Shown: positions 1-60,018 of the stretch, one piece after another
How positions within the stretch are numbered: position 1 is the stretch's first letter
Layout of the letters: every line of letters begins with the position of its first letter
Source: a virus
Lineage: Duplodnaviria; Caudoviricetes
Reading direction: 5' to 3' (one strand)
Length of the DNA stretch: 60,018 nucleotides
Virus record (IMG/VR): IMGVR_UViG_3300022538_000807
Span: 1-60,018 of that record
Position numbers and translations under genes: made by a program
The notes under the pieces: model-generated
Told to the model about the DNA's origin: nothing
The model's database searches: none
Seen by the model: the letters and a program-made list of their open reading frames with translations, nothing else

Positions 1-141
1 TCTATCTGCATCAAGTTCACTTTTGTAGCGTGAGGAGATTCCAAAATTTCTTTTAATTTGGTAAGGCTTAGTTCTAATAAACCTTCACACGTCTTCTCTC
101 TTTTCTTATCCATTGATTGACCTCCTAATTTTAAATAGTAA
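1..141. repeat. Terminal direct repeat, copy 1 (circular assembly overlap)
   Basis: 1-141 (TCTATCTGCATC...TTTTAAATAGTAA) is identical to 59878-60018 and cuts through a gene; 141 bp matches a common assembler k-mer overlap. Confidence 0.95.
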
Positions 142-672
142 AAAATAGGCTTTGATAAGCTTTTTGTCTAATTTATTCAACTCTTGATTTTTAAATAAAC
201 GAGTACCCAAGCTTTTTTCATATATATTTCCATTTTCCCACAATTCAAGCATGCTTATTCTACTTTTTATTCTTCTTTCTTTTTCAGATCTTGAACATAA
301 CCAACATAGATTTGATTTAACTAATTCTCTTCCCCGAACTCCAACAATTCTTTCTTTTTTACATTCGGGACATTCAATTTTGATTTTTTCATCAATTACA
401 TAAATATAATTTTCTGGTCTCGTCTTCAAATTACGTTTTTGTAAACTAATAAATCTTTGGGCACAAGTAGGATTACAAAACTTCATTTTTCTTTTTTTCA
501 TTTCACACTTTTTCCGTATAAATAATTTTCCACAAAAATCACATTTCATTTCAATTAATGCCAATTGAATTTTTGCTTTTTCATAACATCTACGACAACA
601 ATATTTTCTATTTTTATGAACAAAAGCTTCAAACTCTTTTTTACACTGTTTACAAATCTTTTTAATCGTCAT
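106..672 (-). CDS. Multi-CxxC zinc-finger protein, resembling DNA-binding modules of phage HNH/homing endonucleases
   Basis: Repeated units CKQCKKEF...YCCRRC and CDFCGKLF...FCNPTC, plus CPEC...CWLC; very basic; no clear HNH catalytic motif. Confidence 0.55.
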   Translation of the reverse strand: MTIKKICKQCKKEFEAFVHKNRKYCCRRCYEKAKIQLALIEMKCDFCGKLFIRKKCEMKKRKMKFCNPTCAQRFISLQKRNLKTRPENYIYVIDEKIKIECPECKKERIVGVRGRELVKSNLCWLCSRSEKERRIKSRISMLELWENGNIYEKSLGTRLFKNQELNKLDKKLIKAYFLLFKIRRSING

Positions 673-874
673 GATTTTTTGCTCTTATCCCAGAATTCAC
701 CTAAAGCATTGAATTTCTCTTTGTACCGAGAGTTCACTCCAACCCTCCACGAGTCTTTTCCAGTGCTTGTGAAAAGACATGTGGACAATTCCACGTTGGA
801 CAGCCAGCATGTTTTCCAATTACATATAATGCACCGCAAACTGGGCAACAAATAAACTCAAGTTCTATGCTCAT

Positions 875-1081
875 TTAATCCTCCTTTTTAATTTTTTCTT
901 GATGAACAAATTGATGGTCAAAAGCTCTTCGAGCTGCTTCTAGTATTTTCTCGTTACCATGAATGGATAAAGTCCCATATATTCCACACAACCACCAACG
1001 AAAGTGATCCTTACCAAGCTTCTCCTCTGCCTTTTTCCAAAGCTTTCCAAAGCCAATATAGATTTCTTTTGTAGTAATCAT
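875..1081 (-). CDS. Hypothetical early protein
   Basis: 68 aa ORF with AAGGAGG SD, packed head to tail with neighbours. Confidence 0.6.
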   Translation of the reverse strand: MITTKEIYIGFGKLWKKAEEKLGKDHFRWWLCGIYGTLSIHGNEKILEAARRAFDHQFVHQEKIKKED

Positions 1082-1260
1082 TCATTCCTCCTTTATTTTT
1101 TCTGTTTTTAACTCTTCGGTTTTTGGTTTAGGACATTCAGGATGTATATCAAACAAATTAACAACCATCGGTCTCCATACATCACTGAAATTACAGAGCC
1201 CCTCACCTTCGCCAATGGCTATGCAATCAGGACAGTCTGCGCATGGATATTTTTGTATGC

Positions 1261-1530
1261 TCATCTGCTCTTCTCCCGATAGAACGCCGACTCGCAATCC
1301 TTACCACAGAAATCGCTTGTCTCCGGAATCTCCTTGCAGCAGACCGGACACAGGTTCTCACCATCCTCCGCCTCTTTCAGGCAACTCTCGCACAGAAGCT
1401 CCCCATCGCACTCGAACAGCTCGTCCTGCAGGCACTCGTGGGGGCAGCGGTCGCACTTGTCCATCTTGACGATGCCGGTGAGGTTTGCCATGTGCCTTGC
1501 GAGGTCTTTTTTATCCATTAAAATATCCAT
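1261..1530 (-). CDS. Small Cys-rich zinc-binding protein
   Basis: CDRC, CESC, CPVCC and CGKDC motifs; GGGAGG SD. Confidence 0.55.
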   Translation of the reverse strand: MDILMDKKDLARHMANLTGIVKMDKCDRCPHECLQDELFECDGELLCESCLKEAEDGENLCPVCCKEIPETSDFCGKDCESAFYREKSR

Positions 1531-1541
1531 GTTTTCCTCCC

Positions 1542-1898
1542 TTATCTAAGAAAATTAATAGTTCTTACTTTACATTCATCAGAACCATGAAGCAAAACAA
1601 ATATTTCTGTCATCAACCAATAATCACGAGGTGATTCAGGCGTTCTTTCGAACAGCTCTTTAAGAAGCCCACACTTCTCACACGCATCATTTAATTCTGG
1701 CATGATTTCCTCCTTTCTTTCATTCCACACCTCTATCGCATCGGATAATTGTTCAGCCCAGGGCCCAACCGCACCGCAATTCATGCAGCGAATAACCCTA
1801 TTTCTGTCTTCATCATAAGCATCCTCCCCCTCGTCTTTCCCACAGAATGGGCAGGGCTTGATCTCCTTGCCGGCTATTATGGTTTTTTCGTTAGGCAT
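1542..1898 (-). CDS. Lar-family restriction-alleviation-like protein fused in frame to a small C-terminal domain
   Basis: IKPCPFCG...RCMNCGAVGP...AIEVWNER is the Lar-type pattern. Start reassigned to ATG 1898 (AAGGAGG SD); a second SD+ATG lies at 1703. Confidence 0.65.
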   Translation of the reverse strand: MPNEKTIIAGKEIKPCPFCGKDEGEDAYDEDRNRVIRCMNCGAVGPWAEQLSDAIEVWNERKEEIMPELNDACEKCGLLKELFERTPESPRDYWLMTEIFVLLHGSDECKVRTINFLR

Positions 1899-1921
1899 GA
1901 TTTTCCTCCTTTTTTTATGAT

Positions 1922-2212
1922 TTATTGTACCCACAAAGTTATCAACACATAATCATCAAAATCTTTCCCATACCAACCTTCAAGCATCCTAATTAACCTT
2001 TCTTTTATTTCACCAATACCTAAGTCTACGCTTGCCAAATCATCAGTTATTTCTTTCTTTTTTATAGGACAAATACCAATTACTTTAGCTTTAAATTTTC
2101 CTATTGGGGTAATCATTGTATAAGTATTACTAAGCTTGTATCTTCCTGTGTTTTTTCTGATGGTTGTAAAAATAACCCAACCTAATTTTTCATAATTTTT
2201 AGTAAATTTCAC
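1922..2212 (-). CDS. ASCH/PUA-like small protein (tentative)
   Basis: KFTKNYEKL...FTTIRK...EITDDLASVD resembles ASCH-type proteins; probable GTG start at 2212 after AAGGAGG. Confidence 0.4.
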   Translation of the reverse strand: MKFTKNYEKLGWVIFTTIRKNTGRYKLSNTYTMITPIGKFKAKVIGICPIKKKEITDDLASVDLGIGEIKERLIRMLEGWYGKDFDDYVLITLWVQ

Positions 2213-2515
2213 CTCTCCTCCTTTTTTATATATCCAACGCATGCCATCTCTTCCGGCAACGGACGCAAAACACGAAGTTCCATCCGTCTTCTGAAATAAC
2301 AATGCGCTTGTGAAAGCCTAGTTTGCATAGTAGCTTTCTAATCATTTATTCTCCCTCTTGATTCTTTTCTACTGGAATACAAAACTTACCACATTTATGA
2401 CAATATGGTTTTCTTATGGTTAGTTCATAATCCCATGAATGTTTAGGATTTTTAACGCCTTTTTTTGGTGTCCACCCATGATGTTCTCCAACTAAAGCCC
2501 CACAACAATCAGATT

Positions 2516-2656
2516 TCATTGCTTGCCTCCTTTACATTCATCAGTGCCATGAAGCAAAACAAAAAGCTCTGTCATCAGCCAATAATCCCGATCCGATTTG
2601 GGCGTCCTTTCAAAAAGCTCTTTAAGGCGTTTGCACTTTATGCAATTTTCAGGCAT
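2516..2656 (-). CDS. 46-aa protein, paralog of the C-terminal domain of 1542-1898
   Basis: Hand translation MPENCIKCKRLKELFERTPKSDRDYWLMTELFVLLHGTDECKGGKQ; below the ORF-track cutoff. Confidence 0.75.
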   Translation of the reverse strand: MPENCIKCKRLKELFERTPKSDRDYWLMTELFVLLHGTDECKGGKQ

Positions 2657-2845
2657 TTTCTTCCCTTTCAGGATAATCACCTATATATTCAATATCAAAG
2701 CTATCTCCGCCCCCCAAATCAAAACCGTAGTCGCAGTGCTCATAGGGGTCGATATTTTGTTCAGCACAGAATTCTTTCCAATCCTCCCAATTTGTTACAT
2801 AGTGGATACTACCCATTCCGATTCCCATTTTCTCCTCCTTTTTTT

Positions 2846-2976
2846 ATGAACGCAGTCGCCGCCGGCAGGGTCTTGAACCAACAGAAATAATGACCAGATT
2901 TAGTCATTGCTTGATGACCAGATTTGGTCATTACCATCCAGCCAGTTCGGCAACCTTGGATTTTCCAGCCGTTCAT
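2846..2976 (-). ncRNA. Candidate small structured RNA or tandem palindromic operator pair
   Basis: Intergenic; palindromes at 2890-2907 and 2914-2931 enclosed by complementary arms 2854-2866/2941-2955 and 2846-2852/2970-2976. Confidence 0.45.
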
Positions 2977-3486
2977 CTCTTCTTTATCTCAACCTGTCCT
3001 TTTCGCATTCAGCTAATGGCTGATGATGAGCAGAACACCACCATATCCAATAGCCCTTAATAATTGTTATGCAAAAGCGTGAATCGCATTTGACGGAATA
3101 ATCTCTTTTGGCTAAAGCGCTATTTGTCCCCTTTGCTATAACACCAGGTGCTTCATTCCAGTCCTCTTTATCAATCCATTCTTTGTCATTTCTTGTCATT
3201 TCCCCCTCCTCACAAACCCCTTCCACAAAAGCCCGATGATTATCGCCACAAGGCAAACCAAAAGACCGCTAGTAATTGCCATAAGGAAAATTTCGTGAAA
3301 TTCGAGTGCCATCTACATTTCCCTTGAATAATTCTCTTCGATAGTATAACTGTGAAAAATCGAACCGTCCGGTTCTATCAAAATAATATGGTCGCCACTT
3401 CTGTAGGCTTTTGCATCCGCATAAAAGAATCCGGCTTCTCGGTAAATTTTGCCCTTGTGTTTAATCGTTTCTGTTAAATGTGGCAT

Positions 3487-3678
3487 TTAACCCTCTTGTG
3501 TTTTAATAGCCCGACTGACAACCATCCCATCGTTAATAAATTTAACTTGCCACAATTCAACCCCATAATTCACAGCGGAATTCAGTTGCTTGATGAATGA
3601 GACTAGTTTAGCCTCGCCTTCATATTTTGTTTCAGTCAAAGGCTGTTCATAAATACTTACGATATCGCCTTTTTTCAC
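3487..3678 (-). CDS. Hypothetical protein (SH3/KOW-like start)
   Basis: 63 aa, begins KKGDIV, AAGGAGG SD. Confidence 0.55.
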   Translation of the reverse strand: MKKGDIVSIYEQPLTETKYEGEAKLVSFIKQLNSAVNYGVELWQVKFINDGMVVSRAIKTQEG

Positions 3679-3920
3679 CCTCTCCTCCTTTCCTCTCTCA
3701 TATATCTGATTGCGACAAATGCGAAACAGAGCATGAAGATGGATTCAATCATTTAATCTTCCTTTGACCCTGATTATATTCAACAAATGTGGTATGACTC
3801 CTTGTTAAAAAATGATCGCATTTAAAACATATCCATCCCCAATGATGTTCCCTTAAATCTGTGCACCCACATTCAGGACACTTGGGTTCTCCAATAATTA
3901 TTGTTTCCATCTAATCCTCC

Positions 3921-4109
3921 CTATTGATTAATCGCCTGTCTGAACGATATGACGTGCCTATCGAACACAATTTCATCTTTGAGCATAGAATCAGTAATCG
4001 ATTTTTCCAGCTTTTTAAATTCTCGATTTTCTTCTCGTGTCACACCCTTGTCGCATCCTTTTTTATAAAGGATGCTTAATCTTGTGATTTTCTCACCTAG
4101 GTCTTTCAT
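3921..4109 (-). CDS. Hypothetical early protein
   Basis: 62 aa with AAGGAGG SD. Confidence 0.55.
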   Translation of the reverse strand: MKDLGEKITRLSILYKKGCDKGVTREENREFKKLEKSITDSMLKDEIVFDRHVISFRQAINQ

Positions 4110-4122
4110 GGTTTCCTCCTTT

Positions 4123-4344
4123 TTATTTTTTATTTTTCAAAGCACTTCCTGTGCTAATCTTTTCTTTGATGGCTCTTTTATTTCTTCTTTTCGGTTCTAA
4201 TTTTCTTTCAGAAGCCTCAATAAAAATATCGCAAATTTCACATCGTGGTTCTAACATGGGCTCTGAATAAGACCAAACATCCCCACATTGCTCACCACTT
4301 AAATCACATATCATAAATTTCATAACTTTATATGGCACTTTCAT
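4123..4344 (-). CDS. Hypothetical Cys-containing protein
   Basis: 73 aa; ATGA overlap with the upstream methylase. Confidence 0.5.
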   Translation of the reverse strand: MKVPYKVMKFMICDLSGEQCGDVWSYSEPMLEPRCEICDIFIEASERKLEPKRRNKRAIKEKISTGSALKNKK

Positions 4345-4841
4345 CTCTCTCCCTCTATTTTTTTATAAACATGAACACACCGTAATTTATGCCATATTCT
4401 TGTTTCCATAAAAATGCGTTCTACCAAAGCCGTTCCCTTTAATCTGGGAGTAGCTAAATAGTGATACATAACAATATATCCACTTGGCTTCGTAACCCGA
4501 ACGGCTTCTTGAGTATATTTTTTGAAACTCAATTTTCCAGTTCCGTAGAGTTTTTTGGAGTATTTATCACTATAAGGAGGATCTAAAACAACTAAATCAA
4601 ATTCGTTGTCTTTAAACATATTTAAATCATGGGCATCCCCCACTATATCAGGATTAACCTCGGCATTAATATCTATTCGTATACCATATTCAGCATGTCC
4701 ACCAAAAGGATGTAAAATTTTATGCTTTTCTGGATCAATATTTAATTCTTTTATTAATTTAGTTTCAAAATGCAAAGGGAATCCTCCTTTGTATCGTGTC
4801 TTTCTTGGTCTAGGCAAAACCCATGCTAACGTTTTAATCAT
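4341..4841 (-). CDS. Compact amino-(N6-adenine type) methyltransferase
   Basis: SAM-binding LHPFGG...RIDIN...GDAHDL and catalytic FDLVVLDPPY motif. Confidence 0.75.
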   Translation of the reverse strand: MIKTLAWVLPRPRKTRYKGGFPLHFETKLIKELNIDPEKHKILHPFGGHAEYGIRIDINAEVNPDIVGDAHDLNMFKDNEFDLVVLDPPYSDKYSKKLYGTGKLSFKKYTQEAVRVTKPSGYIVMYHYLATPRLKGTALVERIFMETRIWHKLRCVHVYKKIEGER

Positions 4842-5019
4842 TTATTTTCTTCTCCGTTTGTATCATATCTTTTAATTCCTTTAATATTTCCGTGGGAACT
4901 ATCTCAAATCCACGGGAATAAAGCGCTTTAATGACTTCGGAGAAATTAGACAAAGACTTAAATTCCTTCCAATCTTTCAATTCTAAGGCAAACTTCTTTT
5001 TCATCTCACCTCTCCTCCT

Positions 5020-5229
5020 TTATATATTCAGCTTTTTTTCAAGCCTTTCAATCTTCTTTAATAAATATGCTTTATCATTCTGGATTCGTCTCCAGTATTC
5101 TCTTTGCTCATCAGGATTACAGAATTCCTGCCAGCCTCTTTTGGGAATAAAGAGTTTTCCGCAAAGCTTACACTTTTTCTTTACAACGTCGTTTGTTTCT
5201 TTCTTAATCATCTGCATCACCTCTATCAT
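5020..5229 (-). CDS. Small zinc-finger protein, first gene of the early arm
   Basis: CKLCGKLFIPKRGWQEFC; directly downstream of the promoter at 5238-5266. Confidence 0.55.
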   Translation of the reverse strand: MIEVMQMIKKETNDVVKKKCKLCGKLFIPKRGWQEFCNPDEQREYWRRIQNDKAYLLKKIERLEKKLNI

Positions 5230-5237
5230 TTAGCTTG

Positions 5238-5266
5238 AATATAATACATTATATAAAGCCTGTCAA
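5238..5266 (-). promoter_or_regulatory. Sigma70-type early promoter
   Basis: Minus strand TTGACA (5266-5261), 17 bp spacer, TATATT (5243-5238). Confidence 0.7.
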
Positions 5267-5441
5267 GCAAAATCTTTGATATTGGGGGGTGAAATTTACC
5301 CCCCTCCAAAGACTAGTCGTTTTTGATAAAAAAGCAGAGAAATCCCTTTTGAAGTTTACCTTTAATTGATTTGTTGTTAAACTATAATTTGACACGCTTT
5401 TAAGCGTGAATGATTCTCCTTGAATAAGGAAAATCGGTAGG

Positions 5442-6719
5442 TTATCTCTTCACTTCTTTGCAGGTTTGTGCGGTGGCCTCGACCCGTTCCCAGTCGATGA
5501 TATCCATCTCCCAATGCTCTTTCCAGTTATTATTAGTTGTTGTTTTCTCGCTGTATATCTCCATCAGCCATAGACAGTAGATGCCGTGCTTTTTATAATT
5601 CTTACACTGTTGCATATAGTATTTAACCAACTTCTTCATATCATCTGGGCTACCCTGATAAAAATTAGTCCCAGGAATCTTGAATCCGTTTGTTCTGTAG
5701 GGATATGCCCCTCCATCTCCACTCAATTCATATCTCTTCCACTTGCTTCCTAACCATTTAAGTGCATCTAGATTCTCTGTAATATTCTTTAGGCAACCAT
5801 ATCCATGCTTTTCGGCAAGGATGGATTTTGTAGGAATAGCCCTATCAAAACGTGGGTCTCCGTGAATCTGTCCGCATTTTCCGCATGGCAGGGGTTCATT
5901 CAAATAGATTTGTCCGCCCTCAGAAAGCGAGAGGTCACACTTGATTTTATCAATCGTTGTATCCCCTCTGCCCATTAAATGGTCAGCAATATTAAAATGA
6001 AGCCTTCCTATTTTATGGAATACTTCCGTACTGCCTCCGTGCATCAGTTCATTGGCAATTTTAATCATTGGTTTATAATTCACATCCTTATAAGCCTCCC
6101 GATACATACGGCATATATTGCGAACTAGTGCCCTGAGATATTTCCATTTACTTTCATCATGCCAACGGATTGCCTTTCTGGTATAGTCATCACGCATAAT
6201 TATGCAGTATTCAACCTCAATCCCCACTTCCCTATGTAACCTGATGAACGTTCTTAATAGCTGATAATACCTGAGTTCGTTTTTGTCTAAATTAGCACCG
6301 CCACCAATGAGCTTTTTCTTCCAGGGGCATTTCCCGTCAAGATGCCTGTGCTCTCCTCTGCCTGACCATATCCATCCCAAAATCTCATCTACAGAATAGC
6401 CATATGATGCAAATTTATAAAGTACCTCCCTGGCTTCCTTTATTGTTGCTGCCTGATCTTCTGTCTCCCATGCCTGATACAGAAACCATAGAAAGAACGT
6501 GCCCCCAAAGTGAAGCCTATCATCCTTTTCGGGAAGCGGTGGTGGAGGTGGTGTAGGTGGCGGTGACGAAGGATTGATCTCTTGATTCCAGTATTTATTC
6601 AGCTCATCCTGACCCTTCTTTATTTTATCATACTTGTCCCTCAGAAATGGGTTTATCTTCTCATTTACAAAATCCCTTATGCTTATTACTTCTTGCCTAT
6701 CTTCCTTGTCCATCGCCAT
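5442..6719 (-). CDS. Pro-linker protein with a possible TIM-barrel glycoside-hydrolase-like domain; last late gene
   Basis: N-terminal helix, SSPPPTPPPPPLP linker, then a ~350 aa alpha/beta domain with KIANE (NE-type acid/base-like motif). Function tentative. Confidence 0.35.
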   Translation of the reverse strand: MAMDKEDRQEVISIRDFVNEKINPFLRDKYDKIKKGQDELNKYWNQEINPSSPPPTPPPPPLPEKDDRLHFGGTFFLWFLYQAWETEDQAATIKEAREVLYKFASYGYSVDEILGWIWSGRGEHRHLDGKCPWKKKLIGGGANLDKNELRYYQLLRTFIRLHREVGIEVEYCIIMRDDYTRKAIRWHDESKWKYLRALVRNICRMYREAYKDVNYKPMIKIANELMHGGSTEVFHKIGRLHFNIADHLMGRGDTTIDKIKCDLSLSEGGQIYLNEPLPCGKCGQIHGDPRFDRAIPTKSILAEKHGYGCLKNITENLDALKWLGSKWKRYELSGDGGAYPYRTNGFKIPGTNFYQGSPDDMKKLVKYYMQQCKNYKKHGIYCLWLMEIYSEKTTTNNNWKEHWEMDIIDWERVEATAQTCKEVKR

Positions 6720-6739
6720 TTGACTCTCCTTAGGAATGC

Positions 6740-7090
6740 TTATTTTTTGTCGCTGGGAATCGTCTCTTTCGGGTCTCTGGGGTCAAGAATATTCCATGCC
6801 TGAAATACTATAGTGGGTGAACCTGTCTCCCCTATTAAATCTTTAAGAAGCGTAATATCCTCAGAAGAGAGATCAATCTCACTTCCAGCCTTATGAATCT
6901 GAAATGCCAATCCGCCACGTCGATTTTTCTCCACTCCATTAATGGGATGTATTGGCTGCCTTGTTTTTGGATCAACTTTTTCCATACCAAGTACATTTTC
7001 GCAAGCTTGTCTTAAAGTGAAGTCTTTACCTTGATTTTTAATAGGTTTTTCGTCAAGGCCTTTAAAAACATAATCGAGTTTAATTTTCAC
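6740..7090 (-). CDS. Tail-fibre-associated small protein
   Basis: Downstream of the fibre; pattern KGLDEKPI...EKNRR...IDLSSEDITLLKDLIG resembles small proteins next to tail fibres. Confidence 0.5.
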   Translation of the reverse strand: MKIKLDYVFKGLDEKPIKNQGKDFTLRQACENVLGMEKVDPKTRQPIHPINGVEKNRRGGLAFQIHKAGSEIDLSSEDITLLKDLIGETGSPTIVFQAWNILDPRDPKETIPSDKK

Positions 7091-7231
7091 GGTTGTCTCC
7101 TTTAATTATTTTGGGTTTAGATTTGATAGCCAAACCAAAATCTTCTGAAATCTTATCATTTCCAATTATTAACTTCCTTGCGGACTTTGGCAATCGTATT
7201 TTCAACTCATCCTTCTCTTTTTGTAATTTTA

Positions 7232-7492
7232 TCATAGATATCCGTTGTCATCAAGCCATGTTTTTAACTCTGATAGCTTCGCTATTCTTTGCCGTGCCCA
7301 AGTAACGGAATAATCAGGATGAATATCGAGAATTTTTTTCACTTCAGCTAATCTAGCTGTATCATCCACAATTTCAGCCTTGTCTTTCTCCAGCCTACTT
7401 ATCCCATTGTATAGAGCTTGCATCTCATTGGTGCACATCTCTATCCTTGAGATGATTACGCTGAAATCACGCCATCCTTGTTTGTCTGCCAT
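7232..7492 (-). CDS. Tail-fibre partner/chaperone-like helical protein; paralog of 28847-29179
   Basis: Follows the fibre gene; ungapped match to 28847-29179 (WRDF, KAEIxDD, KILxIHPDYSV, WLxDNGY). Confidence 0.6.
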   Translation of the reverse strand: MADKQGWRDFSVIISRIEMCTNEMQALYNGISRLEKDKAEIVDDTARLAEVKKILDIHPDYSVTWARQRIAKLSELKTWLDDNGYL

Positions 7493-7504
7493 GTTAATCT
7501 CTCC

Positions 7505-8824
7505 TTATGTTCCTATGAAAAACACCTTGACCGTCTTTGCCGCTGCCCATGTGTTCTCAACCGTCAGTAAATTAGCGGCTATATAGACATTAATCTTGTC
7601 ATTTGTTCCTTGTGTTGTAGTGAAGTTGGCGTTCTGGTTGATGACTACCAATGCCGCACCATCAATATGATAAACTCCGCTTGTCGTATCTGTGACATTC
7701 TCAACAATGATGATTCCCGTCCATGAATCAGGAATCGTTGTCACAAAAGTATCATTGTCGGCCAGTGCAGCGGAGAGCGTTCCAGCCCTAACATAACCAG
7801 TATTATAAGTGCGGAATTTACTGATGGCTGAAACCCTCAAATCCATAAGTGCATTCGGATTGCCACTTGCTGAACCATCCCCCAAATTCGTTTCTGTAAC
7901 ATCCATAAGCAAACCGACATAATTCCCTGTAGCTGGCGCAATGCCCATATTGATTTTAGGCTCGAGATACATCCATGCCTGTTCTGCGTCCGCATCGATG
8001 AGTTCGACGTTGGCATTAGATTCAAAGCTAACATAATGATTGACGGGAATATCGTTAACAAGAATATGCCTTAACCTATTATAGGTCTTAATATTTAAAC
8101 TATAACTAGCATTTATTTCAGCCCAATTAATATATAACTTATTTGTACCTGCAGCACTAAATATATACATAGTTAGATCTGTTGCGGCATTCAACCCAAA
8201 ATCAGTATTGATATCCCCCCTATCGCAGAGAATAAATGTTCTCAAAGCCTCATCAAGCCCTAATCTTGTATCTGATCCCGCTAAACCCTCCGCTTGAGTC
8301 TCCTGAATTAGGGAATAATAAGCTCCGCTTTGAAGAAGTATTGTCGGCTTGTCATCAGCGGTGAATCCAAACCGTATCCGTGAATCTAAATCCAAATCGA
8401 CAAGATTAATCTCAGGGAATCCCGTAGGAGTTATTAAGCCTGTAAAATCCCCTCCGATATCGGCGACATCGCAGAAAATTAGCCCCCTCTTTGGGTCTAT
8501 GGGAAGCCCCCAGATCACAGCGTCGTTCGTCGTCTCCTCATAAGGAATAAGAATCGCATCAGAACCGTCGCCGCCTATTATCTGCAAATCATCCGAGATT
8601 GGCGTGTCGCCCTGTATTATCTCAAAGCAGGCAGCCGCCTGATAATGGTAGAGTTTCTCATCGTCTGAGTCCGAAACGATCATTCCTGGCTGTATGTTGG
8701 TGAGATTCGTGCAAGGATCGGACATCCTCCAATGGTTCTTGATATGATTTATAAGCGTATCACATAACGGATCATCTACGGTAAAATCCGCCCCTAATAA
8801 GAGGTTTGCTAATCCTGTTGCCAT
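7505..8824 (-). CDS. Tail fibre / receptor-binding protein
   Basis: After the tail-tip genes; acidic, beta-rich, G/T/N/D-rich; internal repeat (IFCDVADIGGDF / ILCDRGDINTDF). Confidence 0.65.
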   Translation of the reverse strand: MATGLANLLLGADFTVDDPLCDTLINHIKNHWRMSDPCTNLTNIQPGMIVSDSDDEKLYHYQAAACFEIIQGDTPISDDLQIIGGDGSDAILIPYEETTNDAVIWGLPIDPKRGLIFCDVADIGGDFTGLITPTGFPEINLVDLDLDSRIRFGFTADDKPTILLQSGAYYSLIQETQAEGLAGSDTRLGLDEALRTFILCDRGDINTDFGLNAATDLTMYIFSAAGTNKLYINWAEINASYSLNIKTYNRLRHILVNDIPVNHYVSFESNANVELIDADAEQAWMYLEPKINMGIAPATGNYVGLLMDVTETNLGDGSASGNPNALMDLRVSAISKFRTYNTGYVRAGTLSAALADNDTFVTTIPDSWTGIIIVENVTDTTSGVYHIDGAALVVINQNANFTTTQGTNDKINVYIAANLLTVENTWAAAKTVKVFFIGT

Positions 8825-8833
8825 TTTGTTCTC

Positions 8834-11653
8834 CTAAAAAACATCACAGTCTGCAACCTTTTTGCCTGGATCGCCATTTGAAAATTCATTGGTAGCGCAA
8901 TCTGATATATAGGCATACATCCTGTCATGTTCTGTTGCTGTTAAATAATCATCTGATATTACCGAACAGTCTCCTATAATAAGGTATTGTCTTATAAGCC
9001 ATTCCATGTCTATGGCCACAACGTCAATCTTTTGGTTCTGGAAATCATAGGAAAGACTCTCCACATAATAATAGCGTCCATATTCACCTGCGCCAGTTGA
9101 GCTTAATCCAAATGGGTCTTGAAATCGGAAATTTGTAAAGATATCTAAATCGTCTATGAACTTTATATTAACAGAGAATTCAATCTTTTTATCGCCATAG
9201 CTCCTCTTTAATAACTCCTCAGTAAGCCGTTTTTCAACAAGCGTTTGTGAAGTAGTCCAGGGAAAAAGCCAATCAGATGAAGGTGACATCTCCTTCTCAT
9301 AATCATCTATACTTGTCTGTCTTCTGTCTTCTATTGCATCCTGATATACATTATGAGCAGATGCGTATTCCCATTTGGCATTAACGAAATTTACGGCTTC
9401 ATTGAGGTTGTATTTTCTATTTGCTGACTTATATAAATCTATTTGGTCAAAAATAAATAAATCTGTTGCAAAATTTGATATATCTTTACGTCCTATTGTA
9501 ATCCGCCCATCTTTAGCAGGCCAAAGTTTAGCACCGTAAGTAAAAAGCAATTCCTGTAATACCGCCATCGCATCTCGCTCTGTTTGGATAATAAGAAATC
9601 CTGCCTGATGCCAGCCGGCTGTTGTATAGAGTGCGGCCAGGGTATCAAATGATTCCATATCTAAATAAGCTATGGGCATCCCAAGTATTTGGGTTAAGTA
9701 AAATGATATAATATAAGCCGGATTCTGAATGTAACCATTGGCACTATCCCACATTCCAACAGAATAACCAGTGGCATTAAAAGTAATCTTATTATCTCCC
9801 TGGTCACCCGCACCCGTAAAATCAATATAAGTCCGCCCTCTGTCTCTATAGGCAACAACATAATCCGCAGGCGTTGCTTGTAATATATTATTTGAATATA
9901 CTTGCGTAATCGAATTAAGACTAAAATTGGCGGCCAGATAAGAAAATGTAGTTGTATCAACATAAACAGCTTCAATCGATCCCGAATCTTCACTTGCAAC
10001 AGCAGGGACTAAAGAAGCAATGCCTAACACTTCTGGCCTAACTTTCCCAACTCCTGACTCATGGATATTAGGATAATCAGTTGCCTCTGCCGAACAGAAA
10101 TATTGAGGCACTTTTATTTTAAAATACTTCTGCGTTATATCCTTTATGGCAACATTAAAATGTACACCTTCAAGCGAATAATCATCTACCACGCCCTGAA
10201 ATACATGAGTTTGCCATGCTTCTGGTTGTCTACCCCATCCATGATAGAATTCTACAAGCTGATTTTTGAGAAAATATTCAGCAAGAAGCTTTGAAAATTC
10301 TTTATCCTGATTAGCCAGTGTTACATTTGTATCAGATACAGAGAAAAGTCCTGTCTTATCATCTATCGAGCGTGTAAAGGGTGAGACGCTTTTTATCCTG
10401 CCGTCATAAAAGTTGTCTCCTCTTGTATCTAATGGCGAGTAAAATCTATCGATTGTAGTATCGCCTTTTTTCCACTTCCATTTAGTTCGTATTTCAGGCG
10501 GGTCTTCGGATGGATCTTCATCTGCCACAAGTAATAAAAATCTTGCACCTTCAAACATCCGCCCATCACTTCCAGTCCGCCAGTCGCCTGCATATCCTTC
10601 TGTCACTCCACAGTCTGTAAGATTTCCTTTGGATAAAAGTATGTGATAAGTTCCTTCGGCAAGCCCAAGGGCAGTTAAAGTAACGGCAGGAATGGTTATT
10701 TGTGTATCAGAATTAACCGTAAATTCATTTAGTGGAGTTGTAATTGTTCCAGCAAGCACGCCAGCCGCTGTCCAAAATTCAATGGTACTAACAGTTAATT
10801 CAGCACCCCATTGAGCATTAGCGTTTACGCCGCACAAATCATTTATTTCATCAAAATCATTTGCAAAGCCCATCCCGTTTATAATCAAATCGACTCCACC
10901 CGCCGTTGGTATGCGATAGCGATTAAAGGAATTTACTACAGGATTAAAGTATTTAACTTTGAGTCTTTCCGGGAATACGTTAAGCGTAATTTTATGTCCA
11001 TCACCTAAATTGCAAGCTCCTCCATTTTTGAAACTGTCAATTTTAACCTGGATTCCATTTCTAAATAAATTTGCCCTTGTTACACATGCCGATAAGGCAG
11101 CAAAATCACTCGGCACTTCCGACTCTATCAGAAGCGGTGGCGGCATCGGGTCATCAACTACTTCAGATCGCAAAACATCACGATAACCAAGATATAAAGG
11201 TGGATCTGTTATTGGACGACAATGACAGATGGGATTAAAGCTATATCCCTCATTTATAGGATAATTATCCCAGTCTATCGCTACACCATCCACATATCTT
11301 CCCGTCGCTTTATCAGGAAGCCAAGCATTGCCAGCGTTCCACATAACCATTGGTTCGACATTTGCAATAGTACAGGGTTGCGCCTCCCATGAATCTTTCG
11401 TTAGCTTAAAATCAAACCTGTAATTGGCCGGTATATCGGCCCCACTTACTAGCTCAAAATTGCCGGCACTCGGCTTCATTATTGAATACCAAAGCCACCG
11501 ATTCGTTGCCGTCACGCGATATTGGCCTATAAGTCCGTATGCACGATAGACATTCGTCCAATCTTCGGGATCATTGAATGCACCATCAGCAGTATGGCCC
11601 TCAAGCGTAACTATATTAAACGCCGTCCATTCTCTATATGGTATTCTTGCCAT
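8834..11653 (-). CDS. Tail-tip / baseplate hub protein with N-terminal extension
   Basis: 939 aa, two genes after the tape measure; C-terminal half (FYDGRIKSV...VFQGVVDD) resembles siphophage hub proteins. Confidence 0.65.
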   Translation of the reverse strand: MARIPYREWTAFNIVTLEGHTADGAFNDPEDWTNVYRAYGLIGQYRVTATNRWLWYSIMKPSAGNFELVSGADIPANYRFDFKLTKDSWEAQPCTIANVEPMVMWNAGNAWLPDKATGRYVDGVAIDWDNYPINEGYSFNPICHCRPITDPPLYLGYRDVLRSEVVDDPMPPPLLIESEVPSDFAALSACVTRANLFRNGIQVKIDSFKNGGACNLGDGHKITLNVFPERLKVKYFNPVVNSFNRYRIPTAGGVDLIINGMGFANDFDEINDLCGVNANAQWGAELTVSTIEFWTAAGVLAGTITTPLNEFTVNSDTQITIPAVTLTALGLAEGTYHILLSKGNLTDCGVTEGYAGDWRTGSDGRMFEGARFLLLVADEDPSEDPPEIRTKWKWKKGDTTIDRFYSPLDTRGDNFYDGRIKSVSPFTRSIDDKTGLFSVSDTNVTLANQDKEFSKLLAEYFLKNQLVEFYHGWGRQPEAWQTHVFQGVVDDYSLEGVHFNVAIKDITQKYFKIKVPQYFCSAEATDYPNIHESGVGKVRPEVLGIASLVPAVASEDSGSIEAVYVDTTTFSYLAANFSLNSITQVYSNNILQATPADYVVAYRDRGRTYIDFTGAGDQGDNKITFNATGYSVGMWDSANGYIQNPAYIISFYLTQILGMPIAYLDMESFDTLAALYTTAGWHQAGFLIIQTERDAMAVLQELLFTYGAKLWPAKDGRITIGRKDISNFATDLFIFDQIDLYKSANRKYNLNEAVNFVNAKWEYASAHNVYQDAIEDRRQTSIDDYEKEMSPSSDWLFPWTTSQTLVEKRLTEELLKRSYGDKKIEFSVNIKFIDDLDIFTNFRFQDPFGLSSTGAGEYGRYYYVESLSYDFQNQKIDVVAIDMEWLIRQYLIIGDCSVISDDYLTATEHDRMYAYISDCATNEFSNGDPGKKVADCDVF

Positions 11654-11659
11654 TTTTAC

Positions 11660-12835
11660 CTACAATAAAGATATCCCCTTTGTTAACTCTTTAAGTGGAA
11701 TATTCCAATCTAAAAGTTGTGGATAACCGACAGAAACTCTATTAGCAAGAAACTCTTGTCCTTCAACTTTAACATAATAACACTGGCATTTTGTCTCACA
11801 ATAATTATCATCAGGTACAAATACAAAACGCCCCGCCGCTCCCTGGATAGCCTGCAAGAATAACCTAAGCTCATCTATAGCACCTGACACAGGCGTTTCC
11901 TGTAGCGGTTGTAATACAAATCGCATGGCATCAGAATAATAGTTGTCCCAATCCTGACCATAATGGGTTTGCTGCGAACCGGTATAAATTACAGGTCCTT
12001 CTGAATCGCTACGGATATAGAAATTGTCAAACCGACACCAGTTTGTGAGAATAAATTCTCCTATCTCAATATCAGCCCCACTATGAGCTACGCACAATAA
12101 CCAGTAACGAAATTGATCTGTATCAAGGTCGGAAAAATCAAGTTTCATACAGCTATTTGTTACATCTGTAACAGTGCCACAAGCATCTGTCGCCTCACAG
12201 CAGGTAAAATCCCATTCGGCAAAATCATTCTGGGGGTCTTCATATCCCCTGTCGTCGCAATCGGAAAAAGGTCCATCTGCATCCCTCCGGGCTTTTAATC
12301 GAAACATTGTTACTTCACTACAATCAAGATTGTGGTTTATAACAGCAGCGAAATCGATAGAGACATCACTTCCCATATCAACATGAATCCATTCTGTAAC
12401 CGCACTACCATCTGAGGTGAATCTAAATGCCTTGCTCGGACGTTCATTATATAGCCAACTTCTAACATAAACATCATGTTCAGAGCTTACAAAATTAAGG
12501 GGAATTCCATCAACTCCTAATGCAGCGCCGCCATTAGCTAAGACATTAGCTTGAGTTACATTGTCTATCTGGGCATTATCAGCCCATCCACAGGTTGTAT
12601 CACCATCTTTTTCAATCGTTAATACTCCTGCGGCATTATTGCCAGCCCATCCGCCACCTGTTAAAGTATAAGATATGAGTATCCAACCGACTTCAGCACC
12701 AGAACCAAGCTCATCACCAATGGCTGGTTCATTTTGTCCGCCATCATAGGCTACCTCTGAATAAGAGCGTAAGGTATCGCCATCTATAAAATTCCCCGTT
12801 GCATATATTGAAGTTGTTTCAGCCGGACATGCCAT
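11660..12835 (-). CDS. Distal tail-like protein, Cys-rich
   Basis: Directly follows the tape measure; EWIHVDMG...FRYWLL...EIGEF resembles a beta-sandwich carbohydrate-binding fold. Confidence 0.55.
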   Translation of the reverse strand: MACPAETTSIYATGNFIDGDTLRSYSEVAYDGGQNEPAIGDELGSGAEVGWILISYTLTGGGWAGNNAAGVLTIEKDGDTTCGWADNAQIDNVTQANVLANGGAALGVDGIPLNFVSSEHDVYVRSWLYNERPSKAFRFTSDGSAVTEWIHVDMGSDVSIDFAAVINHNLDCSEVTMFRLKARRDADGPFSDCDDRGYEDPQNDFAEWDFTCCEATDACGTVTDVTNSCMKLDFSDLDTDQFRYWLLCVAHSGADIEIGEFILTNWCRFDNFYIRSDSEGPVIYTGSQQTHYGQDWDNYYSDAMRFVLQPLQETPVSGAIDELRLFLQAIQGAAGRFVFVPDDNYCETKCQCYYVKVEGQEFLANRVSVGYPQLLDWNIPLKELTKGISLL

Positions 12836-12836
12836 T

Positions 12837-15800
12837 TTAATTCCCCTGTGCTTCTTTTAATCTTGTTTTACTTCCTTTGTAATTGACGTTTATCGCCTCA
12901 ATTATTTCAGGAAGCCCCTTTTCTCTCATAAACTCTCTAACCCCTATTGCATCCATAGCAGTTATGTTGAGTACGGGAGCAATATAATTATTAATAAACG
13001 GTTGTTTTCTTCCTGTATCTTGAATTATATTTTGGATTGCACCAGGTTTATTTAGTGGAATAATCGCCTCTGGACCAGATTCACCTGCCATTATTAATCG
13101 TGGTGTTTTTACTATTGCTCCATGTTGTGCTCCAGGAATTGCTTTAATTGCCCTAATAACATCACTCACGCCATCTCTAATTTTTCCTGTTATACCAACT
13201 ATAAGTTCAAGTTGGTGATTACCATAATCGAATTTAGGAAACATTTCGCTTAGGAAATAATTAGCTTCGTCTATTTTATCAAGCATCGCTGCCAGTTGGA
13301 TGTAGCTTATATCCTTAAGTAAAGCCTCCAGTGTGCCAGTTTTTGCAGCCTTTTTAAATAACGAGCTTATTAGCTTAAATCCTGCATATGCAGCAAGTGC
13401 TATGCCCAAAACAACCATAAGAGCTGGAGCTGCGGCAGCAAGCGTCTTGGCAGCCGTAGCAATGGCTGTTGCTAAAGTTGTTATAAGGGTTGCTATTCCA
13501 GTGCCTATGCCTGCTATGGTTTTTCCAATGCCACTAAGTGCAGAGCCAACTTTAGTTCCCGTATCTACTGCACCATCTTTGACTGTTTTAAAAGCACTGC
13601 CCAAATCTTTAACTAGAGACCCTGCGACATCTGTAATACTAAGAAATATTTTTTGAATAAAATCAGTCATCCAAGTTTGAAGCATGCTTTCAACAGCTTG
13701 TCCAAAAACGATTTTGACTTTATTCCATAGAGTATTTTGGCGTTCTTCTTCATCAATAGCATGTTGCTCCCTTGCCGCATCTTCTTCGGTTCGAATTCGC
13801 TCTGATTCTGTTTGATGGTCTTCTTCAAGTTTTACTAATTTATCTTGTAAATCTTGTTCTTTTTGCAGTTGATCCGCCCTGGCTTTCTCAAGGTCATGCT
13901 GATGTTTCTGTTCCAACTTCAACAACATTTCCTGCTTTTTCTCTTCATCTTTTACGGTAGCCTCTATCCATTCTTTTCTTTTTTCATAATTTTCAGTGAG
14001 CTTTCCTTCTAAATCTTCATAATAGCTGGCAGCATCTTCAAGCTGTTGTTCTAATAGAGTTTTTTTGCCTTCATAAGCCTCTTCTGCATTTTGCATGGCG
14101 TTTTCCCAATAGCTATTATCAAATTCTTTCATTTGATAGGTGATGCTCTCTGTGATCCCAAGTATATCGACAAAAACACTGGCAAAACCATCAGCTAAAT
14201 CTCTAGTAAAATCAAGAATGTGCTCAAACATAGATTTGAAATAGATGGTTATTGTTTCTGTTGCTTCTTTGGTTTTTTCTTTGATTTTTTCACCGGTATT
14301 ATAAAAAGCCGACTTTACTTCTTCCTGTGTATTCCATGCAACTCCGGGTAATTGTCTCATAGCAGGGATTACTGTGTTTATTATGGTTTCAGAGATCTCT
14401 TTGACTGCCGGAATAACAGTTGTAGTAGAGGTTGTCGAAAGTTTTTTTATCTCATCATTAATCGCCGTAGTTGCCTTCTTATAATCTTTAAGGCTGATTT
14501 TACCATTTTTATATGCTTGATCCAATATTTTGATATTTTCTTTAAGAAACCCAATTTGTTTTTTGGTTTCAGGAATTGTTTTAATGCCGAGATTACGAAG
14601 AATATCTTTCCATGTCTTAATTGCTTCACCTGTGCTCTCTAATTTGATTTTTAACCCTGTTAATTTTTCAACAAGATTCGCAATGCTTTTTTTATTTTTA
14701 TCTGCCCATTCTTTTGCTTTTTTTTGCTCAATATAATTATCTGCCCACGCTTTTGCCGCATTCTTTAAGGTTGGTATTTGTTTATTTTTTATTGCAAGAA
14801 TCATGCCGTCCATAAGCAACTTCATTCCTTTATTCACATCCAAAACTTTATTCAATTGAGTCATAAGTCCCTTATATGCAGGAACTACAATATTACCAAC
14901 TAACTTTCCTAATTCTTGGAAGGTGGTTATTAATTCTTGTGTCGCCTTCTCTAAATCTTCCGAACTTTGTATTCCTTCTTTGAGTGGGGTTGTAAATCCA
15001 TCCCAGAATGCTATCTTAAATTTATCAACCGAAGTCTTGGCTGTTTCAATCCAAAAATCTACGGTTTTCATCTGCTTGCGAAAAGCTTCTTCTGTAGCAC
15101 CGGCAGCATTTAACATTTTAATCTGGTCTTCAGCAAAGGCATCTGCTTGTTCGCCAGCAAGGGCTAAAACTCCTGTTAATGCCCTTACATTGGGAACAAG
15201 AGCAGCCATCTTTTCAGTATTGCCACCGGTTTTTTCTTTAAGATCTTTCAGAAAACCAACAAGTCCCTTTGATTTTAATCCAAGAAGACTAAATTCTATT
15301 TTTAAGTCTTCAGCCATTTTTTTGGCTTGGTCACCAGGTTTCAAAATAGCCATAAAAACTTGGCGCAATTGCATTGTTGCTGTTTGTGCATCAATTCCCT
15401 GCCTGGTTAAAGTTGCCGTAGCGGCTGCAACATCTTCAAAGCTAACCCCTACCTGAGAAGCAACCGGAACAACCGTACCAAGAGAAGCGGATAATTCCTC
15501 ATAAGTTATTTTTCCACTTTTCACAACTTGGAACATAATATCAGATACATCTGTCACATCTTCTGCTGCCATACCATAGGCATTTATTACAGTTGTCAAG
15601 GCATCAACGGCAACTTTTGTATCTGTAACACCAGCCTTTGCAGCCTTAGCGGCTTCACCCAAAAATCTTATAGCCTTTGCCGGTTCGATTGACGCAGATA
15701 AAACTTGATACATGCCTTCGGCGAGCTTTGTCGTATCACCCAAAGTAGGAGAGAGTCGCAATAGCTCATCTTTTAGTATCTTTGTTTCGTTGCTAGAAAT

Positions 15801-16121
15801 ACTGAGCATCGTGGTAACATTTGCCCATTCTTTTTCAAACTCCCTGCCTTTGGTTACCATATCCGTAACGGCTCTTTTTGTTCCAAGAAGTATACCAGTA
15901 ACTCCCATTCCTAAGCCGAATCCCATCGCAATCTTTCCAGCGGTGGACTTCATTAACTTTCCGAACCTGGACATGGAAGGAGTAAGATCTTTGTTTATGG
16001 TTTTGCTTATTTTTTTAGTATGTTTCTGAACTCCCTGTAAAGACTTTTGAGCTTTAGTTAGATTGGTTTGTAGACCCCTAATATCAGCTTGAAGTTTTAC
16101 ATAGATTTCAGCTATCTTCAT
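12837..16121 (-). CDS. Tail tape measure protein (TP901-family core)
   Basis: 1094 aa helical Ala-rich protein; IAEIYVKLQAD start, TP901-type core (LAEGMYQVLSA...VKSGKITYEEL), coiled coil, C-terminal AGESGPEAIIPL. Confidence 0.95.
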   Translation of the reverse strand: MKIAEIYVKLQADIRGLQTNLTKAQKSLQGVQKHTKKISKTINKDLTPSMSRFGKLMKSTAGKIAMGFGLGMGVTGILLGTKRAVTDMVTKGREFEKEWANVTTMLSISSNETKILKDELLRLSPTLGDTTKLAEGMYQVLSASIEPAKAIRFLGEAAKAAKAGVTDTKVAVDALTTVINAYGMAAEDVTDVSDIMFQVVKSGKITYEELSASLGTVVPVASQVGVSFEDVAAATATLTRQGIDAQTATMQLRQVFMAILKPGDQAKKMAEDLKIEFSLLGLKSKGLVGFLKDLKEKTGGNTEKMAALVPNVRALTGVLALAGEQADAFAEDQIKMLNAAGATEEAFRKQMKTVDFWIETAKTSVDKFKIAFWDGFTTPLKEGIQSSEDLEKATQELITTFQELGKLVGNIVVPAYKGLMTQLNKVLDVNKGMKLLMDGMILAIKNKQIPTLKNAAKAWADNYIEQKKAKEWADKNKKSIANLVEKLTGLKIKLESTGEAIKTWKDILRNLGIKTIPETKKQIGFLKENIKILDQAYKNGKISLKDYKKATTAINDEIKKLSTTSTTTVIPAVKEISETIINTVIPAMRQLPGVAWNTQEEVKSAFYNTGEKIKEKTKEATETITIYFKSMFEHILDFTRDLADGFASVFVDILGITESITYQMKEFDNSYWENAMQNAEEAYEGKKTLLEQQLEDAASYYEDLEGKLTENYEKRKEWIEATVKDEEKKQEMLLKLEQKHQHDLEKARADQLQKEQDLQDKLVKLEEDHQTESERIRTEEDAAREQHAIDEEERQNTLWNKVKIVFGQAVESMLQTWMTDFIQKIFLSITDVAGSLVKDLGSAFKTVKDGAVDTGTKVGSALSGIGKTIAGIGTGIATLITTLATAIATAAKTLAAAAPALMVVLGIALAAYAGFKLISSLFKKAAKTGTLEALLKDISYIQLAAMLDKIDEANYFLSEMFPKFDYGNHQLELIVGITGKIRDGVSDVIRAIKAIPGAQHGAIVKTPRLIMAGESGPEAIIPLNKPGAIQNIIQDTGRKQPFINNYIAPVLNITAMDAIGVREFMREKGLPEIIEAINVNYKGSKTRLKEAQGN

Positions 16122-16581
16122 TATTTATCCTCTTTTTTTGGTATAGAAAGCCCTGTTAAAACCTTCCATGTTTCATCCGCCATTTCTTTTGTTGGTTTTA
16201 TTTTTTTTCTCTTTGCATTTTTAACAAGCAACCTTTTGTGTTTTTTCCATGTTTCTAACGATTCCCTCTGTCGTTTTTCTACATCAATTTCCTTCTCTTC
16301 GTCTGCGAATTTGAACAGTTGCTCAGGTTTAATATCTCGCTTTACAGACTTCCCCGAAATGTTAATAAACCAAGTTCCGAGTTGCCGAATTCCCAGCCAA
16401 AACTCTTTTCTCCAGACCTCTTCACTTTCCCTGCGGCGATTTGCCATAGTGAAAATTTCAGATGGCATATAGAGACCAAACTCATGTGGTCGAATGTTTA
16501 GAGAAAGGGCTGTGTCATAGTAATTATCTACGAATTTTTTCCAGTTCCACTCCCTTGATTCGACCCCGCTTCTTTTTTTTT
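16121..16581 (-). CDS. Tail assembly chaperone frameshift extension (gpT-like)
   Basis: -1 frame is open from the A9 run at 16581-16573, reading KKRSGVESREWNWKKFVDNYYDTALSLNIRPHEFGLYMPSEIF into ORF 16121-16468. Confidence 0.75.
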
Positions 16582-16881
16582 ATCCTCTTCCTCTGCAGGA
16601 AAGGCAATTTCAAACGCCTGGCGTATTCTGTCAGCAATTTCTGCTATCTCACCCAATTCAAGAAAATTCCCCACATCTTTAACCGTTAGGCTCTCATCCT
16701 CATGGATGAGGCCGGCCCAAACAATAGCTCTCAAATCTTTAAGCCCTACTGAGCCGGCCAGAATATTTCCTAACTTAGCTATCGATAAACCAAGTTCATC
16801 TTCCAACGCACAAAGAGCGTTAAAATCGAAGCGGAGATGCCTCTGTTTGTCCAATTGAATTGGAATAGATTTAATAGGCAT
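16528..16881 (-). CDS. Tail assembly chaperone (gpG-like)
   Basis: IQLDKQRHLRFDFNALCALEDELG...RAIVWAGLIHED; lies between tail tube and tape measure. Confidence 0.85.
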   Translation of the reverse strand: MPIKSIPIQLDKQRHLRFDFNALCALEDELGLSIAKLGNILAGSVGLKDLRAIVWAGLIHEDESLTVKDVGNFLELGEIAEIADRIRQAFEIAFPAEEEDKKKEAGSNQGSGTGKNS

Positions 16882-16901
16882 TCTCCTTTATTCTCCTTTC
16901 T

Positions 16902-17321
16902 TTAGCTTACAGACGGTACGATGTCGCAAGTTCCCTGTAGTGTACCACTAATAGTAACGGCATCCTCATAAGGTCCATCAAAAGTCATGTCTGTAAGAAT
17001 ACACTTGCCAGTAAATGTTTGTAAGCAACCAGGATCAGTTGTTGGCATTGAGAGAACTATGTCCAGAAGAGCAGTGTGACTGGTGTAGTGGTCTAAAAGT
17101 TCCTTCCTTCCGACATCAGTACAAATCCATAATCCGTCAAAGCTGATTGTCCATTCTCTACGTCCTACTAAAAATTCCCCATACCAGTTGGTATCTCTAT
17201 TTGTGATATCAATTGTTCCTTGCGTAAAATTGATTGAGAAACTTCTACTTTCTCCCAAAAGATTACCATCAACACTCAATGTCATACTGTGTCCCGAACG
17301 TCCAGCAGATAAACAAGCCAT
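16902..17321 (-). CDS. Major tail tube protein
   Basis: TIDITNRD...WYGEFLVGRREWTISFDGL...FTGKCILTD...DAVTISGTLQG is typical of siphophage tube proteins; synteny agrees. Confidence 0.9.
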   Translation of the reverse strand: MACLSAGRSGHSMTLSVDGNLLGESRSFSINFTQGTIDITNRDTNWYGEFLVGRREWTISFDGLWICTDVGRKELLDHYTSHTALLDIVLSMPTTDPGCLQTFTGKCILTDMTFDGPYEDAVTISGTLQGTCDIVPSVS

Positions 17322-17520
17322 AATTTCCTCCTTCGTGGTATATAGCTATAGGAATACTAGGATTAGATTTAGCATTCCCCTTTTGCTAACTAAAAATTAG
17401 TTACTTTTTTTATGCACAACCAGACCGTTTATGTCACATAAGTAACACTAAATGATTCGCTTTGTGCAAAAAGTGACCATCTATGACCCATAAATGACCC
17501 ATAAATGTCCCAAATATTGT

Positions 17521-17943
17521 TTATGTATTAGACATAATAATGCGAAACCGGATAATCCCATGTCTCACAACAACAGCCGGTTCTGTGTCGTCTATAATAA
17601 TTTCACTATAATCATGGCGAAGTATATGAGAACCACAGCCTCCAACGGTTAAAACTGAGCCAGTTATAGCCTGCACAATATTATCCATCATCTGAGCGGC
17701 TTCTTTGTCGCCCAAATAATCACTCCAAACATGAACCATGAATATATTATCTTCAACCCAAGCATCTCTTGAGCTAAAGGTTGCAGAGTCTACGCTTGAG
17801 AACCCCCCAAAACTTATATAGGGCATAGAGGTATTATCTGGCACATAGTTATATGTAGAATATCCCAGCGTTAACGCATCTGTAGCGAGGCGAGTATAGA
17901 CTGCTTGCTGTAAATCCCAAAAACCAAGATATCTAATTGCCAT
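17521..17943 (-). CDS. Tail completion / terminator protein (DUF3168-like)
   Basis: LQQAVYTRL...YNYVPDN...PYISFG...VHVWS...RHGIIRFR; upstream of the tube gene. Confidence 0.85.
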   Translation of the reverse strand: MAIRYLGFWDLQQAVYTRLATDALTLGYSTYNYVPDNTSMPYISFGGFSSVDSATFSSRDAWVEDNIFMVHVWSDYLGDKEAAQMMDNIVQAITGSVLTVGGCGSHILRHDYSEIIIDDTEPAVVVRHGIIRFRIIMSNT

Positions 17944-19592
17944 TATCTACCCCTTAAAAATTGGTTCTCTATCCCTGTTATTCCATGCTTTTCATAAAAA
18001 TATTTTGTAGGTGCATTCCTTCGGCATTGGTTATAAGTATAATCATGTGGAATTGTGGATTGATGAATGGCTTTTGCATCCATGCAAACCGCAACTTTCC
18101 ACCTTGTATCTTTAAGCCGGATGAAAAAATCCATGTGTTCATATTCAATTTTTATCGCATCATCCCATCGGATATCTTTAAACATTTCCCGCCTGGCAAG
18201 AAAAAAATTAACCACTTGGTTAGCATAAAGGAATTTTACTCCATAGAATTCCTGTGGTTTTCCATTATGTGAATGGCGGTAAAGAACATTGTCTTTAATC
18301 TCTAGCATCAACCCTCGATTATACCGCTCAGTTCCCCAATGTTGACCATTCGCAAGGAAAAGCATCCCGGCACAAACCCCAATTTTCTCATGGTGATCCA
18401 GAACTCTCTTCATATTTATAATTGAAGCGGGATCTTCTATTAAGAAATCATCATCCATAATCAGAATGTAATCCTCTACTGCTTCATCAATAATTGCGTT
18501 TCTGCCCACTGATATACCGCTATTGTAGGAAAGCCTCAATATCTGATGCCCCTTTCGCTCAAGCTCTGAATAGCAGTGTTCTTTTCTATATGAAGCAGGG
18601 CTATCATCTGCAATATAAATTTTATAAGGATAAGGAAAATTACGCTCGATAGAATCAAGCGTTTTGAACAGCGTCTCTTCTCTAAGAAACGTCTTAATCC
18701 CTATGGCAATTCTCATTCTATCTTTAAATTTTGCCCTTATTACAGGTTTTGCTCCCTCAATAGGCGATTTTCTTAATATCGAATATAGTTCTAAGTCCAT
18801 TGGATTCTTTATCCCCCATTGCTGATGCCAGGAATTGTAATAATATTTAATTTTCCATTTATCAGCTAATACTTTATAGCCAAAGCCCCGACTTCGGTAT
18901 TTCATATAATCAGCATCGCCGTAGTCAGGCTCGTGATCTATATTAACCTGATCTGTATAGGCTACTTTCCACTTGGTTTTCTTCTTTATAGAGAGAAAAA
19001 AGTCAGTATGTTCAGGGCTTGTTTTAAATCGCTCATCCCATTTTGCATCATTCCACACTGCCCTCCGCATCATGAAGCAATTTATTACAATATCGCAATA
19101 AAAGAATCTTATATTATTTAATCGTTCCCACTTAGACAGAAGCGGACGCTCTATCTTTTCAAGAAAAATTGTGTCGCCTTTAATATCAAGCGTTGCTTCA
19201 TATTGTTGAGAAGCCCTATATCCCCTTCTAACCCTTGTAAAAGCCCCTCCGATAATGCCAATATGTTTTCTTTGTTTTAAAATATCATACCAAATTTCTA
19301 GCTTAGTATTCTTTGTGAAAATAATGTCATCTTCTAGGATGATAATATATTTATATTCATCAGGAATTCGCTTTAGCCCTTCATTTTTGGCAGCACATGC
19401 ACCAGCATCAAACTGTATTCTATATTGAGTATATTTGTACTCGATATTGAGTACGCCATTTTTTTCCTTTTGCCTTCCGGTATCAACAGAAAAAATTGCT
19501 ATGTCAGGATAATATTTTCTTATCGATTTAACACATTTAAAAAAAAGGTCATCACGCTGAAATGTGGTTAATAATATAGCTACGTCTTTCAT
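17943..19592 (-). CDS. Two-domain GT2 glycosyltransferase
   Basis: Two GT-A repeats: AILLTTFQR...ILEDD...EHTDFF and AIGIKTFLRE...IMDDD...EHMDFF. Confidence 0.85.
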   Translation of the reverse strand: MKDVAILLTTFQRDDLFFKCVKSIRKYYPDIAIFSVDTGRQKEKNGVLNIEYKYTQYRIQFDAGACAAKNEGLKRIPDEYKYIIILEDDIIFTKNTKLEIWYDILKQRKHIGIIGGAFTRVRRGYRASQQYEATLDIKGDTIFLEKIERPLLSKWERLNNIRFFYCDIVINCFMMRRAVWNDAKWDERFKTSPEHTDFFLSIKKKTKWKVAYTDQVNIDHEPDYGDADYMKYRSRGFGYKVLADKWKIKYYYNSWHQQWGIKNPMDLELYSILRKSPIEGAKPVIRAKFKDRMRIAIGIKTFLREETLFKTLDSIERNFPYPYKIYIADDSPASYRKEHCYSELERKGHQILRLSYNSGISVGRNAIIDEAVEDYILIMDDDFLIEDPASIINMKRVLDHHEKIGVCAGMLFLANGQHWGTERYNRGLMLEIKDNVLYRHSHNGKPQEFYGVKFLYANQVVNFFLARREMFKDIRWDDAIKIEYEHMDFFIRLKDTRWKVAVCMDAKAIHQSTIPHDYTYNQCRRNAPTKYFYEKHGITGIENQFLRGR

Positions 19593-20402
19593 TTATTTAC
19601 AAATTCTATCTAATATTTCATCTATTCTGTTTGATGCCCTATGATATTTCATGGTGAAATTAAGGCCTTCTTTAGCAATGGCATTGGCTTGGGCAGTATG
19701 TTCCAAAAAATACAATATCTTCTCTTGGAGCTCTTTAAGTCCTTGATCCGATAGTTCATAAAATATGCAATGCTTTCCATCAACAAGCGGGTGGATCATC
19801 GGGATATACATTTTATCAGCAAAAACAAACGCCCCATTTGCGAACGCTTCCCACATTCTATGGTCTCCCTCGTGCTTACCAGGATCACAGGTAACTACAA
19901 TTCTACTTCTTTTCAATAGCTTAAAATATTCCCTCATATCAGGAGCGTTAAACCTGCGCATTGTTCCCTTGTTGAATTCTCCAATTTGCTTTTTACCTTG
20001 AATGTCAATTTTCTTTACAAGCTCCAAAGCCCTCACCCTATTAAGATGCCGGCCATATGGTCTTATCGTACATGATAACACCACATCTCTTTCTGTGTCT
20101 TCGCTAATTATGAACTCATCCATAATTGCAAGGGTTAAAGGATAAAAATTAGGGGGTCGTGAAACAGGTCTTTTAATAACATAATTCCCCTTGCTTACCG
20201 CTTCTGTCCAGCTTCTTTTGAAATATGCTAAACACTTAACAGAGGCAACCCAATTGAATCTATCGTGATAATCAATAAAAACGGTTTTATTGGGAGGAAA
20301 TTGTCCAGTAGCAGTATAAAACAGAAAGACAAAATCACTCTCTTTCTCATTGTCAACAAGCTTAATCCTAGGATTGTTTACAAGTCCCTGTTTAATAAGC
20401 AA
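19593..20402 (-). CDS. GT-B glycosyltransferase (Glyco_trans_1_2-like C-terminus)
   Basis: YFKLLKRSRIVV...DHRMWEAFANGA...LVDGKHCIFY...ANAIAKEG; the frame extends upstream to about 20450. Confidence 0.75.
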   Translation of the reverse strand: MLIKQGLVNNPRIKLVDNEKESDFVFLFYTATGQFPPNKTVFIDYHDRFNWVASVKCLAYFKRSWTEAVSKGNYVIKRPVSRPPNFYPLTLAIMDEFIISEDTERDVVLSCTIRPYGRHLNRVRALELVKKIDIQGKKQIGEFNKGTMRRFNAPDMREYFKLLKRSRIVVTCDPGKHEGDHRMWEAFANGAFVFADKMYIPMIHPLVDGKHCIFYELSDQGLKELQEKILYFLEHTAQANAIAKEGLNFTMKYHRASNRIDEILDRICK

Positions 20403-20446
20403 ATATTCCCTTGTTGGTGAGTTGCTAGGAACATAATAAATTTTAA

Positions 20447-21115
20447 TTATTTTCTCTTTGCCCTCCCTTTATAATGAACCATGCAAGCATCTTCTATGTC
20501 TGTTGGATAAGCTCCGTAGATTCTTTTCTCTAATGGCAATATCTTATACCCATGAACTTCGTAAATTTGTCCCGAAATAATCTTGCAAGAATCCTCTTCT
20601 GGAAGCATTATTTGATTCAGAGAACTCTGTTTATTAAACCAACTTTGTTTCCACCCATCGATTTTCAAAGTTTCGGGAAAAAATCTAAAGTCAGGCTTTC
20701 CCCAAAGTTCGGCTTTGTTAATCCACTCAACCCAAAACCTCCGAATAATATCAGGTCTTTTATTATTAAGGGCAACTAACCCAGCATTATAATCTTGCCG
20801 CCCATTTTCATTACAATGCCTTCCTCGGTAACAAACGGCAACATCCCAATCGGCTTCAAAGATATTTGGTAAGGGTTTTTTTAGTTCATTGTCACAATCC
20901 AACACAATTATTGGCCTTGAGTTTATTGCTTTTATGATATAAGAATATAACAAACAAGCTGATACAGTAAAAAAATCTGCATTTTTTCCTGGAAAATTAA
21001 CCTTAATGAGCTGAAAATCGCCAGCATCAAATCTTTTTATGCTCTTTTCAAGTTCTTTGGCAAGAGTTAAATATGGTTCTCTAGGATTTGAAAAAGTAAG
21101 AAATAAAGGTCTCAT
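20447..21115 (-). CDS. GT-A fold nucleotide-diphospho-sugar transferase; paralog of 21112-21822
   Basis: VLDCD (DxD), YNAGLV, QSSLNQ, MVHYKG. Confidence 0.75.
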   Translation of the reverse strand: MRPLFLTFSNPREPYLTLAKELEKSIKRFDAGDFQLIKVNFPGKNADFFTVSACLLYSYIIKAINSRPIIVLDCDNELKKPLPNIFEADWDVAVCYRGRHCNENGRQDYNAGLVALNNKRPDIIRRFWVEWINKAELWGKPDFRFFPETLKIDGWKQSWFNKQSSLNQIMLPEEDSCKIISGQIYEVHGYKILPLEKRIYGAYPTDIEDACMVHYKGRAKRK

Positions 21116-21822
21116 GGCTTTCTTCTAATTCCTTTGCTTTTTCCTTTATATTGAATCATATAAGCATCATTTGAATCTTTTGGAAGGGCAGCATAAATCC
21201 TTCTTTCAAGTGGTAGTATTTTATAATCACAGGTTTCGTAAATCTCTCCAGGAACTATTTTATAAGAATCTTCTTCTGGATTCCCCCGATTGCTTTCTGG
21301 AAGAATTATCTGATTTAATGCACCCTGATCAGAAAACCAGGAGTCAAGCCACCCATCGTCTATTAGTACTTGGGGAGACGGCTTTTCGTTACATTGCCTC
21401 CAGAATGCAATCATATATGTCCATTCAATCCAAAACTTTTTAATAACAGTAGGCCTTCTATTGTTGAGGGCAACAAATCCAGAACCATAGTCATGTCTTC
21501 CACTGTCTCTTCTTTGTGCCCAGCGAAAAGCTACTGCTATATCCCAATCTGTTTCGAATAAACAATCAAGAGGCTTTATTAATACAGCATCGCAATCAGT
21601 CAATATTATGGGTCTTGTCATAATTGCCTTTGATACATGAGGATATAATAGGCCATTTGCTTCGGCAAAGAAATTCATATCATTGCCTGGGCCCTCAACA
21701 AAAACATGATGGAAATCGCCTGCATCCAGATTCTTGATCTGCCTTCTCAGCTCATGAGCCATTGTTAAATATGGCTCTGCTCCATTGGAATAAACCAAAA
21801 ATAAAGGCTTTATATTTCCCAT
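21112..21822 (-). CDS. GT-A fold nucleotide-diphospho-sugar transferase
   Basis: LTDCD (DxD), YGSGFV, SDQGALNQ, IQYKG. Confidence 0.75.
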   Translation of the reverse strand: MGNIKPLFLVYSNGAEPYLTMAHELRRQIKNLDAGDFHHVFVEGPGNDMNFFAEANGLLYPHVSKAIMTRPIILTDCDAVLIKPLDCLFETDWDIAVAFRWAQRRDSGRHDYGSGFVALNNRRPTVIKKFWIEWTYMIAFWRQCNEKPSPQVLIDDGWLDSWFSDQGALNQIILPESNRGNPEEDSYKIVPGEIYETCDYKILPLERRIYAALPKDSNDAYMIQYKGKSKGIRRKP

Positions 21823-22493
21823 TTATCGTATATCTTAAAATAATTATCCGCTGTTAATTCTTTAAGCTGCTGTTCAAATTCAGGCTTTAATACTCCATGA
21901 AATCGCTCGTTTAAATATAGCCCCCCAAGAACCTCTTTTGCTTTAGCATCCTCTATGTCTTTCATGTCCTGCGTAATATATTCGTGGCGTAATATTCCAA
22001 CGCCCCCTTCAATTGCATCTTTTGCTATCGAGTTCCATAGCGAAGCGTAATCTTCAACACACGCTTTTGTATTAATTCCACCATAGCGTATTGCATGCCT
22101 CTTGTGTCGTATTGTAAGAAGGACAACCATAATATGAACAGGATGTCGTATTAGACAAAAAACATTTTCTATCTTATTCTTTCTAAAAAACAGACCCATA
22201 AGCGATAGGCTTCCTGCCAAAACGGTATTCTTTGTTCCATCGGCATTAATGCGTTCAAGATAATCAACCATATTCTCTTCTATTGTTCTATCCAAATCCA
22301 ATGTATACCAATCATACGTCCTCTTTAAAAATCTTTCTCGTTGCTTCTCTGTCGGCTTGTCTGTAGATTTTATGTTTTTACAATAAATGCCATGTCGTGG
22401 ATAAAAAGCAAGATCGGGTCTTTTATGTGCAGGAAGGCATTTACGTAAATATGTTCCGCCTTGCCCCCCACATGCAACTATAATAATCCCCAT
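21810..22493 (-). CDS. Sulfotransferase-like P-loop protein (tentative)
   Basis: N-terminal IIVACGGQGGTYL, then FCLIRHP, YASLWN and LRHE, in the order of sulfotransferase PAPS-binding motifs but degenerate. Confidence 0.45.
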   Translation of the reverse strand: MGIIIVACGGQGGTYLRKCLPAHKRPDLAFYPRHGIYCKNIKSTDKPTEKQRERFLKRTYDWYTLDLDRTIEENMVDYLERINADGTKNTVLAGSLSLMGLFFRKNKIENVFCLIRHPVHIMVVLLTIRHKRHAIRYGGINTKACVEDYASLWNSIAKDAIEGGVGILRHEYITQDMKDIEDAKAKEVLGGLYLNERFHGVLKPEFEQQLKELTADNYFKIYDKWEI

Positions 22494-23122
22494 TATTTCT
22501 TCTCCAGGACTATAAAATTTCCTCTTTTCTCTTCTGATCCAGAATAAAATTCAATAATTTGATACTTGTTGGAATCAATTCTTTCTATCTGCCGGTTTAT
22601 CCAATCCTTTGCTTTTTTTCCACCTCGCAATCCGAAAATTAAAAGACAACTGTTTTTAAGGAGAGGATGAATATCTTCTAAAAATGAGTTAATAGGCCAA
22701 TGAAATCCCAATGCTAAGAAACTATAAACCAAATCAGGCCTGTAGCTTAGATCCTCCCATTTACATTTTTCAAGGTTAAATATCTCGACATTCTCCATTC
22801 CATTGGATCTACAAAATAGCCCTGTCACTTCTAGGGAATTATAAAAATCAGACTCACCTGTTCTTATTCCCGACAACTGTTTATCACCCGAATCCCCATC
22901 TGCTAGAACAAACAGGGTATCTTTCCAATTGAAATATTTAAAGAGAAAGACGCTTGCCCGTCCTATTCCTGAACCGACATCCAAGGCTATTTTAGGATTC
23001 AAATCTTTTAAATACCCTTCAATTCCTTCAATTTCTGATAATTGAAGAAAATCTTCTTTTTTATCATTACATTGAAGGTCAATATATTTCTGTACTTCTT
23101 CAGGAAAGCCTACCTCAATCAT
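22493..23122 (-). CDS. Class I SAM-dependent methyltransferase
   Basis: IALDVGSGIGR motif I; DLVYSFLALGFHWP. Confidence 0.8.
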   Translation of the reverse strand: MIEVGFPEEVQKYIDLQCNDKKEDFLQLSEIEGIEGYLKDLNPKIALDVGSGIGRASVFLFKYFNWKDTLFVLADGDSGDKQLSGIRTGESDFYNSLEVTGLFCRSNGMENVEIFNLEKCKWEDLSYRPDLVYSFLALGFHWPINSFLEDIHPLLKNSCLLIFGLRGGKKAKDWINRQIERIDSNKYQIIEFYSGSEEKRGNFIVLEKK

Positions 23123-23874
23123 CTTGTCCTTGCCCTCTCTAATCGCTTTTCTCTCAAAAGTATTCTATGCTCTCGCCTAATCCGCCTTTTTTCTTCAGGA
23201 GAAAACACCTGGTCTTTTGTTATATTGTGAATATGAGAAACAAAACAGTTAAGCGCAACTGCTGATTTATAGCCCGAGTGCCTTACCCTTTCATTATAAT
23301 CATCGTCATTTCCCCAGCAGGTAAGCCTTTCATCAAGCATTCCTACTTTATCAACCATTTCTCTACGCAACACCGCACAAAACATTGAAACATTATCATT
23401 GCAATAAACAAACCTTGAGGGAAGCTTATTTATCATATCATATCGCATATCTGGTCCTAGTAATTTATGTACGGGTATCATATAAGAAGCCCTCGGACAG
23501 TTAGAACCGATATTGTCAGTCAGTGGAGAAATCAAACCAATTTCAGGCTGCTCCTCCATTATTGCGATGAGTTTTGTTAACCACTTTTTAGTTACAAAAA
23601 CATCATTGCTCAGGGTTACCACATACTTGGAATCAGAAAGCTCTATCCCTTTATTCGTACCCCTTGCATAATACTGGTTTTCTTCAAACCGAAACACTAC
23701 GGAATCTTCAAAAGTCTTAACATATTTTTTTACCGTCTCATAATTCTCTTTCTTTGAACCATTGTCCACCCAGATTATTCGATAGGGCATGCGTGTTTTG
23801 TCCTTTACTGTTCTTAGACAATTTAATGTCATAATAGGAAAATTCCATCCCAAAATAGTGATGTCTATTCTCAT
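23119..23874 (-). CDS. GT2 glycosyltransferase
   Basis: IIWVDNGS, YARGTNKG, LSND, VGMLDE, NDDDY. Confidence 0.9.
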   Translation of the reverse strand: MRIDITILGWNFPIMTLNCLRTVKDKTRMPYRIIWVDNGSKKENYETVKKYVKTFEDSVVFRFEENQYYARGTNKGIELSDSKYVVTLSNDVFVTKKWLTKLIAIMEEQPEIGLISPLTDNIGSNCPRASYMIPVHKLLGPDMRYDMINKLPSRFVYCNDNVSMFCAVLRREMVDKVGMLDERLTCWGNDDDYNERVRHSGYKSAVALNCFVSHIHNITKDQVFSPEEKRRIRREHRILLREKRLERARTR

Positions 23875-24635
23875 ATTTTATAAACTTTTCCAATTCCAAA
23901 ATCCACAAGTGCCTTTGTGATAATCTCCTTGTCTATGATTTTTTCCCCTCTCCATCGGATAGTACTACCTTTTTTTATATCGCTAATATTTTGAATATGC
24001 CTGATATGACAAACTTTATATCCTATAATCTCTTTTGTTGTGGACAAATTTGCACTGGCAAAACGATGATTCACATAATGCTGTTCAATAAAATCCCCCC
24101 ATTTCTTATAGATAGAACGAGGAAAAACATGGGTGAAAAAGGGCGAAGATTGTGCACGTACATGATATATAATATAATGCCTTAGAGTATCCCAAATAAT
24201 ATACTGTTTTATTATTAACTCGCTTCTTTTATCATCAATAAAAACAGAGTCTTTAATCTCCGCCATCAGGTCTTTATGGAAAAGGTCGTCTGAATCAATC
24301 CTTGTTATTGCAACGTGTTCAGTGTCTATTGTGTCATATCCAGCTACCATTGATGCTGGTCGCATTCGCTTGGGATTGGTTAGCCTGTCCTCCCCCTGCA
24401 CATGATAAACTTCCACCTTCGGATGCCAGGGCAAACTTTCCGTTATCGCCTTATGTCTATTTCCACAAATTGCGAATATTCTAAAATCCTGAAAGCTTTG
24501 ATTTAATAAACTAGGTAATGTGTATTTCTTAAAAATCCTAAAACGCTGCTTAATCCATTCAGGATTCAACTGGGCTTCCCCAGGTGGTCTATCAAAACTA
24601 AAAAATATCTCTACTATGTGAGTTATGTCGCTCAT
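23871..24635 (-). CDS. Putative rhamnosyltransferase-like GT-A protein
   Basis: RFRIFKKYTLPSLLNQSFQDF and TRIDSDD motifs. Confidence 0.75.
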   Translation of the reverse strand: MSDITHIVEIFFSFDRPPGEAQLNPEWIKQRFRIFKKYTLPSLLNQSFQDFRIFAICGNRHKAITESLPWHPKVEVYHVQGEDRLTNPKRMRPASMVAGYDTIDTEHVAITRIDSDDLFHKDLMAEIKDSVFIDDKRSELIIKQYIIWDTLRHYIIYHVRAQSSPFFTHVFPRSIYKKWGDFIEQHYVNHRFASANLSTTKEIIGYKVCHIRHIQNISDIKKGSTIRWRGEKIIDKEIITKALVDFGIGKVYKI

Positions 24636-25060
24636 TTCTTAAATACTTTCGATATCTCCTTGACTACTTCACCCTCATTTTTATGATAGGCTGGAAACAG
24701 ATATGGCTTTGCTGACATTTTGCGAGTTCCAAATTCTTGATATGGAGCATATTTCACATTAGTGCCAACTACTACAGCCAATCCTTTTGGACCCCCGGGC
24801 TGCCCTACGCCATCACCCGATTTAGCCTGTCCTCCTGTTTTGCCTTCTGGCAGTCCACTTCCCGACCAGTTGGTTGAAATCGAACCTCTAAGCCTTGATG
24901 TATCCACTGGAGACTTCCTTTTAGCATCTGCCTCAATTTTAAGCCCTACTGTCTTTAGAATATCACTACACGCCTCTTTTTTAATAACCTGATAATTCTT
25001 CAGCTTGGCAATCGCTTCCTGTACGCCTGTGACCTTTATGGTTATTCTATCTTTAGCCAT
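24632..25060 (-). CDS. HK97 gp10-like neck/tail protein
   Basis: AKRKSPVDTSRLRGSI...VGTNVKYAPYQEFGTRKMSAKPYLFPA. Confidence 0.9.
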   Translation of the reverse strand: MAKDRITIKVTGVQEAIAKLKNYQVIKKEACSDILKTVGLKIEADAKRKSPVDTSRLRGSISTNWSGSGLPEGKTGGQAKSGDGVGQPGGPKGLAVVVGTNVKYAPYQEFGTRKMSAKPYLFPAYHKNEGEVVKEISKVFKK

Positions 25061-25230
25061 TATTTGTTAATAATTCCCGTAGTTTGCGTATAAATTTTAC
25101 TATGGAAAACTCTTTTTCGTGCATTTCTTTAATACATAAATCACATTGGGCATAATTTATATTTGGAAAATTATCAGGATATAATTTAGATTCCCCACAA
25201 TATGCACATATTATTTTTCTTCCTATTAGA

Positions 25231-25590
25231 TTATTCATTTCTCCCCACTTCTAGCACAGCCAGTTTCATATAATTCCTATCCTCATCCCAATCCTGTATG
25301 AGCTTAACCTCAAATTCCCTGCCATCATCGGTTTTTATAAGCCTATTGCCCTCTTTTATTGCAGAAAGATACATGAGATAAACATATTGATTGGCAAAAA
25401 CGGTTGTTTTATTATATGCAATAATTTCCTCTCGCTTAGGAAGAGCATTAAATCTACAGGTAATATTGAAATAAATGGTTGTCCAGACGCTTGTAAAACT
25501 TCCTGCACCATCAGCGGTAAGCGTCTCTTGTACAATATTCACCTTTGTAATATTGCCTTTACCTGTAGTTAACATAGATTCAATGCTCAT
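25231..25590 (-). CDS. Head-closure (stopper) protein
   Basis: TADGAGSFTSVWTT...IKEGNRL...FEVK; lies between adaptor and gp10-like gene. Confidence 0.8.
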   Translation of the reverse strand: MSIESMLTTGKGNITKVNIVQETLTADGAGSFTSVWTTIYFNITCRFNALPKREEIIAYNKTTVFANQYVYLMYLSAIKEGNRLIKTDDGREFEVKLIQDWDEDRNYMKLAVLEVGRNE

Positions 25591-25980
25591 TATTCCTCAC
25601 CCCTAAAATCCATTATCGTTGTTGCCTGTTGTTCTTTTTTCTCCATTTCCTGCAATTGCTTCTGTAGCCAAGTGATGCTTAGTTTTAAATCTTCACGTTG
25701 GGAAACATAGAGGTATTTTGCCTCGTCTTTTCCTCTGTATTCAAAGAGTATCATATTTAATGCTTTGCTTTAATAAGCCCTTAATCTTTTTTTGTATTCT
25801 TTCGATGTTGCCCAAATATGAACATTAAACATCCGATTGAAAATAGTTAATTCTATCCAACATCCTGTAATTTTTTTCTCATCTGGATATGAAGAAGCAC
25901 TGAATTCAAACCATACAAAATATGGCTTGTTCAAACGTTTCCGATTAAAAGTGTTAAATTTTATATTCATTTAAACCCCC

Positions 25981-27141
25981 TTAAAGTAATCGCCTCTTAA
26001 ATAAATCAAGTCCATTCTGAAGTTCAATCGGCATTAAGGCTTTGACTGCAATAAGGTCTCCCATGTTAAATTTCTCATAAGAATAATCACCAAGGGTTTC
26101 CGACATAAGATCACCGGTATCCGCCCTCTTAGATTTGCCATACATATAACAAACCAGTTCAATGCAGAATTGCATTAAAGCATAGGGTGCACTTCCTGAA
26201 GCATATCCGGCTGAATATGAAACAAAAACATTCCTGAATCCAGCAGAAAAACTTGGTGTCCATTCGATTGTTCCGTTATCCAAATCAACATCATAATCCG
26301 CAATCGGATCGCTTGGAATTTCAAGATAATTATCAGCGTTTAAACACTGAATATTAGGTTGGGTGAATAATGCAGCCGAAGGATAGGGATTGTAAAGGCT
26401 ATTCGCAATCGAAGCACTCCATCCCAAACCTATGCCGTTTATAACACCTACAAGTTTGGTAAGCGTTTCGGCTGTACCAGTGACTACGGTGGTATCAATT
26501 GGTCCATCCCAAGTTCCGTCACGATAAAGATTGATTGATGCCCCCTGTGTTACTATCACATAGGCATTTCTGATAGCAGCAGATGTGCATTTTATTCTAA
26601 TAGCACCTATTGTACTTGTGTTAACTTCTATTACTTCTTCTAAGGGATAATTTTCAAGGAAAAGTTTATTGCCTTCGCCATTATACCGTTCATGGGTATA
26701 TGTGGCGTATATAAAATGTCTATGACAATAGCGGTTAATCAAATCCGATGCCCTATTAATAAGTTCTGCGATAAGATATCTGTCAAGGATGCGTAAGGTT
26801 TGCCTGTTGCCTGATCCTAAACAAGGAAGTTGTCCCGTCTCTTCAAGGTCAACCGTCAAAGCATTTGAATGATAAAGCCTTCCAGCCTCCCATCCTGCCA
26901 CGCTTGCATTTATATAATCCACCAATTCAGCAAGGGTATCATAGGCAGCAAGGGATAAATCCAGATTCGCATCTGTAACGGCATCGTGGATTAGAATAAG
27001 CCAGTCATTCTCAACTTGTACTGTAGCAGTAGCGCCTGCCCCAGAACGATAAACCCAAAAAGCAGACCTATAAGCATTCTCTCCAAGAAATGCTATGATA
27101 TCATCTACCGAAGCTAAAGCTATAGCTGCATCTAATGCCAT
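25981..27141 (-). CDS. Head-tail adaptor (gp6-like) with inserted domains
   Basis: LINRASDLINRYCHR...LFLENYP...VFVSYSAGY...SETLGDYSY; enlarged to 386 aa. Confidence 0.8.
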   Translation of the reverse strand: MALDAAIALASVDDIIAFLGENAYRSAFWVYRSGAGATATVQVENDWLILIHDAVTDANLDLSLAAYDTLAELVDYINASVAGWEAGRLYHSNALTVDLEETGQLPCLGSGNRQTLRILDRYLIAELINRASDLINRYCHRHFIYATYTHERYNGEGNKLFLENYPLEEVIEVNTSTIGAIRIKCTSAAIRNAYVIVTQGASINLYRDGTWDGPIDTTVVTGTAETLTKLVGVINGIGLGWSASIANSLYNPYPSAALFTQPNIQCLNADNYLEIPSDPIADYDVDLDNGTIEWTPSFSAGFRNVFVSYSAGYASGSAPYALMQFCIELVCYMYGKSKRADTGDLMSETLGDYSYEKFNMGDLIAVKALMPIELQNGLDLFKRRLL

Positions 27142-27242
27142 TTTCTCCCCCTTTTGTTAATAAAGGCTAAATTATCCTGATGTGAGGCTCAAATAGCCTC
27201 GTAGACGCAAAAAGTCACCTTAATGAATACCCAAGTAAGGGC

Positions 27243-27422
27243 TTATTTAGCCTTATCTGCCATTTCCACCATTTTATTCTCTGGTGGTTTTTCAAATAGC
27301 TTTGCTACCCCTTGTTCTATCCACTTTTGGGCAATATGTTCATAGGTATCGAATGTTTTGCCCTTCTTGTGGCAACAGCCGAAGTTTTTAAGAAATACTA
27401 CTTTTACCATAGTGCGATTCAT
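27243..27422 (-). CDS. 59-aa head-region small protein
   Basis: Hand translation MNRTMVKVVFLKNFGCCHKKGKTFDTYEHIAQKWIEQGVAKLFEKPPENKMVEMADKAK; resembles small proteins upstream of HK97-type adaptors. Confidence 0.6.
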   Translation of the reverse strand: MNRTMVKVVFLKNFGCCHKKGKTFDTYEHIAQKWIEQGVAKLFEKPPENKMVEMADKAK

Positions 27423-28594
27423 TTCTTTAACCTATCCTCAAATATTTTTAATGCTGGAATCCAATATTTATCCCATACTACATTCCAATCATATTCCAGA
27501 ACACTTTCTCTAGCATCTTTCTTTAGGCTTTTCCAATCGCCATGTTTCCAAAAGTTATAAGCTACTGCCAAACACTTCAAGATATTTGACACTCGTGGTT
27601 CTTCTCTCCATGTTCCAGTCGGCAACCAACGCAGGTCATCATCATCCACATCAATTAACCACCCTGATTTGCATAGTTCAGAACCGGTAGTGGTATCTGT
27701 GGTTATTGTTGGTATGCCACAGCTTTGTGCTTCAACTATGGGCATTCCAAATCCTTCGCCTTTTGTTGCCAGGCAAAACACATCAAATCCGTTATAGGTA
27801 TTACTTAACCAATTCTCATCTAGCCTATTAAAATCATAATATTGTTGATTTGGATAAGTTACATAATCAACAATCTCCAAATCTTCACCTATTCGAGCAT
27901 AGTCAATTGAGGAATCTCTTAGTCCTGGTGCGTGGGTATGAAGATATAACCTTGCCTCTGGATGTTGTTTGTGGAATTCTTTAAATGCCCGCATTAGAGG
28001 AATAAACCCCTTTCTATCATCACTATAGTTGAGCCCTACAGAACCAATGATAAAAAGATTCTCATCTTCCCAGTCAACGCTTTTCCTGAAGGCTTTTCGC
28101 CCCTCTGTAGATGGCTTAAAGACTTCCGTATTAATTCCTAGTGGGATATACAGCGGATCAAGTCCGATGGACTTCAGTTCTCTTGCGCCATGTTTAGACA
28201 TTGCAATTCGAATACCAGGACCTTTATTCTCTTCAATATTAGAATCTTTACCTAAAATAAGACTAGCATAGTGAGTTGCTATCCATTCTGTATCTATAGG
28301 AAGATAGGCAATCCATTTTTCATGTGGAAAATGACGCTTTTCTGCTAACAACCAAACATCCCAGAATGTAAAGATATAATCAAAATTCTCCTCTTTTATC
28401 ATCGCACAGAGATGTTTGAGGTTAAGTCCCTCAAAAATCTCAATACCTTCCCACTTGTGCCAACCACTATGAACATGCTTAGTGGCAATTCTTACAAAGT
28501 GTCCTGCTTTAACAAGCCTTCGCACAAGCTCCTTGGTAACAATCCCATAAGCCGAATTGCATATGGGGGTGGAACTATTCCAGAGGATTCGCAT
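27419..28594 (-). CDS. GT4-family glycosyltransferase
   Basis: MRILWNS...SAYG...IPLGINT...EGFGMPIVEAQSCGIP...YDW. Confidence 0.9.
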   Translation of the reverse strand: MRILWNSSTPICNSAYGIVTKELVRRLVKAGHFVRIATKHVHSGWHKWEGIEIFEGLNLKHLCAMIKEENFDYIFTFWDVWLLAEKRHFPHEKWIAYLPIDTEWIATHYASLILGKDSNIEENKGPGIRIAMSKHGARELKSIGLDPLYIPLGINTEVFKPSTEGRKAFRKSVDWEDENLFIIGSVGLNYSDDRKGFIPLMRAFKEFHKQHPEARLYLHTHAPGLRDSSIDYARIGEDLEIVDYVTYPNQQYYDFNRLDENWLSNTYNGFDVFCLATKGEGFGMPIVEAQSCGIPTITTDTTTGSELCKSGWLIDVDDDDLRWLPTGTWREEPRVSNILKCLAVAYNFWKHGDWKSLKKDARESVLEYDWNVVWDKYWIPALKIFEDRLKK

Positions 28595-28606
28595 ATAGCC
28601 TCCTAA

Positions 28607-28816
28607 TTAAAAGTATGAGTACGTTGCTCTGTTATCCCATACTTTATCGAATTTATTGTCAGCACCAGCCCATTGTTCAGCGACAATAAGGCCTCCTGAA
28701 TATATGAGCTTTTTTATCTTCCACATTGCAGTTGCGTTTTTCGTACCCGGCAATGCCCATCCTTCATATATGGGATCATTACCAAAGTAATCTATGTTAT
28801 GTGTTAGTTTGGCCAT
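28607..28816 (-). CDS. Small virion-associated beta protein (possible head-fibre docking factor)
   Basis: YEGWALPGT...WKIKKL...WAG...FDKVWDNRATYSY resembles small phage proteins encoded beside NPFTG-motif fibre genes; no signal peptide. Confidence 0.55.
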   Translation of the reverse strand: MAKLTHNIDYFGNDPIYEGWALPGTKNATAMWKIKKLIYSGGLIVAEQWAGADNKFDKVWDNRATYSYF

Positions 28817-28846
28817 TTTTATTCCTCCTTTCTTTCAATATTATTC

Positions 28847-29179
28847 TTAATTCACATATCCGTTATCTATTAGCCACTGTTTCAATTCAGTCAGCTTTGT
28901 TATCCTTACCTGTACCCATTGTACGGAATAGTCAGGATGAATATTTAAAATCTTGATAAGCTCATTTCTTCTATTTACATCGTCAATTATCTCTGCCTTT
29001 TCTGACTCTATGCTTACAATGGTGTTATAAAGTTGCTGTATTTGCATTTCGCCACTTTCAAGTGCCCCGATAATCACCCTGAAGTCTCGCCAAGCTTCTT
29101 TATTCGCTTCCTGTGCCAAAAGAAATATTGACATCGAAAGAATCAATGCAATCCCGATAAATATTAATGTCTTTTTCAT
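28847..29179 (-). CDS. Signal-peptide-bearing paralog of 7232-7492
   Basis: MKKTLIFIGIALILSMSIFLLA-QEA, then about 48/85 ungapped identities (hand count) to 7232-7492. Confidence 0.75.
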   Translation of the reverse strand: MKKTLIFIGIALILSMSIFLLAQEANKEAWRDFRVIIGALESGEMQIQQLYNTIVSIESEKAEIIDDVNRRNELIKILNIHPDYSVQWVQVRITKLTELKQWLIDNGYVN

Positions 29180-29195
29180 ATTGCCTCCTATTATA

Positions 29196-29867
29196 TTATG
29201 TTAAATCCTCTCCAAGCTTGTCGTCTATAAACGCGAAATGAACCTGGATGAGACAGGCGTCCGTTCCGAGAGTATCCTCACTGAAATCGCGCCATAGCCG
29301 AAGTCCCAAAATATCATGAGCGATTGCGCCTGTGATGCCGGTCGTCAGCCTTATCCGGATGAGCATACCAGTAGCATGGTTACCGTCAGTGGTCGTGGTT
29401 ATAGTCGTTGTTGTATCATTGACCGTCTCACCACCCACAATAGTAATATAATCAAGATTCCAGCAGACAGTCCCGTTATCCTGCGCACCGGTATAGCACC
29501 AATCAACATCAACGTCTATTGTTGTGCCGACTGCCAATCTGAATGGCACTATGATGGAGTAATATGCCTCGTCGTCATGTGTCGAATCGAAAAGAATCAC
29601 AGGGAAAATCCCGACTAAACCATCCGTCGGGGCTTCAGCCCCTCTCTCCCAACTAGGTGCGGTAACACGCACATGATTCCTCACTCTCGCCGTTCCGACC
29701 ATTGTCAGCGTGCCGTCTGGTGACAACTGCGTGTAGTTGGCCGTATCCCCCATTTGGAACGTACCATCATCAGCTATCCGCAACCAAGCCAGATGAAGAT
29801 AGTGATCGGCCATGAGGAAAGCGCAGAAAACGAAAACAGCTAAGCCGATAATCGCCAGTTTTTTCAT
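29196..29867 (-). CDS. Signal-peptide-bearing beta-sandwich fibre-like protein
   Basis: MKKLAIIGLAVFVFCAFLMA-DHY; SPDGTLTMVGTARV fibre-like segment; Thr-rich jelly-roll-like C-terminus. Confidence 0.6.
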   Translation of the reverse strand: MKKLAIIGLAVFVFCAFLMADHYLHLAWLRIADDGTFQMGDTANYTQLSPDGTLTMVGTARVRNHVRVTAPSWERGAEAPTDGLVGIFPVILFDSTHDDEAYYSIIVPFRLAVGTTIDVDVDWCYTGAQDNGTVCWNLDYITIVGGETVNDTTTTITTTTDGNHATGMLIRIRLTTGITGAIAHDILGLRLWRDFSEDTLGTDACLIQVHFAFIDDKLGEDLT

Positions 29868-29879
29868 CTTTAAACCTCT

Positions 29880-31025
29880 TTAATATTGCGTATAAATGAA
29901 ATAAAATATCACTTCGCCTGCGCTTGTTGTATTAAGATTGGCTCCTACTGCCGTGGAATAAGCCAACCAGGCTTTAGCGGCCGTGGTATAATAAGCCCCT
30001 GCTGTAGTGGCACTCCAATAAGCACCCTTTAGGCTGTAGTCCAGCCCTACGGCATCAGAAGTCAGGTTCATCGTCTCCAGTAATATCCCAGTATTGTCGC
30101 CCGCATCTCCTACGGTGACATCCAAATCCGTCATGCCCGCCGCCACAAATTGAGTCTCTAAAACAATAATAACATTCTCCAATCGGCTATTGGCTGGCTG
30201 TGTCCAGATAGTAACGGAGTCTGTCAGACCTGCCGCATCGAACAGGTCAGAGCCGTGAACTTTGGCTATATGGTATCTGGCTATGTTGTAGAGCGATGTG
30301 TCGTTCGTGTCATCAACCCTGAAGTCGGCAAAGAAGTTGTATCCCTTGCCCGATGATGCGTCACCCACGCTTGTCAGTAGCGACTTAATTAATAGGCTTC
30401 CGCCTGCTGCTGTATTAGTCTGGTTATATTTGTCTTCAAAATACATCCATGCCTGCTCTGCGTTGTCATCAACGAGTTCAATGTTGGCAGCGGAATCAAA
30501 TTCAACAGCATTACCCGAAGATCTGTCATACACATTGCGAAAAGTAGGCCTTCCCGAAATTTCAAATATGAAGTTTGATTTTGCATATATTGTATCATGC
30601 GTGATTCTTAAATAATCGGTGAAAGCCGCATCCATTATATATATTGCAGGCTCCGCAGATGCAGCCAATCCTCTATCGGTATTAATATCTCCCCTATCAC
30701 AGATAATCAAAGTCCGCAGGGCCTCATCAAGCCCTATCCTCAAGTCAGTACCAGCTAAACCTTCGGCTGTAGATGTCCTAATTAAATTTGAATAAGCTAC
30801 ACTCCCAAGTGATAATTGAGAATTGTCATCTGAAACAAATTCCAACACGATAGTCGAATCGCCATCAGCATCATTTATCGTTAATGAAGTCAAGAAAGTA
30901 GGTGAATCACCCGCTCCCATATACCAATCAAGCTTTCCTGTAAATGGGTTATAACGCCAATCGGCATAGCCTGTCGATGCCACCAAAAACAGTAAAGCTA
31001 TTATTGTTATAATTAATTTTTTCAT
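29880..31025 (-). CDS. Signal-peptide-bearing fibre protein sharing a central domain with the tail fibre
   Basis: MKKLIITIIALLFLVASTGYA-DWRYNPFTGKLDW; AEGLAGxDxRxGLDEALRTxIxCDRGDINTD and AEQAWMY are shared with 7505-8824. Confidence 0.75.
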   Translation of the reverse strand: MKKLIITIIALLFLVASTGYADWRYNPFTGKLDWYMGAGDSPTFLTSLTINDADGDSTIVLEFVSDDNSQLSLGSVAYSNLIRTSTAEGLAGTDLRIGLDEALRTLIICDRGDINTDRGLAASAEPAIYIMDAAFTDYLRITHDTIYAKSNFIFEISGRPTFRNVYDRSSGNAVEFDSAANIELVDDNAEQAWMYFEDKYNQTNTAAGGSLLIKSLLTSVGDASSGKGYNFFADFRVDDTNDTSLYNIARYHIAKVHGSDLFDAAGLTDSVTIWTQPANSRLENVIIVLETQFVAAGMTDLDVTVGDAGDNTGILLETMNLTSDAVGLDYSLKGAYWSATTAGAYYTTAAKAWLAYSTAVGANLNTTSAGEVIFYFIYTQY

Positions 31026-31375
31026 TTTTTATCCTCCTTTATTTGCTCCTCTATCTCCTTCTCGGCTTCAGCCTGGAGCTTTAGAAAATCCTGCGTTGTA
31101 ATAAAAATCCCGTTTCTCAAATCTAAAATTGCATCTTCAGGCATATCCTCAAATTCAGCGAACCGTTTAATCAACTCTGCTTTATATGAATTCACTTTAA
31201 TTTGAAATTCCATGTTGAATTTCTCAATCATGTTCTGAAGATTCTCTGCCATATAAACAGGCAGTTTCCATGTTTTTATTTCAAGCTTATCCTCTTTTAC
31301 TGCCTCATCAGATAAACATGGAATAGAGACAAGGAAAACCATTAGAAATATCATAATTGCTGTTTTTTTAAACAT
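31022..31375 (-). CDS. Signal-peptide-bearing helical protein
   Basis: MFKKTAIMIFLMVFLVSIPCLS-DEA followed by a charged helical domain. Confidence 0.6.
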   Translation of the reverse strand: MFKKTAIMIFLMVFLVSIPCLSDEAVKEDKLEIKTWKLPVYMAENLQNMIEKFNMEFQIKVNSYKAELIKRFAEFEDMPEDAILDLRNGIFITTQDFLKLQAEAEKEIEEQIKEDKK

Positions 31376-31402
31376 TATTACTCCTTTGTTACTTGTTTAT
31401 AG

Positions 31403-31434
31403 AAAAAGGGAAGAGGAGTTGTCTCCTCCTCCCC
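31403..31434 (-). terminator. Rho-independent terminator after the capsid/decoration genes
   Basis: Minus strand GGGGAGGAGGAG-ACAA-CTCCTCTTCCC-TTTTT. Confidence 0.8.
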
Positions 31435-31444
31435 ATCTATTATG

Positions 31445-31906
31445 TCAATTCAGCATGGTCGCTTGTTTGTACCTAGCTCTACCTTGAACCAAGAATATAC
31501 TTGCTACTTCCGAACCATCTGTGTCGTTGGTGGTAAGTCTTGCGCCGACATAAGCATAGCCCGATGACAGGCCTTCGCCTCGGACTTGAGCCTCAAGTAT
31601 ATCAAGACTCGCTCCAGCAGCAGAAGTGTAAGTGTCAATACAATTGGGTGCGGCAGTTGTTGATAAAGCCTGTGCACCTCCACCGGTTGCATCAGTAGCT
31701 TCATACATTGCAAGAGTTACAACTGCACCACTAGAACAGCTACTAACGTGTCCAACAGCACGAATTAAATCATAATATCGTGCACGGCAATATGCAGGTG
31801 TTTCAATACAATCAGCAGCGGGTGGACTGGCTTCTGAACCAAGGTCAGTTGACATATCAAGGCCACTAGATCGATAATTCTGTTTGAAGACGTGTACGTT
31901 CGCCAT
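31445..31906 (-). CDS. Capsid decoration / cement-like protein
   Basis: Follows the capsid genes; VVTLAMYEATDATGGGAQAL...YAYVGARLT...RARY resembles such proteins. Confidence 0.65.
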   Translation of the reverse strand: MANVHVFKQNYRSSGLDMSTDLGSEASPPAADCIETPAYCRARYYDLIRAVGHVSSCSSGAVVTLAMYEATDATGGGAQALSTTAAPNCIDTYTSAAGASLDILEAQVRGEGLSSGYAYVGARLTTNDTDGSEVASIFLVQGRARYKQATMLN

Positions 31907-31967
31907 TATTTTACCTCCTATTTATTTTTTGCCTAACTAACTACGGTAGTTAAGCTCACGAGTGGAT

Positions 31968-33029
31968 TTAGCTCACTTGTGCGGCAAGAACCACAAAAGC
32001 ACTTACGGTATTAGCCCCTCGATAAGGGGTTATAGGATCACCCATAATGGGTTGTCCATCTACCCTAAGCACCACTCGCCAGAACGTCTCGTCGGTTACG
32101 AATCCTACGTGTTCGTAGTTTTGTAATCGAAGTTGTAGATAATCCATATCACGAGACGCATCTATTGTCATTTCCCTATCAGCTATTACATAGTGACTAA
32201 AGTCAGCCAATAACAAATCCCCTGTAGTACCAAGAGCATAAGCCTTTTCACTGACTATAATCGGCAACCCTAGAAGTTTACGATCATTCACATTAACAAC
32301 ACTAACAACACCCGCCTCTACCGTATCAAGACGGAATATTTCCTCTAAAGTATCAGAATTCATAATCCAGACCGCCCTATTCCAGCTATCAGGCAACAAC
32401 CTCAATGCCATCCCAACAACATCGTCGTAAAGGATGGAGTTGGCCTGTGCCCTAGGAACTGTAATAAGAGCACCAGAATTTATGACTCCCATCGGTTGAT
32501 TCACACCAGTGCCGTTAATGAAACTATCGTCTTCAATAAAGCGTAAAGCTCTACCAAAGCTAATCTTCATGAAATCACCAAATTTACCATAATCGGCCTC
32601 TAGCTCATTACTGACAAAACAGCCGCCAACAAGTTTGTGCGGAGTAAGTTCCAGTTCACCGAGAGCGGGTTTAGAGACTCTATATGCCTTGCTGCCCGCT
32701 TCCTCCAGCCATCTAAAAGTGATTCCACCAAAAAGGCTAGAGACACGACTGGTTTCAACCATTCGCCTCACCTTTAAGGAATCACTTGTGGCTTTAAGAA
32801 CGGTAGCTCGTGGACGCACAATTGCATCCTCAAGAGCAACGCTGTAAATCTCCTTTGCCCATTGTTCGGGAACAAGATACCCACCTTGAGAATCATCCCC
32901 AATTTCCATGTGGCCTGCTGTCTTTCGTAATAGCCGACTGTCCTTTATGCCAGAAGCACAAGCTTTGCGAACTCTGACTAAGAACTCACCAAGACTTCTG
33001 AATCCGCCTGTTCCATCGTCTGTACTCAT
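31968..33029 (-). CDS. Second HK97-fold major capsid protein (paralog lacking most of the delta domain)
   Basis: GGYLVPE, LELTPHKL, VSNEL, FINGTGVNQPMGV, LLGLPIIVSE, ADFSHY, RVDG; own GAGGT SD. Confidence 0.9.
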   Translation of the reverse strand: MSTDDGTGGFRSLGEFLVRVRKACASGIKDSRLLRKTAGHMEIGDDSQGGYLVPEQWAKEIYSVALEDAIVRPRATVLKATSDSLKVRRMVETSRVSSLFGGITFRWLEEAGSKAYRVSKPALGELELTPHKLVGGCFVSNELEADYGKFGDFMKISFGRALRFIEDDSFINGTGVNQPMGVINSGALITVPRAQANSILYDDVVGMALRLLPDSWNRAVWIMNSDTLEEIFRLDTVEAGVVSVVNVNDRKLLGLPIIVSEKAYALGTTGDLLLADFSHYVIADREMTIDASRDMDYLQLRLQNYEHVGFVTDETFWRVVLRVDGQPIMGDPITPYRGANTVSAFVVLAAQVS

Positions 33030-33041
33030 TTTTAACCTCTA

Positions 33042-34325
33042 TTAGCTTGTAGCGGCATTAAGAACAACAAACGGTGACATAGAATGAGCACCGTACCTGG
33101 TTGTGAGCGTAGCTGCAGGCCAACACATGCCAGCAACTCTAAGCACGAACCTCCATGCTGTCTCATCGTAATCAAATCGTAGATGAGAACTTGCATCGAT
33201 GGTTATAGGTTGACGGTCTCCGATTAAGTAATACTTAAAATCGAAGAAACCGATATCTCCCTGTACACCAAGTCCCTGCATTTTTTCACTCACGATAACG
33301 GGTCTCCCGAAAATCTTCATTGGAAGAGGTTCGTTCGCTCCGCCATCTGCACTAATCCAGATCATGTTCTTACCAGAAGCATCAGCAGCATTGCCCGTTC
33401 CCAACTCAATAAGCTCAGCTAAAACTTCAGGGTTAATTACCCAGAAGGCCCTGCCTAATGAAGGAGTAAGCATTGCTTGATACATTTCTGCTAAATCTTC
33501 CAGCATCACCCTATTTGCCGTGTTACGAAAAACACTAAGCAAACATCCGCATTGAAGAATTCCCAAAGGCTGTCCACCACCCGTACCATTGATGAATGCG
33601 TCATCCTCGAAAAATCCCCAGGCAGTTCCAAACTGTCTCTTAATGAGTGGTTGCAATGCGATTGCACTGTCAGCCAAAAGTTCATTAGAGGCATAGGTCA
33701 TGCCGGCGAGTTTATGAGGAACGAGTTCCATCTGTCCAAATTCAGGTTTGGTAGGAGTTTTCTGTTTAGTTTCGGCAGTCCAATAGGCTATGATTCCACC
33801 ATATACAGAAGTCACATGAGAAGTGTCATTGATGTATGGAATTTTTAAAGAATCAGTAGTCATCTTGAGAATGGTTGCCCTAGGTCTTACGACTGCCCCT
33901 TCAAGAGCGATTTCGTAAAGGTCTTTCAGGAAAATCTCAGGAACTAAGAATCCACCCTGTGTGTCGTCTCCAATTTCCATGTGTCCGGCTGTTTTAGCTA
34001 GAGGATCAGTATATCTTCCGGCAGGGTCTACCCAAGTTAAGCGAGAATCAATAGCACTTCGGTTCATTCTGAACCTTCTGATTGAAGTCAGATATTCTCC
34101 GAATGTTTTGAATCCCTTGGCTTTTTCTGCTGCTAGTTTTTCTTCAGCGGTAGGTTCTGCAACCTTTACTTTCTCTTTTGCCTTATCAACGGAATCCTGT
34201 AAGAGTTCTTTCAACTGGTCTTGGACATAAGGATCAACTTGCTCTTTCACGAGATCCATTAGTTGCTCATCTATTGTCTTTTTAGTCTGCTCTGCGACTA
34301 AATCTTGTAGTTCACTTTCTTTCAT
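33042..34325 (-). CDS. HK97-fold major capsid protein
   Basis: Coiled-coil delta domain, GGFLVPE, SNELLADS, FINGTGGGQPLGIL, IFGRPVIVSE. Start reassigned to ATG 34325 (MKESELQ). Confidence 0.95.
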   Translation of the reverse strand: MKESELQDLVAEQTKKTIDEQLMDLVKEQVDPYVQDQLKELLQDSVDKAKEKVKVAEPTAEEKLAAEKAKGFKTFGEYLTSIRRFRMNRSAIDSRLTWVDPAGRYTDPLAKTAGHMEIGDDTQGGFLVPEIFLKDLYEIALEGAVVRPRATILKMTTDSLKIPYINDTSHVTSVYGGIIAYWTAETKQKTPTKPEFGQMELVPHKLAGMTYASNELLADSAIALQPLIKRQFGTAWGFFEDDAFINGTGGGQPLGILQCGCLLSVFRNTANRVMLEDLAEMYQAMLTPSLGRAFWVINPEVLAELIELGTGNAADASGKNMIWISADGGANEPLPMKIFGRPVIVSEKMQGLGVQGDIGFFDFKYYLIGDRQPITIDASSHLRFDYDETAWRFVLRVAGMCWPAATLTTRYGAHSMSPFVVLNAATS

Positions 34326-34329
34326 TGTC

Positions 34330-34618
34330 TTTCCATAGTATGCTGACTTTTGAATTTCAGCGATTAGACGAATACCCCCGTTGTTAACCAACAAAGTAGG
34401 TTATATAACCTACTCGTTTGGTAAGTGTGTATCCCCAGTGGCGACTTTTATTAACTAGCTACTTTAAAATTAGCCTCTGTTAATGAAGTCTTCCACCTGA
34501 TAATATCTTTTTAGGAAACAATCCCCTTTTGCTGAAGCCAGCAAGATTGATTAAACCTATATTTCATTGCAGTAAGTATCGCTTCTTGATACTTTAGCGA
34601 AATGAATATAGGTTTAAT
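34330..34618 (-). promoter_or_regulatory. Highly structured leader of the major capsid gene
   Basis: Perfect 20-bp palindrome 34395-34414; 14-bp stem 34550-34563/34605-34618; further stems at 34438-34496. Confidence 0.55.
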
Positions 34619-34847
34619 TAATCCGACTTGCTTATCGAAATGCCGAAATTTAAAATTGTAAATTCATAACATCTAAATGAAGGATTTAAATCGGCATAAA
34701 TTGTTAATAAATTTATTGGAAATGCCCCTCCATCTTTCATAGGGTTTCCAATCCAATAGTTTAAAAGTTTAATCTTCATTTTTTTCCGAATTGGTTTTAG
34801 TTTAATATTATCAAACGATACTATGGGACTATGAAAAATATATTTTT

Positions 34848-35417
34848 TCATTTCTTCACCCTCAGAATTATCTGTATTTCTTTAATTACATTATTATATC
34901 TTGTCGCTATCTCATGGATTTGAAGAGCTGTTAACTTACCAGAATCAAGCTTATCAGCCCACTCTTTCTCTAGTCCTAAATTCACTTTCTCAATCTCAAA
35001 ATCAACATCAAACTCTAATGCTAGTTGTGAATTAGCCCTGTGTTCTTTTGCCCATTTCCTATTCAGGGTTTTAGAGAATAGCGATAATCCCAAAGGTGTT
35101 ATTGCCCTCACATGAGTAGGGTCGCTTATAAAATCATCATGTCTGGGATGTGGCACAACAATATCAATCTTTGCCCCATCTGCACATACTCGGTAGAGTT
35201 CTTGGATTATTTCAAAGTAGTTCTCTATAGTCCGACCTAAATGCTCTAGCACATGGTTAAGCAGAACTTCTCCGACTGAATTATTCATCCAAGGCCAAGG
35301 ACAAGATTCTAAATTAAACAACAGGTCAGGCTTGCCATATTTATCAACATTAACATAGCCTTTTTTGTGGTTAGTGCCACATCCAAGGTTGAGTTTAAGC
35401 ATTAATTCTCCTGACAA
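34848..35417 (-). CDS. Class I SAM-dependent methyltransferase (type 11-like)
   Basis: KLNLGCG...YVNVD...HVLEHL...ELYRV...DPTHVR. Confidence 0.85.
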   Translation of the reverse strand: MSGELMLKLNLGCGTNHKKGYVNVDKYGKPDLLFNLESCPWPWMNNSVGEVLLNHVLEHLGRTIENYFEIIQELYRVCADGAKIDIVVPHPRHDDFISDPTHVRAITPLGLSLFSKTLNRKWAKEHRANSQLALEFDVDFEIEKVNLGLEKEWADKLDSGKLTALQIHEIATRYNNVIKEIQIILRVKK

Positions 35418-35533
35418 AAATACCTATAGATATGAATAAATATGGGTACAAACGTACCCACGTTGGTAGCGGGGGGGGAAATCGTCCCATAAATGTGCGA
35501 TAAGCATCCAACATTCGTGCTAAAAACGTGATA

Positions 35534-37069
35534 TTATCTTACTCTTCCTCTTATCCTATCTGTCTCATCCGCTATAGACTGCTTCAGAATTTCCTTTATC
35601 TTCTCGGGACTCAATGCTTCCTTTATTGCTTCTTGTACACCATTGCTAATGTTCACATTTTGTGGAACTCCAAAAGCATGAACATCTCTCTCTATTGCAA
35701 CTTCTCTTTCCCCTTCCTGACTCTGAGGCGGTTCGGTTGCATTGTAAAGCTGTTCTAGCTTTTCCCTGAGTTCAGTAAGTACATCTATTGTCTCTTTGAC
35801 TAGGGTGCGGTTTTTAGAGCTAAGAACACGTCCCTCTTTTAGCTCTGAAAGCTGTTCCTGAATATCCTCAAAGATAATGCCAATCGCTTCTTTAAGGTCA
35901 GCATGGTCATCAGGTTCGTGCTTGGCTTCATCAAAAATTTCATCAACTATCACTAATTCTGTAGGCAATGGAATTTCTTGCACCGCATCATCTATATCTA
36001 CAAGCACCTTTTCCTCTTCTAATTCCTCATCTGGAACTTCTTGGAGGATATTGTCTATGTTAACAATGGTTGTATCTTCCATTTCTTTTTCTCCTAATAG
36101 CTTTTCGTATCTATCTAAAAGGGATTTATGGTCACGTACCCAAGCCTGTGCTTCCGCCATGCTCCATTTTTCAATATCGAACAAATACGTATGCACCTTC
36201 TTTACCTTGCCGCAATAAATCGCTTTAATTCCCTGCTTTGCCGATATGGTAATCGTAGCCGTCACTTCGCATCCTGGATTAACAGGTATTCTGTGGTACT
36301 TCTCGGTTGTTTCGGGTTTGGTTATAGTTTCTTTCATCATCTCTGCAAGCTCTTCTAGTTTTTCTTTGCTTAATTTTTTGCCATTGCTTGTATGGATAAA
36401 TATTGGCAATTTATCTACTAGCTGTTTTTCCTTTGCCACTTCAACCTCCAATTCATCAACTATAATTTCAGGGTCATCTTTTTCTATCTCAATTTCAAGG
36501 TCTTCCTTGAGACCGCTACATGTAATAATGCCCTTCTGGTAAGCTTCCATAATTAACGCATTTTGATTTGCTGGGACTGGAACTGCCGATACCTCTAAAA
36601 GAGCAATTTTTTTATGAATTTTGTTTTCTTCGTCAAAATCCAAAGGAATGAATCCGATACTAAATCCTTTGAGAAATTTATCTTTATAGAGTTGGTAGAT
36701 TTCATCTGCTAATTGAGTTTTGGCGAACTCGAATTTCATAATTAATCCGTCTTTGCTTTTCTTTTGCCATTGCGATCGACCAATTGGAGGATCAGAATAC
36801 CGGTGTGCCCACATGAGAATTGGATTTTTCTCATATGAACTTAAGTCTATTCCCTCGGGAATAATCACCTCTCCTTCTCTGTCTTTGTCTCGAGTAGATA
36901 CCGTCGCTATAATAGTCCTGGCATCCTCATCTACTTCGCCCCTCTCTACAACATAGCTCTTTCTGACAAGCTCTATTTTATCCTTTTTCTTTTTTAGTTT
37001 TTGAGGCCAAGTGCCTAACTTATCTGGATAGACATCTATATACTTCAGCCTTTCGGTCATTTTGTTCAT
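35534..37069 (-). CDS. HK97-type prohead protease with long C-terminal extension
   Basis: DREGEVI, NPILMWAH, KGFSIGF, LLEVSAVPVPANQNAL; acidic extension ending LKEGRVLSSKNR. Confidence 0.92.
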   Translation of the reverse strand: MNKMTERLKYIDVYPDKLGTWPQKLKKKKDKIELVRKSYVVERGEVDEDARTIIATVSTRDKDREGEVIIPEGIDLSSYEKNPILMWAHRYSDPPIGRSQWQKKSKDGLIMKFEFAKTQLADEIYQLYKDKFLKGFSIGFIPLDFDEENKIHKKIALLEVSAVPVPANQNALIMEAYQKGIITCSGLKEDLEIEIEKDDPEIIVDELEVEVAKEKQLVDKLPIFIHTSNGKKLSKEKLEELAEMMKETITKPETTEKYHRIPVNPGCEVTATITISAKQGIKAIYCGKVKKVHTYLFDIEKWSMAEAQAWVRDHKSLLDRYEKLLGEKEMEDTTIVNIDNILQEVPDEELEEEKVLVDIDDAVQEIPLPTELVIVDEIFDEAKHEPDDHADLKEAIGIIFEDIQEQLSELKEGRVLSSKNRTLVKETIDVLTELREKLEQLYNATEPPQSQEGEREVAIERDVHAFGVPQNVNISNGVQEAIKEALSPEKIKEILKQSIADETDRIRGRVR

Positions 37070-37097
37070 TCAATCCCCCTTTGCCAACTAGAATAAA

Positions 37098-37250
37098 CTA
37101 GTTGATGAAATTTTGTTTAAATTCTTCAAATTGTTCTGGAGTTGTTACTTTTCCATTTGTAAAATTTATGTACGCTAATGTGACATTCTGTTGAAATGTC
37201 ACATTGGTATACAATTAGATATGCTAGTATTCCAAATTACGTAGTTCTAC
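37098..37250 (-). pseudogene. Decayed C-terminus of a phage HNH endonuclease
   Basis: Frame-broken fragments ELR...ISNCIPM / TECHISVHKFY / TPEQFEEFKQNF resemble the ELRxDxxNGxTLCxxCHxxFH...TxEQFxEF tail. Confidence 0.4.
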
Positions 37251-37321
37251 ATTACGCAATCATAAGTAATACTATATTATTTTGATAATGCCACATGTTA
37301 TATAAATATATTATTATTGCA

Positions 37322-37645
37322 GGGCTGGCAGAACTTACATCCGAGCAGCGTTCCAAACAGCTTATAATGCTTATCTTGCTCGGTTCGTCTAGTACCAGTG
37401 GGTTTATGGTTGCCAGCCCATTGTGGGACTGACTTTCTGTGACAGATAATCAGCCCGACCCCCTTTTGCTTAGTAGGAATTTCGGCATGGTGTCACAAGT
37501 TAGTGTCGCAAGTTATTATAGGTTACTATCCTAATGGTAAGCCATCGCCTCAACCTTAGATATGGATGCTAATTTGTGTCACCAATTCGTAGTCCCCATA
37601 ACCTAGGATTGTCATGCAAGCCTAGGGCGCTAATTAAACCACGCG
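37322..37645 (-). ncRNA. Candidate large structured ncRNA, family unassigned (strand inferred from operon)
   Basis: No ORF of 60 aa or more; at least five nested helices plus a possible pseudoknot; GC-richer than the flanking DNA. Confidence 0.6.
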
Positions 37646-37655
37646 GTAGTACTAT

Positions 37656-38351
37656 CTATTCAATAAAATCCTTTACTGAATTCTCACTGTTTATTACCCT
37701 TCGACATAATAAAAAACAATCGCTTTTATAATTGTTTATATAATCGTTATCATTTTTAACTGCGTATTTATAACCAGCCTCTTTTACGGTATCTACAGTC
37801 CATTTGTTATAAACATTATAAGGATATGCAAAAGAAACAATAGGAAGCTTAATCTTTTCTTCAATCATCTCTTTCGATTCGGCTATTTCTCGCCACAATG
37901 CCCTTCTTGATAAACATGAGAAATTAAGATGGTACAGTCCATGACTGCCAATTTCATGTCCTGCGTTCAATACGTTATGTATCTCACTCCAATCCAACAA
38001 AGCCATTAGGTGCAATTCCCTTTTACGCCATCGAGCGGTATCTCCAACTAGCTTAGACACAATAAATACCGTAGCTGAAAAATTAAACCTATCTAAAACT
38101 GGCATAGCAGTATCAGAAAAATCCTTATATCCATCATCGAAGGTTAATATAATAGCCTTTTTTTGTTTAATATCCTTAAAAAATTCTTTGAGAGAAACTC
38201 CCTTATATCCACGTTCAGCCAGCCATTGCATTTCTAATCCGAAGGTTGAGGGGGAAACTGCCCAAGGATCTTCGCTATTATTTGAGATACTGTGGTATGC
38301 TAAAATTTCAGTCATATTATCCCTTGTTGTGTTTTCCTGTTTCCTCAACAT
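37656..38351 (-). CDS. Polysaccharide deacetylase (NodB/CE4)
   Basis: ILAYHSI, LTFDDGY, EIGSHGLYH, FAYPY; the true start is probably MTEIL. Confidence 0.9.
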   Translation of the reverse strand: MLRKQENTTRDNMTEILAYHSISNNSEDPWAVSPSTFGLEMQWLAERGYKGVSLKEFFKDIKQKKAIILTFDDGYKDFSDTAMPVLDRFNFSATVFIVSKLVGDTARWRKRELHLMALLDWSEIHNVLNAGHEIGSHGLYHLNFSCLSRRALWREIAESKEMIEEKIKLPIVSFAYPYNVYNKWTVDTVKEAGYKYAVKNDNDYINNYKSDCFLLCRRVINSENSVKDFIE

Positions 38352-39732
38352 AGGCTTTCATCCGTCTGACATTATCCTTCATCTGGCATATCGGAAGGAA
38401 TCTATTATGAATCATCGGCTCATATTCTCTTTCAACTTTCTTCCCGTTTTTCATAACCCAGCCATATTGATTATACTTCCTGAAATCTTTACTCAGAATC
38501 TCACAGTTGTATCTATCGGGATTGTTCCATATCGGACTTCCCGGAAGCGGGGTGAATGTGGAAAGCGTAATCATATCAAAATCAAGCCTACTAATATAAT
38601 CCCTATTTAACTCAGGAGTGTCTGCCCTTTCTCCTGGCGTTCCCATCATAAATAATACCTTAATTTTTAAACCTGCCTTCTTTGCATTTCTGCATCCTTC
38701 TAGCATCGCTTCCGCATCTATATGTTTATCCAAAAAATCGAGGACTCGCTGATCTCCGCTTTCAACTCCTGGCCAAATCTCCCTGCATCCAGCAGTTACC
38801 AGAGATTCACATATCTCAGAATCAAGCTGATCGGCTCGTACTAGACACCGCCAGATAATATCAAGCTTTTTAAATTGATCGCACAGATTTAGACATCTTC
38901 TTCTATTCAATGTCATATTATCATCCCATATCCCGAACTGCCTTATTCCAGTAGATTCGACAATCTCTTTTATCTCCGAAACGATATTAAATATTGACCT
39001 ATATCTTGTTTTTCGCTCCCACATAGATTGGGATGCACAAAAAGCACAATTAAATGAACATCCTCTGGAAGTTATAAGACTCTCGCTTCCACCGCTGACA
39101 TAGCTTTCTCTGTTTACGAAAATATCCTCGCCATAACTTCCCTCAATTAACGACCTGTCGGGAAAAGGAATAGCATCAAGATCCTCAATAAATCCATTGG
39201 GGCAATAAATTTTTTTAAGTTCTCCCTTCTCAACATCTCTAACCATATCCGATATAATAAGCTCACCCTCGCCTATGCCTATCGCATCAAATAAATCACC
39301 CTTAGAAATATCCTGATACATCGCCGTAGCATGAGTACCACCAAGAAATATCTTTATACCAGGAAGATGTTTCCTTATCCATATAGCACATTCCACATTC
39401 ATCGGATATTCTAGTGTTGTTCCACTCATACAGATAATATCCGCATCCTCGAAGTTGATAAAATCCTCTTTCCTTTGGGGGCGTACCAACCTTGCTTCGT
39501 AACCTTCTCTTTTAAGAATTGTAGCTAAATATAGCGGTCCTAATGCAATGTGCATATTTTGTCTAACAAGCCAGGGACTAGGAGTTTCAACAAAAACTAT
39601 CTTCAAGTCTGCCTGTCTTTTAATAAATCCGATATCACCCATATCATAACTGACAACCGTACCCTTCCATGCCTCATGAACCCTCCGGATATATATTCGA
39701 TAATTGGAGTTTCTGACCAGAGGATTTGCCAT
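38317..39732 (-). CDS. B12-binding radical SAM enzyme
   Basis: LGPLYLA...LGGTHAT...GEGE B12 domain; TSRGCSFNCAFC; DDNM; GVESG. True start probably near 39606-39640. Confidence 0.9.
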   Translation of the reverse strand: MANPLVRNSNYRIYIRRVHEAWKGTVVSYDMGDIGFIKRQADLKIVFVETPSPWLVRQNMHIALGPLYLATILKREGYEARLVRPQRKEDFINFEDADIICMSGTTLEYPMNVECAIWIRKHLPGIKIFLGGTHATAMYQDISKGDLFDAIGIGEGELIISDMVRDVEKGELKKIYCPNGFIEDLDAIPFPDRSLIEGSYGEDIFVNRESYVSGGSESLITSRGCSFNCAFCASQSMWERKTRYRSIFNIVSEIKEIVESTGIRQFGIWDDNMTLNRRRCLNLCDQFKKLDIIWRCLVRADQLDSEICESLVTAGCREIWPGVESGDQRVLDFLDKHIDAEAMLEGCRNAKKAGLKIKVLFMMGTPGERADTPELNRDYISRLDFDMITLSTFTPLPGSPIWNNPDRYNCEILSKDFRKYNQYGWVMKNGKKVEREYEPMIHNRFLPICQMKDNVRRMKAYVEETGKHNKG

Positions 39733-40265
39733 TTGGATGCCATTCCTTTAAGGCGTTCCGAACCATCAACTTCGGTTTGCCAAGGCGTTTCTCCGTCTCG
39801 CAAAACATCGAGAAGATATGACTTTTGCCAAATTGCAGTTTGCAGTGACATAGAAAATTGCTTGTCAAGAGGATATTCCCTGAAACCCTTGTGAACATTA
39901 GTGCTAATTGCATGGTTAATGAACCATTTGTCTGGAGCGTTTAGCTTCACGCAACCCACGTTGCCCTCACAAAGACTTTCTGCTTGCTCGATTCTTTTAG
40001 TGTCCACTATCTTATCGATAATATAATCATCCAGAATTAACAGAAACTTATCTTCTTTAGATTGTTTAAGATAATTAATTATCCCACTAGCCCACGACAC
40101 TCCACCAGTATAAAAAACCGCACCATCTATATGGTCTGTCTCAGTTATTATTTCAGTCTGATATGGATTATCTGGCCAGTTTTTCTTATAAAAGTGCGTG
40201 AAGATCGGAATTAAAAAATTATATCTATTGCAGGTTGAGACAATAACCCTCATCAATACTCCCAA
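39603..40265 (-). CDS. GT-A-like glycosyltransferase
   Basis: VIVSTCNRY...FLLILDDY...SLQTAIWQK...PWQTE. Confidence 0.6.
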   Translation of the reverse strand: MGVLMRVIVSTCNRYNFLIPIFTHFYKKNWPDNPYQTEIITETDHIDGAVFYTGGVSWASGIINYLKQSKEDKFLLILDDYIIDKIVDTKRIEQAESLCEGNVGCVKLNAPDKWFINHAISTNVHKGFREYPLDKQFSMSLQTAIWQKSYLLDVLRDGETPWQTEVDGSERLKGMASKWQILWSETPIIEYISGGFMRHGRVRLSVMIWVISDLLKDRQT

Positions 40266-40894
40266 CCATCCTCTATGGGCAATAATCCCTTCAGCCTTCT
40301 ACCTCTTCTTGTCGTCTTACGGTGGTGTTTCACGTGCCTTCCCAAAGTAGGAAACTCCTTTAATATTTTACTTGATAATCCTTGCTTGTGAATATCAAAC
40401 ATCGCTTTCCAACAGGGTGCTCCATGATGAACATACCGATGAAATTTCTTGTAATTATTTACGTTTATTAACTGAAAAACAGGATGAAGATAAAGCATCC
40501 ATTCTCCACTCTTATAAGGAAATCCATCAAGCCTCTTTCTTCCTATGCCACCAACGCCGAATGTATCATCCTCCATCGTTTCTAACATGATGGTCACACA
40601 TGGCTTTACTACCTCTATATCAGAATCAAATACTAAGGCATACTTCGTTTCAGCCAAGCCAATGCCCATGTGCATACCCGGGCCATGATTAACATTTTTT
40701 CCAAGCGAGACAACTGTTGTTAAATCAGATGCCAGGCTTTTTACATAGGAAGCACATCGATCATTAGGATCAGAACCGTCAATAATAATGATAGGTATAT
40801 CAGAATAGAATTTGCGAACTGAATTATATGCTCTTTCTATGGAATCTTTCGTATTGTAGCATACTGTGATTCCAGTTATTTCCATATCCACCAA
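40253..40894 (-). CDS. GT2-like glycosyltransferase
   Basis: GITVCYNT, IIIDGSD, NVNHGPG, YALVFDSD. Confidence 0.8.
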   Translation of the reverse strand: MVDMEITGITVCYNTKDSIERAYNSVRKFYSDIPIIIIDGSDPNDRCASYVKSLASDLTTVVSLGKNVNHGPGMHMGIGLAETKYALVFDSDIEVVKPCVTIMLETMEDDTFGVGGIGRKRLDGFPYKSGEWMLYLHPVFQLINVNNYKKFHRYVHHGAPCWKAMFDIHKQGLSSKILKEFPTLGRHVKHHRKTTRRGRRLKGLLPIEDGWEY

Positions 40895-41349
40895 TCGATA
40901 TCCTCTGTATTTAATTTAAATCTATTCCTCCCACAAAATTCATTAACCGCCTTGGGAACACCCGGCCATCGCCTTCCATAATCATGTCCGGAAACCAATC
41001 CCCCTTTTTTTACTTTAGGATAATATAAGCTAATGTCTTGCAGTACAGTTTCATATTGATGGTCGCCATCGATGTAAACAAAGTCAAGGCTCTCATTGTC
41101 AAATTTATTTACGGCATCTATTGATTTAGCTTTTGCCCATTCAATCTTATTCTCATGGTCCTTTAATTGTGAATGAGCAACGCCTTCCATCTTTCCCCTT
41201 GCTAAATATGGATCTATCAAAAAGACTTTCTTAATGTCTAATTCTTCAAGATAAACTACAGCATAAGCACCAGCATATATGCCTATCTCGATTCCTATTA
41301 AATTATGTTTGTTTAATAGCTGCTTTAATGCTGGCCTTAAATTGCTCAT
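40876..41349 (-). CDS. SAM-dependent methyltransferase (Methyltransf_24-like)
   Basis: GIEIGIYAG, LIDPY, LDFVYIDGDHQY, GGLVSGHDY. Confidence 0.9.
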   Translation of the reverse strand: MSNLRPALKQLLNKHNLIGIEIGIYAGAYAVVYLEELDIKKVFLIDPYLARGKMEGVAHSQLKDHENKIEWAKAKSIDAVNKFDNESLDFVYIDGDHQYETVLQDISLYYPKVKKGGLVSGHDYGRRWPGVPKAVNEFCGRNRFKLNTEDIDWWIWK

Positions 41350-41352
41350 TTA

Positions 41353-41910
41353 TCAGCTTTCCTTATAAATACGTATTATATCATGATAGATAACTATTTT
41401 ATAATCTGTTGGTGAATTTAAGCCTATGCTATCGTATATATCCCCTAAGCTCGGCCAATAGTCATATTCTTCAATTGTGTTACCAAAACACCGAACATCA
41501 TCAATAAGAATAACATGATCCTTTATTGGGTGATTAAATATTGCTTTAAGTTCCTGTAATAATGGTTGGTTTCCCTCGCCTACAGTTATGCCCCCAGAAT
41601 AGTGGGCGTCGAGCCAAAAGATGCAACGGTCATTGACTTGGTCTAAAACAGTTTGAATAAGTTTGGCACTATCACCCTCATAAATTGTTATATTTGGGGT
41701 ATCTTTATATTTGTCAATTTGGACTTGGGCAAGCGATGTATCCAATTCGATTGAATATATTTGAGAAAAACGATCTCTCAGTCTATCAAGCATCCGCCCT
41801 TTATATGTGCCTGTCTCAACTAAAACATTGCATTCAAAACGGTCTGCATATTCTTTAATTGTAAACGCTTTTTCTGAGGAAGAATGCACAGAAAATATCA
41901 TAATTACCAA
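41353..41910 (-). CDS. SAM-dependent methyltransferase-like protein
   Basis: LVETGTYKG, YSIELD, EGDS, IFWLDAH, ILIDD. Confidence 0.8.
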   Translation of the reverse strand: MVIMIFSVHSSSEKAFTIKEYADRFECNVLVETGTYKGRMLDRLRDRFSQIYSIELDTSLAQVQIDKYKDTPNITIYEGDSAKLIQTVLDQVNDRCIFWLDAHYSGGITVGEGNQPLLQELKAIFNHPIKDHVILIDDVRCFGNTIEEYDYWPSLGDIYDSIGLNSPTDYKIVIYHDIIRIYKES

Positions 41911-41919
41911 TTCTCCTTT

Positions 41920-42858
41920 TTATTCAAAATAAGCCACTATTGCACATCTACACAATGTATGCAAAGGGGGCGAAGCCACCTCTTCATAATCAAGCTTTAG
42001 TGTCTGATCCTTTCCGCCTGGACTGACAGTAAACTCATCCCCCTGATCGAAAAAGGAGGTCTCTATTCCTACTATCTTTCCATCCATCTGTTCACACCAA
42101 GGACAAGTACGTTTATCAAACTGCGTTACCCATTGCTTTTTCTTCACCACCCCACTCTGTTTGTAGGCTTCCAGGGCTGCCCTATTGCTTGCTCGCAAAG
42201 TTTCTGTTCTTGCTATCATCTCAGAACGAACTTTATTCCAATGAGCATAGGTGGTGTTTACCCGCTTTGTAAGCTCAGGTATTCCCTCGCCAGCCTTTAA
42301 CCCTGCGAGTAGCTCTCTTCGCAACCTCTCCACGCTTACATCTTCAAGCTTCTTGGAGAATTTGGGTATATACTCTTTTAACCATTTCTGTACCTCTGGA
42401 TTTTCCATGTTAAAGGCAATATCCGTTACCCCTATCCGCTCCATTTCTAATGCTCCCTGCTTGCTCAATATAAGAAGGTCAATTGTGCGTGCTTTCTCAG
42501 ATAGCTTATTTTCAAACATGCCTTTAGGATACAGCACGGAATCTACAATATCTGAATCATCCTTACTCATATATGCCTTTTTGAGCTTCTTGAGATTAGC
42601 AACTATTATCTTTTCCTCTTCTCCCCATATCCCCTGTAGCATAGCTACCCATTTCTTCTCATATGGATCAAGCGCCTTGAAGAGGGCGGTGAAGAATTCT
42701 GCATGGGGGTAAGAATCAGGCTGTTCTGTTGTATCTTTTCCTACAATATGTTGTATGTCTTTATGCAAGCTGTTGCCCAATTGGACAACAAACCTATCCA
42801 GGCAACACTGGCAAATATAGTCATCTGCTAGTTGAGAAGCGAGGATTTCTGTGTTCAT
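41920..42858 (-). CDS. Minor head protein (Mu gpF / SPP1 gp7-like)
   Basis: RSEMIARTE...KKQWVT...RTCPWC...PPLHTLCRC. Confidence 0.9.
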   Translation of the reverse strand: MNTEILASQLADDYICQCCLDRFVVQLGNSLHKDIQHIVGKDTTEQPDSYPHAEFFTALFKALDPYEKKWVAMLQGIWGEEEKIIVANLKKLKKAYMSKDDSDIVDSVLYPKGMFENKLSEKARTIDLLILSKQGALEMERIGVTDIAFNMENPEVQKWLKEYIPKFSKKLEDVSVERLRRELLAGLKAGEGIPELTKRVNTTYAHWNKVRSEMIARTETLRASNRAALEAYKQSGVVKKKQWVTQFDKRTCPWCEQMDGKIVGIETSFFDQGDEFTVSPGGKDQTLKLDYEEVASPPLHTLCRCAIVAYFE

Positions 42859-43000
42859 TTTCTTATAAATGGAAAATTCTCTATCGCCATAAAAATTAAA
42901 AACATTGCTAGGGCTGTAAATATTCCCGTTTCCTCAAAAACCAAATATATTAATGCTAAAGTGAATACAGTACGAATAACTTTGTTGGTTTTATTTTCCT

Positions 43001-43279
43001 TCATCCCAAGGTCTCCTTAACATTTTCATCGCTTGCTAGTTGGGAGGCGAGTTTGGCTAGTTTGGTTATAATAATATTTCCTTTTTTATCATAAGAAATA
43101 TCAATCCCATATTTCCATGCAAATTCATTAACTGCATCAAAAACAGAAAATTCTCCTCTCCTAAAGAATAATTTATATTTTTCAACAAATTTCATTGCAT
43201 CTTTTTTGTTGCAAGTTAATAACTTAATGATATCCTCTTTGGCTTCTTTAATAAACTCCTCCCATGTTTCTGTGTTCAC
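43001..43279 (-). CDS. Inserted hypothetical protein carrying echoes of the flanking genes
   Basis: Starts MNTE and contains LASQLA like 41920-42858; ends ETLG like the portal's ERLG. Confidence 0.55.
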   Translation of the reverse strand: MNTETWEEFIKEAKEDIIKLLTCNKKDAMKFVEKYKLFFRRGEFSVFDAVNEFAWKYGIDISYDKKGNIIITKLAKLASQLASDENVKETLG

Positions 43280-44712
43280 CCCAATCTCTCCCTTATCTTT
43301 TGCCTTGCCAATTCCACAACCTCCTCCGCCTGTTCTTCTGGAGACACAGCACCAAGCATACTAATCGGCACAAGCCTATTATCAACAAGTAGCTCATCGG
43401 CATCCTTCGGCTCTTTGCCTAAATCCGCCCTCACCTCATCTCTGGATAATATGCCGGCATTGACGTACTCAGTATTTTCCTTTAGCAATTGTTCCCTATC
43501 CTCCGGCACAACATCATCAAAAGCACAGAAGATGTTTGTATCGAAAAGCGATAAAAGCTCATTAAGCTTCTCTTCCTGTTTTCGCAATCTAGGCATTATT
43601 CCGGACTTAGCATGAGTGTAATCGGATGAATCCGCATTGGCACGGTTCACATCAGTTGAAACAAGCTTGCCTATAGGTATATCAAAGGCAACCGCAATCT
43701 CTTCACGAGTTATTTTCTTTCCTTCAATAAAGGATAATTCCTGCGGTGTCATCGTATCTTTAGAAAATTTCATCCCAGGTGGTAAGACGGCTGTTTTGCC
43801 CCCCTTAGCTGAACCTTCATATTTCTGCTGCCAGTCCTCTTTAAGGCGCTTCATCTCTTCTGTACCGATAAGCTCTGTTGATTCTAGCACCCCACCTACT
43901 CTTGCCTTATTCTTGAAGAGTGCCTCCTCAAATACATACATCTCTTTATTGACATATACGGCATCAGCGACACCTTGAACACAGGAGAAGCCTATATATT
44001 CGTTCTTAGGGTTAGGATAACGAAGGTGAACCACGTCATCTATTTCAAGCGTAAGCTCTATGCCACCCCTCTTGTACAAATAGCCTTTAACAAAGTCTCT
44101 TAAATCCTTGCCGGGAATAGGCTGTATATATGGCGATGGTATAACCCATAGCTCTCTAGGAACTTGAAGCCCGTCTCGTATAATATACCAGTAGGCATCA
44201 CCCGTAAGGTCGAGGAACAGCGATGTAAGCTCACGAAACTCACGACCGCTCATGAAAGGATTGGCGGTCTTTGTAAGGTCAAGAAAAGGATGTTCGTCAA
44301 CTTCCTCAACTTCCTGTGCTTTTTTGAGATAAGAATCAAGCCCTGTATTCGACTCAAGCCATTTCATCTGAGCTTTATCGATTGAGCGTGTAGGAAATAG
44401 CTGTATTTTCTTGCCACTCTCCGGTTTAGCCACATACAGCCTTAGCTTGGCAGCACCTATAGATTCAGCGTTGAGCGAAGCACATATATAAACCCATGAT
44501 GTAAACTCCCTCAGCATATCCTCTTTTGTGCGGACTTTACCGCTCTCCACGCCCTCACCCCAGAATACAGAGTCACCCCAAATGGTGGGGTCTAAGGCGG
44601 AGGGTCGTGCACCGCTTGTGTGGAATACATCGGCAAGCCCTTTGCGATAGCTCCCCGCTGTTCTTCCTATGTTATATGTTAATTTTTCTAATACGTTCAT
44701 TATTTTTCTCAT
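43276..44712 (-). CDS. Portal protein (HK97 family)
   Basis: WVYIC, ANPFMSG, LTGDAYW, DVVHLRYPNP, LFKNKA, REEIAVAFDIP, GILSRDEVR. Confidence 0.95.
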   Translation of the reverse strand: MRKIMNVLEKLTYNIGRTAGSYRKGLADVFHTSGARPSALDPTIWGDSVFWGEGVESGKVRTKEDMLREFTSWVYICASLNAESIGAAKLRLYVAKPESGKKIQLFPTRSIDKAQMKWLESNTGLDSYLKKAQEVEEVDEHPFLDLTKTANPFMSGREFRELTSLFLDLTGDAYWYIIRDGLQVPRELWVIPSPYIQPIPGKDLRDFVKGYLYKRGGIELTLEIDDVVHLRYPNPKNEYIGFSCVQGVADAVYVNKEMYVFEEALFKNKARVGGVLESTELIGTEEMKRLKEDWQQKYEGSAKGGKTAVLPPGMKFSKDTMTPQELSFIEGKKITREEIAVAFDIPIGKLVSTDVNRANADSSDYTHAKSGIMPRLRKQEEKLNELLSLFDTNIFCAFDDVVPEDREQLLKENTEYVNAGILSRDEVRADLGKEPKDADELLVDNRLVPISMLGAVSPEEQAEEVVELARQKIRERLG

Positions 44713-44847
44713 TTTCTAATTTTTTCTTTTGTATTTTCTTTATTTCTGGTTCAAGCAAAAATCCGACTAATGCCCAGAAGTTAAAATTGCCTTTATGGTT
44801 CTTTAATTGTTTCATTTAACTCATTTTAAAATTATTAATCAGAATGC

Positions 44848-45036
44848 TTAAATGCTTGTATTAAACTTAAACAAAAGCTCTATCCCCACAATTTCATAAT
44901 TTTCATCAAGATCAACATTAACCATATAGGGTGCGATTGATTTCGTTTTTTTGATTTTCTTATTTGATATTTTTGCATAGCTTGCATTGGCTTTTTTGTC
45001 ATATATAAATTTCACTTCTCCCCTCCGCTCCGCCAC
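44848..45036 (-). CDS. DUF2283-like protein
   Basis: YDKKANASYAKI...VNVDLDENYEIVGIELL. Confidence 0.75.
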   Translation of the reverse strand: MAERRGEVKFIYDKKANASYAKISNKKIKKTKSIAPYMVNVDLDENYEIVGIELLFKFNTSI

Positions 45037-45395
45037 CAGTAATCCTCAAAATACACAAGCATAGCAACGAATAGTGCAAATAAAAACCAAGAGTCGGGGG
45101 TCATTGCTTATCTTTTGCTTTACAAGGCGTAGAGCATTTACAACACACCCAAAATTTAAGTTTTACCAAAGAACCATTAATTTTATCTATATATACTCTA
45201 TTAATATTCGCATTACAACATTCACTTATAAATTTTTTCATATTCCCATCTTTATCTATTGCGGTTGGCAAAGCTTAATAACCTCTTTCATTAAATAAAT
45301 ACCTAATAATCCGCAATAAATAACAAAATTTTGATTTGGATGCGGTCTATATAGCCATTTGCAAAATGTACAACCCGCAGGGAAGCAATCTTTTT

Positions 45396-46598
45396 TCATA
45401 AACTAAGCTCTTTTTGCTTGGGTTCACGCTCCCAATGTTTTACTCTTTTCCGTGCGATAGTCAAATACTCATCCTCACGCTCAATTCCTATACATTTACG
45501 CCCTATGTTGTGTGCTGATATTGCAGTAGTACCAGAACCAAGGAAGGGGTCTAGGATGATTTGCCCTTCACGGGTTACAAGTTTTATTAGCCATTCAAAG
45601 AGAGCGGTTGGTTTTACTGTGGGGTGGTTGTTTTTGCTATCATCTAGTCCTCTATTCCGCTCGCTTTTTGATGCTTTTGCTGTGTAAAAAAATCTGGAAG
45701 CTCCTCCGTTTTGATTGGCGTATTTATTATCATCATAACCAGCTTTAAAAATTCCCGTATTATAATATCCCTTGGGGTCTTTATATTGCCCCTTGCCTTT
45801 TAGTTCCCCACTCTGCTCATCCAGCATCCTTGCGGCTTCTTCATCTAGGATGACGTTGGCAGGGAAGCGACCTTTGGGTTGTTTCCAAGGCTCTTTGCAC
45901 ATAGAATAATCACCATAAATTTCATTGTCGGCATGAACGGTATGAGGATTTTTATCAGCCTGTTCTTGTTTATCTGCAGGAGAAATATATCCAATCCTAC
46001 ACTCCTCCACATTAACCGCCCCAACCCCCCATTTCAGCACATTTTCAATATATGAACCTTCAGGAGGCTTGACCGCCCAGATTATCGGCTCATAGGCTGG
46101 CTTGATGCCACCGACTTTTAAGCCGTCCCACTCCTTACCATTGCCACCTCTCTTATCAATCATCTTCCCCAAATCCTGTGCCTTCGGGAATCCACTTCCA
46201 TATAGCCACATCAACGTATCCTTAATAATAAACCCGCTGTCCTCAATCGCACATGCCAAACGGTGGAATGTCCTTGTTCCACCCATGACTAGCATCGACC
46301 CCCCAGGCTTCAGCACTCGATAGGCTTCGGTGAGCCATTGGGTGTGAAAAACTTGATTAATACCATCCCATTCCTTTCCCATAAAGCCCTTTGATAAAGC
46401 TATGTGTGGTGAATTACCCTTACCAAAAGATTCTCTTACAAGAGGAGCAGAATTAGTTTTCCCAAATCTTTTAGTAATACTTACCAATCCATAAGGCGGG
46501 TCTGTTACAATCGCATCTACACTATTAGGCTTCATCGCCTTCATGACTTTGATGCAGTCACCTTTTAATATCATTTCTTTGTTTCCACTTCTCAACAC
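45396..46598 (-). CDS. DNA N4/N6 methyltransferase (beta class)
   Basis: GDC...VDAIVTDPPY, WLYGSGFPK, HPTVKP, ILDPFLGSGTT. Confidence 0.95.
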   Translation of the reverse strand: MLRSGNKEMILKGDCIKVMKAMKPNSVDAIVTDPPYGLVSITKRFGKTNSAPLVRESFGKGNSPHIALSKGFMGKEWDGINQVFHTQWLTEAYRVLKPGGSMLVMGGTRTFHRLACAIEDSGFIIKDTLMWLYGSGFPKAQDLGKMIDKRGGNGKEWDGLKVGGIKPAYEPIIWAVKPPEGSYIENVLKWGVGAVNVEECRIGYISPADKQEQADKNPHTVHADNEIYGDYSMCKEPWKQPKGRFPANVILDEEAARMLDEQSGELKGKGQYKDPKGYYNTGIFKAGYDDNKYANQNGGASRFFYTAKASKSERNRGLDDSKNNHPTVKPTALFEWLIKLVTREGQIILDPFLGSGTTAISAHNIGRKCIGIEREDEYLTIARKRVKHWEREPKQKELSL

Positions 46599-46955
46599 AA
46601 TCTTGACAATAATGTTCCCATTCGCTATATTGATTTAGTTTAAATCGCCATCCCTTTTCTTTTGAATATTCTACAAAATCATCCCAATTATTGCCATTTT
46701 CAAATTCTTCAAAATAAGAACAAGTATCACAAGAAAGTAAAAAGCCTAATTCATGGGGCAATTTTTCTATCATCTCTTTCACCTCACCCTAATTATACAG
46801 AAGAAGTGAATGAACGTCAAATTAAATACGTTTCTTATATAACTTACTAGCAAACCAATGTCCAATGTGTATTCCTATATACATTGATCCTAATGCTATT
46901 AATACTATCCAATACCACATCATATTGTTTCTCCTTTTCTATCTTGTATTAAGCA

Positions 46956-48140
46956 TCATATCCAAGTTATCCCTACCTCTGGTTTGTCTATCCGCATAAC
47001 CAGATATCTAAGTGCATCCATCGCATGATCGTCTTCCTTTACCGGCTTCTCCTTATCCTCATCATATCGGTAGAGTGAAAATTCGTCTATCAGGTGAATG
47101 CAGCTCTTAAATATCTTTAGCCTTACCGACTGTGGATCATCTGTAACCGGTCTTATTCTAGCGTTGACCTTCAGAATGCCCATGTCTACATCATTATTAG
47201 CAGGCACAACAACAAAGCCTAAGTGTTGAAGTTCTTTGTTTTGTTGTTTCTTTGATGGATCTGCTTCATATGTAATTTTGGAATCTAGGTGTTTAGCATG
47301 CTCTTCTAATAAACGCCCTCTTTCATAGTGTTCTTTATAAATATAAAGTACATCATCATCATCTAATGCTCCATCTAAAACAACAAATGGATTATTATAT
47401 CCTTGATCAATACCGCCCCCCCTTCTCCAGTCATTGGGAATATCAAAGTCATCAATAATATTATGATTACAAAAATCAGCATATATAAGCCCTTCGGCTT
47501 TACCAAATATCCCCTCATATCTGAGCCTGAACTGAGTCGGGGTCAGCATACGCTTCGCCCTTTCATACTCCTCTTTGGGAAAATACGGACTGTCCACAGA
47601 GCGAAACTGGATAAAATCTATATCGCCTTCCTCGCCCCTTAGCCGGCGTTCCTTATCCTTCTCAATCTCTTTATGCACCCAGTTCAAACTTATGGGGGTA
47701 AATGTACAGAGAATCCTTCCCTGTGTACGAGACACCCTACCCTGCATCATAACCCATATATCAGGCTTCATGAGCGATGCTTCATCAGCCCATATTGCCT
47801 GTGCCGTGATGCCTTCGATTGATTCCGGTTTGTCTGCGGAGCGGAGGAAGAAGTTTATTCCTGTTCTGGTTTTGTAGGTGGAGTCGGCTTTATTGAATAT
47901 CCCCCAGCCTTTTGGTACAAGCTCTTGAAATTTCTGTAAGGTACTTTGCTGAAGCATCTTATAGGTGGGAGCTACTATAATATAATCACCCCTCCCTTTT
48001 TGCATGGCTTCATTAACAATCCATATCGAGCCAAGAGTTGTCTTCCCCGATTGAACACCAGCTACTAAAAAAACAAATCGCTTCTTACTATTCCACGCTT
48101 TGATTTGCCATTTGTGAAGTTCAATCCGGCTTGTTTCCAT
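46956..48140 (-). CDS. terL: Terminase large subunit
   Basis: Walker A VAGVQSGKT, Walker B IWADEA, nuclease GIDQGYNNP and DDHAMDALRY. Confidence 0.95.
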   Translation of the reverse strand: METSRIELHKWQIKAWNSKKRFVFLVAGVQSGKTTLGSIWIVNEAMQKGRGDYIIVAPTYKMLQQSTLQKFQELVPKGWGIFNKADSTYKTRTGINFFLRSADKPESIEGITAQAIWADEASLMKPDIWVMMQGRVSRTQGRILCTFTPISLNWVHKEIEKDKERRLRGEEGDIDFIQFRSVDSPYFPKEEYERAKRMLTPTQFRLRYEGIFGKAEGLIYADFCNHNIIDDFDIPNDWRRGGGIDQGYNNPFVVLDGALDDDDVLYIYKEHYERGRLLEEHAKHLDSKITYEADPSKKQQNKELQHLGFVVVPANNDVDMGILKVNARIRPVTDDPQSVRLKIFKSCIHLIDEFSLYRYDEDKEKPVKEDDHAMDALRYLVMRIDKPEVGITWI

Positions 48141-48655
48141 GCTTTACTTCTAACTCATCAAATATTTCTGCTCCTCTTTCTTTTAGGACTTTCCCGAATC
48201 GCTTGAGCGTCTTTTCTATTTCAACCTGCTTCCCCAAAAACCATTTCTTTGATTTTCTCTTCATTTTCCTTCCGGCTTGTTTCCATCTGGTTTTTGTCAT
48301 ATGATATTTTTATTTATTGCTAACACCAATCAAGATGATTTTTGACAATTATCCACCCTGTTCCATTGCATTTATGACATTTTGCTTCTCTAGTGCAATT
48401 GTCTTTTTTATCAGATTGTTGACGCTTACCGGTCCCCTTGCATATCGAACATAAAATGCCCCTCATCTTTTCTTCTTTAAAAGCCCTTCTTTTCTAAAGT
48501 CGTTTTCAAATTTCTTATAAAGTGCATGATGCTCATTATCATCAATATAAATATCGTTTTTCCGTGGTTTCGTTTCGGCAGCACAAAGAGCAACGAGTAT
48601 TCCTTTAACCTTTCTTATTCTTATTGCCATTTATTTACCTCAATATAAAGAAAAT

Positions 48656-48704
48656 GGGGGGTTAGCAATTATTGACCATACGAGTTCGACTCTCGCACTC
48701 CCCC
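48656..48704 (+). ncRNA. Miniature tRNA-like element (acceptor stem and T arm, no anticodon arm)
   Basis: GGGGGGT-TAGC-AATTATTGACCAT-ACGAG-TTCGACT-CTCGC-ACTCCCC-C. Confidence 0.5.
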
Positions 48705-48719
48705 ATTTTCCTATTTATT

Positions 48720-49187
48720 CTATAACCGTGTAAAGCTACGATTTCCCCAAAGCTCGCCATTAATAGTAACAATATTTTCACGATCTTCAAGAAATTCATT
48801 AGTAGCCGAAACTACAAGGCTTGCTTCACCAACAAACGCTTGCGAGCTTACACCACGAACTGGTATTGTAAGAAGTATATCCACTAAATTAACACTGTGT
48901 TTTGCATAGAAATCCAAGAGTGCGTTTTGCCCAATGTCACCACAAATCCATAGTTCATCGAAACACATTTTCCAGTCTTCGCATTTTGTTAAAAATTTTG
49001 GCCATCGCTTAATGTCTTCTTTTATAAGGAAAATTGCTTCTTGCATAGAACTAATGAAAAAGCTTCTGCTTTCTCCTAAAGGATTCTCACCAAGAAATAA
49101 TGTCACAGAGGGTCTTGGAGGTCCCTTGCAAATGGAAACAAATTTAGTCAAAAATTGCCACATTGCTTTTTCGTTTATTTTATTCAC
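48720..49187 (-). CDS. Diverged paralog of the major tail tube protein
   Basis: LGESRSF, FDxLWICxDxG, LLDxYxxH and VTIxGxLxG are collinear with 16902-17321. Confidence 0.8.
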   Translation of the reverse strand: MNKINEKAMWQFLTKFVSICKGPPRPSVTLFLGENPLGESRSFFISSMQEAIFLIKEDIKRWPKFLTKCEDWKMCFDELWICGDIGQNALLDFYAKHSVNLVDILLTIPVRGVSSQAFVGEASLVVSATNEFLEDRENIVTINGELWGNRSFTRL

Positions 49188-49378
49188 TTCGCCTCCGGCT
49201 TGCCTTTATCAAACTTTCGACTATCATCCTTAGTTTGCATATCCCATCTATGGCCACAAATATTACATGTTACATCCAGCCATCCAATAAAATCAGAAGG
49301 ATCAAAAAGACGATAATTTAATTTTATATTATGAGAACCGCATTTACTACACTCTGGATTTATTTCAAAAGGTTTCAT
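49184..49378 (-). CDS. Small zinc-ribbon protein
   Basis: CSKCGS...CNICGHRW. Confidence 0.6.
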   Translation of the reverse strand: MKPFEINPECSKCGSHNIKLNYRLFDPSDFIGWLDVTCNICGHRWDMQTKDDSRKFDKGKPEAK

Positions 49379-49695
49379 TTCACCTCCGGCTTTCCCCCAT
49401 CGTGATTTATAATAACCGTAAGGGGCTTAAATTCCCCCTCCTCATCCTGACCACCTGTTACAGAGGAGGGAAGCATCTTGGTTATCCAACCGTAGAACAA
49501 TGCTTTGTTATGTGGATTTTTGTTTGCCCACTCTTCTAAACCACCTGTTCCACCCAAGCGTTCAAATACTTCAAGGAAGGCATTTTTGAGGTTGGTGAAT
49601 CGAGATTTAGCACCTTTAGGCTTACCTGGATTCCCACGCAGAAATTTCCCTTCTTTATCCCGAATTTCTCCGTTTCTTTCGGTTTCGTTATTCAT
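49375..49695 (-). CDS. terS: Terminase small subunit
   Basis: RDKEGKFLRGNPGKPKGAK...AFLEVFERLGG...ITKMLP; upstream of terL. Confidence 0.75.
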   Translation of the reverse strand: MNNETERNGEIRDKEGKFLRGNPGKPKGAKSRFTNLKNAFLEVFERLGGTGGLEEWANKNPHNKALFYGWITKMLPSSVTGGQDEEGEFKPLTVIINHDGGKPEVK

Positions 49696-50064
49696 CTCGC
49701 CACCACCACCTTTACCTCTTCCTCTATTTCTTGCATTTTACTTAGCTGTGACACAGCCTCCTTGTTGCTTTCATCCAATGGTCTAAAGGTAAGAATAAGC
49801 TTTGCCTCTAGTTCACCACATGCCAAACGATAGCTTGTTATGTTCTTAATCATCGCTTGGAAACAGATTGGCTCTATCAGTTCTTCACCCAAAATTTCCA
49901 CCATTTACGTTTGTAATAAGAACAGTCAAAGCCTAGGTTGTAATTTAATCTTGGATTTTCCCACTTTGGAGTATTATCATTAATACAAAATTCATCTATT
50001 CCCATAAATTTGCTTGGATAAAGGTCAATATAAAATTTGCAATCTTCACAATAAATCATTTTCA

Positions 50065-50301
50065 TCAGCACCGCCCACTCTTGCCTGTATAAATTCCGAA
50101 CCCTCCTGAAAAATTCTCTTCACTAGGCTCTGGTGGTTTAGGTAGCGTCTTTGCCTTCTGCTTCTTTCCAAGCACTACCCCAATTTGCTTCCATGCGGTT
50201 GGAAATGAGGCAAGGTATATTACTATCGCAACTATAAATGAAAGAATTGCACCCAGCATAAGGTAGAGAATAAAAAGAATGGGTTGGAATATGTATCTCA
50301 T
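50065..50301 (-). CDS. Small membrane protein
   Basis: Long N-terminal hydrophobic segment; in the lysis region. Confidence 0.5.
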   Translation of the reverse strand: MRYIFQPILFILYLMLGAILSFIVAIVIYLASFPTAWKQIGVVLGKKQKAKTLPKPPEPSEENFSGGFGIYTGKSGRC

Positions 50302-50520
50302 ATTTTACTCATTTCCCGATTTTTATCGAAAGTGATTAAATCCCGGTATTTCTTTAAAGCGATTCTAGGCATTGAGCTATTGTCCTTATAAATTTTCACG
50401 TGCTTCTCAATGCGCTTAACATGGCTTTTCTCATGCTTTTTCAATGCCCGGTATTTAGCGCCCTTATCTTTATCTCTTCCATGTTTCCTTGCACCACCGG
50501 ATTTCTTTTTGGCTGGCATA

Positions 50521-50724
50521 TTATGTTAGTCCGTTTAACTTGCCCTCTATTCTTTCAAGTCTTCGTTCTGTATCCTCCATTTGTTCTTCTAGCCTTGCTA
50601 TGCGCTCCCCATATCCAGGATTGTTACTTTTACCAAAAAGCTTCTTTGCTCTCTCAAAAGCGACAAATGCCACTGCGATTCCGATTATTATCCATTGAAA
50701 TATTTGTTGCTGATCCATCGTCAA
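50521..50724 (-). CDS. Holin-like single-TM protein with coiled coil
   Basis: TM WIIIGIAVAFVAF, then RIARLEEQMEDTERRLERIEGKL. Confidence 0.45.
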   Translation of the reverse strand: MTMDQQQIFQWIIIGIAVAFVAFERAKKLFGKSNNPGYGERIARLEEQMEDTERRLERIEGKLNGLT

Positions 50725-50984
50725 CTCCCCTTTTGCTTCCGTAGTTTTTTTATCTCTTCCTTAAGTTCGAGTGTCCACATTAAAAATGCTTCGTTTACGA
50801 TAAAATTACCGTCTTCTGTTACAGCAAGAGGATTGAGCCGAACTTCTGGACCTGGATTTAGCACATCGTAACTTGGATAAAGCGATGGAGAGTAGCCTAC
50901 GCAATTAATCAAAAAGCAGCTTACGAATGTCGTCAAGACTACGACTCTGGCAAGCCTTGCGTAATTTCTTCCTCTTTTTCGCAT
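50721..50984 (-). CDS. Putative lipoprotein (o-spanin-like)
   Basis: Basic N-terminus, hydrophobic core ending LINC, Pro-rich body; overlaps the 3' end of the upstream ORF in another frame. Confidence 0.45.
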   Translation of the reverse strand: MRKRGRNYARLARVVVLTTFVSCFLINCVGYSPSLYPSYDVLNPGPEVRLNPLAVTEDGNFIVNEAFLMWTLELKEEIKKLRKQKGS

Positions 50985-51079
50985 CTTTCTCTTTCCTTAT
51001 CTGGATTTCAATCATACTCTCAAGTTGTAGTATCTTTTCTAATATTTTAAAAACGGTTTCTATGGTTTCTTTGCTCATT

Positions 51080-51862
51080 TTATTTTTCCGGATGAATAAT
51101 CTCGTAAATCTGCTTGCGATTATCACATCTTCCGTTTGTGCTACCCACAAAGGTAACCTTGATAAACTCTGTTGAGGCAGCCGGTTTTGCCCTTTCTTCT
51201 GCATAGCTATTATCCCATTCAAGAGCAGACCCTGTAATATAATCATAGCCAACATGTTTAAGAACCTGCTTACGCCCAACATCATACCAAGTAACTGGTA
51301 TCCTTGAAGTGATGTGGAAATGCCCGCTGAAAATAGCATCTGCAGTCGGAGTTATTCTGCGTAGTGCTTCAGCTCTATTCACCTTGCCGCCATATGTATA
51401 GCCCCCACCGTAGTTATGATGAAAATAGCAATTGAACGAATTTGGATTTTTAGAACTTGCTACCTGAAACACAGCATAACATGAAAAGCCTACGTATGAC
51501 ATCCCTAGTCGATAAGCTATGTGTTCTTCCGGTATAAGCCCCACCAATCGCATTGTGCGCTGTTCATGGTTACCAGCAATAAGAAACAATCCCTTTTCTT
51601 TTATGGGTTCTAGCAAATCACAGATATATTCTATCTGTTCTTTCGGGGGTACTGTTTGAGTATAGATATCTGATTTAGAACCAATTATGGCATTCTCAAG
51701 CATGTCTCCCATGCCCACCCAGTAGGCGTTGGGATTATCTTTAATTTCTGCTATCGTTTGTTTCATAAAATCTTCATTACACTGAGCAGAACCAAAGTGA
51801 AAATCCCCAATCGGATAAAGAGTAAATAGCTTCTTAGGAAATTTCTTATAATAAAATTTCAT
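51080..51862 (-). CDS. Calcineurin-like metallophosphoesterase
   Basis: GDFHFG, GMGD, AGNHE, HH and SGHFH motifs. Confidence 0.85.
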   Translation of the reverse strand: MKFYYKKFPKKLFTLYPIGDFHFGSAQCNEDFMKQTIAEIKDNPNAYWVGMGDMLENAIIGSKSDIYTQTVPPKEQIEYICDLLEPIKEKGLFLIAGNHEQRTMRLVGLIPEEHIAYRLGMSYVGFSCYAVFQVASSKNPNSFNCYFHHNYGGGYTYGGKVNRAEALRRITPTADAIFSGHFHITSRIPVTWYDVGRKQVLKHVGYDYITGSALEWDNSYAEERAKPAASTEFIKVTFVGSTNGRCDNRKQIYEIIHPEK

Positions 51863-52165
51863 AAAATTCTTTTATTTTTTTCCTTCTTCCAATTCCCTCG
51901 CCTTTCTACATCCTTCCACCCAATTATCTGCCGTAAATAATAGTATCTTCTTGTGGGGGATTCCTTGCATTTCACACATAAATTCTGTTGTTTTAATACA
52001 ATTATTAAAATTCTCTAAAAAAAAGGCGTATTCTACATCTCGTATTATTTGCAGATGAATTTCTTTCTCTTCTTCGTCTGTCATTTCTTTCCTTTCATGC
52101 CGTGACCGCCACCTGTCACATCAATCTTTCAGGCATAATAATTCCCCACCCTGCTCACGTGTTTT

Positions 52166-52525
52166 TTAATATTGAAAATGGAAGTGATCCTTAAATTTAG
52201 TTTTACCCTGTTCATACCACCGAAGTCCCCACGTGCCACCCATCGACTCCCAGAATTGACCCAAAACCAGATACTCCGGACAGTCCCAAATAGGGTTACC
52301 CTTATCATCGATAATTACAATATCCCTTGCCCTATCAAGTTGATGCTTTGATATTTTCTTATAACCATCGCAGTTGCTTTTCCCATCCTTGAAGAACTTA
52401 TTCTGTTCTGGTGCTGTTCTTGTATATGCAGTGCAGATAAATTTAATATCTTTGATAGAGGCATAAACAGAAAGCATTCCAAACTTATAATTAAATTGGC
52501 AGCGGAGGAGTGTGTTGTTAGGCAT
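52166..52525 (-). CDS. Endolysin, M15-family (L-Ala-D-Glu type) peptidase
   Basis: RTAPEQ...SKHQLDRARD...GGTWG...DHFHFQ zinc-ligand pattern. Confidence 0.85.
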   Translation of the reverse strand: MPNNTLLRCQFNYKFGMLSVYASIKDIKFICTAYTRTAPEQNKFFKDGKSNCDGYKKISKHQLDRARDIVIIDDKGNPIWDCPEYLVLGQFWESMGGTWGLRWYEQGKTKFKDHFHFQY

Positions 52526-52732
52526 TTATATCTTATGAAATCCTTTTTTGTCTATATCATCCTTCTTGATTGATGGCAACCAAGAGGGATCTGGTATCCC
52601 CAATTTTACCGCATAGCAGTAAGGACAGTATCTTCTTGTTGAATCTTTAACCTCCACATTTGATATATACGCATCACCACAATAGTCACAGGCATATTCA
52701 AATTGCTCTTTTTCTTCCTCTTCTCTTTCCAT
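52526..52732 (-). CDS. Small zinc-finger protein, first late-arm gene
   Basis: CDYCG...YCPYC. Confidence 0.55.
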   Translation of the reverse strand: MEREEEEKEQFEYACDYCGDAYISNVEVKDSTRRYCPYCYAVKLGIPDPSWLPSIKKDDIDKKGFHKI

Positions 52733-52769
52733 CTATTCATTCAATCTTATAGAACCCCTATATATCCTT

Positions 52770-52798
52770 ATTATACGTACCAAGCATACTTGTGTCAA
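52770..52798 (-). promoter_or_regulatory. Perfect-consensus sigma70 promoter heading the lysis/morphogenesis arm
   Basis: Minus strand TTGACA (52798-52793), 17 bp spacer, TATAAT (52775-52770). Confidence 0.85.
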
Positions 52799-52867
52799 GG
52801 AAAAAAATTTTACCTCAAGAGGATTTTTCTCTTTAAATAAGAAAAAGGGAGAGTGTCGGTTAAAAGT

Positions 52868-53644
52868 TTATTTCCCGTTAGTTCTTAAATCCCAATAGAA
52901 ATTTGCTTTTTCTTGTCTTCTGTAGTTGTAGATTCCCTCAATTAATCTCAGATAAGAATTAACTGAAATCGCATCAAATAACTTGTCTCTTTGATATCTA
53001 AGTTTCGAAATAAAATCAGCATGGCTATAATCTTTATGATCAAAAAGCCTTATCATCGCAGCAACAAAATGTTTTCTTCCGTAACCAGGGTATAAATCTT
53101 TAATCATCAAAACTTTCTCTGCTCTGTCTTCCGCTCTTAATGGATTTTTAAAAGCAAATTCCCCCCTCTTGAATACATCTTGGCTTGTTCCTCCTTCAGA
53201 ACCCAGTATGATGAGTAGGGTCGTCGTCTGCGGAAATCCATATTTCTCATAGAACTCTTTGTATTTAATATAATCTGGATAATCTAACTCTACATAACAA
53301 TTCATAAAATTAGTCATAGTCCAATTTTTTCTACTTGAATTAATAGCGTGAATTTCTTTAAGACCATATCCTTTTTTAATGATATAATCAACAGGCAATC
53401 CTAATTCTTCAAAAATTTCGACTCGAGTTTGACCATCAATAAGCTCACCCTTCTCATTAACTAAACAAGGCGGACCTAGGTCACCATACTTTGAAATAGA
53501 CTCTTTCAAATGCCTTTTATGGGCTGGTTTGACGGGCCTATTTCCCTTCAGTTTTTTGAACTTAGCATAGTTTAAGGTTTCAAAAACCTTTATTATGCTT
53601 TCTAAATCGTTCATGATTCTAACCTCCTGATTGGTTTTTGACAC
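52868..53644 (-). CDS. ParB/Srx N-terminal-like domain protein
   Basis: GNRPV...LKESI...PCLVNEKGELIDGQTR...LGLPVDYII. Confidence 0.75.
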   Translation of the reverse strand: MSKTNQEVRIMNDLESIIKVFETLNYAKFKKLKGNRPVKPAHKRHLKESISKYGDLGPPCLVNEKGELIDGQTRVEIFEELGLPVDYIIKKGYGLKEIHAINSSRKNWTMTNFMNCYVELDYPDYIKYKEFYEKYGFPQTTTLLIILGSEGGTSQDVFKRGEFAFKNPLRAEDRAEKVLMIKDLYPGYGRKHFVAAMIRLFDHKDYSHADFISKLRYQRDKLFDAISVNSYLRLIEGIYNYRRQEKANFYWDLRTNGK

Positions 53645-53718
53645 TCTCCCTTAAATTATCTTTTTATGCCTCTTGTTTTATTAACAAAATCATTGGGATA
53701 TTTCATCACCAAATCTTT

Positions 53719-54114
53719 CTAGCTTATATAAACACCATTCATAAAATCCCTTCTCTTCTCTTTTATTCTTTTCCTGAATCTCTCTGGATCGATTTCAATG
53801 TATCTGCATATAAATTTGAATCCGAAAACATATTCTTCAGAAGATTTGGAATTGTCAAATATATAAGACTCTGCCACGTTCCCCCTTGCCATTGCTTTAA
53901 GGTCCCGCTCTTCTTTTCTTGTCTTGTTCTTCTTAATACCATCTGCCTTCAATCTTTTGCTGAAATTAAATCCACCCACTCTTATGGCTTGAATATAATC
54001 TGTTATCGCCTGAGCAAGTACCGAAATCATAAGCGCCTTATATCCTTTTTCCGATGACACAATATTGCCTTCTTGTAATTGTTTTCTCATCCCCCTCCTC
54101 CTCTTAAATAGCAT
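53719..54114 (-). CDS. Phage hypothetical protein (possible regulator)
   Basis: ALMISVLAQAITDY...FKFICRYIEIDPERFRK; lies at the early/late boundary. Confidence 0.45.
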   Translation of the reverse strand: MLFKRRRGMRKQLQEGNIVSSEKGYKALMISVLAQAITDYIQAIRVGGFNFSKRLKADGIKKNKTRKEERDLKAMARGNVAESYIFDNSKSSEEYVFGFKFICRYIEIDPERFRKRIKEKRRDFMNGVYIS

Positions 54115-54313
54115 TTAAAAAGTGTTAGTCCCGGAGCATCGTATATCCTATCTTTACAATCTTGTCCCAATGGACAACTCTGACAAAACGGATGGAGTCC
54201 GTACCTTGAAAAATTGTATTCAATAAACTTCCTTAGCGGTGCTTGATATAATTCCGAGATATTTGGCATAATTACCTCCTGTGCCCCACCCCTGTCCCTT
54301 AATTCCGATATTG

Positions 54314-54658
54314 TTAGTAGGGTTCTACTTGTTTAAATTTTGCTCCAAATAGCATTACAACAAGAGCGGTGAGAACCGTAACAATGGTTTCAACTGGAAT
54401 GCCCAACTGCCAATTTGCCTCGATTGCTGCTAAGATTGCTGATATAATAGTAATCCACCACTTCGGATCTTTCCACTTTCCCGGTTGTGCCTTGAGAGCA
54501 CTTAAATCCAATTTAGCCTCAAAGAAAATGTACGTTAGGATTGCACCTAAACCAACTGCAACAGCAACAGGATCAAAGCTTAATCCAAACTGTTTCTGGA
54601 AAGCCAAGAGAACCGCACCAACGATTGCGACTATAAAGCCGATTGTTTTACGTGACAT
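54314..54658 (-). CDS. Multi-TM holin-like membrane protein
   Basis: About four hydrophobic segments in two similar halves (SRKTIGFIVAIVG / WKDPKWWITIIS). Confidence 0.55.
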   Translation of the reverse strand: MSRKTIGFIVAIVGAVLLAFQKQFGLSFDPVAVAVGLGAILTYIFFEAKLDLSALKAQPGKWKDPKWWITIISAILAAIEANWQLGIPVETIVTVLTALVVMLFGAKFKQVEPY

Positions 54659-54677
54659 TTGTCACCTCCTTTTTTAC

Positions 54678-54935
54678 TTAATATTCTGGTGCATTTGGCA
54701 TTACACCACCAAGGCTTTTTTTCGTGGTTTTTTTCGCACTGCTTTTAATAACTTTTAGTTGGTTAAAATCTACATATTCATGTTTTAGCTTTTTTCCCTC
54801 TTTGTCCACTTTCGGTTCTACGCAGTATTGAATGCAACCATTCATATATTTCACCCTTGCTGTTACAGTTCCCTCAAAGCCAGTCACCACGTCTTTGACT
54901 TTGCTTCCTAGTGGAATCTGAACTTTTTCTTCCAC
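54678..54935 (-). CDS. Small SH3-like phage protein
   Basis: LGSKVKDVVTGFEGTVTARVKYMNGCIQYCVEP. Confidence 0.6.
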   Translation of the reverse strand: MEEKVQIPLGSKVKDVVTGFEGTVTARVKYMNGCIQYCVEPKVDKEGKKLKHEYVDFNQLKVIKSSAKKTTKKSLGGVMPNAPEY

Positions 54936-55038
54936 TTCTCATCACCTCCTCTTTTTAGATTTTATGCCCTCATGAGCATATATTAAGTATAAAATACACC
55001 ATAGCCAACCAAATACTAGGCATAGGATGATTAGTAGT

Positions 55039-55371
55039 TTAGTCATAGAATTCCTTAATCCAGTATTTACGATCTTTCCAAACCCAAATCCATTTTTGGC
55101 AACATTTAGGAAGTTTAAAGGCTTTTATCTTGTCTCTTGTTTCAACGTCACATCTATTTGATTTGCACTGGATAAAAAGTAAATGGCTACCATCGGCAGC
55201 AACTCCTAAAACATCAAACAATCTAAAAAGATCAATGTTTTGATATTGCACCCTAATGGTTTTCCATGTTATATAGCCCATTTTTTTCAATTCATCTTCA
55301 CATGCCTTTTCTATTCGTTGTCCTTTCCTGGTCTTTTGTATTGCCACTTTATTCATTATTCCTCTCTGCAT
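55039..55371 (-). CDS. PD-(D/E)xK Holliday-junction resolvase (Hjc-like)
   Basis: KGQRIE...LKKMGY...FDVLGV...FIQCKS. Confidence 0.8.
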   Translation of the reverse strand: MQRGIMNKVAIQKTRKGQRIEKACEDELKKMGYITWKTIRVQYQNIDLFRLFDVLGVAADGSHLLFIQCKSNRCDVETRDKIKAFKLPKCCQKWIWVWKDRKYWIKEFYD

Positions 55372-55918
55372 CCGCCCTTAACCTTCTCATGTCCGATTCA
55401 AGATGGAGCTTGAGAAATTCAGCCCTTTCTATTAGCACGCCAAGATGTGCGACTATCTCTGAAAGTAGGAAATAAGCATCTTTTTTTGGCTCTTCCATTA
55501 TTTCTCCCTCCCTTGCTTTGGTCTCCCCACTTCAAAATCCTTACAAGGTGGAGGTGCATTGAGTAAATCGTATTTTTCGTTAAGTTCCATAGGAGATTTG
55601 TCTAAGTCACAAATTCCCCACGTTGTAGGATTCTCTATCCTGCTATATCTTGTGAAGTACTTACATCGAGGACATCGATATACGTTGTAGATTCTCATTT
55701 CTTCTCCTCTCTTATCCCTCAAAAAGCAAGATAATTCCTCCGACTATTATTATCGGCAATCCAAAAATCAGCAAGGCAACAAAAATCAAAGTCGCTATTA
55801 CCCAATAGGTTTTGCCGCTGCTCCAGTTGGTATAATAACCTTCTTTCGCAGTATTAATAGTACAAAACACAGCGATGATTAGATTGATGCTAAAATAGAC
55901 GATTATCCACCAGAACAT

Positions 55919-56248
55919 CTAACCCTCCTTTATCTTTACAACCACTTCATAATATTCTTTCTTAACCGTCTCTCCTGGCTGTAAGAAATATTTACTACCT
56001 CGTTCCCGAATGATTGACAGAACTTCCTTTTCATGCCTACTGCTTCGCATGCTAAAATAGTCAATAACCTCCCAAAGCAACTCCTCGTCGTCATCAATAT
56101 CATCATCATTTCTTATGGGAATTAAACTCCCTTCGTTTGTCTCCAAAACATACCCATCTCGTATGCTGTGGATAATAAGATACCACGAATCCTTATCAAG
56201 CCGAAGAGTAGTTATGGTTGTTTTTTCTTTTTTTGTGAGCTTTTTCAT
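55919..56248 (-). CDS. Hypothetical protein
   Basis: 109 aa with GAGG SD, in the replication module. Confidence 0.55.
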   Translation of the reverse strand: MKKLTKKEKTTITTLRLDKDSWYLIIHSIRDGYVLETNEGSLIPIRNDDDIDDDEELLWEVIDYFSMRSSRHEKEVLSIIRERGSKYFLQPGETVKKEYYEVVVKIKEG

Positions 56249-56350
56249 TCCTCACTCCTCTTTCCTGCTATTAAAATTGCAATAATAAAAATACCAAACA
56301 TTGTACCAATAAATAAACCGACTATTAAACCAATAACAAATGGACTCATG

Positions 56351-57283
56351 TTATTCCTCCCTCGCAGAATACTCTTGCGAGAACGCTGCAATCTTCTCTT
56401 TCCTTATATTTTCAAGCTCTTCTAGCTTGTCTATATCCTTTGCTTTTTTTGCCTTTTTCACCTCATCGGCAAGTTCCTTGTCTATTTCGAGAAGCTTTCT
56501 TACCCTAGCTTCGTTATATTCAATTTCTCGCTTTGTTATTTCGTGGATATTTTCACCCACTTGAGGGCGGCGTTTTGGTAATATTTCGTTCCGATAGTTC
56601 TCAAAGTTTGACTTGCGGAATAGGGTGGATGGGCGCAAGTTTCTGTTATATTCCGAACTATCCAACCATTGCGATGCTTTCACGTCTATCACAAATTTCA
56701 GTTCTTTCAAGGTTGTTGGATTCTTATCGCTTAATCGACCATTAATGAGCTTAATTACAGTATCATTATCCATGTCGAAGTTTTTTCCAGTTTTTTCATT
56801 CAGATATTTTATAACTTCGTGGCGGATTTCTCTATATATATCTTTAATTCCATTCTTATTTCTTACTTCTTTCTTCTTATTTCTATGGGACGTATTTTTT
56901 TCGGAGTTACTTCCTTTTAAATCTGTAGTTACTTCGGACTTACTTCGTAGAATCCTTACTGTATAATTATCAGTTAACTCCTTTAATTTAGGACATTTAA
57001 GCCATATTTCTTTATCATTCAAATTATAGAAAATTCGTTCCTTTTTTGATGTAAAATCTAAAAATTTTATCATCATTTTTCTGTCAATTTTTCTTGAAAA
57101 TCTTCCTAAAAACCATTGAAAATTGAATGTATTTTCACCTGGATTTTCTACAGAAAATTCTTTCGACATGATTTCTAATATACGAAAAAACATATAATAT
57201 CCCTTAAATCCAAACTCATTTTCAATCGCTCCAATATCCGGATCGTCTCCCGATTCAATTAAATGCTTAAACCATCTCATCAT
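56351..57283 (-). CDS. Phage replication initiator / replisome organiser
   Basis: N-terminal WFKH...FGFKGYYMFFRILE; C-terminal VIKYLNEKTGKNF...LRPSTLFRKSNFENY; internal short repeats. Confidence 0.8.
   Translation of the reverse strand: MMRWFKHLIESGDDPDIGAIENEFGFKGYYMFFRILEIMSKEFSVENPGENTFNFQWFLGRFSRKIDRKMMIKFLDFTSKKERIFYNLNDKEIWLKCPKLKELTDNYTVRILRSKSEVTTDLKGSNSEKNTSHRNKKKEVRNKNGIKDIYREIRHEVIKYLNEKTGKNFDMDNDTVIKLINGRLSDKNPTTLKELKFVIDVKASQWLDSSEYNRNLRPSTLFRKSNFENYRNEILPKRRPQVGENIHEITKREIEYNEARVRKLLEIDKELADEVKKAKKAKDIDKLEELENIRKEKIAAFSQEYSAREE
56861..56946. repeat. Iteron-like repeats inside the initiator gene (candidate origin)
   Basis: TTCGGA(G/C)TTACTTC at 56900-56913 and 56933-56946; the TTACTTC core also occurs near 56863 and 56929. 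Confidence 0.5.
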
Positions 57284-57610
57284 AATTTCATTTTACCAAA
57301 TTCCCGCTTCCTCGTCAAGTACAAATCACCTTATTGACATATCTATCAACTTCTTGCTTTGTGTGCATCTTATTCTACCCTCATAAAATCCTTTGTTCCA
57401 ATTACGGTTTCGAGGGACCTCCAAATTCTTTTTTCTTTATCTCTTGCTTCGGTAATTTTAATAAAGGAATCTATTAATTTATCGGACAGTTTTAACCAAA
57501 GATCACCCATTAATATTTCGCTCATCTTTCCTCCCCCAAACTCTTGACTCAATACTTCAAAAGCTTAGGGGAAGAGGAAGGAGGTTGCCCCTTCCCATGC
57601 GCAAGTAAAA

Positions 57611-58051
57611 TTAGAAGGGCACAGAATCGTCTTCATCTTCATCTTTCTTGTTATTCTCAGGTTCAGGCACATCATCTTCAACATCTGGAACAGCAATATT
57701 AGCAATCCTTGCCCATTTCTTTGTGGGGTCGTTTTTATCCGGTTCATGGATAATACTGGCTTCAAAACTTTGTCCTATAACATCAACATCGTCAAGATGA
57801 ACCTCATCTTTCTCATCTGGTTTTCCACCCAAGGCAAGGAGGACATCACGATAGCGATCATCCCAGGGGACAAGTGATTCTGTATGGAATCGTACATTTC
57901 CGTTCTCGTCTTCTGCTCTAAAAAAAAATGTTACAGCGATAAAATCCTTAACTCCACCAGTTTTTCGCCTCTTCTCCGGCTCTTTGCTAAGGGTAAAAGT
58001 ATAACGTCCTTCTGCCAATCGTTGTGGCTGATAAGGTGGTAAATCTGTCAT
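57611..58051 (-). CDS. SSB-like OB-fold protein
   Basis: LAEGRYTF start; acidic tail DEDEDDSVPF; follows the AAA ATPase. Confidence 0.7.
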   Translation of the reverse strand: MTDLPPYQPQRLAEGRYTFTLSKEPEKRRKTGGVKDFIAVTFFFRAEDENGNVRFHTESLVPWDDRYRDVLLALGGKPDEKDEVHLDDVDVIGQSFEASIIHEPDKNDPTKKWARIANIAVPDVEDDVPEPENNKKDEDEDDSVPF

Positions 58052-58054
58052 TTT

Positions 58055-58201
58055 TTATTCTCCTTTTTTTATTTTAATCCAACCAGTTCCCCCACATGAG
58101 TAACAACGAACCTTTTGAGGATGGATTAAATGGTGTTGATTTGGAAGAGAGACTCTTCCCTCCCCATTACATGCTGAACATTTCTTCTGTTCTTCTTTCA
58201 C
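58055..58201 (-). CDS. 48-aa DnaJ-type zinc-finger protein
   Basis: Hand translation contains CSACNGEG...CYSCGGTG. Confidence 0.6.
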   Translation of the reverse strand: MKEEQKKCSACNGEGRVSLPNQHHLIHPQKVRCYSCGGTGWIKIKKGE

Positions 58202-59256
58202 TTCTCCTCCTTTTCCTCTGGTTTCTTTTCGCTTTTTACCATAAGAAGCTCCAATCCAATCTCAAGTTCCTGCAATTTCTTCCCCTCAACTTCTGTCCAA
58301 GAGCGGGTGTCGAAAATCTCCTTCAAAAGATTGGAACGTGAAGTTTTGTCCTCTGAACTTTGGCGTGGGAAAAGGACATAAAGCTCTTCCCTGATTTTTT
58401 CTAGTAGAATACTGTGTCGCCTGTGAAGTTCATAACCGTTATTTTTATTCTTAAAAAGTTCATCTGAGGTTCTATCCGTGTCTATAGCTCGATGCTTTTT
58501 ACCTAAACTCAGAAGTTCAACATGAGGAAGAAAGTCTTTAAATCCAGGATTATCAAAATGCTTGCCTTCCAATTTAGATTGCACGTTCCACCTATCTTTA
58601 ATTACCCACGCTCTATGAGTCCACCCACTCCCAATTTTGGGTGATTTATGAATCTGCTCAAGTTCAACAAGCAAATTGGGTTCATATTGAATTTCCGTTT
58701 CACTCCGCATTTTAGTACCCACTTTCTTAACCTCTTTTACACCCGCTTCATCAATAACATCTTCCCATTTGTCAGCAGAACGACCAGCCATTATTATATG
58801 AAGACTAGAGTTTATGAATTTGGTAGTAAGCTGTCGCCACGTCTGCTTGATTGCCGGCCAATGACTGATTGTGATTCTGGAAATCTTCTTCTCTCTACAA
58901 TAGCTTTCTGTCATTTCGTTCCAAATGTGTGTCAGGCTATCAATTATAAGCACGGCACATTCTTTTTCGGCTTCATCAATAATGTCTAGGCAGTCTTTAA
59001 ATGCCCTGGTTTTTGCCACTACCAAACCAATTTTAGCTTCCTTGAACGTTGGAATCATGAAGTCGCTTCCCGTCTCCGTGTCTAAAAATGCACATGCTTT
59101 TTTCGATTTAATAAGCTTATGAAGCCCGATGGCGATCAGCGTTGAAGTGTACGTCTTTCCCGATCCGGCCTCTCCATAGAAAGCCATTTTTAAAAAGCTT
59201 GTTTCATTTTTTGCTTTTTGCAAAAGTTTCATTTTTCCTCCTTTTTTCTCCACCAT
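58198..59256 (-). CDS. AAA_24 / Sak4-like recombination ATPase
   Basis: YGEAGSGKT, FLDTETGS, LIIDSLTHIW, IKDR. Confidence 0.85.
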   Translation of the reverse strand: MVEKKGGKMKLLQKAKNETSFLKMAFYGEAGSGKTYTSTLIAIGLHKLIKSKKACAFLDTETGSDFMIPTFKEAKIGLVVAKTRAFKDCLDIIDEAEKECAVLIIDSLTHIWNEMTESYCREKKISRITISHWPAIKQTWRQLTTKFINSSLHIIMAGRSADKWEDVIDEAGVKEVKKVGTKMRSETEIQYEPNLLVELEQIHKSPKIGSGWTHRAWVIKDRWNVQSKLEGKHFDNPGFKDFLPHVELLSLGKKHRAIDTDRTSDELFKNKNNGYELHRRHSILLEKIREELYVLFPRQSSEDKTSRSNLLKEIFDTRSWTEVEGKKLQELEIGLELLMVKSEKKPEEKEEK

Positions 59257-59432
59257 TCTTTGAGAATTTTTCTTAATTCACCTCCACATTTTCCACATAA
59301 ATCAAATTTTTCTCCAGGACGTGGATTATCAGTATCCCAACGGATTCCCCCAAGAATGTCTTCTCCTCCAATAGAATAATACTGGATTGCAGAAAATTTT
59401 CCACACCTATCGCACTTTATTGCCTTGCTCAT
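59229..59432 (-). CDS. Small zinc-binding protein
   Basis: CDRCGK...DLCGKC. Confidence 0.55.
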   Translation of the reverse strand: MSKAIKCDRCGKFSAIQYYSIGGEDILGGIRWDTDNPRPGEKFDLCGKCGGELRKILKEWWRKKEEK

Positions 59433-59686
59433 TTAATCCTCCTATATTCAAGTGAATATGATTGAGATTGGGGAAGAAGCCCTCCATCTAGCGTAAGTTC
59501 AAAAGACGGGTGATAAAAGTATGCTATAAATGTATCTGTTCCATAATTATAATGGGTTGATAGATATTCAGCATCATCGGGGATTGGGGTTCTAGTAATT
59601 TCTACTTTTCCCTTTTTTAAAATGATGTTCAAAAAGTCAGGAGTAAATTTTACTCCAAATATTTTTCTTTCTCGCTTTTTTCTCAT
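59429..59686 (-). CDS. Hypothetical protein
   Basis: 85 aa; overlaps the downstream ORF by 4 bp. Confidence 0.5.
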   Translation of the reverse strand: MRKKRERKIFGVKFTPDFLNIILKKGKVEITRTPIPDDAEYLSTHYNYGTDTFIAYFYHPSFELTLDGGLLPQSQSYSLEYRRIK

Positions 59687-59696
59687 TAACCTTCCC

Positions 59697-59990
59697 TTAT
59701 TCCTTCAATCGTTTTGATGAAACAACAATTTCGGGAAGATTGACTTTAAAAAAATCCACGATTTCTTCTTTTGATTCACATACCATTTTAGCAATTCCGG
59801 CTCGTACCATTTCTTTTCCGCTTTCGGCTTGACGAATACCTTTGTAAAAATTCAAAAAATTGATTATCAATTTACCGTCTATCTGCATCAAGTTCACTTT
59901 TGTAGCGTGAGGAGATTCCAAAATTTCTTTTAATTTGGTAAGGCTTAGTTCTAATAAACCTTCACACGTCTTCTCTCTTTTCTTATCCAT
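59697..59990 (-). CDS. Hypothetical protein spanning the circular junction
   Basis: GGAGG SD; its 5' end is duplicated at 1-113. Confidence 0.6.
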   Translation of the reverse strand: MDKKREKTCEGLLELSLTKLKEILESPHATKVNLMQIDGKLIINFLNFYKGIRQAESGKEMVRAGIAKMVCESKEEIVDFFKVNLPEIVVSSKRLKE

Positions 59991-60018
59991 TGATTGACCT
60001 CCTAATTTTAAATAGTAA
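59878..60018. repeat. Terminal direct repeat, copy 2
   Basis: Identical to 1-141. Confidence 0.95.

Follow-up and report, generated by a model that had tools for sequence, protein, structure and literature searches.

Organization of the locus

The window, meaning the whole 60-kb stretch of DNA that was analyzed, is a complete phage genome whose record has direct terminal repeats. Past the capsid genes, on the minus strand, it carries a cassette of four tightly packed, co-oriented open reading frames: ORF-A (117 aa; 31375-31022), ORF-B (381 aa; 31025-29880), ORF-C (223 aa; 29867-29196), and ORF-D (110 aa; 29179-28847). The stop of ORF-A and the start of ORF-B overlap by 4 nt. The coordinates and N-termini of the four ORFs are exactly as quoted in a preliminary description of this DNA, which had also placed the cassette just past a capsid terminator. 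A terminator-like hairpin, with a 12-bp stem and then a T run, is present (31407-31434, minus strand), but it follows a gene for a 153-aa capsid-associated protein (31906-31445) rather than the capsid gene itself and lies between that gene and ORF-A. Also on the minus strand are ORF-E (69 aa; 28607-28816), which is leaderless, and a gene for a GT1-family glycosyltransferase (27419-28594), which is slot context outside the exported set.

The slot that holds these genes is bordered upstream (31445-33029, minus strand) by the HK97-fold major capsid gene (33029-31968) and the conserved 153-aa gene, and downstream by a head-tail adaptor-like gene (25981-27141, minus strand). Seven of 20 capsid-related loci span the whole slot, whose length varies from 637 to 6125 bp, and no cassette gene is present at any of the 20. 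In relatives, the slot holds leaderless fiber-, beta-helix-, Ig-, and ORF-C-like genes, and the glycosyltransferase gene is a conserved resident even where the cassette is absent. Judged by these gene contents, the cassette is an accessory insertion in a variable slot.

Predicted Sec leaders on four consecutive genes

Leaders were assessed by rules and by homology. Each begins with a positively charged n-region (MFKK in ORF-A, MKK in ORF-B to ORF-D), followed by an h-region of 15 to 18 residues (15 in ORF-A, 18 in ORF-D) and a predicted cleavage site, which reads ...CLS/DEA in ORF-A, ...GYA/DWR in ORF-B, ...LMA/DHY in ORF-C, and ...LLA/QEA in ORF-D. The residues at -1 are S, A, A, and A, and those at -3 are C, G, L, and L. 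Position +1 is Asp in the first three proteins and Gln in ORF-D, whose leader is followed by an 86-aa body. We saw no SPII or Tat signals, as none of the four proteins has a lipobox Cys at its predicted +1 position or an RR in its n-region. A Pfam LPAM_1 match of ORF-D is weak (E 0.03, below the cut-off) and confined to the leader.

Hydrophobic windows cover residues 2-16, 1-20, 1-21, and 4-23 of ORF-A to ORF-D, respectively, and the proteins are otherwise without such a segment. Among the 112 minus-strand ORFs of at least 40 aa, 12 have a hydrophobic segment, and the cassette ORFs are the only proteins longer than 100 aa in which the sole segment is N-terminal. By our own arithmetic, the chance that four such genes are adjacent among 91 ORFs of at least 60 aa is about 88/C(91,4), or 3e-5. 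Shine-Dalgarno cores lie ahead of all four start codons (AGGAG, AGGAGG, GAGG, and AGGAGG), whereas the internal Met codons, M36 in ORF-B and M39 in ORF-C among them, lack such a site. The n/h/c layout and the Shine-Dalgarno site at each start thus bear out the four consecutive Sec-type leaders of the preliminary description, and four adjacent leaders with this full layout are unlikely to occur by chance.

Each of the four genes is predicted to encode a cleavable Sec/signal-peptidase-I leader, and export of the cassette products from the cytoplasm is well supported by these sequence features. The opposing explanation is that the proteins are not exported, the hydrophobic N-terminus being either a structural part of a virion protein that stays in the cytoplasm or the result of a misassigned start codon. 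The cassette proteins do have otherwise typical fiber and head domains, and most of their homologs are leaderless. Nevertheless, we regard this explanation as highly improbable in light of the placement of the Shine-Dalgarno sites, the low odds of four adjacent leaders, and the recurrence of leaders among homologs that is described below. Furthermore, the Sec/SRP machinery would capture such N-termini.

Leader-bearing and leaderless homologs

Both leader-bearing and leaderless forms are present in all three families searched. Leaders were found in 7 of 36 homologs in the ORF-B family, 5 of 34 in the ORF-C family, and 14 of 47 full-length representatives of the ORF-D family. This same dimorphism recurs across the three families at 30-60% identity, and homology to the leaderless members begins at approximately the predicted cleavage site. 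For example, leaderless members of the ORF-D family begin M-A-N/D-K-Q where leader-bearing ones read Q-x-x-N-K-Q. On the tree of this family the leader label needs about eight changes, of which well-supported branches force just one, and this pattern suggests that the leader may have been gained or lost repeatedly.

Gln directly follows the leader in 21 of the 26 leader-bearing homologs, and Gln at +1 is described as the Bacteroidetes Q-rule for SPI substrates (PMC5837995). The leader-bearing homologs of ORF-B and ORF-C also have a common mature N-terminal peptide (Q-Q-P-x-I-x-P-x-x-P-x-T) that, by its sequence, looks like a docking tail.

These data also bear on the possibility that the leaders stay uncleaved and serve as signal anchors. 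They would then tether the four proteins to the inner membrane on its periplasmic side, where these might, for instance, block the entry of superinfecting DNA or time lysis. Known periplasm-facing exclusion and antiholin proteins of phages use such anchors, and the h-regions of the cassette proteins are at the long end for signal peptides. Yet small -1 and permissive -3 residues lie past every h-region, conservation begins after the predicted cleavage point, and the Gln that comes next in most leader-bearing homologs is a hallmark of cleaved Bacteroidota SPI substrates. We also know of no parallel to a fiber/lectin architecture among membrane-anchored exclusion proteins, and we consider anchoring improbable.

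Paralogy with the tail-fiber module

The tail gene order runs from a tape-measure gene (12837-16121) through genes for proteins of 391 aa and 939 aa to one of 439 aa. This last gene (7505-8824, minus strand), the fourth gene after the tape-measure gene, encodes a leaderless putative tail fiber or receptor-binding protein. Because it matches no Pfam or PHROG family, its name is based on synteny and architecture. Directly downstream is a leaderless 86-aa partner gene (7232-7492, minus strand) with a sequence identical to P0075.

ORF-B aligns with residues 132-341 of the tail fiber at 89 of 210 identical positions (42%, E 1e-42), and the match includes the motifs on which the preliminary description had based this paralogy. 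The gapless match that it reported between ORF-D and the 86-aa protein is likewise real (48 of 85 identical, E 3e-35) and begins at ORF-D residue 25, two residues past the predicted cleavage site. ORF-A and ORF-C have no paralog elsewhere in the genome. Therefore, the claim that the cassette duplicates the tail-fiber module holds for ORF-B and ORF-D and fails for the other two genes.

The shaft (ORF-B residues 41-250) is common to ORF-B and the tail fiber, and the C-terminal tip of the tail fiber is absent from ORF-B. These alignments indicate that ORF-B and ORF-D arose by duplication of the phage's own fiber shaft and small partner, with the leader replacing the virion-attachment N-terminus of the fiber. 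Homologs of ORF-B show N- and C-terminal modules swapped around a common shaft. ORF-D and the 86-aa protein have sub-threshold matches to curated Pfam and PHROG families, and their putative partner role is deduced from the position right after the fiber gene and from co-duplication. Taken with the leaders, the strong ribosome-binding sites, and the dimorphism in three families, the sequence data support the earlier proposal that the phage exports a second set of fiber plus partner.

Domains of the cassette proteins

We found no Pfam family at E 0.1 in ORF-A, ORF-B, or ORF-C, and no Pfam T9SS sorting or autotransporter domain. The mature part of ORF-A is acidic and has one weak PHROG match. In ORF-C, the leader and a short linker precede a domain (residues 64-216) whose AF2 model (pLDDT 81 for ORF-C) matches CBM6/35/36 structures with Z 11-12.4 and rmsd 2.4-2.9 over 116-138 residues (VIA-align). 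As modeled, this domain is a CBM6/35/36-type beta-sandwich with putative sugar binding. In other phages, it forms the C-terminal head of tail-fiber or needle-like proteins.

The C-terminal domain of ORF-B (approximately residues 236-381) is a jelly roll, and its best structural matches are trimeric capsid cement or decoration proteins: 7eel_H of cyanophage Pam1 (Z 10.3, rmsd 8.5, 130 aligned), 7dou_4 of Helicobacter phage KHP40 (Z 9.4, rmsd 3.8, 109 aligned), and 8h89_J of Ralstonia phage GP4 (Z 9.3, rmsd 3.5, 124 aligned). Sequence identity to these proteins is 10-14%, and a typical background best Z is 7-8. Within the ORF-B family this domain is conserved and the N-termini are variable, as would be expected of an anchor.

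Such features raise the question of whether the virion is assembled in two compartments, in line with the head fibers docking at lysis that the preliminary description had proposed as one function. The ORF-B fiber, the lectin-like ORF-C head, and their helpers would mature in the periplasm and join finished capsids or tails as head or side fibers, either once the holin has opened the inner membrane but before the outer one gives way, or just after lysis. In spanin mutants, such a stage is seen, at which the inner membrane is already open and the outer membrane is intact. The location between the capsid and 153-aa genes and the head-tail adaptor gene, where relatives have leaderless fiber-type genes, favors this explanation, as does the docking-tail-like peptide. 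ORF-E also fits. Over its full length, this protein aligns with a C-terminal extension found in two ORF-D homologs that bear leaders (P0084 and P0123), and it is probably linked to ORF-D in function. Since ORF-E is leaderless and ORF-D would be exported, the two products would occupy different compartments until lysis and could meet only after the compartments mix. The alignment lends indirect support to the earlier suggestion that ORF-E serves as an anchor.

Other findings point away from assembly in two compartments. The ORF-B domain is shared with many fiber-like and beta-helix proteins, and it occurs in leaderless proteins as well. Jelly rolls are very common folds and also form distal knobs; the ORF-B domain matches an R4C baseplate chain at Z 8.1 and TNF/C1q-like heads at Z 5-6. 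In profile comparison, ORF-B was unrelated to the 153-aa capsid-associated protein of this phage. Joining the parts only after mixing would be an inefficient mode of assembly, and a need for periplasmic chemistry is not evident, given that mature ORF-B has one Cys and that the three Cys of ORF-C are conserved in leaderless homologs as well. Moreover, no periplasmic maturation of a tailed-phage virion protein was found in the literature searched, and we know of no such case.

An independent case in an unrelated phage

An unrelated fragment of a P22-like podovirus (L025, approximately 54% complete) carries four leader-bearing tail-like ORFs. Both of its tail-fiber or tailspike homologs that are recognized by family searches bear leaders. 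One is a 510-aa tail-protein homolog (phrog_5302, E 3e-100). In the other (ORF 16342-16986), the leader lies directly ahead of a P22-type tailspike head-binding domain (PF09008, E 1.9e-15; PDB 1lkt, E 1.6e-11). It has this N-terminal domain in common with the P22-type tailspike, whereas the window phage itself lacks it. All 184 of the 184 matching cultured-phage records align to this ORF from query residue 24 or later, and none covers the leader.

A leader ahead of a canonical head-binding domain counts for assembly in two compartments. Tailspikes of model phages attach last, and both tailspikes and fibers can be added to particles in vitro. Because the fragment is incomplete, a leaderless tailspike may lie beyond it. 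In addition, the Pantoea stewartii protein WceF (6tgf_F), which weakly matched a leader-bearing ORF of this fragment, keeps a head-binding-like N-domain and yet is not a virion part (PMC7949094). On balance, we hold assembly in two compartments to be rather unlikely, although it is the main rival of the glycan-binding role proposed below.

Host and genomic context

The genome encodes a spanin-like pair, comprising a lipoprotein and a transmembrane coiled-coil protein, and a 119-aa single-domain M15 peptidase. From its gene content, the host is inferred to be diderm. Shine-Dalgarno cores of at least 5 nt precede 26 of 91 genes, compared with 2.5% of random positions. Such sites are rarely used in Bacteroidota, and their heavy use here argues against a Bacteroidota host.

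Exported morons such as Lom, Bor, and Cor occur in the late regions of phages. The cassette could likewise be a moron that benefits the host, providing prophage-expressed adhesins or lectins that alter the surface of a lysogen (lysogenic conversion). Its absence from relatives and its position past a terminator-like hairpin would fit, and exported morons in late regions may be exemplified by the five uncharacterized Q-rule signal-peptide genes of Porphyromonas phages, which include prophages (PMC10367356). Against this, the cassette is on the same strand as the structural genes and tightly packed among them, with a start/stop overlap, and a scan for promoter-like sites was at background level (15 sites versus 15.8 expected). 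A Pfam scan that covered 40 window ORFs revealed neither an integrase nor a repressor family, and the record has direct terminal repeats. Two of the genes are also paralogous to the phage's own tail genes and not to host genes. We find a moron of this kind improbable. Assignment to the classical class of exported morons and superinfection-exclusion proteins was also rejected, as the cassette consists of co-oriented late-operon genes with a background promoter scan, and its products are fiber- or lectin-like proteins rather than lipoproteins.

A tentative role in envelope-glycan binding

Our preferred reading, to which we assign a rough probability of 0.4, is that the cassette is an accessory module made together with the structural proteins, that its products leave the cytoplasm, and that their most likely role is to bind or mask envelope glycans. 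With a diderm host, the mature proteins would fold in the periplasm. ORF-B would form a trimeric fiber with a jelly-roll knob, ORF-D would accompany it as a partner or chaperone and for this reason would also need a leader, and ORF-C would bind glycan. In the weakest step of this scheme, the proteins would not be parts of the virion and would instead bind envelope glycans of the infected cell. They would do so either in the periplasm, on polysaccharide that is still being made, or after their release at lysis, on the cell surface and on debris. Adsorption sites would thereby be masked or altered, so that fewer other phages would superinfect the cell and fewer progeny would be lost to dying cells and debris. 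In favor of this role are the CBM-type fold of ORF-C and the precedents of WceF and the Bdellovibrio MAT fibers, exported tailspike- or fiber-like proteins with a function at the envelope; the Porphyromonas phage genes may be a further precedent.

Several points count against glycan masking. In a diderm, it is not obvious how a periplasmic protein would get to the cell surface. Since ORF-B lacks the C-terminal tip of the tail fiber, it cannot simply mask the phage's own receptor, which speaks against the receptor masking that the preliminary description had proposed as the other function. The position in a late structural operon beside the capsid genes, and the types of genes found in the slot, are more in keeping with an accessory of the virion than with an exclusion gene. 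The cement-protein-like fold of ORF-B and the leader of the podovirus tailspike homolog also weigh against it, as does the finding that only one of the four window leaders has Gln at +1. The same is true of ORF-E, which is linked to ORF-D by the fusion in two homologs and yet, being leaderless, would stay in another compartment until lysis.

Relationship to known systems

Tailed-phage virion proteins are generally regarded as cytoplasmic, and the exported proteins known from phages are mostly small factors for lysis, exclusion, or conversion. Lom, Bor, Cor, Llp, and T4 Sp and Imm are exported morons or exclusion proteins that alter the envelope of infected or lysogenic cells. Like the cassette products, these are phage-encoded signal-peptide proteins, often encoded in or near tail or structural regions. 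They are, however, small lipoproteins or membrane proteins that are unrelated to virion proteins and usually expressed early or from prophages, whereas the cassette lies inside the late operon and includes paralogs of the phage's own fiber module. Cement proteins resemble ORF-B in the fold of its C-terminal domain and in having a gene that adjoins the capsid gene. Unlike ORF-B, they stand alone as proteins of about 125-155 aa, lack leaders, and are assembled in the cytoplasm.

Among bacterial proteins, the MAT fibers (mosaic adhesive trimers) of Bdellovibrio bacteriovorus are signal-peptide-bearing and phage-tail-fiber-like (PMC10769870). They resemble the cassette, for which a trimer is inferred, in being fiber-like adhesins with a signal peptide, a conserved segment right after the leader, and interchangeable tips, and the MAT-related protein Bd1399 (8okh_B) is among the weak Foldseek matches of ORF-C. 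MAT fibers are bacterial proteins that recognize prey from the cell surface, whereas the cassette belongs to a phage that also encodes a leaderless paralogous set. Many MAT fibers, as described in that report, end in an S74 chaperone-protease, for which the cassette has no Pfam match. WceF (PDB 6tgf) is likewise a tailspike-type protein that leaves the cytoplasm, and its proposed target is periplasmic or biofilm polysaccharide (PMC7949094). It differs in being a bacterial, Tat-exported, active beta-helix glycanase, whereas ORF-B and ORF-C have Sec-type leaders and no recognizable catalytic domain.

No description of a system like the cassette was found in the literature searched. A broader and more speculative idea, which we think unlikely, is that some tailed phages of diderm hosts build part of the virion in two compartments. 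Fibers, tailspikes, or head fibers with cleavable Sec signals would fold in the periplasm, could act there on nascent host surface glycans, and would join the cytoplasmic particles only once the holin had merged the two compartments; the cassette and the leader-bearing tail-protein and head-binding-domain ORFs of the podovirus fragment would then be two independent examples. Sec-exported paralogs of a phage's own fiber module, the dimorphism in three families, and the podovirus case together suggest that receptor-binding hardware is put to a recurrent, undescribed use beyond the cytoplasm. Envelope masking by fiber paralogs and periplasmic maturation of virion fibers would each be new biology. 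Either would bear on the prediction of host range, on the annotation of fiber genes in metagenomes, where a leader changes the expected location of the product, and on the engineering of secreted phage-derived binders.

Four consecutive genes with N-terminal leaders

The cassette consists of four minus-strand genes beside the capsid genes, each predicted by rules and homology to begin with a Sec-type leader: ORF-A (117 aa, 31375-31022), ORF-B (381 aa, 31025-29880), ORF-C (223 aa, 29867-29196), and ORF-D (110 aa, 29179-28847), with spacings of -4, 12, and 16 nt. ORF-E (69 aa, 28816-28607, minus strand), which has no leader, lies 30 nt after ORF-D. A strong terminator-like hairpin (31434-31407, minus strand) parts the cassette from the 153-aa gene (31906-31445) that trails the capsid gene.

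The N-termini of the four proteins agree exactly with those quoted in the preliminary description, which had called them signal peptides. Every leader has a Lys-rich n-region followed by a single hydrophobic stretch of 15-18 residues, with Ser or Ala at position -1 of the obvious cleavage site, and a lipobox or twin-arginine motif is absent from all four. Among the 112 minus-strand ORFs examined, only these four exceed 100 aa and carry a lone N-terminal hydrophobic segment. The remaining eight ORFs with hydrophobic segments comprise small membrane proteins close to the lysis region, one protein with three TM segments, and the tape measure, in which the segment is internal.

The start codons of ORF-A through ORF-D are preceded by the Shine-Dalgarno (SD) cores AGGAG, AGGAGG, GAGG, and AGGAGG, respectively, and nothing similar precedes internal Met codons, so the annotated starts are credible. 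Leaderless isoforms of ORF-B and ORF-C beginning at internal M36 and M39 were considered and rejected, because neither Met has a ribosome-binding site. Overall, we judge export of the cassette proteins to be quite probable; it is very improbable that there is no export at all.

Genome context and host

The 60,018-base window is a complete IMG/VR virus record with direct terminal repeats (completeness rating of 100%) and is a siphovirus-type genome whose genes treated as real all lie on the minus strand. These include the portal (44712-43276), a Mu-F-like head protein, a protease/capsid-like gene (37069-35534), two HK97-fold capsid paralogs of 450 aa (34394-33042) and 353 aa (33029-31968), the head-tail adaptor (27141-25981), the neck protein, the tail completion protein, the tail tube, and the tape measure (16121-12837). 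The genes after the tape measure encode, in order, proteins of 391, 939, 439, and 86 aa. On the basis of synteny, the 439-aa gene (8824-7505) is a putative tail fiber or receptor-binding protein gene; it has no family match in Pfam or PHROG. No tRNA was found by a tRNA scan of the window.

The tandem capsid paralogs (31968-34394, minus strand) are 43% identical to each other, and most of the capsid-related loci listed have another capsid-like ORF upstream of the best-matching one. Two major-capsid-type genes within one head module is unusual. The head module also encodes a 471-aa B12-binding radical SAM enzyme (38317-39732, minus strand). A second tail-tube-like gene (48720-49187, minus strand) is remote from the tail module and close to the terminase region; over 132 aa, its product shares 37% identity with the tail tube protein (16902-17321, minus strand). 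Glycosyltransferase genes crowd the structural module between the neck and tail genes (17943-24635, minus strand) and beside the cassette (27419-28594, minus strand), and their types are rhamnosyltransferase-like, GT2, GT1-like, a double GT2 of 549 aa, and GT1. The last of these (28594-27419) begins 12 nt past ORF-E. Tandem paralogs of 222 and 236 aa that are 50% identical (20447-21822, minus strand) lie amid these genes. Relatives of the phage carry glycosyltransferases too, and one has an epimerase/dehydratase-like ORF. Such a module may serve glycan modification of the virion or of the host.

A blastn search of positions 27000-33100 against GenBank phages gave no match, and no cultured phage is near at the DNA level. 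The best cultured relatives of the capsid are just 25-32% identical and infect hosts in many phyla, so no host can be called from the capsid. SD usage is heavy, with cores of 5 nt or longer for 26 of 91 genes versus 2.5% of random positions. Heavy SD use does not fit Bacteroidota, even though the Q-rule, a Bacteroidetes trait, is obeyed by many homologs of the cassette proteins. Two ORFs at 50984-50521 (minus strand) form a spanin-like pair in unusual order: a Pro-rich ORF of 87 aa that resembles a lipoprotein comes first, and the 67-aa ORF that it overlaps by 4 nt has a coiled coil and a TM segment at its N-terminus. This pair, a small TM protein, and an M15 peptidase of 119 aa with a single domain constitute moderate evidence for a diderm host.

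Prophage relatives were sought in genome contigs with an ORF-C alignment and the protein P0037; none was found, and hence no host was obtained from prophages. Exported phage morons are a kind already known; that the cassette is a moron for lysogenic conversion we regard as improbable.

Paralogy with the tail genes

The preliminary description had proposed that two cassette genes duplicate tail genes, and this paralogy is real. Residues 41-250 of ORF-B are 42% identical to residues 132-341 of the tail fiber (E = 1e-42), and residues 25-109 of ORF-D align with the whole 86-aa protein encoded after the fiber (7492-7232), with 48 of 85 positions identical (E = 3e-35). An all-against-all comparison found no paralog in the window for ORF-A, ORF-C, or ORF-E.

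Viral contigs searched with the ORF-D alignment yielded a single locus (L023), which is leaderless and at a contig edge. There (140-751, plus strand), the gene next after the ORF-D-like one is homologous to window gene 7090-6740, with 43% identity. The small partner gene and the ensuing 116-aa gene thus form a conserved pair downstream of tail fibers.

Leader-bearing and leaderless homologs

Of the 51 matches to ORF-D in a scan covering all 1.84 billion representatives, 47 were retained after two fragments and two long repeat proteins had been excluded. Thirty-three of these are leaderless and about 86 aa long, and 14 carry a leader and span 104-179 aa. In the alignment, the leaderless start M-A-N/D-K-Q coincides with Q-x-x-N-K-Q after the hydrophobic stretch of leader-bearing members, and therefore a mature exported protein of this type would equal the leaderless one. 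The same split recurs for ORF-B (38 matches including ORF-B and the tail fiber; leaders in 7 of the 36 others) and ORF-C (35 matches including ORF-C; leaders in 5 of the 34 others).

By reading, Gln occupies position +1 in 21 of 26 leader-bearing homologs (13/14 for ORF-D, 6/7 for ORF-B, and 2/5 for ORF-C), and ORF-D of the window likewise has Gln directly after its leader. Excerpts of two reports describe Gln at this position as the Bacteroidetes "Q-rule" for signal-peptidase-I substrates (PMC5837995, PMC10653852). Judged from these alignments, the frequent Gln would be hard to explain without leader cleavage, which is likely. That the leaders are uncleaved anchors is improbable.

In an ORF-D family tree of 48 rows, built from a short alignment with leaders trimmed off, the leader label needs about eight changes (bootstrap range of 7-9), and well-supported branches force only one. 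Repeated gain or loss of leaders in this family is thus suggested rather than proven. Furthermore, leader-bearing homologs of ORF-B and ORF-C have in common a conserved mature N-terminal peptide, Q-Q-P-x-I-x-P-x-x-P-x-T, that precedes differing heads. A back-translated mature N-terminal motif had no match in viral contigs, searches of viral contigs with ORF-B and with the protein P0054 found no relative, tblastn with ORF-C found no match in GenBank phages, and the ESM Atlas gave no usable match to ORF-D.

Architecture of the cassette proteins

ORF-B comprises the leader, the shaft it has in common with the tail fiber, and a C-terminal domain (about 145 aa) in which conservation across the family is highest. 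In other proteins, this domain is joined to very different N-termini, including right-handed beta-helix regions. Confidence in the AF2 model is limited to residues 236-381, which form a jelly roll. In structure, this jelly roll comes closest to the trimeric proteins that cement or decorate the capsids of cyanophage Pam1 (Z 10.3, rmsd 8.5, 130 aligned), Helicobacter phage KHP40 (Z 9.4, rmsd 3.8, 109 aligned), and Ralstonia phage GP4 (Z 9.3, rmsd 3.5, 124 aligned), with scores slightly above the stated background of the comparison tool (Z 7-8). A siphophage baseplate chain comes next (Z 8.1), followed by plant-virus coats, Ena pili, and TNF/C1q-like heads. A fold search of BFVD returned chiefly unnamed phage proteins of 130-160 aa and collagen-like fibers and was not informative. 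Profile comparison found no relation between the ORF-B family and the 153-aa capsid-associated family (probability of 0.1%), and a PDB sequence search with the latter found nothing.

ORF-C has a leader, a linker, and a beta-sandwich (model pLDDT of 81) that resembles CBM6/35/36 carbohydrate-binding modules (Z 11-12.4; weaker by Foldseek). In other contigs, the domain ends long tail-fiber or needle-like proteins (911 aa in L036 and 440 aa in L025) or occurs alone in leaderless ORFs of 176-184 aa.

ORF-D has no curated family in Pfam or PHROG, and a search with ORF-E found only ORF-E itself and a 97% variant. Two leader-bearing homologs of ORF-D, P0084 and P0123, have a C-terminal extension with which ORF-E aligns from one end to the other (E = 5e-4 and 2e-4). 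These homologs are 175-179 aa long, and the extension represents a gene fusion tying ORF-D to ORF-E. The two proteins probably act together, though ORF-E of the window has no leader. A complex prediction for mature ORF-D and ORF-E, run without controls, scored 0.00 and is no evidence either way.

A variable slot among capsid relatives

We compared 20 loci related by capsid (52-61% identity), and none has a homolog of ORF-A through ORF-E or of either tail paralog (E up to 1e-2). Seven extend to the adaptor gene, and in these the slot between the capsid/153-aa genes and the adaptor gene measures 637 to 6125 bp. Slot contents include glycosyltransferases (five loci), large beta-helix-like ORFs, Ig-like ORFs, and a pair of genes encoding 117 and about 540 aa; in short metagenome contigs, leaderless ORF-C-like genes are linked with this pair. 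The slot of a 63-kb relative, L014 (15353-17278, plus strand), holds a leader-bearing Ig-like ORF of 132 aa. A 503-aa protein with many tandem repeats of about 20 residues containing P-A-L-T-Q-x-H follows it. By this comparison, the cassette is an insertion in a capsid-adjacent hot spot for accessory, surface-type genes.

Two candidate reasons for export were set aside: disulfide formation in the periplasm is not supported by the Cys pattern, and the glycosyltransferase neighbor that might suggest glycosylation is conserved in cassette-less relatives too.

An independent case in a P22-like fragment

L025, a P22-like fragment that is about 54% complete, has four leader-bearing ORFs in a row (172, 180, 110, and 510 aa; 3762-6692, plus strand) between gp4-like adaptor and gp10-like genes. 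A PHROG "tail protein" family covers the 510-aa ORF from residue 28 on (E = 3e-100), annotated tail-fiber proteins of cultured phages match this ORF as well, and a PDB sequence search with it found nothing. Where P22 has its tailspike gene, L025 has an ORF (16342-16986, plus strand) that encodes a 22-residue leader and, directly after it, a head-binding domain of the P22 type (Pfam E = 1.9e-15; PDB 1lkt E = 1.6e-11). All 184 matching records from cultured phages align from residue 24 or later, and the leader is not seen in them. The needle-position gene has an ORF-C-like C-terminal knob. As far as excerpts on it describe, the bacterial Tat-exported enzyme WceF (6tgf_F) also retains a head-binding-like domain, which urges caution in reading L025.

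Possible function

Our preferred reading, to which we assign a probability of roughly 0.4, is that the cassette encodes a non-virion, envelope-directed set comprising a fiber, a co-exported partner, and a lectin-like head. These proteins would bind host glycans in the periplasm, or on cells or debris after release, and the binding could mask or alter adsorption sites. In the partial accounts consulted, WceF and the Bdellovibrio MAT fibers are bacterial exported proteins, tailspike-like and tail-fiber-like, respectively, that act on envelopes. Signal-peptide genes of unknown function that follow the Q-rule are noted for Porphyromonas phages in an excerpt of PMC10367356.

Against an envelope-directed role, ORF-B is missing the tip of the tail fiber, and there is no visible route across the outer membrane. 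Moreover, the late-operon, capsid-proximal position, the cement-like fold of the ORF-B C-terminal domain, and the leaderless ORF-E all speak against it. In the main rival, the proteins are accessory parts of the virion: they would mature in the periplasm and dock once the holin joins the compartments. This reading accounts for where the genes lie, the conservation of the C-terminal domain, the common mature N-terminal peptide, the leaderless ORF-E, and L025. However, no precedent is known and the reason for maturing in the periplasm is not evident, and we consider this rival somewhat unlikely. That a categorically new two-compartment assembly route lies behind the cassette is unlikely.

Full-text literature searches, in which most matches were judged by abstract or listing, produced no description of phage-encoded exported fiber paralogs. 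Exported phage morons and exported fiber-like bacterial adhesins are known kinds; to our knowledge, the combination seen here has not been recorded. This combination is a phage operon of predicted Sec-exported paralogs of the phage's own fiber module, with a split between leader-bearing and leaderless forms that recurs in three families.

Follow-up and report, generated by a model that had tools for sequence, protein, structure and literature searches.

A candidate three-way-junction RNA motif beside the prohead protease gene in two related phages

A segment of about 100 nt next to the prohead protease gene of a complete phage genome has a homolog in a related phage, and the two sequences share loop and junction letters, retain their helices through changed letters and agree in strand. 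Judged from these two sequences, the segment (D1) is probably a three-way-junction RNA motif that is new, uncatalogued in Rfam and known from two members. The window analysed is the whole virus record, 60,018 bp with direct terminal repeats present, and D1 forms one end of a 324-nt non-coding stretch (37322-37645) that an original prediction had read as one ~330-nt multi-helix structured RNA of no known family in the head-assembly transcript. The idea of a structured RNA in that transcript stands for 37322-37419, where a homolog, compensatory changes and the coding strand speak for it, and lacks support for the remaining 226 nt; a 330-nt unit is not supported, in that those 226 nt have no counterpart in the locus of the homolog (L026) or in the other 29 related records. 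The interpretation that we prefer, and regard as reasonably likely, is that D1 is an RNA motif in the late head-operon transcript and that the rest of the stretch is lineage-specific spacer.

Genomic setting

Nearly all ORFs of the phage lie on the minus strand, including 82 of the 92 that passed filtering and every one assigned to a family. The flagged stretch sits within 37070-37655, a gap whose 586 nt make it the longest in the genome to lack ORFs of at least 60 aa, so the stretch had rightly been placed in the largest ORF-free gap of the genome, and the prohead protease gene expected downstream of it is indeed there. The runner-up gap (48141-48719) is filled by small ORFs and a terminator hairpin; a split terminase or an intron in this second-largest gap was rejected, as the terminase is complete and the gap contains small ORFs. 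The immediate surroundings of the stretch are the following.

35534-37069, minus strand: prohead protease gene, 511 aa (Peptidase_S78, E 4.4e-12; phrog_80), downstream neighbour
37070-37321, minus strand: AT-rich protease-gene leader (28-31% GC), preceding the ATG at 37069
37656-38351, minus strand: polysaccharide deacetylase gene (Polysacc_deac_1, E 2.6e-26), upstream neighbour

The deacetylase gene closes a run of six tightly packed accessory genes (two methyltransferase-like, a family-2 glycosyltransferase, one unknown, a B12-binding radical-SAM and the deacetylase itself), which form a cassette (37656-41910) missing from the relatives compared. At 46.6% GC, 37322-37645 is within the top 4.4% of windows, and the adjacent non-coding DNA has 28-31%. 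The leader contains an inverted repeat (37169-37213; 19-nt arms, 84%) with an 11-bp perfect part 100-140 nt before the protease start, and a Shine-Dalgarno-like AAGGGGG precedes the protease ATG at 37069. A tRNA-Met 3'-end remnant is retained after the window's own protease gene. Promoter-like sites were no commoner than chance (48 versus 55.7 +/- 7.5), the leader 37070-37321 likewise showing no enrichment, and terminator-like sites (a GC-rich hairpin plus a U tract) were absent from 36800-38000 and, in a wider scan, from the gap. With no such site separating the protease gene from the deacetylase gene, transcription very probably continues across the gap, which would embed D1 in the late head-operon mRNA.

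Using the larger capsid protein as bait, we collected 15 viral and 26 metagenome loci (41 in total), 11 of the metagenome loci duplicating viral ones, which left 30 distinct records with 53-91% protein identity. Gene order in these relatives is portal, minor head protein, protease and two paralogous capsid genes. Ten records show where the minor-head gene meets the protease gene; the two genes abut in five (L018, L021, L022, L027 and L049) and are separated by unrelated inserts in the other five (L017, L026, L028, L029 and L054), indicating that the cassette and gap of the window occupy a hot spot of variation.

One sequencing run, labelled marine sediment metagenome, contains the window in full and may be where it came from. 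Contigs of three further runs cover 37307-37440, 37329-37471 and 37578-37648 with 1, 3 and 1 differences, respectively, and represent the same or a near-identical phage; these runs were selected by the flagged stretch itself, so that their uncovered flanks are uninformative. No RNA run is listed among the sequencing runs containing the stretch.

Coding potential, complementarity and folding of the flagged stretch

A protein-coding gene or recent pseudogene was rejected on frame length, codon scores and protein searches. The longest stop-free frame in the stretch has 65 codons, codon-usage scores in the six frames range from -0.33 to -0.64 (true frames, 0.233 +/- 0.069), and none of 96 gene chunks scored as low; Pfam and PHROGs gave no significant family match (best E 0.065), and tblastx against the relatives gave nothing with E < 0.9. 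The element is single-copy within the genome, as is the GC-rich segment of L026, and a multi-copy, MITE-like element was rejected on this basis.

All six complementary word pairs that had been noticed in the stretch, including GGGCTGGCA/TGCCAGCCC, CCGAGCA/TGCTCGG, TGTGACA/TGTCACA, the CCTAGG pair and GGTTTA/TAAACC, were located where predicted. Their number is not above chance: among 300 dinucleotide shuffles of the 324 nt, perfect complements of at least 6 nt averaged 9.5 +/- 3.0 (13 observed), those of at least 7 nt averaged 2.2 (4 observed), and the single 9-nt complement compares with 0.14 expected, 13% of shuffles containing one. Folding energy was moderately better than that of shuffled controls, and only so: -102.2 kcal/mol (z -2.8) on the plus strand and -97.2 kcal/mol (z -2.42) on the minus strand, each equalled in 1 of 120 shuffles, with an agreeing result for a 351-nt version of the stretch. 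Adjusted for GC and ranked among 796 genome windows of the same size, the stretch came 16th on the plus strand and 38th on the minus strand, and several coding windows of the same genome outfold it.

The minimum-energy fold of the plus strand keeps three of the five predicted helices (P1, CCGAGCA/TGCTCGG and CCTAGG). TGTGACA/TGTCACA is absent from it, and its middle domain is closed by UUGUGGG/CCCAUAA rather than by GGGACT/AGTCCC; a helix of 5+14+2 bp joining 37488-37510 with 37563-37584, which the prediction had missed, is present. On the sequences compared, comparative support reaches only P1 and CCGAGCA/TGCTCGG among the predicted helices.

For the comparisons below, the element was split into D1 (37322-37419), D2 (37420-37600) and D3 (37598-37650), with the following parts.

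37322-37419, minus strand: D1, ~98 nt, consisting of the P1 closing helix, the P2 hairpin and the P3/P4 long arm
37411-37419, minus strand: 5' strand of P1 on the RNA, GGGCUGGCA, pairing with 37322-37330
37394-37410, minus strand: P2 hairpin ACCA-[UAAACCCAC]-UGGU, the best-conserved part, with a stem of 4 bp and a loop of 9 nt
37386-37393, minus strand: 5' strand of P3, ACUAGACG, conserved as AYUAGRCG
37341-37383, minus strand: P4, CCGAGCA/UGCUCGG plus apical part, variable in sequence and length
37329-37338, minus strand: conserved 3' motif GUAAGUUCUG, comprising the 3' strand of P3, a 2-nt junction and the first P1 pairs
37322-37330, minus strand: 3' strand of P1 on the RNA, UGCCAGCCC, pairing with 37411-37419
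37420-37600, unstranded: D2, lineage-specific, with a long irregular hairpin (37488-37584) and the words GGGACT/AGTCCC and TGTGACA/TGTCACA
37602-37626, unstranded: D3, CCTAGG-stem hairpin (z -1.2 and -1.3, not significant)
37635-37642, minus strand: GUGGUUUA, suggested to form a pseudoknot with the P2 loop (complement of UAAAC(C)CAC, allowing one bulge)

D1 and its homolog

D1 folds with z -3.55 on the minus strand and z -2.50 on the plus strand; in the window, P1 is a perfect 9-bp helix with a pair probability of 1.0 and P4 a perfect 7-bp helix. A single-sequence covariance model of the minus strand of D1 (R2) matched L026 at 7646-7739 (24.6 bits, E 7e-4, 252,338 bases searched), within the locus of a complete 63-kb related phage with 59% capsid identity. 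The E-values of such home-made models are rough, and they look optimistic, because the next-best R2 match (20.0 bits, E 0.013), which lies antisense inside a capsid gene, is probably false. The L026 match falls on the coding strand in a 344-nt non-coding gap between the protease (5998-7602) and MCP1 (7947-9260), 44 nt past the protease gene and 207 nt ahead of the major capsid gene. The position of D1 relative to the protease gene differs between the window phage and the L026 phage.

Primary sequence is conserved in the loop and junction. The 26-nt core (37411->37386) AACCAYAAACCCWCUGGUAYUAGRCG is identical in L026 at 22 of 26 positions, and with up to six substitutions allowed, L026 is the sole match among 53 sources (386,562 nt), for which we calculated a chance expectation of ~0.016 such matches per any D1 26-mer under uniform base frequencies. 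The two phages have in common the hairpin ACCA-[YAAACCCWC]-UGGU, with its four stem pairs invariant, and GUAAGUYCUG is identical at 9 of 10 positions in the same place relative to P1. Defined as P1, a P2 of ACCA-[YAAACCCWC]-UGGU directly after P1, and AYUAGRCG...GUAAGUYC at the base of a variable arm, D1 occurs at window 37322-37419 (-) and at L026 7646-7739 (+).

The helices, in turn, are retained with other letters. The closing helix is GGGAAAUAAAUA/UGUUUAUUUCCC in L026 versus GGGCUGGCA/UGCCAGCCC in the window, so that 7 of 9 aligned P1 pairs differ on both sides and 9/9 still pair; this flanking helix counts 12 bp in L026, of other letters, versus 9 bp in the window. The long arm is CCGAGCA/UGCUCGG in the window and UUGGCC/GGUCAA in L026, with four pairs differing on both sides and three cells unpaired (3 of the 13 long-arm pairs in L026). 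When the alignment was fitted to a structure that came from the window itself, pairing held in 94.8% of 58 cells, versus 80.1 +/- 4.4 when shuffled (0/500 as high), and 11 of 32 pairs differ on both sides, a count reached by 1 of 500 shuffles; when partners were slid by 1-3 columns, 1-5 both-side changes were counted versus 11. RNAalifold, run on an anchor-based alignment independent of the model, recovered P1, P2 and P4. Because the L026 helices require G-U pairs on the coding strand, the RNA can be assigned to that strand.

The comparative evidence comprises two D1 sequences, a number with which an R-scape-type statistical test of covariation is not possible. L026 D1 alone is not unusually stable (z -1.0, 34/200 shuffles as good), and the consensus structure projected on it has -8.7 kcal/mol versus a minimum free energy of -28.6 kcal/mol.

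The remaining 226 nt gave a different picture. D2 folds with z -2.88 on the plus and -2.32 on the minus strand, and its core hairpin, at -35.0 kcal/mol (z -3.75) on the plus versus -25.3 kcal/mol (z -1.69) on the minus strand, favours the strand opposite to that of D1; other helices within D2 favour the minus strand, and G-U counts are equal (10 versus 10). Helices of such mixed strand are what unselected sequence gives. R1, a covariance model built from the single D2 hairpin sequence, returned only its self-match over 246 kb, no counterpart of D2 or D3 was found in the L026 gap, the rest of which is dissimilar, and the other 29 related records likewise hold no counterpart of the 226 nt. As for the pseudoknot, its GGTTTA word corresponds to the P2 loop on the opposite strand and so to the best-conserved unpaired letters of D1; the partner is a 6-nt word of a type expected by chance, and its position is not conserved between the two phages. 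On these alignments, comparative support extends neither to the 226 nt outside D1 nor to the long-range helix or the pseudoknot.

Searches for further members

The suggested collection of homologs yielded one D1 homolog, that of L026 through the covariance model, and none through BLAST, nhmmer or tblastx. Searches of the gap against the 41 capsid-baited loci (blastn, nhmmer, tblastx) did not find the element, nor was it found in the five larger virus records underlying these loci, and D1 stands at 1 of the 30 distinct related records. A two-sequence covariance model (R3) detected no further member in 48 sources (367 kb) under default filtering or in the five larger virus records, and an unfiltered run over 96 kb also gave none, its best E being 0.072; a weak third match at L022 16521-16637 (E 0.43, 0.11) was rejected, as it lies antisense inside a 510-aa ORF. 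With blastn, the gap had no homolog among cultured phages or plasmids, and D1 alone retrieved only 22-nt chance matches from cultured phages.

In viral contigs, the P1 helix pattern retrieved 15 stretches, none resembling the window, and neither three more exact patterns there nor one in genome contigs gave a homolog. Baiting viral contigs with the protease, the deacetylase and the radical-SAM protein also gave no homolog of the element, and the deacetylase as bait in genome contigs retrieved only 26-28% identical proteins. Across 401 bacterial genomes of one phylum, a DNA search returned three short chance matches only and the 26-nt consensus none. Two other candidates were rejected: a GGTGAC...GACACC hairpin common to L026, L054 and L021, which occurs at an estimated frequency near chance and was missed by R1, and an L057 homology made up of a decayed tRNA and tandem repeats, whose score of 35 compares with 31.4 +/- 4.8 in shuffles (21% as high). 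The L057 similarity is not a top match genome-wide, and Rfam gave no tRNA match.

Alternative explanations

That the 324 nt hold nothing functional, being spacer or relic DNA from the accessory cassette with the L026 match arising by chance from a short shared word plus an AT-rich inverted repeat, we judge unlikely. Such an explanation fits the missing match in 29 of 30 distinct related records, the hypervariable minor-head/protease junction (5/10 abutting, 5/10 with unrelated inserts), predicted helices at chance frequency, a fold rank within the range of coding windows, rough model E-values with a probable false match at E 0.013, and a z of -1.0 for L026 D1. It sits poorly, however, with three independent in-register agreements (22/26 of the core, 9/10 of the motif, and a 9-12-bp helix with other letters), with a match that falls in the few-percent non-coding share of the searched sequence, on the coding strand and beside the same gene, and with a GC of 46.6% versus 28-31% in the other half of the gap. 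The original unit, one ~330-nt ornate RNA in which pseudoknot pairing of the P2 loop with 37635-37642 ties D1, D2 and D3 together, we consider decidedly unlikely: D2 and D3 lack a counterpart in L026 or elsewhere searched, the strongest helix in D2 is stable on one strand only and D1 is on the other, D3 is not significant, 6-nt complements are expected by chance, and the putative partner lies 225 nt away in the window phage and ~30 nt away in the L026 phage. Against these points stand a whole stretch that beats shuffles (z -2.4 to -2.8), the use of D1's most conserved unpaired loop by the proposed pseudoknot, and an A-to-U difference in the L026 loop that could be matched by GAGUUU ~30 nt upstream.

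Two further explanations place the signal in the DNA or on the other strand. An array of protein-binding sites (TGTGACA/TGTCACA, tandem TTGYGACA), serving as an operator or regulatory region for the protease-capsid genes, would leave the compensatory changes and G-U pairs of D1 unexplained; the heptamer is also not among the words enriched in the genome's non-coding DNA, and the L057 similarity is not significant versus shuffles or genome-wide. We hold a DNA-level element of this kind to be very improbable, even with 13 TGTGACA/TGTCACA copies in the genome versus 4.5 +/- 2.2 expected, four of the 13 within 37179-37497, a tandem TTGYGACA seen only in the window element and its closest relative L057 (intergenic, coding strand in both), and the 11-bp perfect inverted repeat 100-140 nt before the protease start. 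A small RNA gene of its own, read from the plus strand antisense to the operon, could draw on the greater plus-strand stability of the D2 core hairpin (-35.0 versus -25.3 kcal/mol; ranks 38 and 854 on the plus and minus strands among 3994 windows) and on a promoter-like ATGCCA-18-TATTAT ending 5 nt before 37322. Yet promoter-like sites occur at or below chance (48 versus 55.7 +/- 7.5), the plus strand has no terminator, 82 of 92 ORFs and all family-assigned ones are on the minus strand, and D1, the sole conserved part, is on the coding strand of L026, where its G-U pairs are needed, all of which makes such a gene extremely improbable in our assessment.

Proposed role and significance

Under the preferred interpretation of D1 as a motif of the late head-operon transcript, D1 would be the promoter-distal third of the stretch on the coding strand (37419->37322), ~100 nt long, built of P1, of P2 with the loop YAAACCCWC, and of a P3/P4 arm with a conserved base (AYUAGRCG...GUAAGU) and a variable tip. 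The segment 37420-37645 would be lineage-specific spacer at the 3' edge of a cassette inserted between the minor-head and protease genes, and its helices incidental or, at most, generic. We infer that D1 acts as an RNA, because it fills protease-flanking slots that hold tRNA genes or a DUF3800-IX RNA in relatives. It may act in cis within the polycistronic late mRNA, as a 'punctuation' mark for processing or stability, or be a small stable RNA cut from that mRNA, and the invariant AAACCC loop might serve as a contact site.

A bolder extension, which appears doubtful though worth stating, is that D1 founds a new RNA family, interchangeable with tRNA genes and the DUF3800-IX RNA around the protease in the double-capsid-gene lineage. 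It would then be a modular 'punctuation' RNA that host RNases excise, with the AAACCC loop subsequently acting in trans or docking a protein, for example to set the protease/scaffold:capsid ratio. Should D1 prove real, phage head-assembly operons would gain a structured RNA not catalogued so far. A pattern in which the compact RNA of the protease-flanking slots varies from phage to phage (tRNA, DUF3800-IX, D1) would suggest a common role in shaping the late transcript rather than isolated curiosities. Practical value is modest, two members being known.

Comparison with known RNA families and systems

The prediction that the stretch matches no known family agreed with Rfam 15, which gave no match in the window at gathering scores. 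At E<=10, 36900-37900 had two matches, both outside the element, and 37460-37620 (161 nt) matched only the plant miRNA-hairpin model MIR828, which merely reflects the long hairpin, and a lncRNA model; the L026 gap had no Rfam match. In the literature searched, we found no description of an RNA flanking a prohead protease gene on either side; a corresponding model may exist in the supplementary data of PMC10690425 or PMC5737381. According to PMC10690425, thousands of comparable candidate motifs are already published, among them the DNAVirus_n candidate structured RNAs of 29-151 nt predicted in IMG/VR intergenic regions. By the same account, that pipeline required at least three distinct regions, versus the two known members of D1.

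Late-operon tRNAs of the relatives resemble D1 in occupying protease-flanking slots on the coding strand and in being compact and multi-helix with a terminal closing helix. One lies just before the protease in L054 (1267-1340), and a tRNA-Met lies just after it in L057 (538-612). D1 differs from a tRNA in having three helices and no cloverleaf, T-loop or anticodon loop; ARAGORN found no tRNA gene in the window, the Rfam scans at E<=10 were without a tRNA match, and the L057 and L054 tRNAs align to the element no better than to random places. A DUF3800-IX RNA (RF02968) occupies the gap after the protease in L021 (1657-1726, 45.2 bits) and is, like the proposed D1, a small orphan structured RNA in a protease-adjacent gap. 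The DUF3800 RNA motifs were defined by association with DUF3800 genes, as set out in PMC5737381. Neither the window nor the L026 gap matched the DUF3800-IX model, and the DUF3800 gene (PF12686) had no match in the window, in G001 or on the contig of L021.

GOLLD, ROOL and HEARO are, like the proposed D1, structured non-coding RNAs of phages or prophages. According to PMC5737381, GOLLD and ROOL are often near tRNAs and ROOL has 581 nt, versus ~100 nt for the D1 unit, which has no Rfam match. HNH (PF01844) and TnpB-type (PF07282) genes had no match in the complete genome, in which controls matched, and a HEARO or IscB-TnpB guide RNA was rejected, the partner nuclease gene being absent from the genome. 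A retron msr-msd or DGR template RNA was rejected as well, with no PF00078 match and a single-copy element. The lack of a reverse transcriptase, TnpB-type, HNH or DUF3800 gene thus removes the partners of retron, DGR, HEARO and DUF3800-type RNAs.

In T7-like phages, intercistronic RNase III processing hairpins provide structured RNA between the cistrons of a long transcript, and these are single irregular hairpins. D1 resembles them in its proposed intercistronic role and differs in its three-way junction and conserved loop letters.

Repeats and a short frame near the protease gene

Among the 243 kb covered, tandem TTGYGACA pairs with a period of 12-13 were found only in the window (37498-37518) and in L057 (617-636), the two closest relatives, and in both cases they are intergenic and lie on the coding strand. 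In alignment tests, the similarity between these two segments was not significant. Just 5' of the protease start, a 38-codon frame at 37098-37214 on the minus strand has coding-like codon usage, reaching a score of 0.17 over a 90-nt segment compared with 0.233 for genes; it has neither an evident ribosome-binding site nor a family match. The protease gene of L026, a complete relative, is preceded by a GC-rich 150-nt segment (5800-5975) that is flanked on both sides by a 13-nt direct repeat (AGCAATAATTTAT); this segment has a fold z-score of -2.85 and occurs as a single copy in the L026 genome.

RNAs around the protease gene

Two features were annotated in the window between the protease gene and the next gene (35442-35533):

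~35463-35480, remnant of a tRNA 3' end
35461-35442, terminator-like hairpin

Where the window has the tRNA remnant, L057 (79-84% nucleotide identity) carries an intact tRNA-Met at 538-612. Another tRNA, at 1267-1340 of the GC-rich relative L054, lies directly 5' of the protease gene and closes an ORF-poor gap of ~700 nt; it was detected by Rfam (45.6 bits) and missed by ARAGORN. A further relative, L021, has a DUF3800-IX RNA at 1657-1726, scoring 45.2 bits against a gathering score of 36.8, within a GC-rich non-coding gap of ~570 nt that has the protease gene on one side and capsid genes on the other. No DUF3800 gene is present on the 6.2-kb L021 contig.

Accessory cassette

Between the minor-head gene on one side and the protease gene on the other, the window holds a six-gene accessory cassette:

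37656-41910, methyltransferase-like genes, GT2, B12-binding radical SAM and polysaccharide deacetylase

This cassette was missing in all of the relatives with a visible minor-head/protease junction (10/10), and searches of viral contigs with its deacetylase and radical-SAM genes returned no close relatives of either. The 70 nt over which these two genes overlap (38317-38385) were matched at ~80-88% by many short contigs from several runs, which continue into dissimilar sequence on both flanks.

Capsid genes and the preceding gap

The gap that precedes the first capsid gene (34390-34625, minus strand) folds at -69.8 kcal/mol with a z-score of -6.0, with 0 of 200 shuffles as good, which is far better than the fold of the putative structured element at 37322-37645. 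It contains a long near-perfect hairpin, gave no match in an Rfam search, and includes one listed feature:

34415-34394, minus strand, terminator-like hairpin

The major capsid genes themselves (31968-34394) are tandem paralogs of 353 and 450 aa, both assigned to phrog_10, and the tandem pair was present in every one of the viral-contig relatives (15/15).

Follow-up and report, generated by a model that had tools for sequence, protein, structure and literature searches.

A strongly diverged copy of the tail tube gene at the terminase junction of an uncultured siphovirus

The genome analysed here carries, in addition to its regular tail tube gene, a second and strongly diverged copy of that gene, located 31.4 kb away from the tube gene and the tail module, at the junction of the putative terS gene with terL. 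This paralogue (48720-49187, minus strand, GTG start) encodes 155 amino acids and has kept an intact frame despite very fast protein change, so that it probably has a new job. At a probability of about 0.4, we read it as a selectively kept, non-polymerising, tube-derived accessory protein, a mimic of the free tube subunit. We consider the finding real and moderately interesting. All positions refer to the window, that is the whole stretch of DNA analysed (60,018 bp). It is a complete virus record of IMG/VR, which has direct terminal repeats and whose completeness was estimated at 100.

A second copy of the tube gene in a cassette next to terL

The genome is of the siphovirus type, and all its long non-nested ORFs are on the minus strand (80 ORFs of at least 100 aa in the window). 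It has no close cultured phage, the best TerL matches among 50,697 phage records all being below 60% identity. A portal gene (43276-44712), a protease/capsid-like gene (35534-37069), two capsid-like genes (33042-34394 and 31968-33029, an MCP-like pair with 43% mutual identity), a head-tail adaptor gene (25981-27141) and a tail completion gene (24632-25060) were found. The regular major tail protein is a tube protein of 139 aa (16902-17321, minus strand) belonging to the TP901-1, or PF06199, family: it matched Phage_tail_2 with an E-value of 5.8e-11 (43 bits, for a cut-off of 23.8) and phrog_1407, ‘major tail protein’, with an E-value of 1.8e-21. Its gene has a tail terminator (17521-17943, phrog_176) as one neighbour and a tail-protein/chaperone gene (16528-16881, phrog_2115) as the other, and a gene encoding 1,094 aa (12837-16121) was assigned to the tape-measure position from its place and size.

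When the phage record was searched with its own tube protein, exactly two places were returned, the tube gene itself and 48741-49124 (E 1.7e-20, 40% identity). No stop interrupts this second match, in agreement with the intact frame described in the first-pass annotation. In a BLASTP comparison, paralogue and tube shared 49 identities over 132 positions (37%), with 68/132 positives and 5 gap positions (76.6 bits, E 1e-23). The alignment is collinear and contains all three blocks that had been quoted as common to the two proteins; the replacement of TIDITNRD by AIFLIKED is visible in it, and what had been called a new N-terminus appears as an extension of 15-16 residues. Residues 21-155, approximately, correspond to the tube fold, and residues 6-19 to a new predicted helix. 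On these alignments, we concluded that the paralogue is a true homologue of the phage’s own TP901-1-family tube protein.

The GTG start is placed 4 nt after a GGAGG sequence and overlaps the stop of an upstream 64-aa gene (GTGA). The same layout is found one gene further upstream, where the stop of the gene in terS position and the start of the 64-aa gene form an ATGA junction. Given the stop/start overlaps at both junctions, the terS-position gene, the 64-aa zinc-ribbon gene and the paralogue look translationally coupled, and the sequence context makes the GTG start credible. An independent database gene call uses this same GTG (P0008, 155 aa, 155/155 identical); another call begins at an internal ATG and gives 147 aa.

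Downstream lies terL (46956-48140, minus strand, 394 aa), recognised by family matches (Terminase_6N, E 6.1e-11; phrog_2, E 1.5e-45). The putative terS (49375-49695, minus strand, 106 aa) was assigned from where it lies and from its homology with the gene adjoining terL in relatives; its product has no named family match in Pfam, PHROG or NCBIfam. The paralogue does sit between terS and terL, as was first proposed, with terS defined by position. These two genes are separated by a 1.2-kb cassette, all on the minus strand, which begins with the 64-aa CxxC zinc-ribbon mini-protein (49184-49378; sub-threshold family matches only), and continues with the paralogue, a hairpin, and the three mini-genes p55 (48463-48630), p48 (48320-48466) and p59 (48121-48300). 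The p48 product is a CxxCxGxG zinc finger of 48 aa with a paralogue of its own at 58055-58201 (34% identity), and the end of p59 overlaps the start of terL. The hairpin (48660-48715), with a long stem and a U-rich tail, is placed just 3′ of the paralogue stop (-29.6 kcal/mol, z -1.9) and is a possible terminator or attenuator; a terminator scan did not detect it and it had no Rfam match. A tRNA-like 3′ fragment, and hence a possible attP, was considered within this hairpin and rejected, as ARAGORN found 0 tRNA genes in the window and Rfam returned no match at E <= 1 over 48000-49500.

The junction was then compared with 67 TerL-related loci from IMG/VR, 7 of which (L003-L009) encode a TerL 69% identical to that of the window. 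At all seven, the terS-position gene ends within the first bases of terL, and no cassette gene is present. A homologue of the 106-aa window protein was found at 6 of the 7 loci (five at 42% over 99 aa, one partial), and L004 has, in terS position, a protein with a different, helix-turn-helix-type N-terminal part and the same C-terminal tail. Eight other window proteins (the paralogue, the tube, the four cassette mini-proteins and two upstream small proteins) had no match in the 67 loci. With the cassette missing from all seven loci, it appears specific to this lineage.

Beyond this junction, the paralogue stands alone. It matched no family in Pfam (E <= 0.1), PHROG or NCBIfam, its homology to tubes being seen pairwise (BLASTP, above) and by phmmer to two tubes, not via family models. 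Among 5.8 billion proteins searched by word index, the paralogue matched nothing but itself. In 1.84 billion representatives, searched exhaustively with HMMER, the matches were the paralogue and two ordinary tubes (E about 1e-5), with no orthologue. No orthologue was found by tblastn in the 50,697 phage records. A pattern scan of IMG/VR gave 7 stretches and a search of GTDB genomes 78, none of which was confirmed; JGI metagenome contigs gave 226, of which one was confirmed, as an 80% identical tube on a 2,551-bp contig and not as an orthologue. Identical copies were recovered as P0001 (two contigs) and P0008 (a 16,613-bp contig). They appear to come from the source sample, so that the paralogue is known from one population only. 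The qualification as an orphan, given initially, was thus borne out in the protein, phage, IMG/VR, JGI and GTDB searches. As for related genomes, where it had been proposed to look for the gene, the seven closest TerL loci have neither paralogue nor cassette, and the sole copies recovered are identical ones that appear to come from the source sample.

Four runs contained the phage, all of them marine-sediment metagenomes, with no RNA run among those four. When they were mapped on positions 43000-53000, the paralogue was covered in the probable source alone (X1), with 0 differences. In the three others (X2-X4), short pieces of relatives lay over terL, terS and neighbouring genes and none over 48678-49345, a missing cover that proves nothing. 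Three other phage records with a tube of the same family were inspected, and none had a second copy. A tube-profile search of five TerL-relative records gave no match, the regular tube included, and is therefore silent on the paralogue.

Origin and rate of change of the copy

The phage’s own tube has few relatives, at 99%, 80% (P0003), 77% (P0004) and 49% identity, to which a profile search added some 60 more distant PF06199 tubes. A maximum-likelihood tree was built with 63 proteins, leaving out the duplicates of window proteins (P0001, P0002, P0008, P0009), an 85-aa fragment (P0061) and a weak match of 256 aa (P0067). The paralogue clustered with the own tube, P0003 and P0004, and the branch separating this group from the 59 other tubes had a length of 0.69 and a support of 100/100. 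Its terminal branch reached 2.83 substitutions per site, compared to 0.031, 0.11 and 0 for the three tubes of the clade, and because of this length the exact placement of the paralogue inside the clade is unreliable. P0019 and P0037, each reported from a 40,261-bp contig, were examined as a possible second case; they are close to each other and fall among ordinary tubes in the tree, and were not retained.

We estimated the age of the copy by a three-taxon codon analysis (135 columns) of the paralogue, the own tube and L080, the nucleotide sequence of the 80% tube. Pairwise dS was 1.19 between paralogue and own tube, 1.04-1.07 between paralogue and L080, and 0.91-1.12 between the two tubes. As these values are similar, the copy would date from about the time at which the two tube orthologues separated; dS values near 1 are poorly estimated, so that both age and omega are rough. 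At identical residues, the paralogue used the same codon as L080 in 57% of cases versus 37% expected at saturation (P 0.0005), and the same codon as the own tube in 49% versus 39% expected (P 0.08). The codon data thus indicate that the synonymous similarity of the paralogue to tubes is not fully erased. For the two capsid paralogues the corresponding figure was 33% versus 37% expected, which is saturated. Among 7 intragenomic paralogue pairs, dS could be computed for 4, of which the tube pair had the lowest value (1.29, the other three being 2.5-4.8); for the remaining 3 pairs NG86 was not computable, which points to saturation. At the protein level the tube pair is the second lowest of the 7 (36% identity), only the pair of 44-codon zinc fingers being lower (30%). 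Taken together, tree and codons place the source of the copy in the phage’s own narrow tube lineage, and the copy may have arisen by duplication within the genome or been captured from a close relative.

Protein change has been very fast since then. The paralogue branch had a dN of 0.50 for a dS of 0.57-0.66, that is an omega of 0.77-0.88, compared to 0.07-0.21 on the two tube branches, and we estimate that the protein sequence evolved at 25-90 times the rate of the working tube. An omega of this order is close to neutrality, and it counts against the reading as a selectively kept mimic. It is what would be expected of a decaying duplicate, where constraint on a second, redundant tube gene is relaxed and no stop or frameshift has reached it so far. 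The replacements go in the same direction: of the 21 positions with a family conservation of at least 80%, 10 have changed, several radically (G to R, D to F, G to K, P to D). Residues with AT-rich codons (FYMINK) were gained 16 times and lost 6 times (P 0.05), the direction of AT-biased mutation under relaxed constraint, and GARP residues showed no net change (10 lost, 9 gained). The lack of any family-model match, the absence of orthologues in the phage, IMG/VR and protein searches, and the missing cassette in the 7 closest TerL relatives are likewise compatible with decay.

The state of the frame argues the other way. In a neutral simulation, the tube gene was evolved at d = 0.57-0.66 under the base composition of the genome, in 20,000 runs for each value. 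Only 0.35-0.21% of the runs ended with an open frame, the average number of in-frame stops being 5.6-6.0. Moreover, the pairwise alignment contains four internal indels, and all four are multiples of three. The combination of these two results makes a purely neutral drift of the paralogue unlikely. The residues kept are not a random sample either. The three close tubes agree at 98 positions, 41 of which are retained in the paralogue, and the retained share increases the more a position is conserved in the 59 outgroup tubes (7/25, 9/24, 14/28 and 11/21; Mann-Whitney P 0.007, Fisher test at a 0.5 split P 0.10). The Shine-Dalgarno sequence and the start/stop coupling are also intact. Phage genomes, in general, lose useless DNA quickly. 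An intact ORF was all that the first-pass annotation could notice, which introduces an ascertainment bias, and an open frame could also be kept while the protein is functionless, by avoiding polarity on terL or toxic truncated tube fragments. Weighing both sides, we find a decaying duplicate rather unlikely. The drifting duplicate put forward at first is thus partly right, evolution being very fast, but purely neutral drift is unlikely. The dN/dS comparison proposed with it gave a value near neutrality, yet open frames were rare in the neutral simulation.

Predicted fold and possible roles of the protein

An AlphaFold2 model of the paralogue was built on a 63-sequence alignment and obtained a pLDDT of 76.4 and a pTM of 0.64 (pLDDT 80.8 for the own-tube model); since the alignment consists of tube proteins, the model leans toward the tube fold. 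A single-sequence Atlas model was poor (pLDDT 0.41), and the Protein Atlas gave no usable feature match for the paralogue, its structure matches falling below the bar. Both AlphaFold2 models have the same order of elements, strands, long loop, single helix and C-terminal strands, with the long loop and the helix at residues 54-64 and 83-96 in the paralogue and at 39-49 and 70-81 in the tube. Residues 6-19 of the paralogue are modelled as a helix, while the N-terminal arm of the tube is unstructured (pLDDT <50, residues 2-9).

Foldseek, suggested at the outset as a check of the fold, returned tube proteins as best matches for this tube-based model: the 4 matches at E <= 0.001 were all monocin tail entries (9j1k, 9j1j, 8qhs), followed by lambda gpV and tube-fold proteins of contractile systems (TMq about 0.4-0.54). 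With VIA, 12 of 988 chains had a Z of at least 8 (maximum 8.7) over residues 21-155, all of them tube- or Hcp-type among the matches listed. The family profile itself matched 8qhs (E 5.1e-21) and 6tba (E 7.7e-5). As far as the models go, the paralogue has kept the tube fold, in which a beta-sandwich is accompanied by a single flanking helix and a long loop.

The alignment of 62 tubes has 11 invariant or near-invariant columns, 7 of which are kept in the paralogue (D43, W57, I66, D69, T91, G105 and G130 in own-tube numbering). The 4 others are lost, with D38F, T40I, S125N, and the terminal invariant S139 absent. The first two belong to the base of the long loop between discs, the last two to the C-terminal strand and tail; in the own-tube model, the strand running into the long loop finishes with TIDIT, and the loop opens with NRD. 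The composition has shifted as well, with a pI of 5.48 compared to 4.05-5.00 in the family (n=61), 17 K+R compared to 6-8, and 19 S+T compared to 26-35.

The reading we prefer puts these observations together as follows. A copy of the tube gene, from the phage’s own narrow tube lineage, would have been inserted exactly at the terS/terL junction, where it is one gene of the cassette, and retained as an expressed, intact gene through the fast change described above. The core of the subunit, beta-sandwich and helix, would have been kept, residues of the loop base and C-terminus lost; the protein would have gained an amphipathic helix at its N-terminus and become more basic and more aromatic in composition. 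It is from this combination of kept core, lost conserved residues and gained features that we infer a non-polymerising tube mimic, acting as an accessory late protein and presumably expressed with the late genes. Such a protein would occupy a surface that recognises the free tube subunit, be it the growing tube end, an assembly partner or a host sensor. The dominant-negative or capping tube mimic first suggested fits the modelled fold, the changes at the loop base and C-terminus and the new helix. A prediction of the complex between own tube and paralogue, each with its alignment, had a score of 0.00 (mark 0.32), which is neither for nor against binding.

A more specific version of the mimic draws on tube-sensing immunity. 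DSR2 is described as binding the monomeric tube protein and not the oligomer; it shows that free tube monomers trigger immunity, and phages carry counter-proteins such as DSAD1 (PMC10981675). Structural matches of the paralogue model include SPR tube chains taken from DSR2 complexes (8yln_C, Z 8.2; 8zc9_C, Z 8.0). By analogy, a soluble look-alike produced from the head of the late operon might soak up a DSR2-like sensor, or else poison or cap the tails of co-infecting relatives; we hold this version to be quite unlikely in such detail. The comparison is a works-like one, and no similarity to DSAD1 is claimed.

Alternatively, the copy could have specialised into a minor virion component, one tail ring serving as adaptor, initiator or cap and adjoining either the terminator or the distal tail protein. 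The modelled tube fold would suit such a ring, and so would the position of the changes, since in RcGTA the long loop mediates disc-to-disc contacts and the tail proteins are described as built of an N-terminal helix and a beta-barrel core (PMC7296036). The phage also has other structural duplicates, including the two MCP-like genes, and some actinophage clusters are reported to have two major tail protein genes (PMC11080557). Set against this are the 31 kb between the paralogue and the tail module, its place in a zinc-ribbon mini-gene cassette absent from relatives, and the terminator and tail-completion genes already present in the genome. Furthermore, with an omega of about 0.8 the paralogue greatly exceeds the tube (0.07-0.2) and the phage’s other structural duplicates (pairwise 0.05-0.17 where computable), and none of the three other phage records with this tube family has a second copy. 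We judge a minor ring unlikely. The weight beyond the non-polymerising mimic, the decaying duplicate and the minor ring is left to functions we did not think of.

Comparison with known duplicates and with the neighbouring genes

Multiplication of tube-fold genes is known in tails, T4 gp19, gp48 and gp54 being one case. Compared to TP901-1-family tubes (PF06199), of which monocin MttP (8qhs, 9j1j, 9j1k) and RcGTA Rcc01691 (6tba) are the nearest solved ones, the paralogue is alike in homology, order of strands and helix, and best structural matches. It differs by its lack of a family-model match, the loss of 4 of the 11 near-invariant residues, the extra helix, a pI outside the family range and a location outside the tail module. 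For RcGTA, the stopper, terminator, tube and distal tail proteins were inferred by the authors to have a common origin from one gene (PMC7296036). These are also tube-fold genes copied and diverging into a non-tube role; as described there, they are ancient (<19% identity), belong to the tail module and are shown virion parts, whereas the phage’s copy is 37% identical, unsaturated at synonymous sites and placed among packaging genes.

Two tube-type genes in one siphophage genome are also reported for some actinophage clusters, for instance gp17 and gp19 of Microbacterium phage Damascus (PMC11080557). There, both genes are in the tail module and the arrangement is common to several clusters; here the second copy is remote, strongly diverged and limited to one genome. 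Gene 36 of Caulobacter phage Colossus, a paralogue of the major capsid gene reported as ‘significantly diverged’ and moved by about 21 kb (PMC3556154), is similar in that a major structural gene was duplicated, diverged and translocated, and differs in being a capsid and not a tube gene. What these sources already document is the multiplication of tube-fold genes, accepted as the way in which tail ring proteins arose (PMC7296036), the presence of two tube genes (PMC11080557) and a translocated capsid paralogue (PMC3556154). What is new is the combination of a young age, an extreme rate, a lost family signature and a relocation to the terminase junction. In the literature searched, we found no described case of a tube-derived decoy or of a remote diverged tube paralogue.

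In long-tailed phages, stopper, terminator, tube and distal tail proteins probably go back to a single tube-like gene. To our knowledge, the duplications of tail rings described so far are all so old that their early steps are no longer visible. With 37% identity and a remaining memory at synonymous sites, the paralogue opens the first phase after the duplication of a self-assembling protein to direct test: the order in which contacts are lost, and the effect of the copy on the parent polymer, which it might disturb, cap or leave alone. Were it a true decoy for tube-sensing immunity, it would represent a new route to anti-defence genes, and if a true look-alike, a weapon of anti-defence or competition born from a structural gene and caught early in its divergence. 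The case concerns a single uncultured genome and is built on sequence and predicted structure.

Some features of the neighbouring genes were also recorded. The 64-aa zinc-ribbon protein was compared with the Lar restriction-alleviation family, and the match was too weak to be retained (E 0.018, 15.3 bits for a cut-off of 39.6). Upstream of terS, the genome is similar to L005, including a Peptidase_M15-like gene (E 2.8e-4, below the Pfam cut-off). Finally, a short motif containing a Shine-Dalgarno sequence (family D1) recurs at four gene junctions of the cassette, and may mark how its pieces were joined.

Small elements of the cassette

Directly 3′ of the stop codon of the paralogue, the diverged tube-gene copy carried by the cassette at the terS/terL junction, lies a hairpin (48660-48715, minus strand; -29.6 kcal/mol, z -1.9), in which some 13 bp of stem close a large loop and to which a U-rich tail belongs. 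An Rfam search with this hairpin gave no match, and it was not called by a simple terminator scan. As for composition, the regular tube protein is rich in Ser and Thr (31 of its 139 residues); the paralogue has 19 among 155.

A short motif, named D1, is present in four copies (48114-48148, 48260-48294, 49183-49217 and 49374-49408), each containing a Shine-Dalgarno sequence together with the last part of a ...GKPE.K tail. Three gene junctions of the cassette carry it, the remaining site being within the mini-gene p59. Copies are 66-71% identical to the reference copy over 35 nt, and the motif may be a trace of the joining of cassette pieces.

The cassette also encodes a 48-aa CxxCxGxG zinc-finger mini-protein (48320-48466, minus strand), and a second one of the same length is found towards the other end of the genome (58055-58201, minus strand). 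The two share 34% identity, and both gave matches of the DnaJ-central-domain/anti-TRAP-like type, under the curated cut-offs.

Features among packaging and head genes

Between terL and the portal gene, the window carries a gene for a 400-aa DNA methyltransferase (45396-46598, minus strand; phrog_67, E 5.9e-69). In the relative L005, terL is directly followed by a 475-aa ORF, a portal by position only, which makes the methyltransferase a second insertion specific to this lineage next to the packaging genes. The terS-position genes of L005 (5709-6014) and of another relative, L004 (1-315), differ in their N-terminal parts and have the same C-terminal tail (...EFHPLKVIISNNEDK). Both loci share the same terL, 69% identical to that of the window. 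The pattern resembles domain swapping in the small terminase.

The portal/head-morphogenesis genes are separated from the protease/capsid genes by a gene for a 471-aa B12-binding radical SAM protein (38317-39732, minus strand; PF04055, E 5.9e-17; PF02310, E 1.5e-10).

Other duplicated genes

Two neighbouring major-capsid-like genes of 450 and 353 aa (31968-34394, minus strand) both match phrog_10, 'major head protein', and are 43% identical over 373 aa. Synonymous sites are saturated between them, so that the duplication is old. By analogy with gp23/gp24 of T4, the two products may form a hexamer/penton pair.

A two-gene module also occurs twice, at 29880-31025 plus 28847-29179 and at 7505-8824 plus 7232-7492 (all minus strand), with identities between copies of 42% over 210 aa and 56% over 85 aa. 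A family search with three of these genes (29880-31025, 7505-8824 and 28847-29179) gave no match. Tandem paralogues at 21112-21822 and 20447-21115 (20447-21822, minus strand), 50% identical over 227 aa, had no match in Pfam.

Glycosyltransferase genes

Within the structural module, a block of about 7 kb (17943-24635, minus strand) extends from the tail-completion gene to the tail-terminator gene. At least 4 of its 8 ORFs encode glycosyltransferases: a two-domain GT2, a GT1-like, a GT2 and a rhamnosyltransferase-like enzyme. A further glycosyltransferase gene is found at 27419-28594 (minus strand). The presence of such genes in the structural module suggests virion glycosylation.
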